This document shows positions 1 through 64,000 of a stretch of 64,000 nucleotides of DNA, one piece after another. The DNA is from Cyanophora paradoxa CCMP329 (lineage: Eukaryota; Plantae; Glaucophyta): NCBI GenBank assembly GCA_004431415.1, contig QPMI01000437.1, forward strand, positions 186,001-250,000, in the 5' to 3' direction. How positions within the stretch are numbered: position 1 is the first letter of the stretch; each line of letters opens with the position of its first letter. Under the pieces are notes generated by a model that saw nothing but the letters and a program-made list of their open reading frames with translations, searched no databases and was not told where the DNA came from. Both the position numbers and the translations under genes were made by a program.

Positions 1-78
1 GCTCGCACACAAATATAGAGTCAAGACTTCATGAGACTCTGAGATAGTGATCGCGATCGAAATCGCGAGCACCTGACG

Positions 79-1294
79 CTAACTGTGGGACATCATCACG
101 AACATGAGGCCTAGGTTCAGGACAATCAGGTTTCTGTGGAGTTCATCGAGCTCTTCGCGCTCGCGGGCGAGCGTCCGCGGGCTCTTCTCGCGCGGCGGAT
201 GCAGGTGCAGCTGGAGCCGCCGCAGGCGCGGAAACCGCTTCGAGACGCTCGAGACGATCTCCGCACCGGCCGAGGCGTCGCTAACGACGGTGGCCCGGAG
301 GGCGACGAGGGGCAGCGGCGTGAGGGCGGCCAGCGCATCGGGACCGACGAAGAAGGCTCGGGACCCGGGGCGCCCGGCTAGGTCGAGGGAGGTGAGGAGG
401 GGTAGGGCGGCGAGCGGGGAGAGCTGCTTGTACCCCTGCACGGAGTACATGCCCGGACAGGAGGCGCCCACGCGGAGGGCGCGCAGGGAGCGGAACCATG
501 CGAGGGGCGCCAGGGACAGGAGGGGGAACAGGTCGCCCTGCAGACCGGTACCGGGCCCCAGCTGGCATCAGGGCAGCTCGCGCGAGGCCATCTAGATCTG
601 AATCGAGCAGCGCGGAACCGGACGGACCTGGAAAGAGAGTTCGAGGTCGAGCTCCTCGATGCCGCCCACGCGGGCAGCGCCCCTGCAGGCGCGCTCCATC
701 GCTGCCTTGGCATCCGCGGGCCGGGCCGAGAGCGCGACGGCCAGCCGCGCCCGCGGGGCCGCGTCGCCCGCCGCCAGCAGCGCCGCGAGCCGCCGGCAGA
801 CTCCGCGCAGGCGGCACAGCCGCCGCAGGTCGACAGGCGGGTCGAGCTCGCGATTGGCCTCCGACGTCGACTCGCGATCGAGCTCTGCGGCCATGGGCGC
901 CGCGGCCGGCGCCGGCGCCGTGCCCGCGGCGCCGCCGATCGCGACCTCTGCCGCGCACGTGCACGCTATTTGAACGATGCAGAGGAGCAGCGGGTCCGGC
1001 AGGTCGAGCAGCGCCGACGCTTGCTGCGCGCGCGCGCCGGCGTCGGCCGCGGCCGGTCGCGGACTCGGTTTAACGCGCGCGCGCGCGCGCCTAGGCCGGT
1101 GCCTCGGCGCCCGCGACTAGTACTCGGCGGACCTCGATATAGGGAGGAGGTTCGCTGAAGAACGGCAGGCAGTGAAGCAGGCCCGAGAAGCACCGAAACG
1201 TGGGCGCAGCGCTTGCCTGCTCTAGATATCGATCTGAGCCCGCGCGGTTGCAATTGTGATGAGGCGGCGCTTCCGGCGGTTGCGATCGATCCAT
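79..1294 (-). CDS. F-box protein with LRR-like C-terminus (spliced; start uncertain)
   Basis: Exon near 960-1020 reads LLDLPDPLLLCIVQ (F-box-like), followed by DLRRLCRLRGVCRRL. A phase-0 intron TTCCAG|GT...ctgcag|GGCGAC joins it to LRR-like text (LPLLTSLDLAG, FPRLRRLQL). Stop at 79. Confidence 0.7.
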
Positions 1295-2147
1295 CGCCGG
1301 CGCCGACTCCGGCGCCTGCGTAGCTATATAAGACGTTTCGCGGCGAGCTAGCCGAGCTGCGCTAGCAGCGGCAATGCGATCGGCCAGCGTCTTATAGCTC
1401 CAGCGTTCGAATCCCGGGAAGGGCAGTTGCAATTGCATCTGGAGGGTGCGGCGCGCGCGGGCTGGGCAGTCTGTCGAGGGCTGGAGCTCGCGATCGAGAG
1501 GGAGCCGGGGCGCAGCGACCTCCGACTCTAGGCTTGAGCTCCGAGGCTCCGAGGCCAATATATTAATTGCAACTTTAAATTTCGCGCAGCGAGTCGAAAT
1601 ACTGCGCTGGCGCGCGCCGCGGCGCCGGCCGCCACGGGCCAGACCAAAAATGCTTAAAGCTTTAATATTAATTTTCATCTCGCGACCGGGACCGGCGCCG
1701 GCTGCTCTAATTATAAAATTCATGCAATCACGCGCGAATCACTTGCATGCAGCTGGAAATTTCAGCTGGACAGCTCGAATTCGAACTTAATTCGAATGCC
1801 ATCCGAAGATCATATCTTGATCAGGACATTGCCGAGTCGAATCATCTCTCACGCCTCGAGCTCGAGCTCGGAGTTCGAGGTCGTTCGATCCAGATCTAGA
1901 ATTACCTAGATCTAGATCTGTAGCTACAATATTCCTATACATCTAGATCTTCAACGCCGCACTGCGGCAGCAAAATAAAAACCAAATCGCACATTCAGAA
2001 AGATCTAGCTATAGACCGCTAAGCCGCGCGGCCTACCACGAGAGAAAATATACTAGTGTGACACTAGTGACGATGAGAGAAACGGTCTGTTGGAAAGAGA
2101 CGAGAAACGTTCGATATTTATCGAGACTTCGAGGGCTGCATATGGTA

Positions 2148-3386
2148 TCAGAAGTCCGGGGGGTACGCGTACGCCCAGTCGGCGGCGGCGGCCCACGCGT
2201 CGAGGGGGTCCGCGGCGGCCGAATACGAAGCCGGGGGTACCGGTTCGGCGGCGCAGGCCGCGGGCGAACGCAGATCGCAAGAGGCCCCCCAGAAAGGCTC
2301 CGGGACGGGCGCCGGGGCCGGGGCCGCGGCCGTTGGCGTCGGCTGCGGCGTCAGCGTCGGCGCCGGCGTCGGCTGCGCGGCAGCCGCCAGAGGCGATGCG
2401 CAGGCCGCGGCCGCAGCCGCGGCCGGCGCCCAGTCGATGTCTTGGTCGAGGTCGAGGTCCGGGTCCGCATCCGCCAGCGAGGAGGAGGGGGCCTCTCGCT
2501 CCCTCTCCGCGTCCGACTCGGAGGGGGTGGCCGAGGCTGTGGACATGTCTACGGCCATCGGGGCCGGAGGGGGCCGAACGCGTCCGAGGCCGGAGGGGGC
2601 ATCTCCCTCGGCGTCCGAGTCGTCGGAGGCGGAGGCTACGGACATGGCGACAGCCACGGCCACGGCCAGCGGCTCTGGGGATCGGGACCTGGGAGACCCC
2701 GCGCCCGAGTTGTTGTCGGCGCCCGCCGCGGCTCGCGATTGCGCGGCGGCCTCCGCCGCGGCGGCGGCGGCGGCGGCCACCGCCGCAGCGGATCCGTCTC
2801 CGTCGCAGGAGGACGAGGTTGATCCGCGGCGCGGCCGGCGCGGGCGGCGCTTGAACTGCGCGCGCGGCGGCGGCGGCGGCGGCGGTGGAGTCAGCGCAAG
2901 GCGGCCGAGCGAACGAAGAGGCGGAGTCGCTTGCGCACTTTGTGGTCGGGGAACGACGCGCGAAAAGCCTCGTGAGCAACCTTCGCCATCTCCTGAAAGG
3001 GCGCCCGCTCCGCAGGCCCCGCGTTCGCCCTGCTTCTTCTTCAGGGAGAGCCGATCGAATTTCGATCAGAAAGGATGCACCACATCGCACGGATCTGAGA
3101 AAGCATCTCCGTGTGGCGAGAGCGCCCGGGAACTGCAGGAGGGAGTCAGAATTGGCACCGCGATCAATCGCGAAGTTCTAAATTGGGAGCACTCGCGCGC
3201 ACCCCGACCGCCTTCTCGCTTGGCAATCAGCTCCCGCCTCTTCGTTCTGTACGCGGTCGAGAATCTCAGCGAGGGCCGCACGATCGGGAACTCTTGCCGA
3301 ATGATTGGAAAAACGGACCTGTAATAGAGAATCCAGGCGTTCGGCGGAGGCACGAGCTTCCCTGTCCTTCTTTGGACGCCGGGCAT
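2148..3386 (-). CDS. Sequence-specific HMG-box transcription factor (MATA_HMG/SOX-TCF-like)
   Basis: Hand-spliced exons give VPPPNAWILYYR-TKRRELIAKRE-VPGRSRHTEMLSQIRAMW-ANAGPAERAPFQEMAKVAHEAFRASFPDHK-FKRRPRR, a complete HMG box with basic tail. It is followed by an Ala/Asp/Pro-rich C-terminus ending AWAAAADWAYAYPPDF. One intron needs a GC donor. Confidence 0.8.
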
Positions 3387-3885
3387 CGGTTGGCCTGTTC
3401 CGGCTGCGAGGGCCGACAGCCAGTTGCTCGGATACGACGATGCTCCCTCCCGCTCGATGCCGTCGACGCGCCGGCGGGCGAAGCTCGCCGGGCGAGCCTG
3501 TGCATCATCCGCGTCGTCTGCCGCCGCTGCTTCGCTCTCCTCCGTCCACTCCGCCCTCGGGCTGAACACGCGTTTGTAAGAGGCGCGCGGTTGGCGCCCC
3601 GGCAAGACGGCCGGGCCGCGGCGTGCGGCGAGATCAATAAGCACCTGTGCAAGCGCGGGTGCAGCTTCAACACACCGTCACCGAAAGTCAGCGTGCCGAC
3701 GGGCACGAGCCGGTAACCGCACTCCATCGCGGCTGGAGGTCCCGGAAGCCTGCGCTTCCGATCTCAGGGCGTGGCACGGATGAGCAGAATCTGGGAGCAC
3801 GCACGAAGCTGCAGCTGTGCCTCGTCAGCCAGATGGCTTCCAGCTGCTCCGCCACGCCGCTCCCGGCCGGCCGTGTGGATCTGCG

Positions 3886-4254
3886 AACGGACAGAGCTCG
3901 AGGCGCGCGCTGCTGCGCTGGCAGAGAGCAGCGCGAGTTCGCATGAGGATCACGCATGCATTCGGGGTCCGAATCGAGGGCGCGGAGGGCAGGGCCGATG
4001 CGCGCTATGAACTCGCATGAAACAGAATGGCTGAGAGGGATGGAGGCGACTCGGAAAGTGGGCCTGCAGCGAGTCGAGCCGGCGACTTGGGGGCGCGTTG
4101 GGGGCCAAAAGTGCTGGCGCCCGGATTCGAGCCGGGGTCTTCTGAGCCACAATCAGAAATACTGACCACTATACTACGCCAGCCGAAAGCTCGCCGAACC
4201 ACTAGGCGTCCCGGTGCGCTGGCCTGGGCCCCGCCCCGCGCCGCCGGCACGCCG
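3886..4254. repeat. Left arm of ~370-bp inverted repeat containing tRNA-His
   Basis: Reverse complement matches 6119-6491 almost exactly; the ORF track shows identical peptides on opposite strands. Confidence 0.95.
4112..4183 (-). tRNA. tRNA-His(GTG)
   Basis: Cloverleaf with GCTGGCG/CGCCAGC acceptor stem, TCTGA-TTGTGGC-TCAGA anticodon arm and CCCGG-CTCGAAT-CCGGG T arm. Discriminator A, with TTTT terminator just downstream. Confidence 0.95.
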
Positions 4255-4377
4255 CGCGCCTCGCAGCGCCCGCGCGCTCTCCGCGGCACTGGCGACGACG
4301 GGTGCGGAAATCTGATTCAAACGAAAGGCGAGCAGGCGCTCAAGAAAATCGAGAAGACTAGGGAGGGAAGAGAAGTG

Positions 4378-5907
4378 CTAGAGGAGGAAGGAGGCGTCGG
4401 TCGCGTCCATTTCGACCTCGAGCTCGGGGCTGTCGAGAGCGAGGGTCGCCGCCGCGGCCGCCGCCGAGGCAGCCGAGGCCTCGGCGGTCGCGGGGGCGCC
4501 GCCGGAGGCCTCCGGGAGGGTGAGCTTGCAGGGGCGGGGCAGGAGGGAGGAGGTGAGGGCGAGGACGGCGTCCCCCGGGATGCCGTGGAGGCCCGTGAGG
4601 TCGAGGGCCTCCAGGGTCGGGTGCCCGCAGAGCGCCTGTACCCCCGCCTCCGTCACCTGAAGGCAGTAGGCCAGGCCCAGCCTCCGCAGCTCCCGAAGGC
4701 AGCTCGCGACCCACCGCACCGCCCCGTCCGTCACTCTCACGCACGCCCCTGCACCGCGGCTTCAGCGGCGCCGCGCGCCGGAATGAAGGGACCCCATCGG
4801 CGCACCCAGATTGAGCGTAGTGACCTCGGGGCAACCGAGGCTAACGAGCCTAACGCCCATGTCTGAATCGAACGCCGCGTGAGAGAGGATCGAGAGGCGC
4901 GCGCAGGCGCGCGGCGCCGGCGGGAGGGGTACGTGCGCGTACCCGAAACGTATCGGCACCCCTGGATGTCGAGGCTCTGCAGAAAGGGGCACGTCGCCCC
5001 CAGAACCGAGAGGCCTGTAGCCCCGCTCGTTAGCTCCGGGGCACGCGCGCGCGAGAGAGATAGAGAGGCGGCGGGCCGGAGCCCGGGGCTCACCGACGTC
5101 GGTGAGAGATGTACAGTAGGTGATCACGACGTGCTTGAGAGATCCGAGGCTTCGTTCGCGAAGGGCGTGAGGGGCGGCGGGGGCGGCGGGCCGGGATGGG
5201 GCGGAGGCGGGGCGGCTCGGAACCTACCTCGCGGCGAGCGTAACGATGCCTGCGTCGGTAATGGCTCGGTTGCCGGCGCAGAGATGCTCCCAGCTGGAAT
5301 CCGTCAGGATGTACTCTGGGATTGCCTCCTTGGGCGCCCGCCGCCCGCCCAGCGCCAGCGAGGTAAGGTCCTTGCAGTTCGCTGCAAGGCACCGGAGCGT
5401 TCGGTCCGTCAACGCGCAGTGCCTGAGGTCCGCCTCCTGCAGCGAGTAACACTGCTCCAGTAGCGGCTGCAGAGTCGCGTCCGTCACCCGCTGCCTGCGA
5501 GGCGGCCGCTCGCGCGCGTTTCGGCAACCGGTCGGCTCCGCGCGGCGAACGCACCAGCACCAAGAGAACTCCAAATAGGTCAGCGTCGACTGCGCGACCG
5601 TCCTCCACCGCTGTTCGCCGCAGATTAGACTGGCGCCGAAGGTCACAGCACAGCGGCCGCGGCAGCAGGCGAACCTCGCACACGCGGCTGGCCAAGAGGC
5701 GGTCGTGCGCCGAAAGAAAGCTGAAGATGATGTCCATGAGGTCGTCGTTGAGCGCCTCGATGTAGCATGGACGCGGTGCGCTGCCGCGAAAGTCATGGCA
5801 GGTCGGGACCTATTCAGTAAGCCGCGACGCGCTACTCACACTGGCGGCGAAGGCGGCTGCGCCTCGGCTGCAGCACGGTTCTTCGCTCGCACTAGCATAG
5901 CCCGCAT
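4378..5907 (-). CDS. F-box/LRR protein (FBXL-like, spliced)
   Basis: F-box IEALNDDLMDIIFSFLSAHDRLLASRVCE-RW, then repeated LRR-CC motifs (VTDATLQPLLEQCYSLQEADLRHC, LTDRTLRCLAANCKDLTSL, ITDAGI, CPFLQSLDIQGC, VTDGAVRWVASCLRELRRLGLAYC). Start inferred through a GC-donor intron. Confidence 0.85.
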
Positions 5908-6118
5908 CGCGGCGGGAACCCGGTCGCCCGAAGGCGAGAGCTGCAGCTGCTGTGTGGCTGTCCGACGGCTGCAAACGCGCTGCGTCTACAGACTTGCAAG
6001 TCCAGGAAGCGGAGGGCGATTCGCGAAAGGGGTACGGGGACCATAGAGTCGTGGCAGAAACAACCGGCGGCTTCCGCAGGCTCTTTCTGCAGCTCGCGCT
6101 GTCAGCGAGAGCGCCAGA

Positions 6119-6491
6119 CGGCGTGCCGGCGGCGCGGGGCGGGGCCCAGGCCAGCGCACCGGGACGCCTAGTGGTTCGGCGAGCTTTCGGCTGGCGTAGT
6201 ATAGTGGTCAGTATTTCTGATTGTGGCTCAGAAGACCCCGGCTCGAATCCGGGCGCCAGCACTTTTGGCCCCCAACGCGCCCCCAAGTCGCCGGCTCGAC
6301 TCGCTGCAGGCCCACTTTCCGAGTCGCCTCCATCCCTCTCAGCCATTCTGTTTCATGCGAGTTCATAGCGCGCATCGGCCCTGCCCTCCGCGCCCTCGAT
6401 TCGGACCCCGAATGCATGCGTGATCCTCATGCGAACTCGCGCTGCTCTCTGCCAGCGCAGCAGCGCGCGCGCCCCTCGAGCTCTGTCCGTT
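6119..6491. repeat. Right arm of ~370-bp inverted repeat containing tRNA-His
   Basis: Reverse complement of 3886-4254. Confidence 0.95.
6190..6261 (+). tRNA. tRNA-His(GTG)
   Basis: Identical cloverleaf to 4112-4183; TTTT at 6263-6266. Confidence 0.95.
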
Positions 6492-6559
6492 TGTCGGCGC
6501 CAGCGTTCGCGGCCAGCGTGGCGTGGCCATGGCGGAGCACAGTAGCATCTGAAAACTGT

Positions 6560-9500
6560 ACTTGAAACGACGACAGACACCGCGGCCGGCGACGCGGCGA
6601 TGCCAGCGGGGGAGCTTACAATCCAACTGTCTAGATCTCGACCACGCAGCGGAGGCGACCAGCTGCAACTACTAAGGGGCGCCTGATCATGATGGGAGGC
6701 GGGGGCGGGAGGGAAGATGGGAGCCGGGGGCGGCAAGCTCAAGTGAGGGGGAAGCGACCGGAGGCGGGCACAGGCTACGCCTTTCCGTTGGACGACTTTT
6801 TTTGCGACCGGGAGGCGGAGAGGACTGGCGGGGTGGGTACCGGTGCGAGTGAGCAGAGGCGCGGGCGCGCTGGTGCGGGAGGGCGGGCGGGCGGGCGGGC
6901 CGGGGGGGGGGGTACCGGCGGTCGTGATGAGGGCGGCGCCGAGCCAGCCGAAGGGGCCCACCACCTCGCCCATGAGTGCGTAGCTGATCATAGCCGCCCA
7001 CACGGGCTGCGGACGAAGAGAAGTTGAGTAGAGTCAAGAAAGCGGGGCCAAGGAGGCAGGGGGGTAGGGGGGTACCTGCAGCGCGTAGATGATGGCGGCC
7101 TCGGAGGCGGGTACGGCGTTCTGGCCGACGTTCTGGAGCCAGGTGGCGAGGCTGGAGGGGAAGATGGCGAGGAAGAGGACGATGGCGCCGACCGCCAGCG
7201 TCGGGGCCTGCCGCCACGAGTCAAGAAACGAGGCGGCGAGCCCAAGCTCCGCCAAAGCAGAGGGGAAGGACGGCGGCGACGGCGACGCCCCCCCTTTCTT
7301 TCCCCCTTTTCAAGCTCAAGCACCTGGGATCCGAGGGTGCCGAGCGAGGCGACGCGCTTGCCCTCGAGTGCCATCCAGGCCACGCTCATGCCCGTGATCC
7401 AGATGCGCTTCACGAGGGCGAGCTCCAGCGACGAGTGCCTCTGGGAGACGACGCCGAGCCTGGAGAAAGGGTTAGAAGAGGGTCAGGTTACGTGTCTTTA
7501 GGTTAGGTTTCTAGTTTTCTAGGCTAGGTTTCATTTTAGGAGCTCGAGGGACAAGGAGGAGGAAGAGTTGAAGTGAGAAAGGCAGGGGCGGATTGGGCGT
7601 GCCCGCGGAGGTGGGCGGGCAGGCGGGCGGGAGGGCGGGCTGGCGGGCGGGCGGGCGGGTGGGCGGGCGGAGTCCCTTCTAACCTAGCTAGAGAGACCTC
7701 ACGACGTGGAGGGCGTGGATTAGAGGTTAGATTCGATTAGATTTTTAGGCCCTCTAGATTAGATTCACGCGGGGCTCTCATAAACTTGGATTACCTGACG
7801 ACGTGGAGGGCGTAGATTAGAGGTTAGATTCGATAAGATTCTTAGGCCCTCTAGATTAGATTCACGCGGGGCTCTCATAAACTTGGATTACCTGACGACG
7901 TGGAGGGCGTAGAAGGTCGCGCCGGCGACGCAGAGCAGGTCGCCCATGTTGAAAGAGCGTAGGAAGCCCAGGAACTGCCCGGGGAGGAGCGCAAGGGCGC
8001 CCAGGAGGGCCCGCCCGGCGGTGGCGGCGGTGACGGGCGCGCGGGCGGACGCGGCGCCCCCGTGGTGGACTAGGAGGCTCTGGATCATCCCGGGGATGCG
8101 GGCCTCCTGGCTGATGACCAGCGCGCCCACAGCGGCGATGAAGCACGGCCTGGGCGGCGCTAGCTGAGAGAGAGGGAGGGCGGGGGGGGAGGGAAAGGGG
8201 CGCGCGCGTACCCCCAGACCATGCGCGGGACCTTGTGGGCCTTCCGGTCGGCTTCGACGTCTGCGGGGGGTACCGGTCGGCGGGGACTGCATCCCCTTGA
8301 GAACAGCTCGGGGGTACCGTCGATGAGGTCCTTGTCGCCGCGGGCGCGCTTGAGCCAGCGGTTCGCGAAGAAGAACAGGGTGGAGAGGGCCGGCGTCAGG
8401 ATAATGTTCAGCGAGCTGCGGCCGGCCGGCCGGTCAGCCGGGTTGGGTGGGCGGCTTGCGGGCGGGCGGCGGGAGGCGGGCAGCTCAGACTCACCTGAGG
8501 AAGGTCGCCCGGCTGGCGGCCGTGAACTTGAGCGCAGTGGCGCCGAACGCGTTCCCAAAGAACGACAGCTGCGAACGAAGCCGCGAACCGGTCAGCAAGG
8601 GGCGGGGGAGAAGGAGAGGGAAGGGTAGGACGCACGACACCGACGCTGATGCCGTCTATGAGGAGGAGCCGCCACTGCTCCCACGTGCGCGGCATGTGCG
8701 ACTCCTCGATCTTGCCGTCCGGCCCCCGCTTCTTCTTGCCTAGGAAGAGGAACGGGACGTAGAGGATGGAGGAGAGCAGAGAGCGCTGCAGGTTCAGCGT
8801 AGACGGCAGGATGTCCGGCGCGATCTTCTGGTACGTCCACCGCACAGTCGGGTTCTGAGCGCGCGCCCCGCGTCACAAGTCAACGCCGGCGGCTGCGCCC
8901 GGCGGGGCGGTGTCGCACGTATGTCTGCGGGGACACCGTCAGACAAGACGGAAAAGAGAACAAATGAAAGTAGAAGAGACGCACGGCCCATAGAACTGTG
9001 CAAAGAACCAGGACGGCTGCGGAAGGTGTCGGTCAGGGACGAAGACCAGCAAGGCAGCGGCCGGGAGAAGGGAGGAGCCGGCCCGGGCACACAGTCCCGT
9101 CGGCATTGGATTTGAAAAGCAAACGAGTTACCTCTGGCGAAGTTGACGTCGGGCACGGGCTTCACGTCGATCGAGCTCGGCAGGGGGCTGGACGTCGAGA
9201 GTACATCTGCGCCCTGGGGCATGTACACGTCCTCGCTGGATTCTCCTGCGGCTGCTGACCACTCCATCTGCAGAGAGCGCAGCCCATGAGTCTCTCTCGC
9301 AAAACGCGTGAAAGACAGGGCGCGATACGCCCGTACGTCGGACGTCGGATACGCTGCCGGAATCTGACGCACCTCATCGTGACCGGAAGATGTTTCCCGA
9401 TCGCCGCCCGGCTGGGAGGCGCTCGCGGCGTTGTGCGACGCGGACGCTCGTGGGCTCTGCGAAGGGCCGAACCAGGGGAGGCCGATTGCGTGGACGTCGA

Positions 9501-9732
9501 ACGTGCGAGGAGATGCACAAGCTAACACACTCCGCCGCCGCAAAACAGGCTGCCCCAGGAACGCGTAGCTCCAGCTGACGGCCGAGGCCAGGGGCAAGGC
9601 GCAGCGTTGAGGGCAAGATGGCGGCTTCCGCGAGATCCTCGCGCCTCTTGCGCTTTGCACAACGGGCCTGGGGCTGTGATATACGTTTGGGCCGCTTAGC
9701 GGGAGTGTCGCGAACGAGGCATGGCGCTCCAT
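6560..9732 (-). CDS. EamA/DMT-family membrane transporter with long N-terminal extension (possible organellar transit peptide); 3' end approximate
   Basis: Exons encode PSTLNLQRSLLSSIL, LSFFGNAFGATALKFTAASRATFL-SSLNIILTP, GDLLCVAGATFYALHVVR, LFLAIFPSSLATWLQNVGQNAVPASEAAIIYAL, VWAAMISYALMGE and GWLGAALI, typical of two EamA repeats. The N-terminus is Ser/Arg/Pro-rich. Confidence 0.85.
7700..7912. repeat. ~97-bp tandem duplication spanning an exon end and donor site
   Basis: ACGACGTGGAGGGCGT recurs near 7701, 7798 and 7895, with repeated intron text and CTTGGATTACCTGA (donor GTAATCC on the minus strand). Confidence 0.9.
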
Positions 9733-10242
9733 GGCCTCGCGTTTAGGAGACCAAGTGCGAGCTGCGCCACGAACGAGCTGCACTACGTACGCGTCGGCCA
9801 AGCTACCGAGGCCGCGCTGCCCGACTTTTTCTACTTAAGCTTGAACAAATCGTACCCAGCTTGACTTGCCGCAGCATTGATGCCGGCCTCTCTGCCAGAC
9901 GTCGTCGACTCTGAAGCGCTCTGCGTGATCTCAGTGGTGTAGGCGACTCCATTCCCACATCGCGACGCAACCTGAGCGCGACCCCGCTACTAGGCTAGCT
10001 ACTAGGCGGCCCGCTACGCTACAAGACTAGCTCCAGTCCTCAGGGCCTGTTTCTGCAGGTTGCAGCTGCAACCTGAGCTGCCACCTGCAGTTCCGACTCC
10101 TGAGGCTCGGAGGCCCAGCGGGGAGCCGGAGCTTCTTCTGTTCCAGTTGCTGGTGCCACGCGCGAGCCAGCCGCTAGCTAGCTGCATGACTTGAGCTGCG
10201 ATCAGCTTGCAGCATTCAAGCGCACGCGGCGGAGTCCGCGGA

Positions 10243-11803
10243 ATGGGCTGCTGCCAGAGCGATGCGGCGCCTTCTGCAAGTGATGTGCGAAGACCGAAGG
10301 ACCTTTCCGACCCAAATGCGGGCGTCAAGGAGCACCTTGAGCGAGTCATGTTGCAAAAGAAGTGAGAATTCGATGATACCTTGCGCGGGGCCGCTGCGCT
10401 CACGGGGCGGCCGCGCCACGCGCGCTCGCAGGTGGGAGGAGAACGCCGCGGTCGAGTACATGCGGCAGGGGCGGGAGAAGGAGGACGCGGGGGACGTAGA
10501 AGCGGCCCTCGCGCTGTACGAGGTGTGTTTGTGTGAGATCAAATCTGCAGATTTGATCTCTCTCTCGCGCGCGCGCGCATGCGCGGCGCGGGGTCGATCG
10601 AGGTCCGCAGAGAGCGCTGCCGCTGGCGCAGAGCGGGTTCGGACCCGACGACGCGAACACGGGCGCGGTCATCGAGGCCGTCGCCTCGTGCCTGCAGTTC
10701 TTGGGGCAGTACAGGAGGGCCCTACCCCTCCTTGAGGCGCGCCTCTACCCCCCCCCCATCGCTTCGCCGTACCCCGGCCGGGCGCCGAGTCCCCTCGCCC
10801 GCAGAGGTGCCTGGAGATCGCCGAAGGGCGTTCGGCGCAGGCGGCGGCCGTGCCTGGCCGTCTGCTGGCCATCGCGGCGGCCAGGCGCGCGCTGGGGGAC
10901 TACGGGGGGGCGATGCCCCTGGCGGAGCGCGCGCGGGAGCTGGCGGGGGGGTACCCGGGCGGCGGCCCCGCGTCGGGCCCCGCCGTGCTCGAAGTCGCGG
11001 TGCTCCACACGGCCGCCGGACGCTACGAGCGCGTCCCGCCGCTCCTGAAGGTCCCCCGGGCCCGCCCCTATCCTCGATCCGGAGCTGACTCGCAGAATTC
11101 GATCCAGAATTTGATCCAGGCGTGCGATGGCCAGGGCAAGGAAGGGGCCATCCCAGGCGCCCTCGCCCGGCTCGCCCTGGGGCGGGCGCTGTACCTGGGC
11201 GGGGACGCGGCCGGCGCGCGGCCGCTCCTGGAGGCAGCCGTCGCCTCCTTCGAGGGCGGCGGCGCGGGCCCCGCGGGCGAGAGCCGCCTGGCGGCCGCGC
11301 TGTGGGCCCTCGGCCGGTTCCTGACGGAGGTGGGCGAGTCGGAGCGCGCGCGGGCGGTGCTGGGGCGCTGCCTGGCCCTGAGGGAGGCCCGCCTGGGCCC
11401 CGCCCACGACCGGACCGCCCAAGCTCTCTCCGCCCTTGCCGCGTGTACCCCCATGCCCGACGACGCCCCCCTCTTCGAGGTACGCCCCCCCCTCCCCCCC
11501 CCCCTCCCCCTCCTTCCACTTTGAGTCCGGGCTCGTACGTAGCGGGCGCTGGCGGCGCGGGAGGCGGCGCTGGGCCCCGAGCACCCCGACGTGGCAGAGA
11601 CGCTGCACGACTGGGGCGCCGCCCGCGCCGCCGCGGGGGACGCCGCCGGCGCCCGGGAGCTCCTGGCCCGCGCCCTGCAGATGCGGGGGGCGGCCTTGGG
11701 GGTAGACCACGCCGAGGCCCGGCGCACCGCCGCCACCCTCGCCGCCCTTAAGCTTCCTACCCCGGCGGACTCGGATCCCCCGCAGGCCCAGGCCCAGCAC
11801 TAG
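10243..11803 (+). CDS. TPR-repeat protein (kinesin-light-chain-type TPRs) with N-terminal MGCC acylation motif
   Basis: Starts MGCCQSD. Exons include GQYRRALPLLE, LGDYGGAMPLAERA, LALREARLGPAHDRTA, LGPEHPDVAETLHDWG and ALQMRGAALGVDHAE. Stop TAG at 11801-11803. Confidence 0.85.
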
Positions 11804-12839
11804 CGGTCCGGAGAGAAGGTTGGGCCTTGAATTTATTGCACACGGTATACGTACTCATATCTTAGGACTAGCTGATATAGTACAGTTGTAAGCAAGTCTT
11901 CATTATCGGAACTTGCAAACTTGGATTCGACAGGGAAACTTGAAAGAGCCCGAGGGCGGTCGACGTACGCGTCCGGTCCCACGGTTGAGGGAAAGAGGGG
12001 GGTCCCACCGTCTCCCACGGTACCGGCCATGCCATGGTACCCCGGCTCGCGGGCCGGAATCCGAATCCCCGAGCCGCCGGCGCCGTGCTATTATTTATTT
12101 TTGAAAGACTACGTGGGGGGAGCCCCCCGTACTACGTAATATTAAAAGATAACAAAGTAATCACAAATCGAAGATAAAGCAGACAATCGTGCAAATTAAA
12201 GCGTGTATAATCGATGCATATATGACTTTCGAAGCGTGTATGATGACAGGATCGAGGGGGCGCGGGGCGAGCGCGCGGGGTAAACGAACGAGGATCCGGA
12301 AGAGGTCAGACAGCCTCGGTCATAAACGACAAAATTTGAATTAACGAGCGAAAAAGGAGGGAGCTAGCTACATGTAGCGCTAGAAGGTTAGTTACTAGCT
12401 GCAGCCAGTTAGCCTAGCAGTATAACTAACTAACTAAATAGCAATATCGGTAGATTACGTATACGGAAGCAAGCGATCACCCCGACTGACTTCACTCTAC
12501 ATGCGTCGCCAGCGGAAAAGGCGGCGCGATCCGAGGCCTAGGGAGCCTTGTAGGGGCGCCGACGCCGGCGCGCTGCCGCCCAGCGCCGCCGCTAGCTCAG
12601 CGACCGCTGCTGCTCGCGCTCGCGCTCGCTGGCCTCGGGTGCGACTCGGGAGGAGCCTCGCGGGGGCCCGGGGCCGGGGCGCGGGCGGATCCGCAGGAGG
12701 CTCCGCCACGCGAGCGGGGGCGGCCGCTCGGGGACCGCGGCGCGCAGCTCCGACAGGACCCCCTCCAGTCGCTGCCCGCCCGCCCCGAGTCAGTCGGTCA
12801 GTCGGACTAGATAGGAAAGAGCCTGATCTAGGCCTTGAG

Positions 12840-15800
12840 CTAGCTAGCCGCGGTCACGATTCCCGCCTTATATGTATATATATCGCGCGCGAGCGCGCGC
12901 GCGCGCACCCGGATGCGGGGGTGCTCCTCTGTGAACACGTTGCCGAACTTGGTGCGGTAGGTCCGCAGCGCCGACGCGAGCTGAGCAAAGGCAGGCGAGG
13001 GCTTGCCTGTCGGCGAGGCGGGGCGGGATGTCATCGCTCATCTTATAATATGTTTATGCAACTGTTGTTTAGAGACGCACCGTCGTCGCGGAGGGCGAGG
13101 GCGCGGCGGACGAGCTGGTGCGCCAGCATCGGCGTCCGCTCCTCCGGGTCCACCGTCTGGGGGGCGGGAAGGAAGGATACGGAGCAGGTCAAAAGGAGAG
13201 GGACGAAGGAGGATAGCACAAAGATGACTAGGGAGGAGCACCGCTGCCTACGTACCCCCCCAACACCCCTCACCCCCCTAAGAAAACACGCAAAAGTTTT
13301 GCACCTTGACCATACGTATTGCGCTGGAGTGGATGCGCACCCGCAGCGAAGGCTTCATCGTCCGAATCATCGTTTTCGTCTGCGCGCGGTCCCATCGGGG
13401 CACGGGAGAAAGCTTAGCTAGAGCTTAGCTAGAGCTTAGCTAGAACCGAATCTGGGGCTAGAGCTAGAGCTAGAGCTTGATCATGAGCCTGGGCTCTGAA
13501 ATATCGCCGCGCTATGATGTGCAGAGTCGTTCGTATGCCGCCATTTCATCTAGATCTCCCTCAAGGCCTAGGGGCCCAGCCGCGTCCGCGACGTGCCTCC
13601 TGGTGGCCCATCCTGACGGAGGCACGGGGATGAGAAATCGAGGGGGGGGGGGGAAAGGGGGGTACGCCCACCAGTCGAGGTCGGGGAGGGAGGGGTCGTC
13701 GAGGGACGCCAGTAGCCGCAGCGCCTCCTGCCGCACCTGAGGAGACCCGTTACAAGAGCGAAAAGAAAGGCCTCTTGCAAAGAGACGGGCCGGCTTTATA
13801 TAAGAACTGCTTCGAAAAGAGCTATCAAAGGCTCTGAGAGAATTACTAGATAGATCTATAAAATCTCAAAATACGCCGGGAGGCAAGGCGGCGGGCCCGG
13901 CGCACCTGTTCGTGCGCGAACAGTCGCCCTGCAAATCGAAGGGAGGATCAGGTGATCATAAGGTTAACCTTGCTATTTCTCTCGGGGGATCGAGCGCTAG
14001 CTAGCTAGCGCTAGCGGTACGGAGCGGGGTACCGGTGACGAGGAGGTCCGTTGCGTGGACGTGCAGGATCCGTGCCAGCAGGATCCTGCGTGCGCGGGCA
14101 CGGGGCATGAAAATTTAAAGCTGAAAGACGGGGGACGGGGACGGGGGGAAGGGGCTGGGAGCGTGTGTGGGGATGCGGGGGGGGGGGGGGGGGGGGGTAT
14201 TCCGTATGTTCTATGTTCTACCTTCTTCACGTGTGTGTGAGTGTACCGCTATTCTTCTTCTTCTATATATTTTATATGTACTTCTCTCTAGGAGAAGGGG
14301 GGGGGGGTACGCGAACTCGTGACCGGGGCCGAGGCTGCGGACGACGTCGACGGCGCGGGCGGAGAGGGCGCAGGAGCCGGCCGTGTTGGACACAACGCGG
14401 CACGCCGTCACTGCGGCCGCGATCAGCGGCTCATGATTAGACCTAGGCGCGTGTCACACGGTTCCCAGACGCAGAGCGCGTCTCCTATAACTAGCTTAGA
14501 CCAACTACAGCTAATATAACCTGAGCTTCATGATGAGCTGAACCCTCCTAACTCTTGTTATAGCTTAGTGAGACCTTTTCGCTTCTGCCATTTGCAGTGC
14601 AATTGTTATGAGCGACAGTGCCATTTGCATCCACTCTAGATCTGACCGCCCCGGCCCGCCCCGCCCCGCCCCTGAGCGGCCGGGGCACGCACGCTGCGCA
14701 AGGAGAACGTGTAGTTGCGACATGACCGCCTCGGTGCTCTCCCCGCGCAGTGCGTAGCACTGACCGCGAGGGTCAGAGGGGCAAGACGCACGGGAGGCCC
14801 GCGCCCCTTCTCTCTTTCGTCTATCTCAGAGCCCTCTCAAAGCGTTCTGGAGCGTTCTAAATTTAAAGAAAGTCGCCCGTCTATCTTAGAGCGCTCTCAA
14901 GCTTCCTACGGACGACCTCCTCCGGTCCGTAGGCGTGCCCTAAGGCGCATAATTATAAGACGCGCTTCTCAGATCGAGCTCTTATAATTATACACGGGGC
15001 GCCACCGCCGCACCTTCTCGGCGATGTGGAGGCCGAGCCTGATCTGCTGCGTCCCGTCTGCCGGAGCGCGACGCTCGGCTCAGATGTACCCCCCAAGGGG
15101 GAGGGAGAAGGGAGGGGGTACACTGGAGCTCGGCGAGGGGGGGGATGAGGGCGGCCTCCATTGGGGACGGCGTCATGTGGCGCTTCTGGAGCTCCGACCA
15201 CGCCTGGGGGTACACGTTCAGCGGGGGGAGGGGGTGAGTTCCGGGGGGTACGGCCCGACCTCGAAGTAGTGGCCGATCGCCTCCTCTTTCTTCTCGAACT
15301 GGCCGGGTCGAATTATTGAGGGGGTACCGCGGGATGCGCCCGCTTCCGATCGCGACGCGAACGCGTACCCTGTCTAATGCAAACGCTTGGAGCAGAATCG
15401 CTTTAGGCCGGAGGGGCCCGGGCGAGTCTTCATGCCTGTTGGCGAGCTGCTGTACCCTCCACAGGAGCTGCGCGGCGGTCGGGGGACGCTCGGCCGGGAG
15501 GGGGTACCGCAATTCGCACGCGGGACGTCAGCTCCCAATCCAGCGCGAAGAGGTCCTCGCTGGCCCGCGGAATCTCCACGGTACCCGTCTTTTGGGAAGG
15601 GGGGACGGAGAACGGCGTAAGCATCGATGCTAGCCGGGGCTTGGAGGGGGGAGCGATGGGATGGGGGTACCAGGATGAGCGCGGTCGCGTGGTCGATGAC
15701 GGTCTCGGCTTCTTCGGTGGAGAGTGGCGCCGGCCCGACGTACTGGAGGGCGGCAACTAGCGCCTGCAGCACTCCGCGGGCCTGCGGGGGGTAAGAAAAT

Positions 15801-16538
15801 GAGGGGGGGCAAGAGCGGGGGGGGGGGGTACCAGGCGGGGGTCGTGGGAGGCGCGGAGGGCGGCGAGGGCGCGGCGGGCGTTCATGCGGCCCTTGATGGT
15901 TCGGAAGAGGTGCGAGCACAGGAGCCGAGCGTCGGAGAGGGTCTGGCGCGCAGGGAGGGAGGGAGGGAGGGAGGGGTACATGAGCGAGGAGCTGTGGCTC
16001 GGGGGCGGGGGCGGGGCGCACCAGCGCGAGCCGCTCGGCGAGCGCCGCGCGCCCCGCGGCAGCGGAGCGGAGCGCGTTCGCGATCCGGAGGGCCTCAGTA
16101 AGGCCCAGGACATCGTTCACCAAGGCCTCTCCGGGCGCGCCCGGCGGCAGCAGGTACGGCGGGTTGCTCTGCCGGCAGGCGTCGGCACCGGCATCGGCGG
16201 CTGGAGCGCGGGCGAGGGGAGCGCACGGGTTGCCGGACGAAAGGGCCCACGATGGGCGGTGAGTCCGGGATCTCTTGGCCATGGGCGGAGGCGCCCCCGC
16301 CGGCGGCGCCGCCGGCGGCGCCCGAGCCGCTGGAAGGCGGCCGCGGCACCTCCGACGGCTCCGCCTCCGTCTCCGGCTCCTCGGACTCGAACTCGGGTAC
16401 GCGCAGGGCCTGCGCGGCGCGCACGACGGCGTGGCCGGAGAGGAACTCGAGCCCGCGGCCGTCGCCCTGTCCAGACTCCCATGCTTCTACGTTGCTGCTA
16501 ATCTCGGGATGCGGGGGCGCAGCGGCCCACGCTTGCAT
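12840..16538 (-). CDS. Uncharacterised multi-exon helical-repeat protein, paralog A
   Basis: Exon-by-exon homology to 17409-21205 on the opposite strand, with introns diverged more than exons. Starts MQAWAAAPPHPEISS and ends ...FGNVFTEEHPRIRVRARALARDIYTYKAGIVTAAS. Frame integrity not fully verified. Confidence 0.65.
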
Positions 16539-17408
16539 TGGGTCCTAGGCCTAGGCCTGCTGCGTGGCGCCGGCGGAATACTACTTAGTAGTCGGGATGC
16601 GACGTGAGCGCGACGCGCTCGCGGTGCGGCTGCACTGCAAATGAAAGTTGAGGCTGTGCTGCCGCTGCGCATTCGCATGCGGTTCGCCGCGGCAGCACGG
16701 CCAGCAGACCAGGAATCCTGCTTCTAGGGACTGTATGATCGAGCTCTAGATCTTCCGAGCCTCTTCGGCGAAGTTCGGGGTCCGCAGCGAAGCGGTGAAT
16801 TGCAATTTGGAATTTCCCCCGGATGTCGATTCCCCGAAAGGTGGGAGCCTCTGGGAGGGTACCGACTGACGTTGAATTTGTCGTACCCGCAGTACAGTAC
16901 ATAAGAGTTCCAAGTTCGGGCAGCACTGCTGCGCAGCGAACTGTCGAGGTCGCGTCGACGGCGGCGCTGCCATCTGCATGTGCCAACGCAACGTGAACGC
17001 ATGCGCAATGGCGCCGTGAAGACGTCGACGGGTACACCCCGCGGATAAGTGAGCAGGCTGTACCCTCTCAGCTCCCGCTCGTACCCCTCTCTTCAATTGG
17101 CCGCTTCGCTCCATGGGGTTCGCCGGGCCCTCAGCTGCAGAAACGTGCGCGCGTCGACTTGCTAGTGTTGACACAAGTTGCCAGGCTTGGGCGAGACGCA
17201 GAGTAGTGCAGTAGTGCATAGCATAGAATAGATCTGACGTTGAACGGGGCGGCCCTAGGCCTGGTCTGCTGGCCGTGCTGCCGCGGCGAACCGCATGCGG
17301 ATGCGCAGCGGCAGCACAGCCTTCAGCTTCAATTGCCGTGCAGCGGCGTGAGCGCGTCGCGCGCACGCCGCATCCGGACCCGCAGCCGCACCCGTGCCGC
17401 AGGGCCCG

Positions 17409-20400
17409 ATGCAAGCGTGGCCGTGGGCCGCTGCGCCCCCGCAGCCCGAGATAAGCAGCAAGGTAGAAGCATGGGACTCGGGACAGGGCCACGGGCTCGA
17501 GTACCTCTCCGGCCACGTCGGGGTGCGCGCTGCGGAGGCCATGCGCGTGCCTGAGTTCGTAGAGCCGGAGTCGGAGGCGGAGCTGTCGGAGGCGCCGCGG
17601 CCGCCTTCGAGCGGCTCGGGCGCCGCCGGCGGCGCCTCCGCCCAAGAGATCCCGGACTCGCCGCCCATCGTGGGCCCCTTCTTCCGGCAGCCCGTGCGCG
17701 CGCTTCCCTCGCCGAGTCGCCCGCGCCCCCGCCGCCGATATCGATGCCAGTGCCGACGCCGGCCGGCAGAGCCACCCGCCGTACCTGCTGCCGCCGGGCG
17801 CGCCCGGAGAGGCCTTGGTGAACGATGTCCTGGGCCTTACTGAGGCCCTCCGGATCGCGAACGCGCTCCGCTCCGCTGCCGCGGGGCGCGCGGCGCTCGC
17901 CGAGCGGCTCGCGCTGGTGCGCCCCGCCCCCGCCCCCGGGCCGGAGCCCCTCGCTCATGTACCCCTCCCTCCCTCCCTCCATGCGCGCCAGACCCTCTCC
18001 GACGCTCGGCTCCTGTGCTCGCACCTCTTTCGAACCATGCGGGGCCGCATGAACGCCCGCCGCGCCCTCGCCGCCCTCCGCGCCTCCCACGACCCCCGCC
18101 TGGTACCCCCCTCCGCCCTTGCTCCCCCCATCATTTCCTTACCCCTCCGCAGGCCCGCGGAGTGCTGCAGGCGCTGGTTGCCGCCCTCCAGCACGCCGGG
18201 CCGGCGCCCTTCTCTGCCGAGGAAGCCGAGACCGTCATCGACCACGCGACCGCGCTCCTCCTGGTACCCCCATCCCATCGCCCCCCCCTCCAAGCCCCGG
18301 CCAGCATCGACAACTCCGTCTTACCCCCCACCCCCTCCCTCAAAGACGGGTACCGTGGAGATGCCGCGGGCCAGCGAGGACCTCTTCGCGCTGGATTGGG
18401 ACCTGACGTCCCGCGTGCGAATTGACGTGCCCCTCCCGGCCGAGCGTCCCTGCCCCCGACCGCCGCGCAGCTCCTGGGGAGGGTACAGCAGCTCGCCAAC
18501 GAGCACGCGGACTCGCCCGGGCCCCTCCGGCCCAAAGCGATTCTGCTCCACGCGTCCGCATTGGACAGGGTACGCGTACGCGTCGCGATCGGAAGCGGGC
18601 GCATCCCGCGGTACCCCTCCCCCCCCGAATATTTCGATCCGGCCAGTTCGAGAAGAAAGAGGAGGCGATCGGCCACTACTTCGAGGTCGGGCCGTACCCC
18701 CCGGAACTCACCCCCCCCCCGCTGAACGTGTACCCCCAGGCGTGGTCGGAGCTCCAGAAGCGCCACATGACGCCGTCTCCAATGGAGGCCGCCCTCATCC
18801 CCGCACTCGCCGAGCTCCAGTGTACCCCCCTCCCCTCCCTTCCCCCCCCCTTGGGGGTACCTCTGAGTTAGATGACGCCCTCCGACAGACGGGACGCAGC
18901 AGATCAGGCTCGGCCTCCACATCGCCGAGAAGGTGCGGCGCCTCCAGACGGGGGTGCGGGCTTCTCTTATGTCGTACCCCTCCGATCCTCGCGAGCAGTG
19001 CTACGCTCTGCGCGGGGAGAGCACCGAGGCGGTCGTCTCGCAGGTCATCGTGCTGCACGCGCAGCGTGCGTGCGCCGGCCGCCCCGGGCGCCGGGGCGGC
19101 CATGATAAGAAGCGATAGGATAATATACACAAGGAACACGCTCTGCGATGCGTTTGGGAACCATAAGAGCCATAAGCTGGAGAGTCAGGAGAGTTTAGTT
19201 CAAGCTTGAGATAGCTAGCCGTATTGACAATGAGGGCGCGGCCGCAGTGACGGCGTGCCGGGTCGTGTCTGACGCGGCCTCACTAAGCTAGAACAAGAGT
19301 TAGGAGGGTTCAGCTGATCATGAATCTAAGGTTAGCTGTAGTTGGTCTCAGCTAGTTATAGCTGTAGTTGGTCTCAGCTAATTATAGGAGTCGCGCTCTG
19401 CGTCTGGGAACCGTGTCACATGCGCCCAGGCCTAATCATGAGCCGCTGATCACGAGCGCAGTGACGGCGTGCCGCGTGGTCTCGGATGCAGCCGGCTCCT
19501 GCGCCCTCTCCTCCCGCGCCGTCGACGCCGCCCGCAGCCTCGGGCCCGGGCACGAGTTCGCGTACCCCCCCCCTTCTCCTAGAGAGAAGTGCATTTCGAA
19601 GATAGAAGAAGAAAAAAGAAGGTAGAACATACGGAATACCCCCCTCCTCCTCCTCCTCCCCCCCCCCCCCCACACACACCCACCCCTTCCCCCTCCCCCC
19701 TCCGGATCCGCCCCCCCCCCCGCCCCGCTTCCCTCCGTCCTCGTCCTCCCGTCTTTCAGCTCTAGCTTTCTGATTCCCTGCGCCCTGCGCACGCAGGTTG
19801 CTGCTGGCGCGTATCCTGCACGTCCACGCAACGGACCTCGTCGTCACCGGTACCCCCCCCCTTTGTTACCCTGTCCCTCCGAGATCGCCTGAGATAAATA
19901 TCCATCTGATCCCTTCGATTCCATTTGCAGGGAGACTGTTCGCGCACGAGCGGGTGCGCCGGACCCGCCGCCTCGCCTCCCGCGTCTGATAAGATTTTAA
20001 AGATCTAGCGCCGGTCTTTCTCAAAGCCTTTGATAGCTCTTTTCGAAACAGTTCTTATATAAGGCTGACCCGTCTTTTTGCAAGAGGCTTTTCCTTTCGC
20101 TCTGCTTGTGACGGTTCTCCTTAGGTGCGGCAGGAGGCGCTGCGGCTTCTGGTCTCCCTCGACGACCCCTCGCTCCCCGACCTCGACTGGTGGGCGTACC
20201 CCCCCCCGCTTCCCCCCCCTCGAATTCTCATCCCCGTGCCTCCGGTAGGATGGGCCACCAGGAGGCACGTCGCGGACGCGGCTGGGCCCCTAGGCCTTGA
20301 GGGAGATCTAGATGAAATGGCGGTCGCAAATCTGCTTCGAAACGCACGAATCATCCTTCGATATAATTTAGAGATATAAGGAAGAGGGACCTTAAATCGT

Positions 20401-21205
20401 TCTTCGCGATGGGGTTTTTTTACTAAATTGTCTACCCCGCCCCACGCTCGGACCGGCGTAACCGCAGACCAAGACGATGATCCGGACTATGAGGCCGTCG
20501 CTGCGGGTGCGCGTGCACTCTGCTGCCATACGTGCGGTCAGGGTACGAAATCTCTCCGTGTTTTGTTAGGCGGAAGTGGGGGGGGGGGGGGGGGGGGGGG
20601 CGGCAGTGCTTCTCCTTCTTCTTTATGCTATCGCTAGCTGTTAGACAGCAGCGCTTCTCCTTCGCCTTATCTTTCTTTGTGCTATCTGTTTGTCCATCTC
20701 CTTCGGACATGATCCTTCGCGCCCCGCCCGCCACCCCTCCCCGCCCCACGCCGCCCCACCCCCACCCTATCTACTCGCCCGCCTCCTTCTGATCATGACC
20801 TTTCCCTCCGCCTCTGCCAGGCGGCGGACCCGGAGGAGCGGACGCCGATGCTGGCGCACCAGCTCGTCCGCCGCGCCCTCGCCCTCCGCGACGACGGTGC
20901 GCTTCTCAAAAACAGTTGCATAAAAAAAACATATTATAAGATGGGCGATGACAGCCCGATATATATAAGATGGGCGATAAGTTGCATAACAGTTGCATAA
21001 ACATATTATAAAATGAGCGATGACAGCCAGCCCTGACCGCCCCGCCCCGCCCCGCCCCGCCTCGCCTGTAGGCAAGACCTCGCCGGCCGTCGCTCAGCTC
21101 GCGTCGGCGCTGCGGACCTACCGCACCAAGTTCGGCAACGTATTCACCGACGAGCACCCCCGCATCCGGGTGCGCGTGGCCGTGGCTAGCTACATGTACA
21201 GCTAG
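17409..21205 (+). CDS. Uncharacterised multi-exon helical-repeat protein, paralog B
   Basis: MQAWPWAAAPPQPEISS... then exons ALVNDVLGLTEALRIANAL, FEKKEEAIGHYFE, LLLARILHVHATDL, VRQEALRLLVSLDDPSLPDLDWW and ALRTYRTKFGNVFTDEHPRIRVR, each with GT/AG boundaries. Confidence 0.65.
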
Positions 21206-24200
21206 AGGCCTAGATCGGGCTTTCTGTCTAGCCTGCAATCATACCCAGGGCTGCCCGACTGACTCCGGGGGTCCGCACGCGCGGGCAGCGGCTGGAAGCG
21301 GTTCTCGCGGAGCTGCGCGCCACGGCCCCCGAGCGGCCGCCCCCGCTCGCGTGGCGCAGGCTCCTGCGCCTCCCCGTCGGCCCCGCGCGCGGCTCCTCCC
21401 AAGTCGCGCCCGAGGCCAGCGCAAGCAGCAGCAGCAACAGCAGCGGCTGAGCCAGCGGCAGCGCTGAGCGGCAGCGCGCCGGCGCCCTCACGAGGCCCCC
21501 TCGTGATCGCGCCGCCTTTTCCGCTGGCGACGTCGACGCACGCATGTATCATAGTATAGTTAAGTCAGTTGGCGGTAAGCCTCCGTGATTATAGTCTACC
21601 TATCTCTTATTCGACTAATTTGAAGTGCTAGCTTAGCTCCTTTCCCTTTTCTCTCTTTCAAATTTTGTCTTTCTTGAAAGCCGTCTTCCAGCCCGGCGGC
21701 CCGTTTGTCTCTAGAGCTGCGGCCGTCCTCGTCGCCCCAGCCCTCGAGATAGATGCCCTCATGCCTCGTCGTCGCTCGCCGAGAGTCGTACACGTGCATG
21801 TAGTCATACCGCTCTCGTGCCCTCGATCCTGTCATCATAAATGCTTTGAATGTCTTCATGATCACTATGCGCAGAAAAATCAATATGCAACGTTAACATT
21901 GATTATCTCAGTCTGCGAACAGCTTAGGGGGTATACCCTTCGATGGTACACCAGGCTTAGCCTAGTAGCGATGGACTGGGGAAGGGCTAAGTAAACATCT
22001 CCCGGGAGTCCAGCTGCAGCAACCGTGCGCGTGCATGTGCCGCGCGCGGGAATGTGCCGCGCGCGGGACATTAATTGCAAGGGGGGACGAAGACCGAAGG
22101 GCTTCTCCCAGCTTGCTTCCCGTTCCCTCGCTTCAGCCAAAAATTTTCCACGAGGCCGTTTTCGAGGGCCAGTATGCAACACCAGAAAAAAATGGTGCTT
22201 GATTCGCGTTCCGATTGGCTCGGTGGACCGGTCAGCTTTCGACTTTCGAGCGTCAAAGTCGAGCTCGCGAGAGCTCTCTCGAACTCGCGAAAAGTGGTTT
22301 TTGAGGGGAAAACCAACTTCTCTCTCACTCCGGGCTCTTCCTTGCAATTGCGCGGTTCTAGCTGCATTGCACCACTTCTCCCTAGCTGTCTCCTCTAGAT
22401 TAATATTTCGGCTTTCGCAGTGCGCCGCGTACGCCTTGCTCTTCGTCGCGCGGTTCTGCATGGAACCACTTCTCCCTAGCGCTCCTAGTGCTGGCCGCCG
22501 GGCGCACCAGCTCGTCCGCCGGGCCCTCGCCCTCCGCGACGACGGTGCGCTTGACGATGACAGCTCGATAAATATATTAGATGGGCGATAAGTTGCATAA
22601 CAGTTGCATAAACATATTATATATAAGATGCGCAATGACAGCCAGCCCTGATCATGACCGCCCCGCCCCGTCCCGCCCCGCCTCGCCTGTAGGCAAGCCC
22701 TCGCCGGCCGTCGCTCAGCTCGCGTCGGCGCTGCGGACCTACCGCACCAAGTTCGGCAACGTATTCACCGACGAGCACCCCCGCGTCCGGGTGCGCGCGG
22801 CCGTGGCTAGCTACATGTACAGCTAGAGGCCTAGATCGGGCTTTCTGTCTAGCCTGCAATCATACCCAGGGCTGCCCGACTGACTCCGGGGGTCCGCACG
22901 CGCGGGCAGCGGCTGGAAGCGGTTCTCGCGGAGCTGCGCGCCACGGCCCCCGAGCGGCCGCCCCCGCTCGCGTGGCGCAGGCTCCTGCGCCTCCCCGTCG
23001 GCCCCGCGCGCGGCTCCTCCCAAGTCGCGCCCGAGGCCAGCGCAAGCAGCAGCAGCAACAGCAGCGGCTGAGCCAGCGGCAGCGCTGAGCGGCAGCGCGC
23101 CGGCGCCCCACGAGGCCCCCTCGTGATCGCGCCGCCTTTTCCGCTGGCGACGTCGACGCACGCATGTATCATAGTATAGTTAAGTCAGTTGGCGGTAAGC
23201 CTCCGTGATTATAGTCTACCTATCTCTTATTCGACTAATTTGAAGTGCTAGCTTAGCTCCTTTCCCTTTTCTCTCTTTCAAATTTTGTCTTTCTTGAAAG
23301 CCGTCTTCCAGCCCGGCGGCCCGTTTGTCTCTAGAGCTGCGGCCGTTCTCGTCGCCCCAGCCTCGAGATAGATGCCCTCATGCCTCGTCGTCGCTCGCCG
23401 AGAGTCGTACACGTGCATGTAGTCATACCGCTCTCGTGCCCTCGATCCTGTCATCATAAATGCTTTGAATGTCTTCATGATCACTATGCGCAGAAAAATC
23501 AATATGCAACGTTAACATTGATTATCTCAGTCTGCGAACAGCTTAGGGGGTATACCCTTCGATGGTACACCAGGCTTAGCCTAGTAGCGATGGACTGGGG
23601 AAGGGCTAAGTAAACATCTCCCGGGAGTCCAGCTGCAGCAACCGTGCGCGTGCATGTGCCGCGCGCGGGAATGTGCCGCGCGCGGGACATTAATTGCAAG
23701 GGGGACGAAGACCGAAGGGCTTCTCCCAGCTTGCTTCCCGTTCCCTCGCTTCAGCCAAAAATTTTCCACGAGGCCGTTTTCGAGGGCCAGTATGCAACAC
23801 CAGAAAAAAATGGTGCTTGATTCGCGTTCCGATTGGCTCGGTGGACCGGTCAGCTTTCGACTTTCGAGCGTCAAAGTCGAGCTCGCGAGAGCTCTCTCGA
23901 ACTCGCGAAAAGTGGTTTTTGAGGGAAAAACCAACTTCTCTCTCACTCCGGGCTCTTCCTTGCAATTGCGCGGTTCTAGCTGCATTGCACCACTTCTCCC
24001 TAGCTGTCTCCTCTAGATTAATATTTCGGCTTTCGCAGTGCGCCGCGTACGCCTTGCTCTTCGTCGCGCGGTTCTGCATGGAACCACTTCTCCCTAGCGC
24101 TCCTAGTGCTGGCCGCCGGGCGCACCAGCTCGTCCGCCGGGCCCTCGCCCTCCGCGACGACGGTGCGCTTGACGATGACAGCTCGATAAATATATTAGAT

Positions 24201-25720
24201 GGGCGATAAGTTGCATAACAGTTGCATAAACATATTATATATAAGATGCGCAATGACAGCCAGCCCTGATCATGACCGCCCCGCCCCGTCCCGCCCCGCC
24301 TCGCCTGTAGGCAAGCCCTCGCCGGCCGTCGCTCAGCTCGCGTCGGCGCTGCGGACCTACCGCACCAAGTTCGGCAACGTATTCACCGACGAGCACCCCC
24401 GCGTCCGGGTGCGCGCGGCCGTGGCTAGCTACATGTACAGCTAGAGGCCTAGATCGGGCTTTCTGTCTAGCCTGCAATCATACCCAGGGCTGCCCGACTG
24501 ACTCCGGGGGTCCGCACGCGCGGGCAGCGGCTGGAAGCGGTTCTCGCGGAGCTGCGCGCCACGGCCCCCGAGCGGCCGCCCCCGCTCGCGTGGCGCAGGC
24601 TCCTGCGCCTCCCCGTCGGCCCCGCGCGCGGCTCCTCCCAAGTCGCGCCCGAGGCCAGCGCAAGCAGCAGCAGCAACAGCAGCGGCTGAGCCAGCGGCAG
24701 CGCTGAGCGGCAGCGCGCCGGCGCCCCCACGAGGCCCCCTCGTGATCGCGCCGCCTTTTCCGCTGGCGACGTCGACGCACGCATGTATCATAGTATAGTT
24801 AAGTCAGTTGGCGGTAAGCCTCCGTGATTATAGTCTACCTATCTCTTATTCGACTAATTTGAAGTGCTAGCTTAGCTCCTTTCCCTTTTCTCTCTTTCAA
24901 ATTTTGTCTTTCTTGAAAGCCGTCTTCCAGCCCGGCGGCCCGTTTGTCTCTAGAGCTGCGGCCGTTCTCGTCGCCCCAGCCTCGAGATAGATGCCCTCAT
25001 GCCTCGTCGTCGCTCGCCGAGAGTCGTACACGTGCATGTAGTCATACCGCTCTCGTGCCCTCGATCCTGTCATCATAAATGCTTTGAATGTCTTCATGAT
25101 CACTATGCGCAGAAAAATCAATATGCAACGTTAACATTGATTATCTCAGTCTGCGAACAGCTTAGGGGTATACCCTTCGATGGTACACCAGGCTTAGCCT
25201 AGTAGCGATGGACTGGGGAAGGGCTAAGTAAACATCTCCCGGGAGTCCAGCTGCAGCAACCGTGCGCGTGCATGTGCCGCGCGCGGGAATGTGCCGCGCG
25301 CGGGACATTAATTGCAAGGGGGGACGAAGACCGAAGGGCTTCTCCCAGCTTGCTTCCCGTTCCCTCGCTTCAGCCAAAAATTTTCCACGAGGCCGTTTTC
25401 GAGGGCCAGTATGCAACACCAGAAAAAAATGGTGCTTGATTCGCGTTCCGATTGGCTCGGTGGACCGGTCAGCTTTCGACTTTCGAGCGTCAAAGTCGAG
25501 CTCGCGAGAGCTCTCTCGAACTCGCGAAAAGTGGTTTTTGAGGGAAAAACCAACTTCTCTCTCACTCCGGGCTCTTCCTTGCAATTGCGCGGTTCTAGCT
25601 GCATTGCACCACTTCTCCCTAGCTGTCTCCTCTAGATTAATATTTCGGCTTTCGCAGTGCGCCGCGTACGCCTTGCTCTTCGTCGCGCGGTTCTGCATGG
25701 AACCACTTCTCCCTAGCGCT
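20853..25720 (+). repeat. Three-copy tandem array, period ~1.62 kb
   Basis: CTCGCCTGTAGGCAAG at about 21061, 22682 and 24300. Each unit holds the last two exons of paralog B, its 3' flank and the 5' ~400 bp of the Helitron-like element. Confidence 0.95.
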
Positions 25721-26783
25721 AGCTGTCTCCTCTAGATTTCCGCTTCCTCGTAGCTGCAGTGCGCCGCGTACGCCGCACGGTACCCGTGCCGCCTGGACTA
25801 CTTTTCACTGCATCAAGCTTGCACCGCAGCACCGCCTACCGAGCACGCGCCGCTGCCCGCAGCCGAGCACGCTGCGCGGCACTCGTGCTTGAGCTTAAAG
25901 CTTGCACCGCAAAACCGCTTGCGCCGCTGCCTAGCTGCACCGCTGATCGCAGCCGAGCACGCCCGGCCGCGGGCCGTCCAGACCGTGCTCTCTTGCTGCG
26001 TTCAGTACGTCTCCGAAATCGAGTTTATACCGCAGATCCGCGTGCGCCGTCGCTTCGTCGTTCGCTTTGTCGGGTGCGCGCAGTTTGATTGAAGTGGACC
26101 GCCCACAGCTGACGTCTGTTCATGATGCAGGCCTGCGATCGAGGACCTCCACGACTCGGCGAGGGGGTCGTCGAGCGCCTGCGCGACGCCGGCCTCGCGG
26201 ACATCGAAATTCAAGACCTTGTCTACCAGATACGCGGCGGGAGCGAGCAGCGCGCCAGCCGCGCCGCTCTGCGGGCGCTCGAGGCGGCCGGCCGCCTCAC
26301 CATGCTCTTGCAAGACGGCGTTCTTCAGGACCGGCGCCGCTGGCTGCCGCTCACCCCCAAAGTCGACTTCCGCCCCGATCCCCTCCAGAACTTCGGAAGG
26401 CCTGGATCGACTACGTCTACGGCGAGCCCTCTGCAGACAGCACCATCATCTTTTAGCCAGCTGTTCAGGGTTAGCGGTAGGCCGTGCGAAGAGAGTTGAT
26501 GCGGAGCGTTTTTTGGCTCCAGAACAATCTTTCATATAGTGTGCGCTGAGTCTGTCCTTTCATTTACTATTTTTTTATTCGATTTCATCGCAGCGTGTTC
26601 TCATCGGGCCTTTTCTATTTTTCCAATCAATCTGTGTTAATCTTTAACCTTCGACCTGCCGCGCGCACTGGGCCGGGGTCGTTCTGCCGCGCGCATGTGC
26701 GCGCCACTAGGACTCTTTCATTAGATCCCGGTTCCCCCCTTGCCCCCCCGGCGCGAAAATCGCGGCCGGGCACCTAGTAATAT
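25313..26783 (+). mobile_element. Non-autonomous Helitron2/Helentron-like element, long copy with cargo
   Basis: 5' T|TGCAAGGGGGG, 3' subterminal CCCCCCTTGC, then GC hairpin CCCGGCGCGAAAATCGCGGCCGGG and CACCTAGTAATAT. No TSD. A paralogous empty site (GACATTGTCGAAC) is seen near 39629. Confidence 0.7.
26130..26460 (+). pseudogene. Coding-like cargo fragment inside the Helitron-like element
   Basis: Reads ACDRGPPRLGEGVVERLRDAGLADIEIQDLVYQIRGG...RRWLPL and ELRKAWIDYVYGEP. Absent from the 38174 copy. Confidence 0.4.
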
Positions 26784-26920
26784 TAATATTGTCGAACTGG
26801 GTTTTGATCATGATCGATATCATGGCCGGGTTCAACGGTTAACGTCCCAATTCATGGCTGAACGCTGTAAACTTGCACTTGCACCGTCGGCGCAGAGGCT
26901 GAAGCACTGCTCGGCGATCG

Positions 26921-28264
26921 CGAGGGGCCCATTGGTCGTCTCAGCGGAATGAAAACGACTTTCGGCGCTTTTTGGAGGTGGTTAATAATTATCTATGAAT
27001 CATTTGAATGTAATTTGCAATTGCAGTAATAAGGCTCTGTCTAAATTGTTTATTTTGAAAATCTTTCAAATAACGCATCAAATACTTTTAAATCCCACAT
27101 CGTGGCACGCTACGACCTTGTTGTCTCATACAAATTTGCTGGCCGTCCATGTGGCGCTCCGTTAATTTGGAAACTATTTCCTAGCGAATGAGGTGCGGTC
27201 TCTTGAAATTAATAATTTTCAAATTTCGACTTGGAAGGCCAATGTGATTTGCGCTTTGTATGTTTTTCCGGGAAAATGCTTTTCTGTGCTTTTCGACGTG
27301 CTGTTACTGCCCATTAGAGGCCTCTCATAGGAAAACGGGCCGGACCATCGTGCTCCCCAGGGTCTAAAATGGGGTAGTAGGTGTCTTCAAACAAGCGAGT
27401 CCCTGCGGAGCAGGAGTGGCCTTGGGTCTTGGGGCTTCAAGGCGTGAGGGTGGCCTCTCTTTGTTTTTAAACGGGGGCCCGCATGCGCATGCGCAACCGC
27501 GCGCGGTTACGGGGGAGGGGCCGGGGGAGGAGAAACAGGGGGGTCCACTTGGCAAGGGTACACACTCAAGTGTGAGGGTACAGAATTGTGCCGCAAGGGT
27601 ACAGAAGTCGATGCGGTGTCCAATCGGCCGCAGTTGTACCGAGTACAGGCCTAGGCCCCGAGGGGCCCATTGGTCGTGTCAGCTGAATAAAAACGACCGT
27701 CGGACTTTTCGGCGCTTTTTGGAGGTGGTTGATAAAACTCTATGAATCATTTGAATGTAATTCGCAGTAATAAGGCTCTGTCTAAATTGTTTATTTCAAT
27801 TATCTTTCAAGCAACGCATCAAATACTTTTAAATCCCACATCGTGGCACACTGCGACCCTGTCTCATACAAATTTGCTGGCCGGCAACGTGGCGCTCCGT
27901 TAATTTGGAAATTATTTTCTAGCGAATGGGGTGCGGTCTCTTGAAATTAATAATTTTCAAATTTCGACTTGGAAGGCCAATGGGATTTGCGCTTTCTATT
28001 TTTTTCCGGGAAAATGCTTTTCTGTACTTTTCGAGGTGCTGTTACTGCCCATTAGAGACCTCTCATAGAAAAATGGGCCCGGCCATCGTGTTCCCCAGGG
28101 TCGAAAATGGGGTAGTAGGTCTGTTCATTTATGCGAATTTCGCTTTTTGAAACAAGCGAGTCCCTGCGGAGCAGGAGTGGCCTTGGGGCTTGGGGTTAAC
28201 GTTTCGAGGCGTGAGGGTGGCCGCTCTTTGTTTTAAAACGGAGCCCGCAACCGCGCGCGGTTAC
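26921..28264 (+). repeat. AT-rich direct repeat, two ~600-bp copies (26921-27510, 27659-28264)
   Basis: Both start CGAGGGGCCCATTGGTCG and end GCAACCGCGCGCGGTTAC. A partial third copy lies near 28808-28850. Confidence 0.9.
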
Positions 28265-28904
28265 TGTTGACTCAGCCTGGCAGAGTTGAGAGGACTACGC
28301 CGCCTAGTAGCTTCTAGCTTGGTCTAGCTAGCGCCATGCGCCAGCGATACGTATACGCGTACGCCGATAGCTGTAGGCTTCTTCGTCACGGTATAGCAAC
28401 GCCTGGCGCGGCCGCCCGGGCCGGCGCCGGCGTCGATTATCGATCGTCGATTATCGATATCGATATCGATCGCGAGTCGCGACGTCGACGCCGGCGCTAG
28501 CGCCAGCGCCAGCGCTCGATCGTTGATCGCGTCGTCATCGCGATCGACTGCGAAGCGAAGTCGATGCCGTGACGCGCGCGCGGCGATTCCGCCGGCGAAG
28601 CGCCTAGTGACTCCAGCTTTTTGCGGCTTTTTGCAATTTCCATCGGCGAAGGGGAAGCAAGCTTGAACCAATAACATTCGCGCTTGTGCGTGAATGGGTG
28701 AATTGACTTTTTGTGCCAATGGCAATCGAGCTACACGCGAACTTACTACAAATACTGCGTTCGTACGTCCTGTTAGTGCTTGTTAGAGGTGTCACATTTG
28801 AAAAGTAGCCCGGCCATCATGTTCCCTAGGGTCGAAAATGGGTACCTAGGTCCAAAAATTTTGACCTGAATCGCATTTTGAATCCACTGACAAGACAGGC
28901 ACAA

Positions 28905-29155
28905 ACCTAAGGGCCTCTCCTTTCCCCAAGGCCGATCCGTCACATCAAACCAACAGACCTAAGGGCCTCTCCTTTCCCCAAGGCCGATATACGAATTTCG
29001 CTTTCTAAAATTTGTGACAAGATACCAACAGACCGAAGGGCCTCTCCTTTCCCCAAGGCCGTTGGGGTAGTAGGTGTCTTCAAATGTACGAATTTCGCTT
29101 TTTGAAATCCGTCACATCAAACCAACAGACCTAAGGGCCTCTCCTTTCCCCACGA
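28905..29155 (+). repeat. Four copies of a ~28-bp motif with mosaic linkers
   Basis: ACC(T/G)AAGGGCCTCTCCTTTCCCCA at about 28905, 28957, 29032 and 29129. Confidence 0.9.
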
Positions 29156-29212
29156 CCCGATCGCGAGTCTCAACTTCAAGGCTTGGCAATCTTTCCCGTG
29201 GTGGCCCCCGAA

Positions 29213-30658
29213 CCTTGCTCCGCAGAGTCTAGAAAGCGCCCTCGCACGCTGCCTGAACCTTGCACCCCGGTACGCGGCACGCGCAGCTAAACGCGTTCGG
29301 CAGACGCTTCTGGAGCGGGCCCGACGCCTCTGGTCACGTCGCTGCGAAATCAACGCGGAGTGGGAACGCGACTGCCGCGTCTCCCAGGCCTCAAAGAAGC
29401 GACCGCGCCCGCCCCGCACGGGCGCCCGCGCCCGAGAGCGGGCCCGCGGCCCCCGGACCTGTACATGTAAGGAAGTCTGCGCCGCCTGCGACGGGCCGAT
29501 TCGCCTTCACAATCTACTCAACGCCGCTCGGAACGCAGACTGCCCACCGGAGTACGCGGGCTGGAAGGCGGCGCTCCGCGCCCAAGAGCTCTACGATTGC
29601 GTCAAGGTACGCCCTTGGGAGTCACATCCTAGCCCGCTCTAAACGGTACCCCGAGTCGCGCGAAAGGGGGGGGGGGGGGGGGGGCTACGTCGGGAGGAGA
29701 CTCTCGACACCACCTACCTACTACTTCACCATACCTAGTCCTCGAGAAACTTCCCTGCTCTACTCTTAGCCTCGCACACACTAGATATAGCCGCCCCGTC
29801 CGACTCGCTGGGCCCCGCCCAAGCGAGCGCCTGCCTTGCCTCCCTCTCCCGTTCTGCCCTCCTGCTCGCTCTCTTGGCCCTGCCTCCCACTCACGACCTC
29901 GCCAACGCTCCTCGCGCCTCGACAGGGAGGGAACGATGGACCGGAAGGCTTGGCGGAAGGCTTCGGCTGGTCGTTGCACCCACCAGATACCCCGGTCATC
30001 GTGCCAGGACCGTGGGTTGAAGGACCGCCGCGGAGGGGGGCTCGCAATTGCCCGCGGCGGGGGTGCGGCGGCTGGTTCGAGGCTGGAAGCCCTGCTGACC
30101 GAGAAATCCGACCCTCCCCCTCCCCGCCACGGCCGGCGCCGACCTTCTCCGTCCCGCCCCACTTCTTCCCCGCAACGTCCCCCCTCGCCTCATTCCCCTC
30201 GGCCCCTCTACGCCGACGTGCTTCCACCCGCGCTTCGGGCGAGCGGCCCCCTCAACGCAGAGCCCGCCGCGCTAGCTGTAGTCGCGGCCGCGTCGAGAGT
30301 AGGCAGATTAGACCGCGGGTCCGTCCTGGCTTTCCTACCGTACAGTAGAACAGCCCGCGAGCTCCGGACGTCCCGACGGTCCCTAGGCAGGCAGCACTAG
30401 CAGGCAGCACTCGTAGACCCCTGGGTAGTCCTCTCTGTAGCCTAGTCCTAAGCTAGGCTAGATGTATAGGTAGTAGCTCTCTGCTCTGGGTTAGCTTTGC
30501 TTTAGTTTACGTCTCCTTGACTAGCTCCACCCTGTCCGATGGCTGATAGGTTCCCTACCCGGCGTAACCAGTAGGCTCATCTTTCGACTTGACACTTTAC
30601 GGACACTTCAGTTCTATCATTAGCCGTATTGTCTCGGTGTGTGCGAATTCATTGACTT
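29213..30658 (+). mobile_element. 5'-truncated non-LTR retrotransposon (LINE-like), copy A
   Basis: 17-bp TSD CCGTGGTGGCCCCCGAA (29196-29212 / 30659-30675). An ATG-less open frame at 29214-29642 contains LLERARRLWSRRCEINAEWER and CTCKEVCAAC. A ~1-kb 3' UTR ends GTGTGTGCGAATTCATT. Confidence 0.8.
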
Positions 30659-31859
30659 CCGTGGTGGCCCCCGAATCCCCCTTCCCTTTCCCTTCCCCGT
30701 AGTTAAATCCCCTTCCCCGGGCCCAACTGACGCGCACGGCAAGTCAGTGGCCCTTCATAAAAATTCATTTCTGCGTGTCAATTTCTTTCGCTATGTCCGA
30801 CGGTCATCAGTAAGTGGGGGGGGGGGGGGGGGGGGGGGGGGGTGGTGCGCATGCGGTGGGGCTCGCCACCTGCTTGTACTCCTACTACGATCGCGACACG
30901 TGCCGGTGATGCATGCGTGGCGCAATTGGCACGGTACCGGTCAGGCTCGAAGAAGGAACGTGCAGATCTCGAGCGCTCGACCCAAAGGAGCCGCTGAGCG
31001 GGCCTTTGGGCGCCCGACTCGGCGAAGGTGCTCGTGCCCGATCGCGACTCTCAAGGTGCACGTGCCAAGGTGAGTCCGACAGTCCTACAGCCACAGATCT
31101 AGAGCTCAATGTGGAAGACGTCGACACGGCAACCTCAAAATTACTCTTAAACTCGAGCTCGCGATCGCGATCGGCCGCGCGCGGGTCCCATGCATATGGC
31201 CATCTCCACGACATGCATAAGTACTATAGCCATCTCTACGACATGCATCAGTACTATAGCTAGTGACCGTGCACGTTAGCGTAGCATGAGCTTGAGGATT
31301 AAAAATATTGCGTTCAACGGTTCCTTCCGAAGTTCGTTTCGATTCTTTTCGGAGCATGAATTCGAAGATACGCGTACGTGTATACAAGACGGACGGCACC
31401 GAAGGTCTGAGCCTTCGGGATCGTCCTCTACAGAGGGGAAATCATAATCGGGACCCATGTGCATTTCGATTCTGCGGCGAGTCGCACTGCGGCAATTAGC
31501 TATAGAACAACTACTTGCAATTGACGCTACTACTTGCAGTTGACATTGCGCACCGTGCACGTGTATACGTGAATAAAAGCGGCTCACGCATCCTCGACGT
31601 AGAGAGTGACCTGGCCGGCCTCGGCAGCGATGTCGGCGAGCTCCGCGTCAGTGTCGGCGTCGATGTCATCGTCGGCGAACAAGAACCCGTTCATCTCCTC
31701 CTCTGACATGGCCTGCTCGCGATCGCATCGGAATTCGAAATCAGGTGCGCATGCGAGTCATTCACATGGATGCGATATATCTTGATTGCGACCGGCTAGC
31801 TGTAGCCACAGCAAGCCGCTGAGATTCTAGATCTGCACCTGGGTCTCCGAGTCCAGCAG
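30659..31859. repeat. Left arm of ~1.2-kb inverted repeat
   Basis: Reverse complement of 36974-38160. The arm continues at 29182-29212 beyond the LINE insertion. Confidence 0.95.
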
Positions 31860-32620
31860 CTGAATTTGTTCAATCTTGAACTTGACGTACCTGAGACAAT
31901 TCAATGATTTGAACGATGAACAAGTTGCTCAAGATTTACAAATGTAAACGAAGACGTACGAATCGTTGTCCTGAAAATTCATGCATTTGTATCAGGGAGA
32001 TCGTCAATCGCGAGCTGTGAAGGCCCCGGGGCCCTCAGGGTGCGCACCGAGCCTGTCAGGTTTTCGCACTTTTGCGACAACAACCCTGCACGTGTGTTTT
32101 CAAGAGCCTTGGTTATCCCGTCCTCGCAAGCCGTCCAGATATCCTCCACCGTCTGGTTGCCCCGACCATCAACTATGGTGCGTTTGCCGACGTAGGCAGG
32201 TTTGCAAAGAGCTGCGGAATCGGCGGATCCGGATCAGACGACAGCTTGCACGCATGATGACGGCGGGCGCTAACGCACTGATTTTGTCCTTCGCGCCTGC
32301 ACAGAAGGAGCTCACGTTTTTCTTGAGAGAATCGCTGAGATCGGTCCATCCCTTCTCCTGATCCTGGTAAAACTCCATCGTCCCTTTTTGCTGCGCGCGC
32401 TGACTGAACAAGAGTCCCACGCGCCGACTGAACAAGAAAAGTTGGGATAACTCACGTCGGCATCCGTGTAGAATCTGGCGGAGGTCATTCGTGAAAACTC
32501 TGGGGCATTGGCACCCGTATTCAGACACTGAGATGCTGCTCACATGCAGTGCGCGGCACTGCGCGCGGCAGCGCTAGCCGCGGCCGCGCTGGCGCTGATC
32601 ATGAACGGCTTTTCTGCGCG
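31276..32620 (-). CDS. Cys-rich beta/gamma-crystallin-like protein with acidic tail, gene L (5' end unresolved)
   Basis: Spliced CRALH-FSRMTSARFYTDAD-QKGTMEFYQDQEKGWTDLSDSLKKNVSSFCA-LCKP...TACEDG...KCENLTGS-DND(11-nt exon)-SYVKFKIEQIQLLDSETQ-AMSEEEMNGFLFADDDIDAD... Intron phases match gene R. Confidence 0.6.
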
Positions 32621-32789
32621 CACCTTCAAGAATGACAAGCTGCTCAGCTGCAGTCCGGCCACGATATATATCGATCGACTTCCAACGATCCGATGATCCG
32701 GCCCGTTACTAACTTACTCGGTGACTAGGACTCTCCGAGGCTCAGCGCTAGCACTGCGACAGTGCGACTCGGCGAGTCTGCGACTACTA

Positions 32790-33042
32790 CCGTAATGTAT
32801 TTTATACATGCGCGCATGCGCACTTTATTAATGCGGCACCAAATTAATGCGTTTTCCGCTGGCAAAACGCATTAATTTGGTACCGCATTAATATCGAAAC
32901 GCTAAGAAAACTGCGCTATGTACCCCCTAACGCAATCAAAAGGCTTCAAAACGCATTAATTTGAGACCGCATTATTATCTGTACTAGGGGTCCGGGTCCA
33001 AAAACGCATTAATATCTGGCGCATTAATTAAGTGCATTACGG
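32790..33042. mobile_element. MITE, Tc1/mariner-pogo (Tc2-like) type
   Basis: TA|CCGTAATG...CATTACGG|TA, with internal repeated AAACGCATTAAT motifs in both orientations. Confidence 0.85.
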
Positions 33043-33342
33043 TAGGCTACTAGTAGCCTACTACGGACTACCGGTCGACCTCACGGGCCCACAGAGTCCT
33101 AGTAGTCTCCTACAGAGTCCTACTGCATGCTAGCTGCCGCGGCAGTGCCGGCGTGTCACAGACTCACAGTGTGCGGCCCCCGGCCCTATACCGCCGGCTA
33201 CCGGTACTACGGTAGCCGCTCTGCAGCGTGCAGGCCGCACTGTCACAGTGTGCACTGTGCACAGTGTGCAGTACTACTACAACGCTAGTACTACGGTACT
33301 GTACCGTGTGGCACTATAATACCGCGCCCACTTAATTACCTA

Positions 33343-33622
33343 TCGTAGAACACAACATTAATTTATAAGGTCTGTACTTTATTATGTCGTCCCGAAATTA
33401 TGTCGCCTCGGACGGGACAAAACGACATAATTTGGGGACGTCATAATACGGGCTCGCTAAGCCGCCCCATACAGACTGATGATACAGTACCCCCAATTTT
33501 ACCGCCCCATACAAGCCTGAAAATTTCATGCCGACATAATTTGGGGATGTCATATTTCGCATAGAGAAGGCTCGGGTTTTCAAACGACATAAATTTGCAT
33601 GACATAATATTGTGTTCTACGG
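33343..33622. mobile_element. MITE, TA-target
   Basis: TA|TCGTAGAACACAACATTA...TAATATTGTGTTCTACGG|TA, with internal GACATAA repeats. Related to 35212-35510. Confidence 0.85.
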
Positions 33623-33991
33623 TAATACTAGTAACTAGTATACGTACTACGGTACGTTACCGTACGTACTGGTACCTAGCTACTACCCCCGGTAGGTTAG
33701 CGGCCGGGCGTAGCACTAGTAAACTATGATAGTAGCTGCGCTACCGCCGCAGCCTACCGGTAGCGCTGAGTCGCGCTGACTCAGTGAGCTGCTGATCATG
33801 AGGGGCCGTGGCCCGTGAGGGCTGATTTTCGTCGACGACTGGCGGGGCCCAATCGGCCGGATTAAAAACAATTCTGGGTCGACCTCAGGGGTGGAGCCTG
33901 AGTCTGCCTGGCTGAACCCAGCACTATCCGGCGTATCCGCCAGTGGACCCGGTGACCGCCACTGGACCGCCAGCCGGCGCCAGGTATCCTT

Positions 33992-34182
33992 GAGTCGCCG
34001 TCGACTCGGCGTCGAGTCTGCGACTCGGCGCCGAGCCGCCGACTCGGCGGCGCGCCGGCCGGCGTCGAGTCGCCGTCGACTCGCCGTCGAGTCGCCGTCG
34101 ACTCGCCGACGAGTCGCCCGGCCGACGACTCGCCGTCAGACTCGCCGAGTCGCCGACTCGCCGTCGAGTCGCCGACGATGAC
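33992..34182. repeat. CpG-rich palindromic array of GAGTCGCCGTCGACTC-like units
   Basis: Repeated GTCGACTCG/CGAGTCGCC words in both orientations. Confidence 0.85.
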
Positions 34183-34870
34183 TCTCGATCGATCGATTGC
34201 AAAAAAGCAGGAAGTACCTATAAAAAAACAGGAAGTACCTGTCCAAAAAATACATCGATATCGTGGCAATGATGGCAGAGCTATATAAGTCGCGACTCGC
34301 GAGTCGCCAACTAAATATTTCTACCAGGCTAGTTCAACGGTTCTACATGTACACTCAGTGACCGGACTGGGACAGTTTTACTAGTATACGGACCTTTATT
34401 AAACGGTACCGTAGTACGAGCCTACGAGTCTACGACTCTTAGGCCGCCCCCCGCGGCCGGGCTCGTAGCCTCGTACCGTATATATACTGAGCATGGAAAC
34501 TGTGACATCGATGAGCATCATGGCATGCGCACATCGAGGGCAGCTTACTAAGAGCCTAGTAAGAGGTGATGGTAGGCTACTAGTACTACTTAACGCGAAG
34601 TAGTACTGGTGTTCGAAAAGTCACACTGAGTGCGCCATATGCATGCATATGCTGCAGGCTGCAGCCTGCAGGCTGCAGCTGCAGCCTGCAGGCCCTGAGG
34701 CTGCAGCCTGCAGGCTGGCACTGCGCGGCAGAGGCTGCCGCAGTGCAGCTGGCCGCGCCGCGGCCGCCGCGCGGCCGGCGCCGGCGGCGCGGCGCCGGCG
34801 CCGGCGCCGGGCTGGCCAGGCCTGGCCGATCGCGACGACGGCGACAAGTGTTGGCCACTGGCCAGTACTA

Positions 34871-35100
34871 CCGTGTAATACTTATTTACTGCGCCACAAA
34901 TTACTGCATTCCAAAAGTTCTGCGCCGGTAGGCGCTTTACTGCGCTACCAAATTACTGCGTTCCATCGGCCTCGAAAATCTATTATTTGTTAGCAAAGGG
35001 GGTAATACTGCGCTACCAAATTACTGCGTTCTAAAAACTTTGAGCGCAGTAATATGGTAGCGCAGTAGTTATGTCAGCGCGGTAATTATGTATTACACGG
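34871..35100. mobile_element. MITE, TA-target
   Basis: TA|CCGTGTAATAC...GTATTACACGG|TA, with internal TACTGCGCTACCAAATTACTGCG repeats. Confidence 0.9.
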
Positions 35101-35211
35101 TAGTGGCCACTGGCCACTGGCCAGTGGCCACTCAGTGAGTAGTACTATGTGACTAGTACTTAGTAGTACTACGGTACTGGGCCACTAGTACCGCTGGCAT
35201 GGGCAGTACTT

Positions 35212-35510
35212 CCGTATAACACAATAATATGACCGGCGCTTTACTATGTCGGTACCAAATTATCATATATAGTATGTCGGTTCGGACATGATCTAACGAC
35301 ATAACCGCCCATATGCATACAATTAACCGCCCCATACAAGCCTGAAAATTTCATGACGACATAATTTGGGACCGTCATATTTCACCAAGAGAAGGGTCAA
35401 GTTTTATAACTGGAGTAGACTAGAGGCTGTGGCCGGTAATTCACCCAAAAAAAAAGTTTTATAACGACATAAATCTGTCCGACGGTCAGCCATATTTTTG
35501 TGTTACACGG
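35212..35510. mobile_element. MITE, TA-target
   Basis: CCGTATAACACAA...TTGTGTTACACGG|TA. Shares CCATACAAGCCTGAAAATTTCATG with 33343-33622. Confidence 0.8.
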
Positions 35511-35512
35511 TA

Positions 35513-35746
35513 CTGTAACACAAGTATATGTTTTAAATTGCCGTATATATTGCCGAGAGGCCGAATTCGGCAATTTTAAGCCACGGCAATTTTTAGGGGG
35601 TAGAGCTAAACGGCCGCTTTTGTATGGCGTCATAGAAGAAATCCAGAGTTGCGGCAATTTATCGCCACGGCAATTCCGGTTTTGGTCGAATTCGGCAATT
35701 TAACTACGCGGCAATTCAAGCATTCCTACAGTATTCTGTCTTACGG
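35513..35746. mobile_element. Probable MITE abutting the previous one
   Basis: TA|CTGTAACACAA...TCTGTCTTACGG|TA with imperfect TIRs and internal CGGCAATT repeats. Confidence 0.55.
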
Positions 35747-36185
35747 TATATGTACGAGTCAGTGTGACTACCGTACCGTAGTACTACCGTACTGTCTTAC
35801 TGGTACTAGTAGTACTAGTCCGATTCACCGTGGCACGATTCACGACTCACCGTGCCACGGTGGCACGCCGCACGAGCCACGACTCATCGAAATCATGCAT
35901 GGGATGATCACGAGACTCACGAGTCACGACTCGGCGGGTCCAATATCATAGCCTAGTAGTATCGTAGTGGCTAGTGACCAGTCTGCGGCACCGGTAGCTG
36001 CAGCCTTCACAGCAGGCGGGTCAGCTGCAGCCGCTGAGCTTTCAACGGCAGGTGCGCACATGTATATGCGTGCGCTGACATCGGAAGCTTAAGAAACCTG
36101 CGCCGAGCCTTAAAGTCGCTGATCATGACATCGATGCGCAACTTGTGCTGACGGGTGCCTGCATTTCTGCGCGCACAGCTGCAGG

Positions 36186-37563
36186 TCCAGGATGGCTCAA
36201 TATGCGCTCCAAAACCCGGAAAACTATGTGCGGGACGTCCTATACACCTACCAGGGGGGAGCTGTCATGAAGCCCAAATACGACGCCAAATGTGTTAATG
36301 ACGTAACGAACAACAACGCGCTATCTGTAGTCCAATTTTTCGAGAAGGCCGACGTGAGTCGAGTTTTCGTTTGTCGCCGTTAACGTTGCAGCCCGCTTGA
36401 CAGGGCGCAGTGCCAGGGAAAGTATTTCGACGTAACCACTGGGTCAAGTCCACATGGCAAGTGGTGGACGCTCCCCAACATAATGAAGACCTCTCTCTCA
36501 AGCATGTGCTTCGAATATAGTACCACGGAATCAATAGGTGCGTTCTCCCGAACTTGTTTCAGAGACGTCTGGTTCGCGTATGCTAATGCTAGCGCTGTTG
36601 CGCAGAGCTCTGCAAGCCAAAGACACTGCCAAACGGGACGAAAACATCATGCGAGAATGGCTACATTCTGAAACTCACCAATGCCCCACACCAGCCAAAC
36701 AAGTTGATTGATACCTGCTGGGAACTGTCGAAAGGATTCGTGAGCTTCCCAATATATATATATATTCATGATCAATTACAGTTGCCTTGATACACTGCTT
36801 CTTCCCGCTCGTTTTCTCCGCAGTTCAACGACTAGTGCGTGTGTGATTCTCTCAGAATTCGAATCTCTCCCCGCAGTTCAATGACAAGATCTAGATCTGA
36901 ATATACATTAATCTGCATGCATATGCGCAGCGGCTTCGAGAAGTACAAGCTGAACGAAGCAAGTACTGCCTTACTGCTGGACTCGGAGACCCAGGTGCGC
37001 ATGCAGATCTAGAATCTCAGCGGCTTGCTGTGGCTACAGCTAGCCGGTCGCAATCAAGATATATCGCATCCATGTGAATGACTCGCATGCGCACCTGATT
37101 TCGAATTCCGATGCGATCACGAGCAGGCCATGTCAGAGGAGGAGATGAACGGGTTCTTGTTCGCCGACGATGACATCGACGCCGACACTGACGCGGAGCT
37201 CGCCGACATCGCTGCCGAGGCCGGCCAGGTCACTCTCTACGTCGAGGATGCGTGAGCCGCTTTTATTCACGTATACACGTGCACGGTGCGCAATGTCAAC
37301 TGCAAGTAGTAGCGTCAATTGCAAGTAGTTGTTCTATAGCTAATTGCCGCAGTGCGACTCGCCGCAGAATCGAAATGCACATGGGTCCCGATTATGATTT
37401 CCCCTCTGTAGAGGACGATCCCGAAGGCTCAGACCTTCGGTGCCGTCCGTCTTGTATACACGTACGCGTATCTTCGAATTCATGCTCCGAAAAGAATCGA
37501 AACGAACTTCGGAAGGAACCGTTGAACGCAATATTTTTAATCCTCAAGCTCATGCTACGCTGA
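36186..37563 (+). CDS. Cys-rich beta/gamma-crystallin-like protein with acidic tail, gene R (5' end unresolved)
   Basis: Spliced ...KCVNDVTNNNALSVVQFFEKAD-CQGKYFDVTTGSSPHGKWWTLPNIMKTSLSSMCF...-ELCKP...TSCENG...TCWELSKGF-FND(11-nt exon)-YGFEKYKLNEASTALLLDSETQ-AMSEEEM..., open throughout. Confidence 0.65.
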
Positions 37564-38172
37564 CGTGCACGGTCACTAGCTATAGTACTGATGCATGTCG
37601 TAGAGATGGCTATAGTACTTATGCATGTCGTGGAGATGGCCATATGCATGGGACCCGCGCGCGGCCGATCGCGATCGCGAGCTCGAGTTTAAAGAGTGAT
37701 TTTGAGGTTGCCGTGTCGTTTCCACATTGAGATCTAGATCTGTGGCTGTAGGACTGTCGGACTCACCTTGAGACTCGCGATCGGGCACGAGCGCCTTCGC
37801 CGAGTCGGGCGCCCAAAGGCCCGCTCAGCGGCTCCTTCGGGTCGAGCGCTTGAGATCTGCACGTTCGAATTCCTTATTCGCGATCGAGCCTGACCATGCC
37901 GATTGCGAGACGCATGCATCACCGGCACGTGTCGCGATCGTAGTAGGAGTACAAGCAGGTGGCGAGCCCCCCCCGCATGCGCACCCCCCCACTTACTGAT
38001 GACCGTCGGACATAGCGAAAGAAATTGACACGCAGAAATGAATTTTTATGAAGGGCCACTGACTTGCCACTGACTTGCCGTGCGCGTCAGTTGGGCCCGG
38101 GGAAGGGAATTTAACTACGGGGAAGGGAAAGGGAAGGGCGATTCGGGGGCCACCACGGGAAAGATTGCCAAG
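36974..38172. repeat. Right arm of ~1.2-kb inverted repeat
   Basis: Reverse complement of 30659-31859 plus 29182-29212. It ends at the Helitron-like insertion. Confidence 0.95.
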
Positions 38173-38173
38173 T

Positions 38174-38929
38174 TGCAAGGGGGGAAAGAAGACCGAAGGG
38201 CTTCTCCCAGCTTGCTTCCCGTTCCTTCGCTTCAGCCAAAATTTTTCTAGGAGGCCGTTTTCGAGGGCCAGTCTGCAACAAAAATGTTTTTTATTCGCGT
38301 TCCGATTGGCTTGGTGGATCGGTCAGCTCTCGACTTTCGAGCGTCAAACTCGAGCTCGCGAGAGCTCTTTCGACTCGGGAAAAGTGGTTTTCGAGGGGAA
38401 AACCAACTTCTCTCTCACTCCGCATGGAACCACTTCTCCCTAGCTGTCTCCTCTAGATTAATATTTCGGCTTCGTCGACGTCGCAGTGCGCCGCGTACGC
38501 CGCACGGTACCCGTGCCGCCTGGACTACTTTTCACTGCATCGATATCAAGCTTGCACCGCAGCACCGCCTACCAAGCACGCGCCGCTGCCCGCAGCCGAG
38601 CACGCTGCCCGGCACTCGTGCTTGAGCTTGCACCGCAAAACCGCTTGCGTCGCTGCCTAGCTGCACCGCTGATCGCAGCCGAGCACGCCCGGCCGTCCAG
38701 ACCGTGCTCTCTTGCTGCGCTCAGCACGCCGCCGAAATCGAGCTTATACCGCAGAACCGCGTGCGCCGCTGCCCGCAGCCGAGCACGCCGGCCGGGCCGG
38801 GCGCTCTTGTTGCGCGCGACCCCGAGGGGAGGACTCTGCGCATGTGCATGCCACTAGGACTCTTTCATTAGATCCCGGTCCCCCCCTTGCACCCCCGGCG
38901 CGAAAATCGCGGCCGGGCCACTAGTAATA
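38174..38929 (+). mobile_element. Non-autonomous Helitron2/Helentron-like element, internally deleted copy
   Basis: T|TGCAAGGGGGG...CCCCCCCTTGCA, same hairpin, then CACTAGTAATAT. Colinear with 25313-26783 minus the cargo. Confidence 0.7.
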
Positions 38930-39014
38930 TCGATCTCGCGACCCTCGGTGCACGCGTACCTGGCCGAAGCGGAAAGGCCGCGGCGGCGCAATCGCGAGGC
39001 CGGCGGCCGCGGCG

Positions 39015-39525
39015 CATGTATATATATACAATGATAGGGAAGTCACTCACTGAGTCAGTTAGCGGTAAGCATCCGTAATTTATATATCTACCTATCCCCC
39101 TCTATTTATCTACCTATCTACCTAAGTGCTTTTTCGCTATACCTAGCTTTTATAATTAGCTCTTACCCCTTTAGCTTGTCACAGTGTCTCTCTTTCAAAT
39201 ATTGTCTTTCTTCGAATTCGTCTTCCGAGTTCCAGCCCATGTCACTAACTTTAGTAAGGTCCCGTTTGTCTCTAACCTAGTAGAGTGACTCCAGATCTAT
39301 GCCCTCGTCTTTGCTGTACACGCGTATACGTACGTGTACATGAATTCGAACGGCGCTCGCCCCTTCGATCTTGTCATGTCATCATGAATGCTTTGAAAGT
39401 CTTCACTGATCATCCACACGTGCACATGTACACATGTATACGTACACGCTATGCACAGAGCAACGTTAACTAAATACTAAAAAAATCCAGATCTAAATTG
39501 ATTGTATATATCTGCGAACAGCGTC
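39015..39525 (+). repeat. Diverged copy of the flank shared with 21545-21925 (and 12150-12500 inverted)
   Basis: Shared words AGTCAGTT.GCGGTAAGC, CTCTCTTTCAAAT.TTGTCTTTCTT, CCCGTTTGTCTCTA, ATGCTTTGAA and TCTGCGAACAGC in the same order. Confidence 0.75.
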
Positions 39526-39665
39526 GCTGGAGGGATGGCGGGATGGAATTATTGCTATCAATCAATCTCCGAATTCGAAAGCTGCGAGAAAGGGCTACGT
39601 ACGCGTGCAGCAACCCGCGCGCGGGCGCGACATTGTCGAACCAGACTTACTACGTTAGCTCTTAT

Positions 39666-40388
39666 AATTATCGGATATAAATGAATTCGCAAATACAACT
39701 GAGGTGTCCATCTGTGTCAAGTCGAGAGATGAACCTACGGGACTAAGCCTTTCGGCCATCGGACCGGGTGGAGCTCGGATGTGGAAATAGCTGGAGAGAC
39801 TACCCCGGGGACTAGGTCTAGCGCTGCAGAGAAAGGAAGATCCTACGTGGGAAGAGAGTCACTACCCAAGGACGAGGAGGAAGCAGAGGTCTGGAGGACG
39901 AAGCGAGCTGCAGCTGGGACTATGCCTAGTTAGCTATAGCCTCCGGGAAGGCGCTCTATAATCTAAACCACTCTGTACACGCTAGTATACGGCCCGCCGT
40001 GTCGCCAGCACGGCGGGTGCGGGTCTGGCCATGGGGGCTCGCTCGTCCAAGAGCGGGCCTGGAGGAGCCGCCGGGCTCAAGGATTCGGGGGGTGTTGACC
40101 GGGGAGGAGGGGGAGGCAGGGGGTACGGGACGGGAGGGCGAGGGGCAGCAGTGGACAGTGGGAGGGGGAGAGGACCGGTACCGGGTCGGGCAACCGCGGT
40201 CGGGAGTATAGGGAGGTTCCAGTGGCGCATTCCGCCGGGCCGGGTTTCCAGCCGCCTGCCGACCGCCTCCCCCCCGCCGCGGGCAATGACGAGCCCCCCC
40301 CCGCAGCGGTCTGTCCGCCCCGGCCTGGCGCGTGGCCGGGGCAGGAGCAGGCAGGCTCGGCGGCCGACAGACGACCTTCCACCCGGAA
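39666..40388 (-). mobile_element. 5'-truncated LINE-like copy B (3' UTR only)
   Basis: 14-bp TSD ACGTTAGCTCTTAT (39652-39665 / 40389-40402). Same 3' end GCGAATTCATT on the minus strand. Confidence 0.85.
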
Positions 40389-42605
40389 ACGTTAGCTCTT
40401 ATCATATGCATGTCCAAGTTCAACGGTTCATGGCTGAACACTGTAAACTTGGGTCGTATCCTGGCCCTACGTATACGAAATCTACAATAAAGAAAATTGG
40501 GCCCCCCCCATAATTTTTTCCCAGGTGCCCGCCCGATTCCCTCGAGACGGCACCCACTGGGCAACCGCCCCCCGCAATTTCTCCCCTCCGTCCCAGCACC
40601 ATGCCCTATCGGTGCCCGCTCGGTGATTGGTCGGTGTCGCCCCCTTCCCCTCTCATATATCATATGCATATATCTTCTACCCGGCTCGACCACTAGCGCA
40701 CGCTCGGTCCAGTTACCCGCTATCGGTGACCAATCGGTGCCCTGTCCGTGTCGCGTGCGTGCCCTCAGGAAGGAATCCTCCCCCCCAGACCCGTACCCGG
40801 GTCTTTGGATCTGGAACCGAGAATCCTAACCGCTAGGCTAAAACCGCAACCGAAATCGGAAATTCTCAGGCGGGTATTTGAACCGCCTCCACCCACGATT
40901 CGGAAGGAAGGTGGGACCCTGGAAAAATTTCAAGCCCCCACGACGCAACACGGCGCCGCAGCGAGCACTGCGAGCGACGCAGCGCATGGTAAATATCGCT
41001 AACATACCGCTGGAAAGGTCAAATTCAAGCTCGCATTCACGCCAAAAGTTTTGAAACGATCCGACTCACTCGAAAATTTGATCCACATGCATGGGCCAGC
41101 CGATTCCTGTCCGACAATGCACGAGAGCAATGCGCATAGATGCGCATAGACTTAAAAAAAGCCTGCGTCGCCCCGAAATTCGCCTTCGAGCGCCAGCGAA
41201 GCACGAGAAGGCAAACTGCAGCAAAAATGCGATTCTGCACTCTCCCATCGAACTTTCCGCGCGCCCACGCCGCGGCGCATGCGCAGAACAATAGTATAAG
41301 CATTTGAGATATAGAGAAAGCATTCCGTTCGCTCTCTAGATGCGCCGGGCCGCGAGAACCCAGGCGTCCCCGAAAATTCGATCCTGCACGGACCTGAACA
41401 TGTACATCTGTCCTCGCGCCCTCGCATCCTGACGCATGCGCTTCGCTAAAGTATTTATTTGACAGCTTTACAAAGTTTTGCGCAAGCTCTGCGGCCGGCA
41501 CAGAGCACGAAAACTCAGCCGTCGCCAAAAATTCGATCCTGCAGAGACCTCCAGCTGCACATCGATATCTTTCCGCCCGCCCTTGCCTCCGCAGCCCTAG
41601 GCCAGCACTGCGGCAGATCAATACTTTATGCATTCGAGATTCTGTTTAAGCGATTCACAGGCTCCGAGGCTCTGTACATGCGCCTGACCACGAGAACCCC
41701 GCCCCGGCCCGGCCCTCTCAGTGCACGTGCACATGCACGTGGCACATCCGATGATCTCTCCTCGAAACTCTCGCCTAGGCCTTAATTAATCTAGATCTCC
41801 TACCCCAATTACAATACCGCCCAATATAAGAAAAATCAATGTCCTAGGCCTTTTCCTCTCGCCTCCGCAGCCCTAACTAGCACTGGGCTCACGAAAATTG
41901 CGAAACAGATCTACTTACAGATCTACCTCGAGCTCGTGTACTGATTTAAATCAATGTCCTTTCCCTTCGATCTACACTAATCAAACGAATGTTGACGGGT
42001 GGGAAGGGGTGGGGGGAGGGGGGGGGGGGCCTTCCCCGCGTGAGCGGGTGTCTTGTAATTTCTTGTTGATTCAGTTATATATATATATATATAATATAAT
42101 TATCCAATAAAAGTCAACTCGATACTAGAGTCGATGGCCCAGAGCGATTAGGCGCGGGGCGACACGCAATAAGAATGTTGCACATTCAAGCCTTGAAGCG
42201 GCGGTGTACAAGCACGCGGACCAGGGTCCGGCAATCTTTCACACTGTGACACGGCGATTGCACCATGCAGAAAATGCTTATTCAACACTAATAATGCACC
42301 TCTACATCTCAGTAAGGCATCCTTAAGTTCAGAAACTGAGATCAGGCATAGCAAGTGAAAGTGAGACAATTGCAAGCTGAACCCGTATCGATTTGCGGAG
42401 CACTAGCACAGCAGCAGCAATGGCAATGCCTAACGACGATAAAGTAATAAACTGCGTTTACAGCGTGCATTCAAAATGCGAAAACTAGACTAAGCAGCGT
42501 GCCACAACCCTGCAGCTGGGTCCGAACTGTGCGCGGTCTGGATCTCGGCGGCGGGACACAGCGAGGGCGGCCTAGCTATATATAGCGACCCATGATGTGA
42601 TATGA

Positions 42606-45070
42606 TTAGGGGGACCCGGTCCCGGACGGGCCGGATCCGGAAGGGGCGGGGCCCGGGCCCGGGGCGGGGGCGGGGGCGGGGCGGGCGGGGCGGGCGAGGC
42701 GCTGGACGGCGTCGAGGAGGAGCTCCCGCCGGACAGGCTTCAGGATGTAATCTGTGCACGGCGCCCGGGCCGTCAGTCAGCCAGCCGTCAGTCAGGCGAG
42801 GGGCGGATCCGGACGAGCGAGGGGCGCAGCGAGCTCTAGAGCAGCACCATCATCTTGTGAGGGTTCTCATACATTTATGTATCTTTTTATGCTCTCATGT
42901 CGGTGGCTAGAGCTTTTGGTTCTTTTTACATCTAGAGCGGTCTAGATCTTGAGTTCTAGATCTTGGTTCTCTTCTAGGTCTAGAGCGGCCTCGGCGGGGC
43001 TGGGCATGGCGGGGCGGGGCGGGGCGGGGCGGGGGGCACCGTCGGCGCCGAGGCTGAAGCACTGCTCGGCGGCCCCCGAGATGGCGTTCGCCGTCTGCGC
43101 GGCCGGGCGGGGGTGAGTGGGGGGGGGGGCAGATTGTTGTGTCCTTATAATCTTGGACGGGGCGGGGCGGGGGGGGGCAGGGCAGGGCGGCTCGGACCAT
43201 GAAGACGATGGGGATGCGGCGGCGGGGCCGCGCCCCCGCCCCCGCCCCCGCCTCCGCTCCAGCCCCCGCCTCGGCCTCCAGCTCCCGAATCTTCCGCGTC
43301 GCCTCCCGCCCGTCCATCTGACAGGCCGATGTCAGCTTCGATTCACCGGGAACTTTATTAATCTTTAGCTTCGATTTAGATCCCTCAATCTTTAGATCCC
43401 TCTATCTTTAGATCCCTCTATCTTTAGATCCCTCTATCTTTAGATCCCTCTATCTTTAGATCCCTCTATCTTTAGATCCCTCTATCTTTAGATCCCTCTA
43501 TCTTTAGATCCCTCTATCTTTAGATCCCTCTATCTTTAGATCCCTCTATCTTTAGATCCCTCAATCTTTAGATCCCTCAATCTTTAGATCCCTCAATCTT
43601 AGATTTAGATTCACCAGGGACTTTAGAGCCCTCAGCTCCTTTTATCTTAGATGTACGGGCATCTCTCGCCCATCCATCTGATACGCAAGGCCCCTTGGCA
43701 CCCTCTATCTTAGATTTGCTAGGTCCCTTAGGTCCTTTTATCTTTGATTCTCCTAGGGCGCACGAGCGCTATTAAATGAATTCGCACACACCGAGACAAA
43801 TGGCTAGAGATATAGCTGAGGTGTCCATCTGTGTCAAGTCGAGAGATGAACCTACGGGACTAAGCCTTTCGGACATCGGACCGGGTGGAGCTCGGATATG
43901 GACGTAACTGGAAACGCTACCCCGGGGACTAAGTCTAGATCTAGAGCTGCAGCACAGGAAGGATCCTACGCGGGAAGGGAAGTGACTACCCAGGGACGAG
44001 AATAGAAATCAGAGGTGGGCAGCAAAGTGAGCTGCAGCTGTAGCTAGCGCTATGCCTAGTAAGCTAGGGCCTCCGAGAGGGCGCACTATAATCTGAACCA
44101 CTCTGTACACGCTAGAGAACGGCCCGCCGTGTCGTCGGCACGGCGGGTCGGGTCGGGGGCTCGCTCGTCCGAGAGCAAGCCTGGTGGAGCCGCCAGGCTC
44201 AGAGCATTCGGGGAAGATTGGTCGGGGGGAAGGGGGACGGGGCAGGGAGGGGGGCACGGCATGGAGCGACGTTGGGCGGTGGGAAAGGACGGGGGAGGAC
44301 CGGGTCGGGCAGCCGCGGTCGGGAGGAGGGAGGCTCCAGTGGCGCGTTCCGCCGGGCTTCCAGCCGCCCGCCGACCGCCTCCCCCCCACCGCGGGCAGTG
44401 ACGAGCCCCCTCCGCGGCGGTCCGGCCGCCCCGGCCTGGCGCGTGGCCGGGGCAGGCGCCGGTGGGTTCAGCGGCCGACCGACGACCTTCCACCTGGCAG
44501 CCCGCACCACCGTCCCCTCCCTGGGGTAGCGGGAGATCAGCAGAGCAGAAGGGGCGGAGGGGGTGGGGGATGGGGCCGTGGGGGAGGGCGACTGGGGCAA
44601 CTGGCGAGAGAGGGCAGGGGGGGAGAGAGCAGCGGTGGCGGCGGGAGGCGAGCGTGTCGGCGGTAGTGAGGGGGGTGTGGAGGCGCAGGTCGCGCAGGCG
44701 ACGGCGGGTCGGCGGCGGGCGCGAGGGCCCGGCGAGCGGCCGTAGGTGATAGGTTGAGAGTGAGGTCGTCAGTGGGCGTAGCGATGGAGTCCTAGGGCGC
44801 ACGAGGGGCATCTCTTGGTCCATGAGGACGAGGCCGAAGGCGGCGGGGTCGGCGGCGTAGGCGCGCACGCCCTCCAGCCCGTTGCCCGCCACTGTGACTT
44901 TGTGGCCCGCCGCCTCCAGCATCTTCCGCGCCACCAGCACGCTGCGGTCATGATCGGTGAGTTCATGATATGATCACCGAGTTCAGTGATCAGGATCGTC
45001 GTGGGGCGCACTTGGTGGCGTTGTCCTCGACGAGGAGGCCTAGGATTGAGACGGGCTCGCGGGTGCTAGA
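42606..45070 (-). CDS. Duplicated receiver (REC) domain exons; possible stand-alone response regulator or pseudogene
   Basis: Copy of the kinase 3' end: [40 protein letters not shown]...[24 protein letters not shown]...GAD-DYILKP. TAA at 42606; the indels seen are in frame. Confidence 0.7.
43375..43600. repeat. 16-bp minisatellite (GATCCCTCTATCTTTA)n
   Basis: About 14 units here versus about 5 at the paralogous intron 46838-46915. Confidence 0.95.
43767..44789 (-). mobile_element. 5'-truncated LINE-like copy C at an exon/intron edge of the REC duplicate
   Basis: 16-bp TSD TCCTAGGGCGCACGAG (43751-43766 / 44790-44805). Absent from the paralogous kinase intron. Same 3' end. Confidence 0.9.
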
Positions 45071-46130
45071 GACAGACCTGTGGCGAGAAGTAAGTAAGTA
45101 AGCAAGAAAGCAAGTTCGGGCCCGGAAACTCGTTTTGGACTATACTCTCGTGGGACAGACCTCGAGCTCGCGGCCCTCGGTGGCCGAGGCGGAGAGGCGG
45201 CGCGAGATCATCTGTCCATCGAGAAGCCTCTGAATAGAATCTGTTTGCAATGGCCGGGTCGCTCTGTGAGCGCGCGCGAGCCTGCAGCTGGCCATGGACC
45301 GCAAACTTCGGCAGCTTGAAGGCAGGGAGCGCGAAAATCGCCGAGCCACCTGCTGCATGAGCTGCTAGGCCTAGGGCTTGGCGCGCGCCGCGGGGCCAGC
45401 ACCACGGAGCGCCGCTGTTCGCTGTTCCAAGCTGTTTTTGGTGAGACGGTGTACCCCCCCACCAACGTCTCGGAGTCCAAATTTCGAACTCCCTAGCCCT
45501 CCGCTAGCCAACCAGATGAAGCTGGCCCAGCGGCCGCCGCCCGGGACTTCAGAGCGGTTGCTGGTCGCCAGAGGCGTCGAATTTCGCAGCTAGCGCTGCT
45601 CTTCCGGAGCCGCGGCCGGGATCCGGACCTGGTACCTGGTCCGGGCGGCGGGCCCGCGCCGCGCGCTGCGAGGGCCCGCGCGGCGAGCGGCACGGCTACG
45701 GCAGCGCGGGGCGCAAGGCGGGGCGCGCGCTGAGCCCGCGGATCCGAAACGCGGCGCTAGCCCAGCGGTCGGGGCGCGCGCCCGGCGCCCTATTGGGCGC
45801 GCGTTCGAGCCCGGGCGGGGCGACGGGGGGGAACAGGGGGGGCCCCGCGGGCCTGCGCCGGCCTTGCTCCCGCCTTTGCGGGGGCCTTCCGTGGGGGCCT
45901 GGAGGGCGTTCTCGCGCCGTTTTCGCGCCCCCGGGCGCCCCGCCTAACGACGATGAAGCAGCAGACTGCATTTACAGCGTGGATTCAAAATGCGAAACCT
46001 ATTGCTAGACTGAGCAGCGTGCCACGACCCTGCAGCTGGGTCCGAACTGTGCGCGATCTAGTCTGGATCTCGGCGGCGGGAAGCAGCGAGGGCGGCCTAG
46101 CTATATATAGCGCCCCATGATGTGATATGA

Positions 46131-49100
46131 TTAGGGGGACCCGGTCCCGGACCCTGACCCCGACTCGGGGGTGGAGGGGCCGGATCCGGAAGGGGCGGGG
46201 CCCGGGCCCGGGGCGGGGGCGGGGGCGGGGCGGGCGGGGCGGGCGAGGCGCTGGACGGCGTCGAGGAGGAGCTCCCGCCGGACGGGCTTCAGGATGTAGT
46301 CTGCTCGCGCCGCCGTCCGACGGTCAGCTCAAGGGGCGAGGGACGAGGGGCGAGGGGCGGGGCGGGGCGGGGGGCACCGTCGGCGCCGAGGCTGAAGCAC
46401 TGCTCGGCGGCCCCCGAGATGGCGTTCGCCGTCTGCGCGACCGGGCGGGCGGGGGTGAGCGGGCGAAAATATTAATGGCAGCGGGGTGGAGGCGTCGGCT
46501 CGATCGGGATTTATCTCGCAGGGCGGGGCGGGGCGGGATCGATCGATCTAGCACCGGCTATCTCGGCCTCGGCCTCTCAGCCGACTCGATCGGACCATTG
46601 TAAAATCATCTTGGGCGGGGCGGCTGCGGGGCGGGGCGGGGCGGGGCGGCTCGGACCATGAAGACGATGGGGATGCGGCGGCGGGGCCGCGCCCCCGCCC
46701 CCGCCCCCGCCTCCGCCCCCGCCCCCGCCTCGGCCTCCAGCTCCCGAATCTTCCGCGTCGCCTCCCGCCCGTCCATCTGACGGGCCGATTTCAGCTTCCA
46801 TTCACCGGGGACTTTATTAATCTTTAGCTTCGATTTAGATCCCTCAATCTTTAGATCCCCCAATCTTTAGATCCCCCAATCTTTAGATCCCTCTATCTTT
46901 AGATCCCTCAATCTTAGATTTAGATTCACCAGGGGCTTTAGAGCCCTCGGCTCCTTTTATCTTCGATGTACGGGCATCTCTTGCCCGTCCATCTGATACG
47001 CAAGGCCCCTTGGCACCCTCTATCTTAGATTTGCTAGGTCCCTTAGGTCCTCTTATCTTTGATTCTCGCGGGGCGCACGACGGGCATCTCAGAGTCTCCC
47101 GGTCCACGGGTCTCATCTTAGGTCCCTCTATCTTAGATTCGCTGGGTCCCTTAGCTCCTTTTATCTTTGATTCTCGCGGGGCGCACGAGGGGCATCTCTT
47201 GGTCCATAAGGACGAGGCCGAAGGCGGCGGGGTCGGCGGCGTAGGCGCGCACGCCCTCCAGCCCGTTGCCCGCCACTGTGACTTTGTGGCCCGCCGCCTC
47301 CAGCATCTTCCGCGCCACCAGCACGCTGCGGTCACGATCAGCGAGTTCATGATATGATCACTGAGTTCAGTGATCACGATCGTCGTGGGGCGCACTTGGT
47401 GGCGTTGTCCTCGACGAGGAGGATTGAGACCGGCTCCCGGGCGCGGGGCGGGGCGGCCGAGCGCCGGCCCCGCACCGCCTCCGCCGCCTCCGCCTCTGCC
47501 TCGGGCTCCGCCTTGGCCCCGGCCCTGGCCTCGCCGGGCGCTGGGGCGCCCCGCGCCAGGGACCGCTGGACGAGGGCCCGCAGCGCACGCTGCATCTCCC
47601 TGCAAGCGAAGAAGAAGCTCAGAGGAGAGGGGCGGGGGCAAGCGGGGTTGGGGCGGGGCGGGGGGGGGTGAGGGGGGGGGCGGGGGGGGTTGGGGGGCGA
47701 GGGCGGGGGCGGGGGTGGGGGGGCGGGGGCGGGGCGGGCGGGGCGGGGGGCGGGGCGGGGGCGAGGGCGGGGCGGGGCGGGATGGGGGGGCAGGGCGGGG
47801 CGGGGCGGGGTGGGGTGGGGCGGGGGGCGGGGCGGGGCCGGGGGGGCGGGGCGGGGGGCGGGGGCGGGGGAGGGGCGGGGGCGGGGCGGGGGGGGGGGGG
47901 GCGGGGGCGGGGCGGGGCGGGGGCGGGGCGAGGGGGGGGGGGGGGGGCGGGGCGGGGGCGGGGGCGGGGCGGGGCGGGGGGGGGGGGTGGGGCGGGGCGG
48001 GGCGGGGGCGGGGCCGGGGCGGGGCGGGGCGGGGGCGGGGCGGGGCGGTGGCGGGGCGGGGGCGGGGGCGGGGCGGAGGGGGGGGAAGGCAGGGGGGGGG
48101 GCGGGGGGGGGCGGGGCAGGAATGGGGCGGGGCGGGCGGGGGGGGGGGGGGGGGGGCGGGGCGGTTCGCACGAGGGAGGATGGGCGCGTCGATCACCTCG
48201 ATCGCAGTGAAGACAGAGGCCGGGAGCTCCTCCCTGCGAACGAAGAAGCTGAGCGAGGGGAGGGGGTACAGGGCGAAGAAAGAGAGAGAGGGCGGACGGC
48301 TCGGATCCGGAGGAGGCGCCGGTCTCCTCGAGGACGCAGGAGACGAGGAGGAGGGCGACGTGGGGCGCCCCCGCCGGCCGCGGCGCCGCCGCCCCCGCCG
48401 GGCCCAGCGCCGCCCTGATCGCCGCGGCGGCGCGCACCGCGTCGCGGCGCCCGAGGGCGAGCACGACGAGGGGCCCGGGCCCGGGCGCGGGCGGCGCGGG
48501 GCGGCCCGCGGCCCCCTCCACGAGGCGGGCGAGGAGCGAGGGGAGCTCCGAGGCGGGGGAGGGGGCGGCGCCGAGCCAGGCCGAGAGGTAGAACGAGGCG
48601 GCGGCGGCCGAGCAGGCCGCCTCGGGGCAGACGACGGGGAAGACCTGGCGGGAAGTTTGTAAGCAAGTTCAGGCCCGGAAACGCTTATTGGATTCTTATT
48701 GGACAGACCTCGCGGCCCTCGGTAGCCGAGGCGGAGAGGCGGCGCGAGGCCGGTGGGCGCGGCGCCGACTCGCCCTCCTGCCGAGGCGTAAGAAATCAAG
48801 GCCTAGGCCTAGGGCTAGGCCTAGGGCTCTCAGCTTCTTCCGGCAGGCGCTGGCTGGCACTCTTGGGAGGCTCTCAGAGGGCTCGGGAGCAGGGCTCCTG
48901 GAGCGATCCGGCCCGGCAGCGCCTCGCAAGCTTTCAAGCTCGAGCCGATTCTCTTGTTTTAAACGCTCGCCGGGGGTCCCAGAGCAACCGCATTATCGAC
49001 CAGCCGGCCGGCTGGCCGATGGCGCGGCTAGGCTAGCCAGCAAGCAGTGCTCGAGCCCGTTCTCTCGCTCTAGAACCTCGCTCGAAAAGCTTGTGCTCAG

Positions 49101-52100
49101 GTGAGCCCGGGGGCACCTGGAGGCCCAGGGCGACCACGGCGTGGAAGGTCGATCCGACGCCCTCCACGCTCTCCACCCCCACGCTCCCCTCTGCAGAAGG
49201 GAAGAGAGGGGGTTGGACGGGAGGGAGGGAGGCAGGGGGCGCAGAGCTCGGGCGAGGGAGAGAAGGATTCGCTGACCCATGAGCTCGGCGAGCTTCGTCG
49301 TGATGGCTGCCCGAGCGAGCGACGAGGCGAGGTCAGTCGGACGGAACGGGAAGGGAAGGTAAGGGAGGCGAGGGGGTCCGTCAGAGTCGATCTCACGGGG
49401 GCGAGCCGATACCGGCCCTTTCAGATCTATTTATCTATCCATCTTAACAGATCTTTAAGATCTATCTGTCAATCTATCTATCTTAGATTTATGTATGTAC
49501 TGGGGCACGCGCACCGAGGCCGAGGCCGGTGCCGCCGTAGCGCCGGGCCGTGGATGCCTCCGCCTGGCTGTACAGCGAGAAGAGGTGTGGCAGACGCGCC
49601 GCCGGGATCCCCACCCCCGTGTCCTGCGGGGGTAGTTAGTTAGTTAGTTGGGGGGGTGGGAGGGGGAGGGGGGAGACGCGCCTGGACGGAGAGGCGGAAG
49701 AGGGGCCGGCCGGAGGGCGAGAGGCCGGGCTCGGGCCGCACGTGAACGGTCACGCGACCGTTCGCCCTCACGAACTTGAGCGCGTTCGATCTGCGCGGAG
49801 GACCGTTCGTTCGCCGCGCGAACGGAGCGGGAGGGAAGGGGGAGGGGGCGGGGGTACATGTAGTTCAGGAGGATCTGGCGAACTCGCACTGCGAACGAGG
49901 GAAGGCATGATCAGATCAGTGGGCCGCTCAGATCAGATCAGATCAAATCAGATGTGAGGGCACCTGGGTCGCCGACGACGCGGGCGGGGGTAGAGAGGTC
50001 GAGCAGGAGGCTGACGTGGACGCCTGCGGCCAGACCGCGCGGGAGGCGTCAGGCCAGGACGGAGCGTAGCTTTATAAAGAAAGCTTAGCTTTAGTTTAAA
50101 AGATTAGAGAAGCTTAGCTTAAGCTTAGAGAAACTTAAGAAAGGAAGAAAGCCCGGGGAAGCTTGAAGCGTCGGGCCAGGGCGGAGAGGAGCGGGGGCGG
50201 GCGCAGGAATCTGACCGCAGCTAGAATCCAATCGAAAGTCCAACGAGAAGCTAGTCTCATACGAGCGAATTGAACGGACGTCGGTGTCGACGTACCCTTC
50301 TTCTTGGCGGTGACGGTGACGAGGGTGATCACCTCCTCGGCGACCGCGTGCAGGTCGAACGGGATGCTCTCCTGGTGCGGTGTGGGGCGGGGACGTTGGG
50401 GCCGGGAGGAGAGAGAGAGGAAGCCTCGGGTGAGCGGGGCGGGGCGGGTTCGGGTCGGACCAGGTCCATCTTGCCGGCCTCCAGCTTGCTCTGGTCCAGG
50501 ATGTCGTTGATGAGCCTGCCGCGGCGCGCGGGAGGGGCGGGCGGGCCGGCCCGTCAGCACCGGGTCGGATAGTAGAAACGGCGGGCGGGGGGGCGCACGA
50601 GAGGAGGAGCTCGGAGGCGGATCCGATGACGTCGACGCAGCCGCGCTGGTCCTCCGTCAGCACCTGCAAGACCCGCTCCCGTCAGCACGAGCGCCAAGGC
50701 GGGGCAAGGAGGGGCTGCTAGGGCGAGGCTTTTTGGGGGCGGGGTGGGGCGGGGACGTTGGAATCGATTAGCAGGCCGGTGCGTGGAAGCCTTAGAAAGA
50801 AAAGCCTTCTGGGGCGGGGCGGGGCGGGGCGGGCCGTGTCGGTGAGGAGCTCCTGCATGCCGACGATCCCGTTCAGCGGAGTCCGCAGGTCGTGCTGCCC
50901 GGGCAGGCGTCAGCGCGTGGGGCGCGGGAGGGCGCGTGGGGCGCGGGAAGGCGGGGCCGGGGCCGGGGCGGGGCGGGGCAGGGGCCGCGAGGCACCGTCA
51001 ACATCGCTGCGGCGCGAAGCGTGAGCGGAGCGGAGCTAGGGCGGGACGGGACGGGGGCGGGCGGGAGGGGGGTACCGAAGCAGGCCGACTTGGCCTCAGA
51101 GGCGGCCCGGGCGCACTGGAGGGGGGGGGAAGGGGCGCGAGGGGGCCGGATTAGATCGCAAGGGGCGGGGGCGAACAGCAGAGAGCGCGTAGTGCTAGGA
51201 GCGCTAGGAGCGAGCTAACGGCGTCCCCTTCAGAGAGCCTCTTCAGGCGGAAGGAGGAACGGTTCTAAGGGCGGAGGAACGGTCACCTGGAGGTCCCGGA
51301 TGGCGCGCTCCTCGCGTACCCGGGCCGAGACGTCGCGCACGAAGAGCGTGTACGGGCCCGCGGGGGCCGCGGGGGTCGCGGGGGTCACGGGAGACGCGGC
51401 CGCCGCCGCCGCCGCCGGGGCCGGCGTGACGACGTTGAGCGCGAGCGGGTACGGGCCCGCCGCCGCCGGGGCCGCGGGGTTGGCGGGGGCGGCGCCGTCC
51501 CGGCCGAAGCTGCCCGCGCCCAGGCTCACGCTCAGGCTTCCTAGGCCTCCTCCCTCCGACGGGGCGGGCGAGGCGCTGCGTCCATCCGCCGCCTCGTCGC
51601 GATCCGATTGCTCCTCGAAGCGGAGGGACTGGAGGAGGGGGTACAGCTCGTGCATGCCGACCCCGGCGAGGCCGACGGGGCCTCCCAGGAGGTTCAGCGG
51701 GACCGGGGGGGTACCGGGGGGCGCCCCCGGCCCCGGGAGCCCCGGACCGCGCTTGGGCGAGGAGGGGGCGGAGGGGGCGGCCGAGGCGGAGGCGGAGGCG
51801 GGGCGGTCGAGGGGGCCCGAGGCGATTCGGCGGGGGCGCTCCTGCGGCGATCGCGCCAGCGAGCTGAGCGAGCGGTTGGAGAGGACCCTGCAGAGCGCGA
51901 GGCGAGGCGGAGCCGGTGAGCGGGGCGGGGCGGGTCGGGGCGGGGCGGGGCGTGAGGGGGGGGGGGTACCGGGTCATGCCGCGGGGCGAGCTGTCTGGGG
52001 GCAGGAGCGCGCGGCGGGGGGGTAGGCCGGTCGTGGCGCGGCGGGCGCCGGCGCTGCTCGGCGGGTTGACGCCCGGCGAGACGCTCATCTCCGCCTGCGC

Positions 52101-55100
52101 GCTCAGATCAGATCAGATCAGATATGATCATCAGATATGATCTGAGGCGCCGCTCGCCTCGACGAGGTGCCCGCTCGCGTGACGCGCGGTCACGGGGAAC
52201 GTCGAGATCTGCGCGCCGGGGGGGGGGGAAGTAGGCTCAGATCAAATCAGACCAGATCGGATCAGATCTGATCTGATGCAAGGCGCGCTCGCCTCGTCGG
52301 TGTGGGAGAGGAGCTTAAGCTAATGCGAGCTAAGCCGCGGCGGCGGCGGCGGCGGCGCCCAGGAGGTCTTGAAATGGAAGGCGAGCTTTATAGAAGAATC
52401 TCGTGGGATTCTAACGGAGTCTTATTATTAGATCTAGGCAATCTGGCTCCGGATCCGCTCGCCTCGTCAGTGTGGGAGAGCAACTCGGCCCAGCGCCACG
52501 GGGCGGCGTCCCCTGGCCCGCTGGCGGCGGCCGGGGCCAGGGCGTCCAGCGGGGGCGAGGAGGAGGAGGAGGGCTCCTCGGAGGCGGAGCCGCGGGACCA
52601 GAGGAGGGTCTGGGCGCGGAGGCCGACGGGCGCGAGGCCGAAGAGGCGGTGGGCGGCGGGGTTCGCGGAGAGGACGGTGCCGTCGGCCGCGACCGTCATG
52701 ATCGCGTCGTGCGCCGACGCCCTGCCGGCGAGAGTGAGAGAGTGAGGGAAGAAGGTGGCTGAACAAGGAACTCAAGGGATAGCTTAGGCTTAAGCCTATC
52801 CTAAGAGAGAAAGCGAACAGGAAATATAAAAGCTTGGGAAAGCTTGGGAAACTCAAGGGCGAACAGGAAACTTGAGGGAGAGCGTAGGCTCAAGGCTATT
52901 TATCCTAAGAGAGAAAGCGAGGGCGGAGCTCACAGGACGGCGGCGTTGGCGCGGGACTGCTCCTGGAGCGCGGCGAAGCTCTTCTGCAGAGACCTGGGGG
53001 GGGCCGGGGGAGGGGTGGGGAATGGGACCCGGATCAAATCCCGCGGGGCCCGGATCGAATCCGTTGATTGCCACGCACTCGTACAGCCGCGCGTTCAGAA
53101 TCGAGATGGCCAGCTGCGTCGACAGGATCTGGGAGGGAGGAATTAATCCGACGGGATCGAATTCGAGCCGGATCAAATTTTATTTCCGAAAAGAAGGGGA
53201 CCTGGAGGGACTCGATGCGGGCCGGGGTGAAGGCGGCGCGGAGGGAGCGGTTCTCGAGGTAGAGGGCGCCCACGACGCGGCCTGCATGCGGCGGGCGAGG
53301 CTCAATATGGGCGGATCAAGGGCCAAGCTGAGCTCAACGCTTAAGTGAACTTCGAGCTTTTGTCAAGGTTTCATGCTTATTAATGTTTGCGGATCCCGGC
53401 TGAAGGTTTTCAAGGTCCAGCAGAGCGCACCGGCGTTGAGGATCGGGAGCGCCAGAAGCGACCGCACGCCCGAGGCCCGCACGTACGCCTCCGACCGAAA
53501 GGCGCTGCTCAGATCGGATCGGATCGGATCGGATCTGATCTGAGCGCGGACTCAGGTGAGCGGGCGGGCGGACCTGTCGGGGGCCCCCGCGTCGTGCACG
53601 AGAACGGGCGCCGCCGTCGCGAGCGCCATCCGAACCTGCGAATTCAAATTCAAATTCAAATTCAAACCTTCGAATTCAGATTCAAATTCGAATTCAAAGT
53701 TTTGAATTTGAATTCGAATGCGGCCGCACGGCGTTGACGCAGAGGAGGGCCCCGCAGGATGCGTCCTCCAGCCGCTGGTCGATCAGCGCCCGCACGTTCA
53801 CGCCGCTGCGCCCGCCCGACCGCCCGCTCCTTCTCGTGAGCAACTTCTCGTATAGACTCTTTAGCACGTGGGACTCTTAGACTCTATAGGCAACTTATTT
53901 ATGGACTGTTGGATTCGTACTAGATTAGATGCGGTGCGGGGCGGGGCGGGCGGGGGGAGCGGGCGGGCGGGCGCGGAGGGGGGGGGGGGGGGGGGAGGGG
54001 GGGGGGCGGACAGGGTGGCGCGGGCGCGGCGGGCCCCGGGGGAGGAAGCCCTCCTCCCCCCCCGCCCCGCCCTCCGAGGCCTCCGCTTCCTCGTCATCGT
54101 CCAGATTCCCTGCGCCCCACATTCAGATTCAGATCCCGCCGCCTCGATAGATAGATAGATAGATACATAGATATCCAACAGGTTCGATCTAGCAAGTCTC
54201 TTTAATATATACAATATACGATTAAGCACCCTCCCTTCAATGATTTGATAGACCCCCCGCTAGATCTCTGACACAAAGCAAACAAACAAACAAACAAGCA
54301 AACAAATATGCGTACCCTCCGCCTCGACGAAGAACTCGGGGTCGGGCCCCGCCTCGGCCTCGCCGCCCCCGCCCCCGGCCTCCAGGATCACCAGCCCCCG
54401 CTGCGAACGAAGAAGGCGAGGTCGGGGCAGGGCGGGCGCGGCGGCGGAGGGGTACAGGCGGAGAGGGATGGGCACTAGATGGAAGGTGGGAACGTAGGAA
54501 GCTATTGCAGGCCCGGGCTCTAGTTCGAGCCCCGCGCCAGCTCTAGTCCAGGGGGGGGGGAAGGGGGGGGGTAGTCGGACCTGGGCGCCGGCGAGCTCGA
54601 CGACGACGGCGATGAGGTGGCGGATCAAATCCTCGAAGACGATGCGCGTCGAGATCTCCTGCGAGACGCGCAGCACGCTCTTCCAGTCTGAGAGATGAGG
54701 TGAGACGAGGCGAGACGAGGCGAGACGAGGCGAGACGGCAGGCAGACGAGACGATAATAGGATGGGAAGGTCTAAGCTGGGATCGAGAAGCTTCAAGGCC
54801 ATGGACCGAGAAGCAGAAGCTTCAGAAACTTTGAGGAAACACTAAGAGAGCGCCGTCGCGTTATCCTTATGAGATATCTCGGAGGCAGGAAGAGGCTTCT
54901 AGGACAGTGGATTCGAAGGTAGCGGTGGCAGAGAAGCTCTAAGGAAACGCTGCGGGCGCACCGAAGTCCATGGCGGAGACGGTGCTCTCGGGGACTCCCC
55001 CCCCCTGATGCTGCGCCGCGCCCTGCGGCGCCCCTCGTTGCTCGATCGATCGATTCCGGATCGGATCGGATCGGACGGAGGCGGACCTGCAGGTGCTGCT

Positions 55101-58100
55101 GCGCCGCGCCCTGCGGCGCCTCTCCGTCAGATCGGATCGATTCCGGATCGGATCGGACGGAGGAAGGCAGGCAGGAAGGCAGGCAAAGCGCCCGGCGCCT
55201 CTCCGTCAGATCACGGTCGCTCGATCGGATCGGATCGGATCGCACGGACCTGCAGGCCTCCTCCTCCCAGCGTCTCGTCCGAGGAGGGGTGGAGGGGGCC
55301 CGGGGGGCACCCCGAGGCCGTCGTGCTCCCCTTGCGCGATGACGTCACGGTGGATCCCTGGGGGGGGGGGGGGGGGGGGGGGGTGGGGGGGCGAGGGAGG
55401 GATGCTTAGATTCTCATTGCGGGAGAGTCTCTTTGAACGATTGCGGGAGAGTCTTGTTCTTGAATCTAAGATTATTATAACCCTAAGCTTAAGATTCTTC
55501 TTTGAATCTGAGGCGGGTCCGATCCCGACCTTGCGGGATCCGTGCCCGCGGCGCTCCCCGCCCGGCCCCAGACGGTCGCCCCCGCCCCCGCCCGGCCCGA
55601 ACGTTGAGGCCAGGCCGGCCTGGTGGGGCGCCGCGAGCGCCGCCGCAGCCGCCGCCGGCGCCCCCGTGACGAGCAGCGGCAGCGGCGTGCCCTGGGGGCT
55701 GCCCCCGTCGGGCCCTCCCCCGAGGGCGCCGGCGCTGGCGGGGCGCCCGAAAGCGGCGTCGAAGGCGGCCGCAGCCGACTCGCGCCTCTGCTCCTCTTCC
55801 AGGGCCGCCACCTGCGCGCACGCAAGCGTTCGTTGTTAGAGACCCTCGTTGTCTTCTGAGAGATCTATCTATCTATCTATCTATGTCTTTAGCGACCAAG
55901 GTATTTATCTATCTTAGCAGCCTTGTCGCGGCTCTTCCCATATTACTAACTCTAGGCCCGTATGCATCTTCTGGAGGCTCTCTCACCTTGGCGGCGGCGC
56001 CCCAGGCGCGGTACCAGGCGAGGGCGTGGGCGAGGTGCGCGGCGGCCTCCGTCGGGAGCTCCTCCGCAGCGTAGACCCGCCACGCCCGCTCGTGGGCCAG
56101 AGCCTGCGCACGAGGCTCGAAGTCCAAACCGGGGTGGGGTGGGGGGGGTGGGGTGGGGCGGGTGGGGGGGTGGGGGTGGGGGGGGGTAGGAGGAAGGCGG
56201 GGGCCATATATCTTTAAAGACAGCCGAGAGCTAACATATCAAAAAATAAAAGAGCTAGGATGTCCAGTGGTAAAACGGGCTTGAAAGTAAAAAACGGCCA
56301 AGTAACCGCAGCTTTTAGAGGGGCGGACCTGGAGGCGAGGGGGGTGGGGGGGTGGGGGGGCGGACCTGGAGGTAAGGGAAGTCGTTGCGGGCGGCGAGGG
56401 CGGCGGCGCGGGCGTAGCCGCGGGCCGCCGCGAGGGGCTCCCCCCCGATTCGCGCGGCCTCCGCCTCCAGTAGCAGGTGCTTGATCGCCAGGTGCCGCGG
56501 CGAGACCTAAAAATAGAACCAGAGAGGGGTACCGGTTAGAGCTCTCTAAGGGCAGAGATCGAGGGGTACGGGTTTGCGGGCCTTGGCCAGCCCGACGAAG
56601 GCGGCGCGGTACCCCTCGAAGCGGCGGCGGGCCTCGGCGGGGTCCATGAGGGGCTCAGACGAGCTCAGGCTCAGGTGAGAAACAGAAGTGGGCCGGGCGA
56701 GCTCGGCGCAGAGGAGGCCGGCGCCGAAGCAGAACTCCTCGTGCGTGAGGCAGACGCCGGCGCTCGCCTCCTCGAAGGGCCCGAGCCGCCTCATCGACGC
56801 CACCGCCTGTCAGATTTTGATCCGCGGACGAGCGTCAGATTTGATCCGGATCGAATTCGATCCGAGGATCGGGGGTACGACCTCGTCGAGGCGCCCGAGG
56901 ACGAAGCGCATGAGGAGCGCCGGCCCGTAGAACATCGCCTGGAACCTGAAAAAAGGTTAAAAAAGGAACGAAAAGGAAGGGAAAGGAAAGGGAGACCAGG
57001 GCGGGGCGTGCTGGAGCCCGGCCTCGTGCGCCTCGACGTCGAAGCCCGCCTGAGGCCTCGCGCCCTGCGAAGGACGGAAAAGAGATGATGAGAGAGAAAG
57101 GGGGAGAGAAGAAGAAGAAGAAGTGGGACCGCCCGGACTCGAACCTGGAGCTCGAGGGTCGTGTAGAGGAGGCCGCGGACCATCCCCTCCATGATCCGGT
57201 TCTTCGTCTTCAGCTGCCGGGGCGCTTTCGTTAGATAAAAAAGGACCGGCAGGGATTCGATCAGATAAGAGGTCAGGATCCTAGCCTAGTAGCGGCCATG
57301 TTCGTCTAAACACTTGGGCTTACGCTCTCCATGAGCTGATTAGAATTCAACCTCGTCAGGGTAAGAGGTCAGGATTAGATTTGGACCTCGTGAAATTGCC
57401 AGGCGAGGGATTGCTCCTAGCCACTAGCGACTACTCCCCCAAAGCGCTTGAGCCTTCACTATCCAAGACGGACCTGCCAGGCGAGGGAGCGGTGGGCGCG
57501 CTGGGCGACGGCGGGGAGCGGCTCGCCCCGCACGAGGGCGGCGAGGACGGAGAGGGAGGAGACGGCCCCCGCCGCCCCGTGCAGGCCCAGCCCCGAGAGC
57601 AGCTCGAAGTCCTAACGAGAACGTTCGCTCAGGGAGAACGTTCGTTCCGGGAGAGGGGAGGGTTCGCACCTCGACGAACATGGCGACGACGTCGGACCTG
57701 CGAACGAAGCTCAGCTGAGCGGGGGGGAGAGGGGGGGGGGTAAAGCGGACATGGTCGTCGCGAAGTTCGCCGTGATGGCCCCGTAGAACTGCGAACGGAG
57801 CTCAGGTGAGGAAGGGGAGGGGCGAGGGAGCGAGCCGGGCTGGGCCAAGCCGCCAGGGGGGCTAGCTAGGGCCGGGGCGCACCATGGAGATGCCGATGAT
57901 GGGGGGTATGCCAAAGGAGCGCGCCATGCGCACCGCCACCTGCCCGAGCTCGCCGGCGATCCGGAGGAACGGCGCATTCGCCACCTCCTCCTCGTAACTG
58001 CCGTGCCGTCAGGAAAGAGAGACAAGGAAAGAAAAAGAAAGAGAAAGAGAAAGAACGAAAGAAAGGAAAGCACTTGGGGCGGGAGCGGTCGTAGCGGAGG

Positions 58101-61100
58101 CCGGAGACGGGCAGCGCCAGGGCCGTCCCCAGGATCGAGAGCGCCATGGGTATGGGCGGCGTCAGGCCGTGCGCCAACGCCAGGTTCACCTGAGTTAGCT
58201 CAGATCAGATCAGATAGGTAAGGTTGGATTGGATAAGAGTCCGGAACACACCGTCCGCGCGGTTACGAAGGCGTAGAAGCGCAGGTTGCCCCTGTGCGCG
58301 CGGAGGTTAGGGGCGAAAGCTTAGGAAGGCCGCCGAAAAGAGGAGGGGGAGCGAGGGGGGTTGGGGGGGGGGGGGGGATGGGTTGGGGTGGAGGGGGTGG
58401 AAGCCAGGACGGCTGGGGGCGGCTAATAGGTCCGCATCGCGGGCGACGGGAGGGGAAGGGGGGGGGAAGGGGGGGGAGGGGGGGAGGGGTAGGATGGGTG
58501 GGTGGGAGTGGGGTGGAAGGGCGAGGGGGGGGGGAAGGGGGCGTTCGCGTACCCGTAGAAGGCGGGGAGTACGATGTCCATCATCACCTCGATCTGCCCC
58601 GAGAGCTCTGCGCGCGGCCGGTCAAGCCAAGCCAGGCCCTACGGCAGGTCCTCCGGGTACGCGGGGCGGGCGGACCGGGGTCCTGGCACATGGGGAGGGC
58701 GGCGATTGCCTCCACCGAGTTCGCCTGGATCCACTCCAGCGCCCGCTGCACCTGCGCGACCGGGGGCGCTCAGGGGGGGGGTAGGGGGGGGGTAGGGGGT
58801 CGGTCCCCAGGCTAGCTCAGGACACGCCCCGGACTAGCCCTGGACTTGAAGAGAAGGGAGGGGAGGGTGGGGGGGGGGGGGGGGGTCCTTGGGTCCTAGA
58901 CTAGCTCTAGCCTCCGCTAGCTCTAGTTCAGGCTTAAGAAGGCTTAGTTCAGGCTTGACAAGCCAGCCAGCTCTGGATCTAGCGCTCGAGCGAGCTCAAG
59001 ATTTGATCTGGATCGGATCTGGACTCGCCTCGGCGCGGACGTCCGGGTCCGGGACCTCGGGGTCGAAGCGGGCCCCGAAGAGGCCCGCCAGGCACTCGCA
59101 CCCGACCCGCACCGCCTCCCCAAACTCCTGCGAAGAAGAAGGAGGAGGGCTGTTAGCGGGATCCAATCGCAACGAGGGATGATCTAGTAGAGTATAATAA
59201 GAATCTAACAGAGCCTAATGAGAATCTAGCGGGAGGCGCGGCGAAGGGCGCGGGGGCGAAGGAGGACCGTTAGTGGGATCCAAGCATCTGATTTAGAAAC
59301 CGACGGCATCTGATAGAATCTAACCGGGAATATGACAAGGCCCTATAAGAATCTGATTTAGATTCCAGTAAGAGTGCAATGCACCTGCATGGCCTCCAGG
59401 AGGCCGACGCGGAGGCGCTAGGAATCTAATAGAATCTAATCGAAAACATGGAATCTAATAGAATCTAAGCGGGAATGAAACGGGAATCTAATAGAATCTA
59501 ACTTAGATTCCGATAAGAGTGCACCTGCATGGCCTCGAGGAGGCCGACGCGGAGGCGGTACGCGCGGATCCGCTGCGGCCGCGTCCCCGCCTTCGCGAGC
59601 ACTGCGGGGGGGTGAGGGGAGGGAGGGGGCGAGTTAGTTCGGAAGGACGGGGATGGATGGGGGGCTCTAGGAGGAAGCTTGGTTGCTTGCTTACGCACCC
59701 TCCTCGAAGGCGGCGGCGGCGGCGGCGGCGTCGTGGCGCATCGCGGCGCTCTCGCAGGCGAGGAGGCTCAGCTCGAAGGCCGTCTGAGGAAGAAGGGCAG
59801 AGGGAGTAAGAACAAGAGTACGGGAAGGAGAGCGAGGCCGACGGCAGGTACCTCGGCGTGCGGGCCGTCCCAGGCCCCCGCGCCCAGCGCCTCCAGCCCG
59901 CACCGCGCGTACTCCGCCACCTAGCAGGAACATGAGTAATCAGTCGAGGGTTTGGGTCGGATCGAAGAGAGGTGACAGCGAGTACCTTCTCGTGGGCGAC
60001 GCACTGTTTGGCGCGCTGCGCGGCCGCGAGGTTCAAGGCGGCAGCCTCGCCCCGGCGCGCCTCCGAGAGGCGGTCGGCCGCCTCCTCCGTCCCCGCGTTC
60101 AGCATCCCCACCAGCGGGAACAGCAGGCTCTGCGCGCTCCTCGTTAGATTCTTGTTATCAGACTCTTGTTAAACTCTTATAAGACTCTTGTTGGATTCGT
60201 GTTAGGCGGACCTCGCGCTGGGCGGGGTCCTCGCGCGTGGCGTCGAAGAGGCGCCACCCGACGCGGCGGGAGAGCGAGCGCCGCCGCGGGTTCCGCTCCG
60301 AGCCCTCCTGTCAAGTTAATAATAGAGAACTGTTAGCGTAGCGCAGGCTGCGCAGCGCAGAGCAGCGCGGAATGCAATGTACTATGGAGCGCCGAAGGAC
60401 TGATAGATTCTCAAATACTTCTGGTAGATTCTCTCATATTTCTAATAGGGTGAGCGTACGTACCGACGAGTCGCCCGAGCCCGCCTCGCTGCTCTCCGCG
60501 GCAAAGTCGGCAAGCTCCGCCGCCGCCTGCTGGATCCGGTCGTGGGCGAACCTGGCGGGCCGGACGGGGTGAGGTGAGATGACGTGAGATGAGATGAGAC
60601 CGGATCGGCGAGGACTGTAGTTAGAAAGAATGATAGCTAGCAACGCTAGAATGATAGCTAGTATCATGTCAGATCCGATCCGATCTGATCTGATCTGATC
60701 TGATCTGATCTGATATGAGCGCGCAGACGGACCGGTAGGTCTGGCGCTCGGGGTCGGCTAGGACAAGGAAGCCCTCGTCGACGGCCGGCTTGAGGGCGAG
60801 GAGCACGTCCTCGTCCGAGCCCGCCGCGAGGCCGGCGCGGAGGACGGGGACCGAGACCGAGTCGCCGCAGAGGGAGGCAACGGCGAGGGCGGCCTTGGCG
60901 CCGGGCGGCAGCTCCGAGAGGCGCGCGCTCATCAGCTCCACCACGCGCTCCGAGATGGCGCTCGACTCGACCTGAGGTTCTCATTAGATTCTTGTAGGGC
61001 CCCGTTACATTCCCGGTTAGATTCTATTAGCCCATGTTAAATCTATTAGATTCTATTAGATGGCGCTCGACTCCACCTGAGGCGGCCCCGAAAACGATAC

Positions 61101-64000
61101 TCGGACTCAGACTCAGAATCCGATGACAAGGAACGAGATCTAGTTACATTTCCGGTTAGATTCTATTAGATTCCGTGTTTCGCGCACCTCGTCCTGGGCC
61201 CACTCCCACTCGCCGCTCGCGTGGGAGAAGCGGATCGCCCGGCGGCGGTGCAGCAGCCGCAGCAGCTGGCACAGGTGGAACGCTGCGTGCGGGGGCGTCG
61301 GTGAGCGAGCGAGCGGACGCCACAAACCAGTGAGCTAGCTAGCTAGCTAGCTAGCTCATGTTACTCGTAATTAGATAAGATTTAGATAAATAGCCGAAGG
61401 CTATCAGATGAGCCGAAGGCGGGCGAGCGCACGGTTGCCGCCGGTCTTGCGGAGGAGGGCGGCGGCGAGGGGCCCGAGGTCCCTCCCGCAGGCGGCCCGC
61501 AGCTCGCCCTGCACCCGGCACACCTGCGGAGGAGGAGGGGGAAGAGGGGGAACCGTTCATGCAACGTTCGATGGAATCTAATGAGAAATCTGATAGAATC
61601 TAATATAAACTAATGATAGATAAAAGACGTACGAAGATGTCGCGGAGGAGGGCCGAGACGTCGGGCAGGCCCAGCGGGGGCACCGCGACCTGGAGGGACG
61701 AGGAGGGCCTTAGACAGACGGAACCAAAGGCAGGTCCGGGGGGGGTTCGGCCACCTCGAGGGGCCGCGCCCCCGCGCCCCGCAGCTCCTCCACGAAGGGG
61801 CCCCACGCCGCGTTCTCGCCTGCAAAACGGTGCGCGATTAGAAAGGTGGTCTTGGCGGTTTGCGCTTGTTCGTTCGTTTGTTTGTTCGAAGGCCTTAAGG
61901 TCTAGTTAGAGATCCGGACCTTAGGGATCCTAGACCTCAAGGACCTTGAGTGACAGCAGCTCAGCTCAGCGCACCGATCTCGTTCTCGCGGAAGGCGAGG
62001 AGGGCGGCGAGGCGGAGGTCGCGGTCGGCGGCGAGGTGCGCCACCAGCTGCAGCGAGTCCGCGTCGATCCTGCCCAGTGTTTGGTTAAGTTAAGTTGAGT
62101 TGAGTTAAGTTTAGCTAAGATGTTTAGTTAGTTAGTTCGGTGTAGCTAAGATGTCCGAGCCGCGGGCGGACGGACGGGCGGGCGGGCGCACCACTGGCAG
62201 TCGTCGACGAAGAGGAGGAGTGGCTTTCCCTCCAGGGCGCCAGCAGCCGCACGCAGCAGCGCCGTGAACACCTAAAGGAGAGAGAGTTCATTAGTTAGTA
62301 GCAAAGTCGGTTTGAGCAGTTTAGCTTAAAGCAGTTAGTTAGTAGAGTCCAGCTTGTATCAGTTATTAGTAAGAGAAGTAAGAGAGTTTATTAGTATCAG
62401 TTAGTTAGTAGAGTCCAGCTTGGTTCAGTTTAGTTAGCTTGGTTCAGTTAACGGCGCGCGCACCCAGCAGAAGCGGGCGCGGGTCTCGGCGGGCGGGAGG
62501 GGCATGAGGGGCGGGTGGTCGGCCCCGACGAGGAGCCGGAGGGAGGGGACGGCGTCCGTCAGGAGGCGCGCGTTGCGGCCAAGGGCGCCCCGCACGGCCT
62601 CCTGCACGGCGCTGCGCGCCGGCTCCCCGCACGCCAGCGTCTGCGGGCGCGAGGCGCCGCGGACCGGTCAGGCTTTGCTTGGTGGAGGGGCAGGCGGGGC
62701 AAAGAGAAGCCGAGGCCGAGGCGGCCTCTTCAAAGCCAGGGCGGCGGGCCCGGCTCGCGGGAGGCTCTAAGCTTGGAAGCGGGATGCTCGCGAGCTGGAG
62801 CTTGGAACGGCAGCGGAGGGCTAGCTAAATAGCTAGTCTGGCTGGCCCGGCCCCAGCCTGGCGTGACTCACGGCGACGACGAGCTCGTGGGCGGCGGCGA
62901 AGAGGGGCCCGTACGGGCTGCGATTGTACTGGTCCACCTGCGAGTTTCAAATTCAAAAATTCAAATTCAAATTCAAATTCGGGTTCAGGTTCAGGTTCAG
63001 GTTCAGGTGATCGGGCGGGCTCGCCTTTCCGGTGAGGAAGAGGCTGGCGATGCCTTCTGAGAGGGCCCGCTGGCCCACCGCACGAACCAGGAAGCTCTTG
63101 CCTGCGAGCGGCCAGACATGAGATCGAATCGAATCAGAGATCCTGCAAGGGGAGGGGAGGTATCTAATAGCGAGGAATCTAGATCTTACGGAGCCCAATA
63201 ACAGACTGATCTAGAATCTAACAAGGCCCCGATAAGAATCTTATCCAGAAACAAGAAACCGAGCAAGGGGAGCCAGTGGGGCGGGTCGGGCGGGCCGGGC
63301 TAGGCCGCGCGCGGGGAGCTAGAGATCACGCAGGTTGGGCCGGTGGGCATGTGGGCGTGCTGGGCGGGCCGGGCGGGCCGGGCAGCGCACCGGCGCCGGA
63401 GGTGCCGGCTACAAAGACAACGGCGGATCCGGAGGAGGAACGCGGTCCCTCTGGGGCCGACCCCGCCGCTCCCGCCGCCGCAGCCGCCCCCGCCCCCGCT
63501 GCGGGGCCGTCCGGGGCGCCCTCGGGGGCGGGGGCCGGCCCTTGGTCGACCCCGCGGCACACCTGCGCGCCGCAATCAAACCGAGAAGACAACGGCCTCG
63601 CTAATGCTGCAAGATAGATGATAGTCTTGAGGCAATCCCGATAGCTTTTTATAGTTGCGTCCTAGAGAAAGGCGATCCAAGCGAAAGATGGGCGGGCGGG
63701 GGCACCTAGTTCTAAGGCTTTGATAGAGGTTCAAGCCCTTTATCAGCTCGCTCGCTCGCTAAGACAGTTCTGTAAGGCAATCTAATATGGAGCCGTTGGG
63801 GCGGGCGTACCTCGAGGGCGGCCTGGAGCGCGGCCTCGCGGCCGTAGAGGCGGTCCGGCACGGCGAAGGGGGCGGCCCGGTCCCGCTCCCCCAGGGCGAA
63901 GTCTGAAGCCAACCGGCAAGTTTAGAGGTGATAGGCGGGTCTACAGTTGAAGTTTAGAGGGGAGGCGCGGACCGAAGGAGAGGTCGCCGGGCGGGCCCGC
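46131..64000 (-). CDS. Multi-domain hybrid histidine kinase (AAA ATPase-GAF-PAS-HisKA-HATPase-REC), 5' part outside window
   Basis: PDRLYGRE, Walker [13 protein letters not shown], Walker [16 protein letters not shown] (SQEISTRI...ALYLENR...FTPARIESL), PAS ([24 protein letters not shown]), H-box [16 protein letters not shown] box SNALKF, G1 DTGVGI, G2 [25 protein letters not shown]. Stop TAA at 46131. Confidence 0.92.
47628..48163. repeat. (GGGGC)n-like G-rich intronic tract
   Basis: About 530 bp of almost pure G runs on the plus strand, inside a kinase intron. Confidence 0.9.

Follow-up and report, generated by a model that had tools for sequence, protein, structure and literature searches.

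A pair of divergent six-exon genes is encoded in the 64,000-nt window of the Cyanophora paradoxa genome analysed here, the window being the whole stretch of contig QPMI01000437.1 under study. Gene A (31584..32488, minus strand) specifies 166 aa as modelled, with coding exons at 32456-32488, 32279-32390, 32048-32211, 31960-31970, 31839-31890 and 31584-31712, the last including the stop codon; its frame is open throughout. Gene B (36192..37255, plus strand) specifies 208 aa as modelled, with coding exons at 36192-36353, 36411-36537, 36606-36739, 36824-36834, 36931-36994 and 37127-37255, again with the stop in the last. Every junction of both models is GT..AG, and all five introns (5/5) occupy homologous positions with phases 0, 1, 0, 2, 0, which bears out the shared splice structure described in an earlier, sequence-only reading of this DNA. 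The fourth exon of each model is an 11-nt micro-exon, also proposed in that reading, and is required for exons 5 and 6 to stay in frame. The micro-exon of gene A is the sole AG..GT candidate that restores the frame; that of gene B is one of four such candidates, has the same length as its counterpart and encodes xNDx. The two start codons are separated by a 3.7-kb spacer of unique sequence (32489..36191) with short foldback (MITE-like) units and simple repeats, in which no ORF has a family match. Each gene has a separate promoter side and a full exon set. The predicted protein carries four conserved cysteines and an acidic C-terminal tail, and the paired motifs named earlier were all recovered in A and B (RFYTDAD/QFFEKAD, VSSFC/LSSMC, LCKP and TACEDG/TSCENG). 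Gene A lacks the first ~43 residues of B, and an in-frame TGA 18 codons before its ATG makes its 5' end uncertain. Given these two features, and its absence from the public annotation, gene A may be decaying. We infer that both genes are expressed.

The public annotation of gene B consists of a 66-aa fragment, tig00020660_g12546, and the corresponding EukProt protein (tig00020660_g12546.t1, P0002) joins exons 5 and 6 exactly as in our model. This intron-5 junction is the sole junction of either gene that is present in public gene models. Word searches with stop-free genomic stretches, in which scoring was confined to exon 2 of either gene, were blank for both, and therefore no annotated protein of 52-217 aa contains those exons. 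The missing and truncated annotations are likely the result of a gene predictor defeated by the 11-nt micro-exon. A third member of the family, g12562 (P0004), lies outside the window, is 88% identical and is likewise annotated as a 66-aa fragment, in which a B-type exon 5 is joined to the same tail with differences from B at 6 of 42 exon-6 residues. No encoding contig is on record for P0002 or P0004. A search of the whole library with exon 6 matched only P0002 and a pair of long bacterial repeat proteins (P0001 and P0003); the matches of the latter two were taken as compositional, with many short acidic repeats summing to a score.

The upstream parts of the two genes (the heads) differ strongly. 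No DNA similarity was found between the 5' halves of A and B, in agreement with the initial impression that they could not be aligned by eye. At the protein level, the heads share 27% identity (E 1e-5; z 8.9 with 2000 shuffles), and this score and the five shared introns establish that A and B are homologous over their whole length, beyond the identical part. Since the heads are saturated at this level of identity and A and B agree in position and phase at all five introns, the duplication that produced A and B is old.

The downstream parts belong to an inverted repeat, in which positions 30659-31859 align with 38158-36974 over 1226 columns at 92.7% identity, and 29182-29212 is the reverse complement of 38142-38172. 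The arms were delimited with blastn and MAFFT and confirm the inverted repeat of the earlier reading. Arm A (29182..31859, made of 29182-29212 and 30659-31859) is interrupted by an insertion and contains the 3' part of exon 5, intron 5, exon 6 and ~1 kb of DNA downstream of gene A; arm B (36974..38172) is uninterrupted. The inner border of the repeat falls within exon 5, at CTGCTGGACTCGGAGACCCAG, at homologous in-frame positions of A and B, and the outer border is sharp at 29182/38172. Two layers can be distinguished within the arms. The inner core, at 31147..31837 in arm A and 37002..37692 in arm B, holds 2 substitutions in 691 nt (0.3%), one in the 3' flank (31277/37562) and one in intron 5 (31720/37119), and a 6-nt indel adjoins the intron-5 donor at the core edge. 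The outer layer holds 28 differences in 448 aligned nt (6.3%) and six indels, and the contrast between the layers is highly significant (2/691 versus 28/448; Fisher p = 4.7e-10). Intron 5 and ~440 nt of 3' flank match as closely as the exon. Thus, the near identity that had been claimed from mid-exon 5 outward, introns included, holds for the inner core, although this core is not the 100% match it was thought to be and the outer arm is only ~94% identical, with indels.

The insertion in arm A (29213..30658; 1,446 nt) lies between two exact direct copies of a 17-mer, CCGTGGTGGCCCCCGAA (29196 and 30659), which occurs once in arm B (38142, reverse complement). It is a mobile element that arrived later than the repeat and generated a 17-nt target duplication. 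Its 3' end matches repeats at 39693-40383 and 43775-44494, and other inverted and tandem duplications are present in the window. The entire 9-kb unit was also considered as a transposon with long terminal inverted repeats and was rejected, since there is no target duplication at 29182/38172, there is no transposase, and the heads are homologous. Note that 34.7 Mb of duplicate features have been reported in the C. paradoxa genome (PMC6704402).

The protein encoded by A and B remains an orphan after exon-by-exon searches. It had been likened to beta/gamma-crystallin folds. The signature of these Greek-key domains, Y/F-x4-F/Y-x-G ... S, is present twice per domain. Both proteins share with it a stretch of the form [FY]-x5-x-G ... 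W ... [VL]SS[FM]C, in one copy (Y-TDAD-Q-K-G in A and F-EKAD-C-Q-G in B, then SS), but Q or C stands in place of the second aromatic residue and no second Greek key is visible. Pfam Crystall and PDB gave no match for any exon at E up to 10, in searches where intron 1 splits the motif and exons span just 37-54 aa. Searches of Pfam, PHROGs, NCBIfam and PADLOC with individual exons returned noise only, PDB sequence profiles of exons 2 and 3 contained no crystallin and nothing credible, and the Atlas had no usable match for B exon 2 or A exon 3. The crystallin likeness, based on one partial motif, gained no support from these exon-by-exon searches. The AlphaFold2 model of P0002 was uninformative (pLDDT 53). 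A resemblance of the tail to S100P, the only match in the S100/EF-hand test, weakened from E 0.03 to E 0.2 with a two-sequence profile, found nothing in Pfam, and was set aside; A is 3 residues shorter than B in the aligned loop. The segment EEEMNGFLFADDD resembles the end of the ribosomal P-stalk, and this identity was discarded when the PDB search yielded no stalk protein at E up to 10. Viral scans found nothing, and a metagenome scan produced one 20-residue, pattern-driven match on a contig without a convincing ORF, which was dismissed.

Gene conversion between the arms, one of the mechanisms suggested in the sequence-only reading, provides the best account of the common 3' region. Identity spans intron 5, exon 6 and the 3' flank alike and switches abruptly within exon 5, which indicates copying at the DNA level, of coding and noncoding sequence together, and from this pattern we infer conversion as the mechanism. 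We consider it probable that partial intrachromosomal conversion occurred at least twice between old inverted paralogues, as a by-product rather than as a device that generates diversity. In this scenario, A and B are old head-to-head paralogues of a small orphan protein. An older tract would have extended from mid-exon 5 to ~1.2 kb outward and would now be ~6% diverged; a transposon would later have struck this tract in arm A; and a recent tract would have re-homogenised the inner ~700 nt, now 0.3% diverged. The near identity of the arms would then be a by-product of recombination repair between inverted duplicates. In exon 6, where A and B are identical and the 66-aa fragment of g12562 serves as outgroup with 6 of 42 residues different, the converted part appears younger than the split of the two genes. 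The same fragment suggests a direction: its differences imply that the tail is old in the B lineage, and the tail of A equals that of B exactly, so that B was probably the donor and A the recipient. No leftover second tail was detected in the window with tblastn.

An alternative origin for the common region is a one-off chimeric duplication, in which non-homologous repair placed an inverted 1.2-kb copy of the 3' end of B within A (exon capture), conversion acting only in the later homogenisation of the core. The sharp outer border of the arms at 29182/38172 and the many rearrangements of the region fit such an event. However, the inner junction occupies equivalent in-frame sites of exon 5 in the two genes, which also keep the same intron-5 donor, an outcome that is automatic under homologous exchange and a matter of luck under random insertion, and no displaced original tail of A was found downstream. 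We therefore regard exon capture as unlikely. The near identity of the core could also be an artefact of assembly or polishing, in which short reads across two similar repeats flattened real differences. The PacBio assembly was indeed corrected with Illumina reads (PMC6704402), and the ~700-nt repeats exceed the read length. Two substitutions and a 6-nt indel nevertheless persist in the core or at its edge, the flanks are unique on both sides of each arm, the outer layer retains its 6% divergence with indels, and neither the arms nor the common exon structure could arise from such an artefact. We hold this explanation to be very improbable.

Two further readings give the common tail a function. 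The sequence-only reading envisaged a dedicated system of variable heads and a constant tail, with arms kept for inversion or directed conversion to diversify a recognition, adhesion or toxin protein. In its favour, near-perfect 691-nt inverted stretches that lie 5.1 kb from each other might allow inversion, strongly diverged heads contrast with identical tails, and the contig carries a third member whose tail is of this type. However, the two genes are already complete and divergent, and exon 6 and the part of exon 5 within the repeat do not differ between the arms in coding sequence. Inversion would thus return every head to an equivalent tail and leave both proteins as they were, which deprives it of any role in generating diversity. 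The repeat has just two heads beside it and the window contains no silent cassettes, noncoding DNA matches as well as the exon, and neither a recombinase nor any family match occurs nearby (no recombinase-like family among a limited sample of ORFs searched). In the whole-library search, the only cluster with this tail was the one that contains the gene B fragment. Diversification is thus an extremely unlikely explanation of the locus. In the other reading, A, B, g12562 and perhaps more members constitute a glaucophyte-specific family with cysteine-bearing heads free to diverge and an acidic tail kept uniform by selected conversion; a uniform tail would be under selection if, for example, all members docked to one common partner. 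Judged from three sequences, selection on the tail seems quite improbable, and the observation that intron 5 and the 3' flank match as closely as the exon argues for neutral copying instead.

Among known systems, invertible-segment switches, such as bacterial shufflons and the Hin/Gin-type switches of tail fibres, also have a segment bracketed by inverted repeats and coding sequence that runs across the repeat edge. Those switches couple a single fixed promoter or constant gene part with alternative variable ends, whereas A and B have their own promoter sides, the swapped parts are identical and a flip is silent. The locus is closer to the gene-conversion mosaics of inverted paralogues (as in the concerted evolution of palindromic pairs), with which it shares duplicates a few kb apart, a switch from saturated to near-identical sequence that ignores exon/intron borders, and nested tracts of different ages. 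It differs from these mosaics in that conversion is limited to the final one and a half exons plus downstream DNA, in that A and B are small unannotated orphans, and in the later transposon insertion in one arm.

For the curation of the C. paradoxa genome, these results identify two, and probably three or more, genes that are absent from public annotation or cut to 66-aa fragments. If gene conversion is the correct reading, the locus offers a clean, datable case of nested conversion tracts between inverted paralogues, and illustrates how an apparent layout of variable and constant parts can arise without diversifying machinery.

Two divergently oriented genes, A and B, occupy positions 29182-38172 and are separated by a spacer of 3.7 kb. 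We generated gene models by reading three reading frames and then checking each splice junction. Gene A (minus strand) encodes 166 amino acids in six coding exons (32456-32488, 32279-32390, 32048-32211, 31960-31970, 31839-31890 and 31584-31712), and gene B (plus strand) encodes 208 amino acids, also in six (36192-36353, 36411-36537, 36606-36739, 36824-36834, 36931-36994 and 37127-37255). All 10 introns are of the GT..AG class and measure 57-132 nt, lengths that fit the mean of 86 bp published for introns of the Cyanophora paradoxa genome (PMC6704402). The five introns of each gene cut the two proteins at homologous residues, in phases 0, 1, 0, 2 and 0; at all five, the junctions agree with the sequence-only reading, which had proposed two divergent spliced genes with common intron positions and phases. 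The 11-nt micro-exons it had placed in both genes are needed, since splicing exon 3 directly to exon 5 in A or B shifts the frame and forfeits the acidic tail. The proposed micro-exon of gene A is the sole AG..GT candidate that restores the frame; that of gene B is one of four such candidates, and it alone matches its counterpart in length, distance from exon 3 and xNDx coding. Intron 4 of gene B also carries a second copy of the micro-exon acceptor and first bases (ccgcag followed by TTCAATGAC, 36871-36887), a dead local duplicate, as no donor lies 11 nt on.

A whole-library search with exon 6 recovered a 66-aa EukProt entry (EP00741 tig00020660_g12546.t1) that is 100% identical over 42 exon-6 residues. 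This entry is gene B exon 5 read from an ATG within intron 4, and its junction with exon 6 is precisely the modelled one; the public model of gene B is therefore a truncated fragment. Neither gene A nor the head (the diverged 5' part) of either gene turned up in public annotation in the exon-6 library search or in word searches. A word search with the fragment revealed a third family member, g12562, on the same contig and outside the window; it is 88% identical to the B fragment, with a B-type exon 5 and 6 of 42 exon-6 residues changed. Joined exon models were used only locally, for the comparison of A with B and for a scan of the 64-kb window, which yielded no further family copies.

Upstream of LLDSETQ, the start of the shared part in mid-exon 5, blastn detected no DNA similarity between A and B, and the N-terminal DNA is indeed as non-alignable as first described. 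The head proteins are 27% identical (E 1e-5); their local alignment scores 71, against 28 ± 4.8 for shuffled sequences, and none of 2000 shuffles reached that value. Four cysteines and the short motifs previously listed as common to both genes are conserved in A and B. This alignment and these conserved residues argue for an old duplication and not for unrelated heads. GC3 values are lower in the heads (0.63-0.66) than in the shared tail (0.88). Upstream of the gene A start codon (32489-32600, minus strand), the frame remains open for 17 codons and holds a B-like stretch (QCLNT versus KCVND); four codons beyond that stretch comes an in-frame TGA, before which lies a short ORF in the same frame (MISASAAAASAAARSAAHCM). 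Gene A could be decaying or a pseudogene, could be truncated at its 5' end, or could use another 5' exon.

Exon-by-exon database searches of A and B gave no credible match in Pfam, PHROGs, NCBIfam, PADLOC, PDB profiles, the Atlas, or viral and metagenome sets. The suggested likeness to beta/gamma-crystallins gained no support: the stretch in question carries just one, incomplete signature, interrupted by intron 1, with Q (A) or C (B) at the second aromatic position, and the exon-wise searches were blank. We consider a crystallin-type Greek key rather unlikely. Gene B has no obvious signal peptide, and a single-sequence fold of its 66-aa fragment was uninformative (pLDDT 53). A weak match of the tail to S100P (E 0.03) was taken as chance, since it weakened with a profile (E 0.2) and lacked Pfam support. 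Two long bacterial surface-repeat proteins, P0001 and P0003, contain 9-13 repeats each (...GFITSPDDADADASNEIQDL...) with 38-39% identity to residues 8-38 of the tail; the relationship was judged compositional, though the match per repeat is fairly regular.

The tails lie in inverted-repeat arms (30659-31859 / 38158-36974, with 29182-29212 the reverse complement of 38142-38172) that consist of two layers. The inner layer (31147-31837 / 37002-37692) takes in exon 6, the bulk of intron 5 and ~440 nt of 3'-flanking DNA and shows 2 differences in 691 nt, whereas the outer layer shows 28 differences plus six indels over 448 aligned nt (Fisher p = 4.7e-10 for the contrast). The near-identity first described from mid-exon outward, introns included, holds for the inner layer and drops to about 94% in the outer one. 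A 6-nt indel between the arms adjoins the intron-5 donor. The best-kept block of the outer arm (30739-30810 / 38067-37996) is identical at 50/50 positions and terminates in ATGTCCGACGGTCATCA, with GTAAGT next; it may represent the first exon of a small gene that converges on A (and B) and was duplicated with the arms.

The identity tract begins at homologous in-frame positions within an exon, affects intron, exon and flank equally, and sits inside the older, more diverged tract, while the genes to either side are ancient paralogues. From this pattern, which ignores exon, intron and flank borders, we infer intrachromosomal gene conversion between inverted duplicates, at least twice, in support of the conversion proposed earlier. 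Genes B and g12562 have a B-type exon 5 and tail in common but show a 14% difference in exon 6, where A and B are equal; the simplest history would thus be that the 3' end of B overwrote that of A. The sequence-only reading had also offered inversion between the arms, as might suit a diversification system. Were the arms to cross over, 31860-36973 would be inverted; both junctions would fall in identical sequence, however, leaving proteins A and B unchanged, so that such a flip cannot create diversity. The original observation stands with corrections, whereas a diversification or inversion system is not supported.

An insertion of 1,446 nt (29213-30658) is present only in arm A, flanked by a perfect 17-nt target-site duplication (CCGTGGTGGCCCCCGAA) of a sequence that is single-copy in arm B. 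The insertion is a mobile element and postdates the older event in the arms. Its end (...GTGTGTGCGAATTCATT) recurs at 43775, and related repeats lie at 39693-40383 and 43775-44494; with the insertion they probably make up a non-LTR-type family that is represented at least three times in the window.

Other repeats were also observed. The spacer holds several units of 240-290 nt (32787-33045, 33341-33624 and 34867-35104) that carry terminal inverted repeats of 20-28 nt as well as short palindromic repeats in their interior and resemble MITEs or foldback elements. Four copies of the 11-mer GCTGATCATGA are present (19313, 32594, 33791 and 36118, all plus strand; 0.03 expected), with no alignment between flanks; two of these sit close upstream of the A and B start codons and have opposite orientations with respect to the genes. 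A 1.6-kb unit forms three tandem copies (20946-25720, 98-99% identity), and a partial copy (~87-90%) begins at the first base past arm B (38173-38930), further pieces of which match 25692-26783. A second, larger inverted duplication (12504-16713 versus 21532-17260), whose pieces are 76-91% identical, has its centre near 17 kb, and its long ORFs gave no Pfam match. Finally, a 387-nt inverted repeat (3886-4264 versus 6491-6105, 97.9% identity) contains two tRNA genes (4112-4183, minus; 6190-6261, plus).

The C. paradoxa genome is reported to contain 34.7 Mb of duplicate features (PMC6704402). The evolution of the A/B pair is of an ordinary type, and the value of the locus is modest, chiefly for the curation of gene models.
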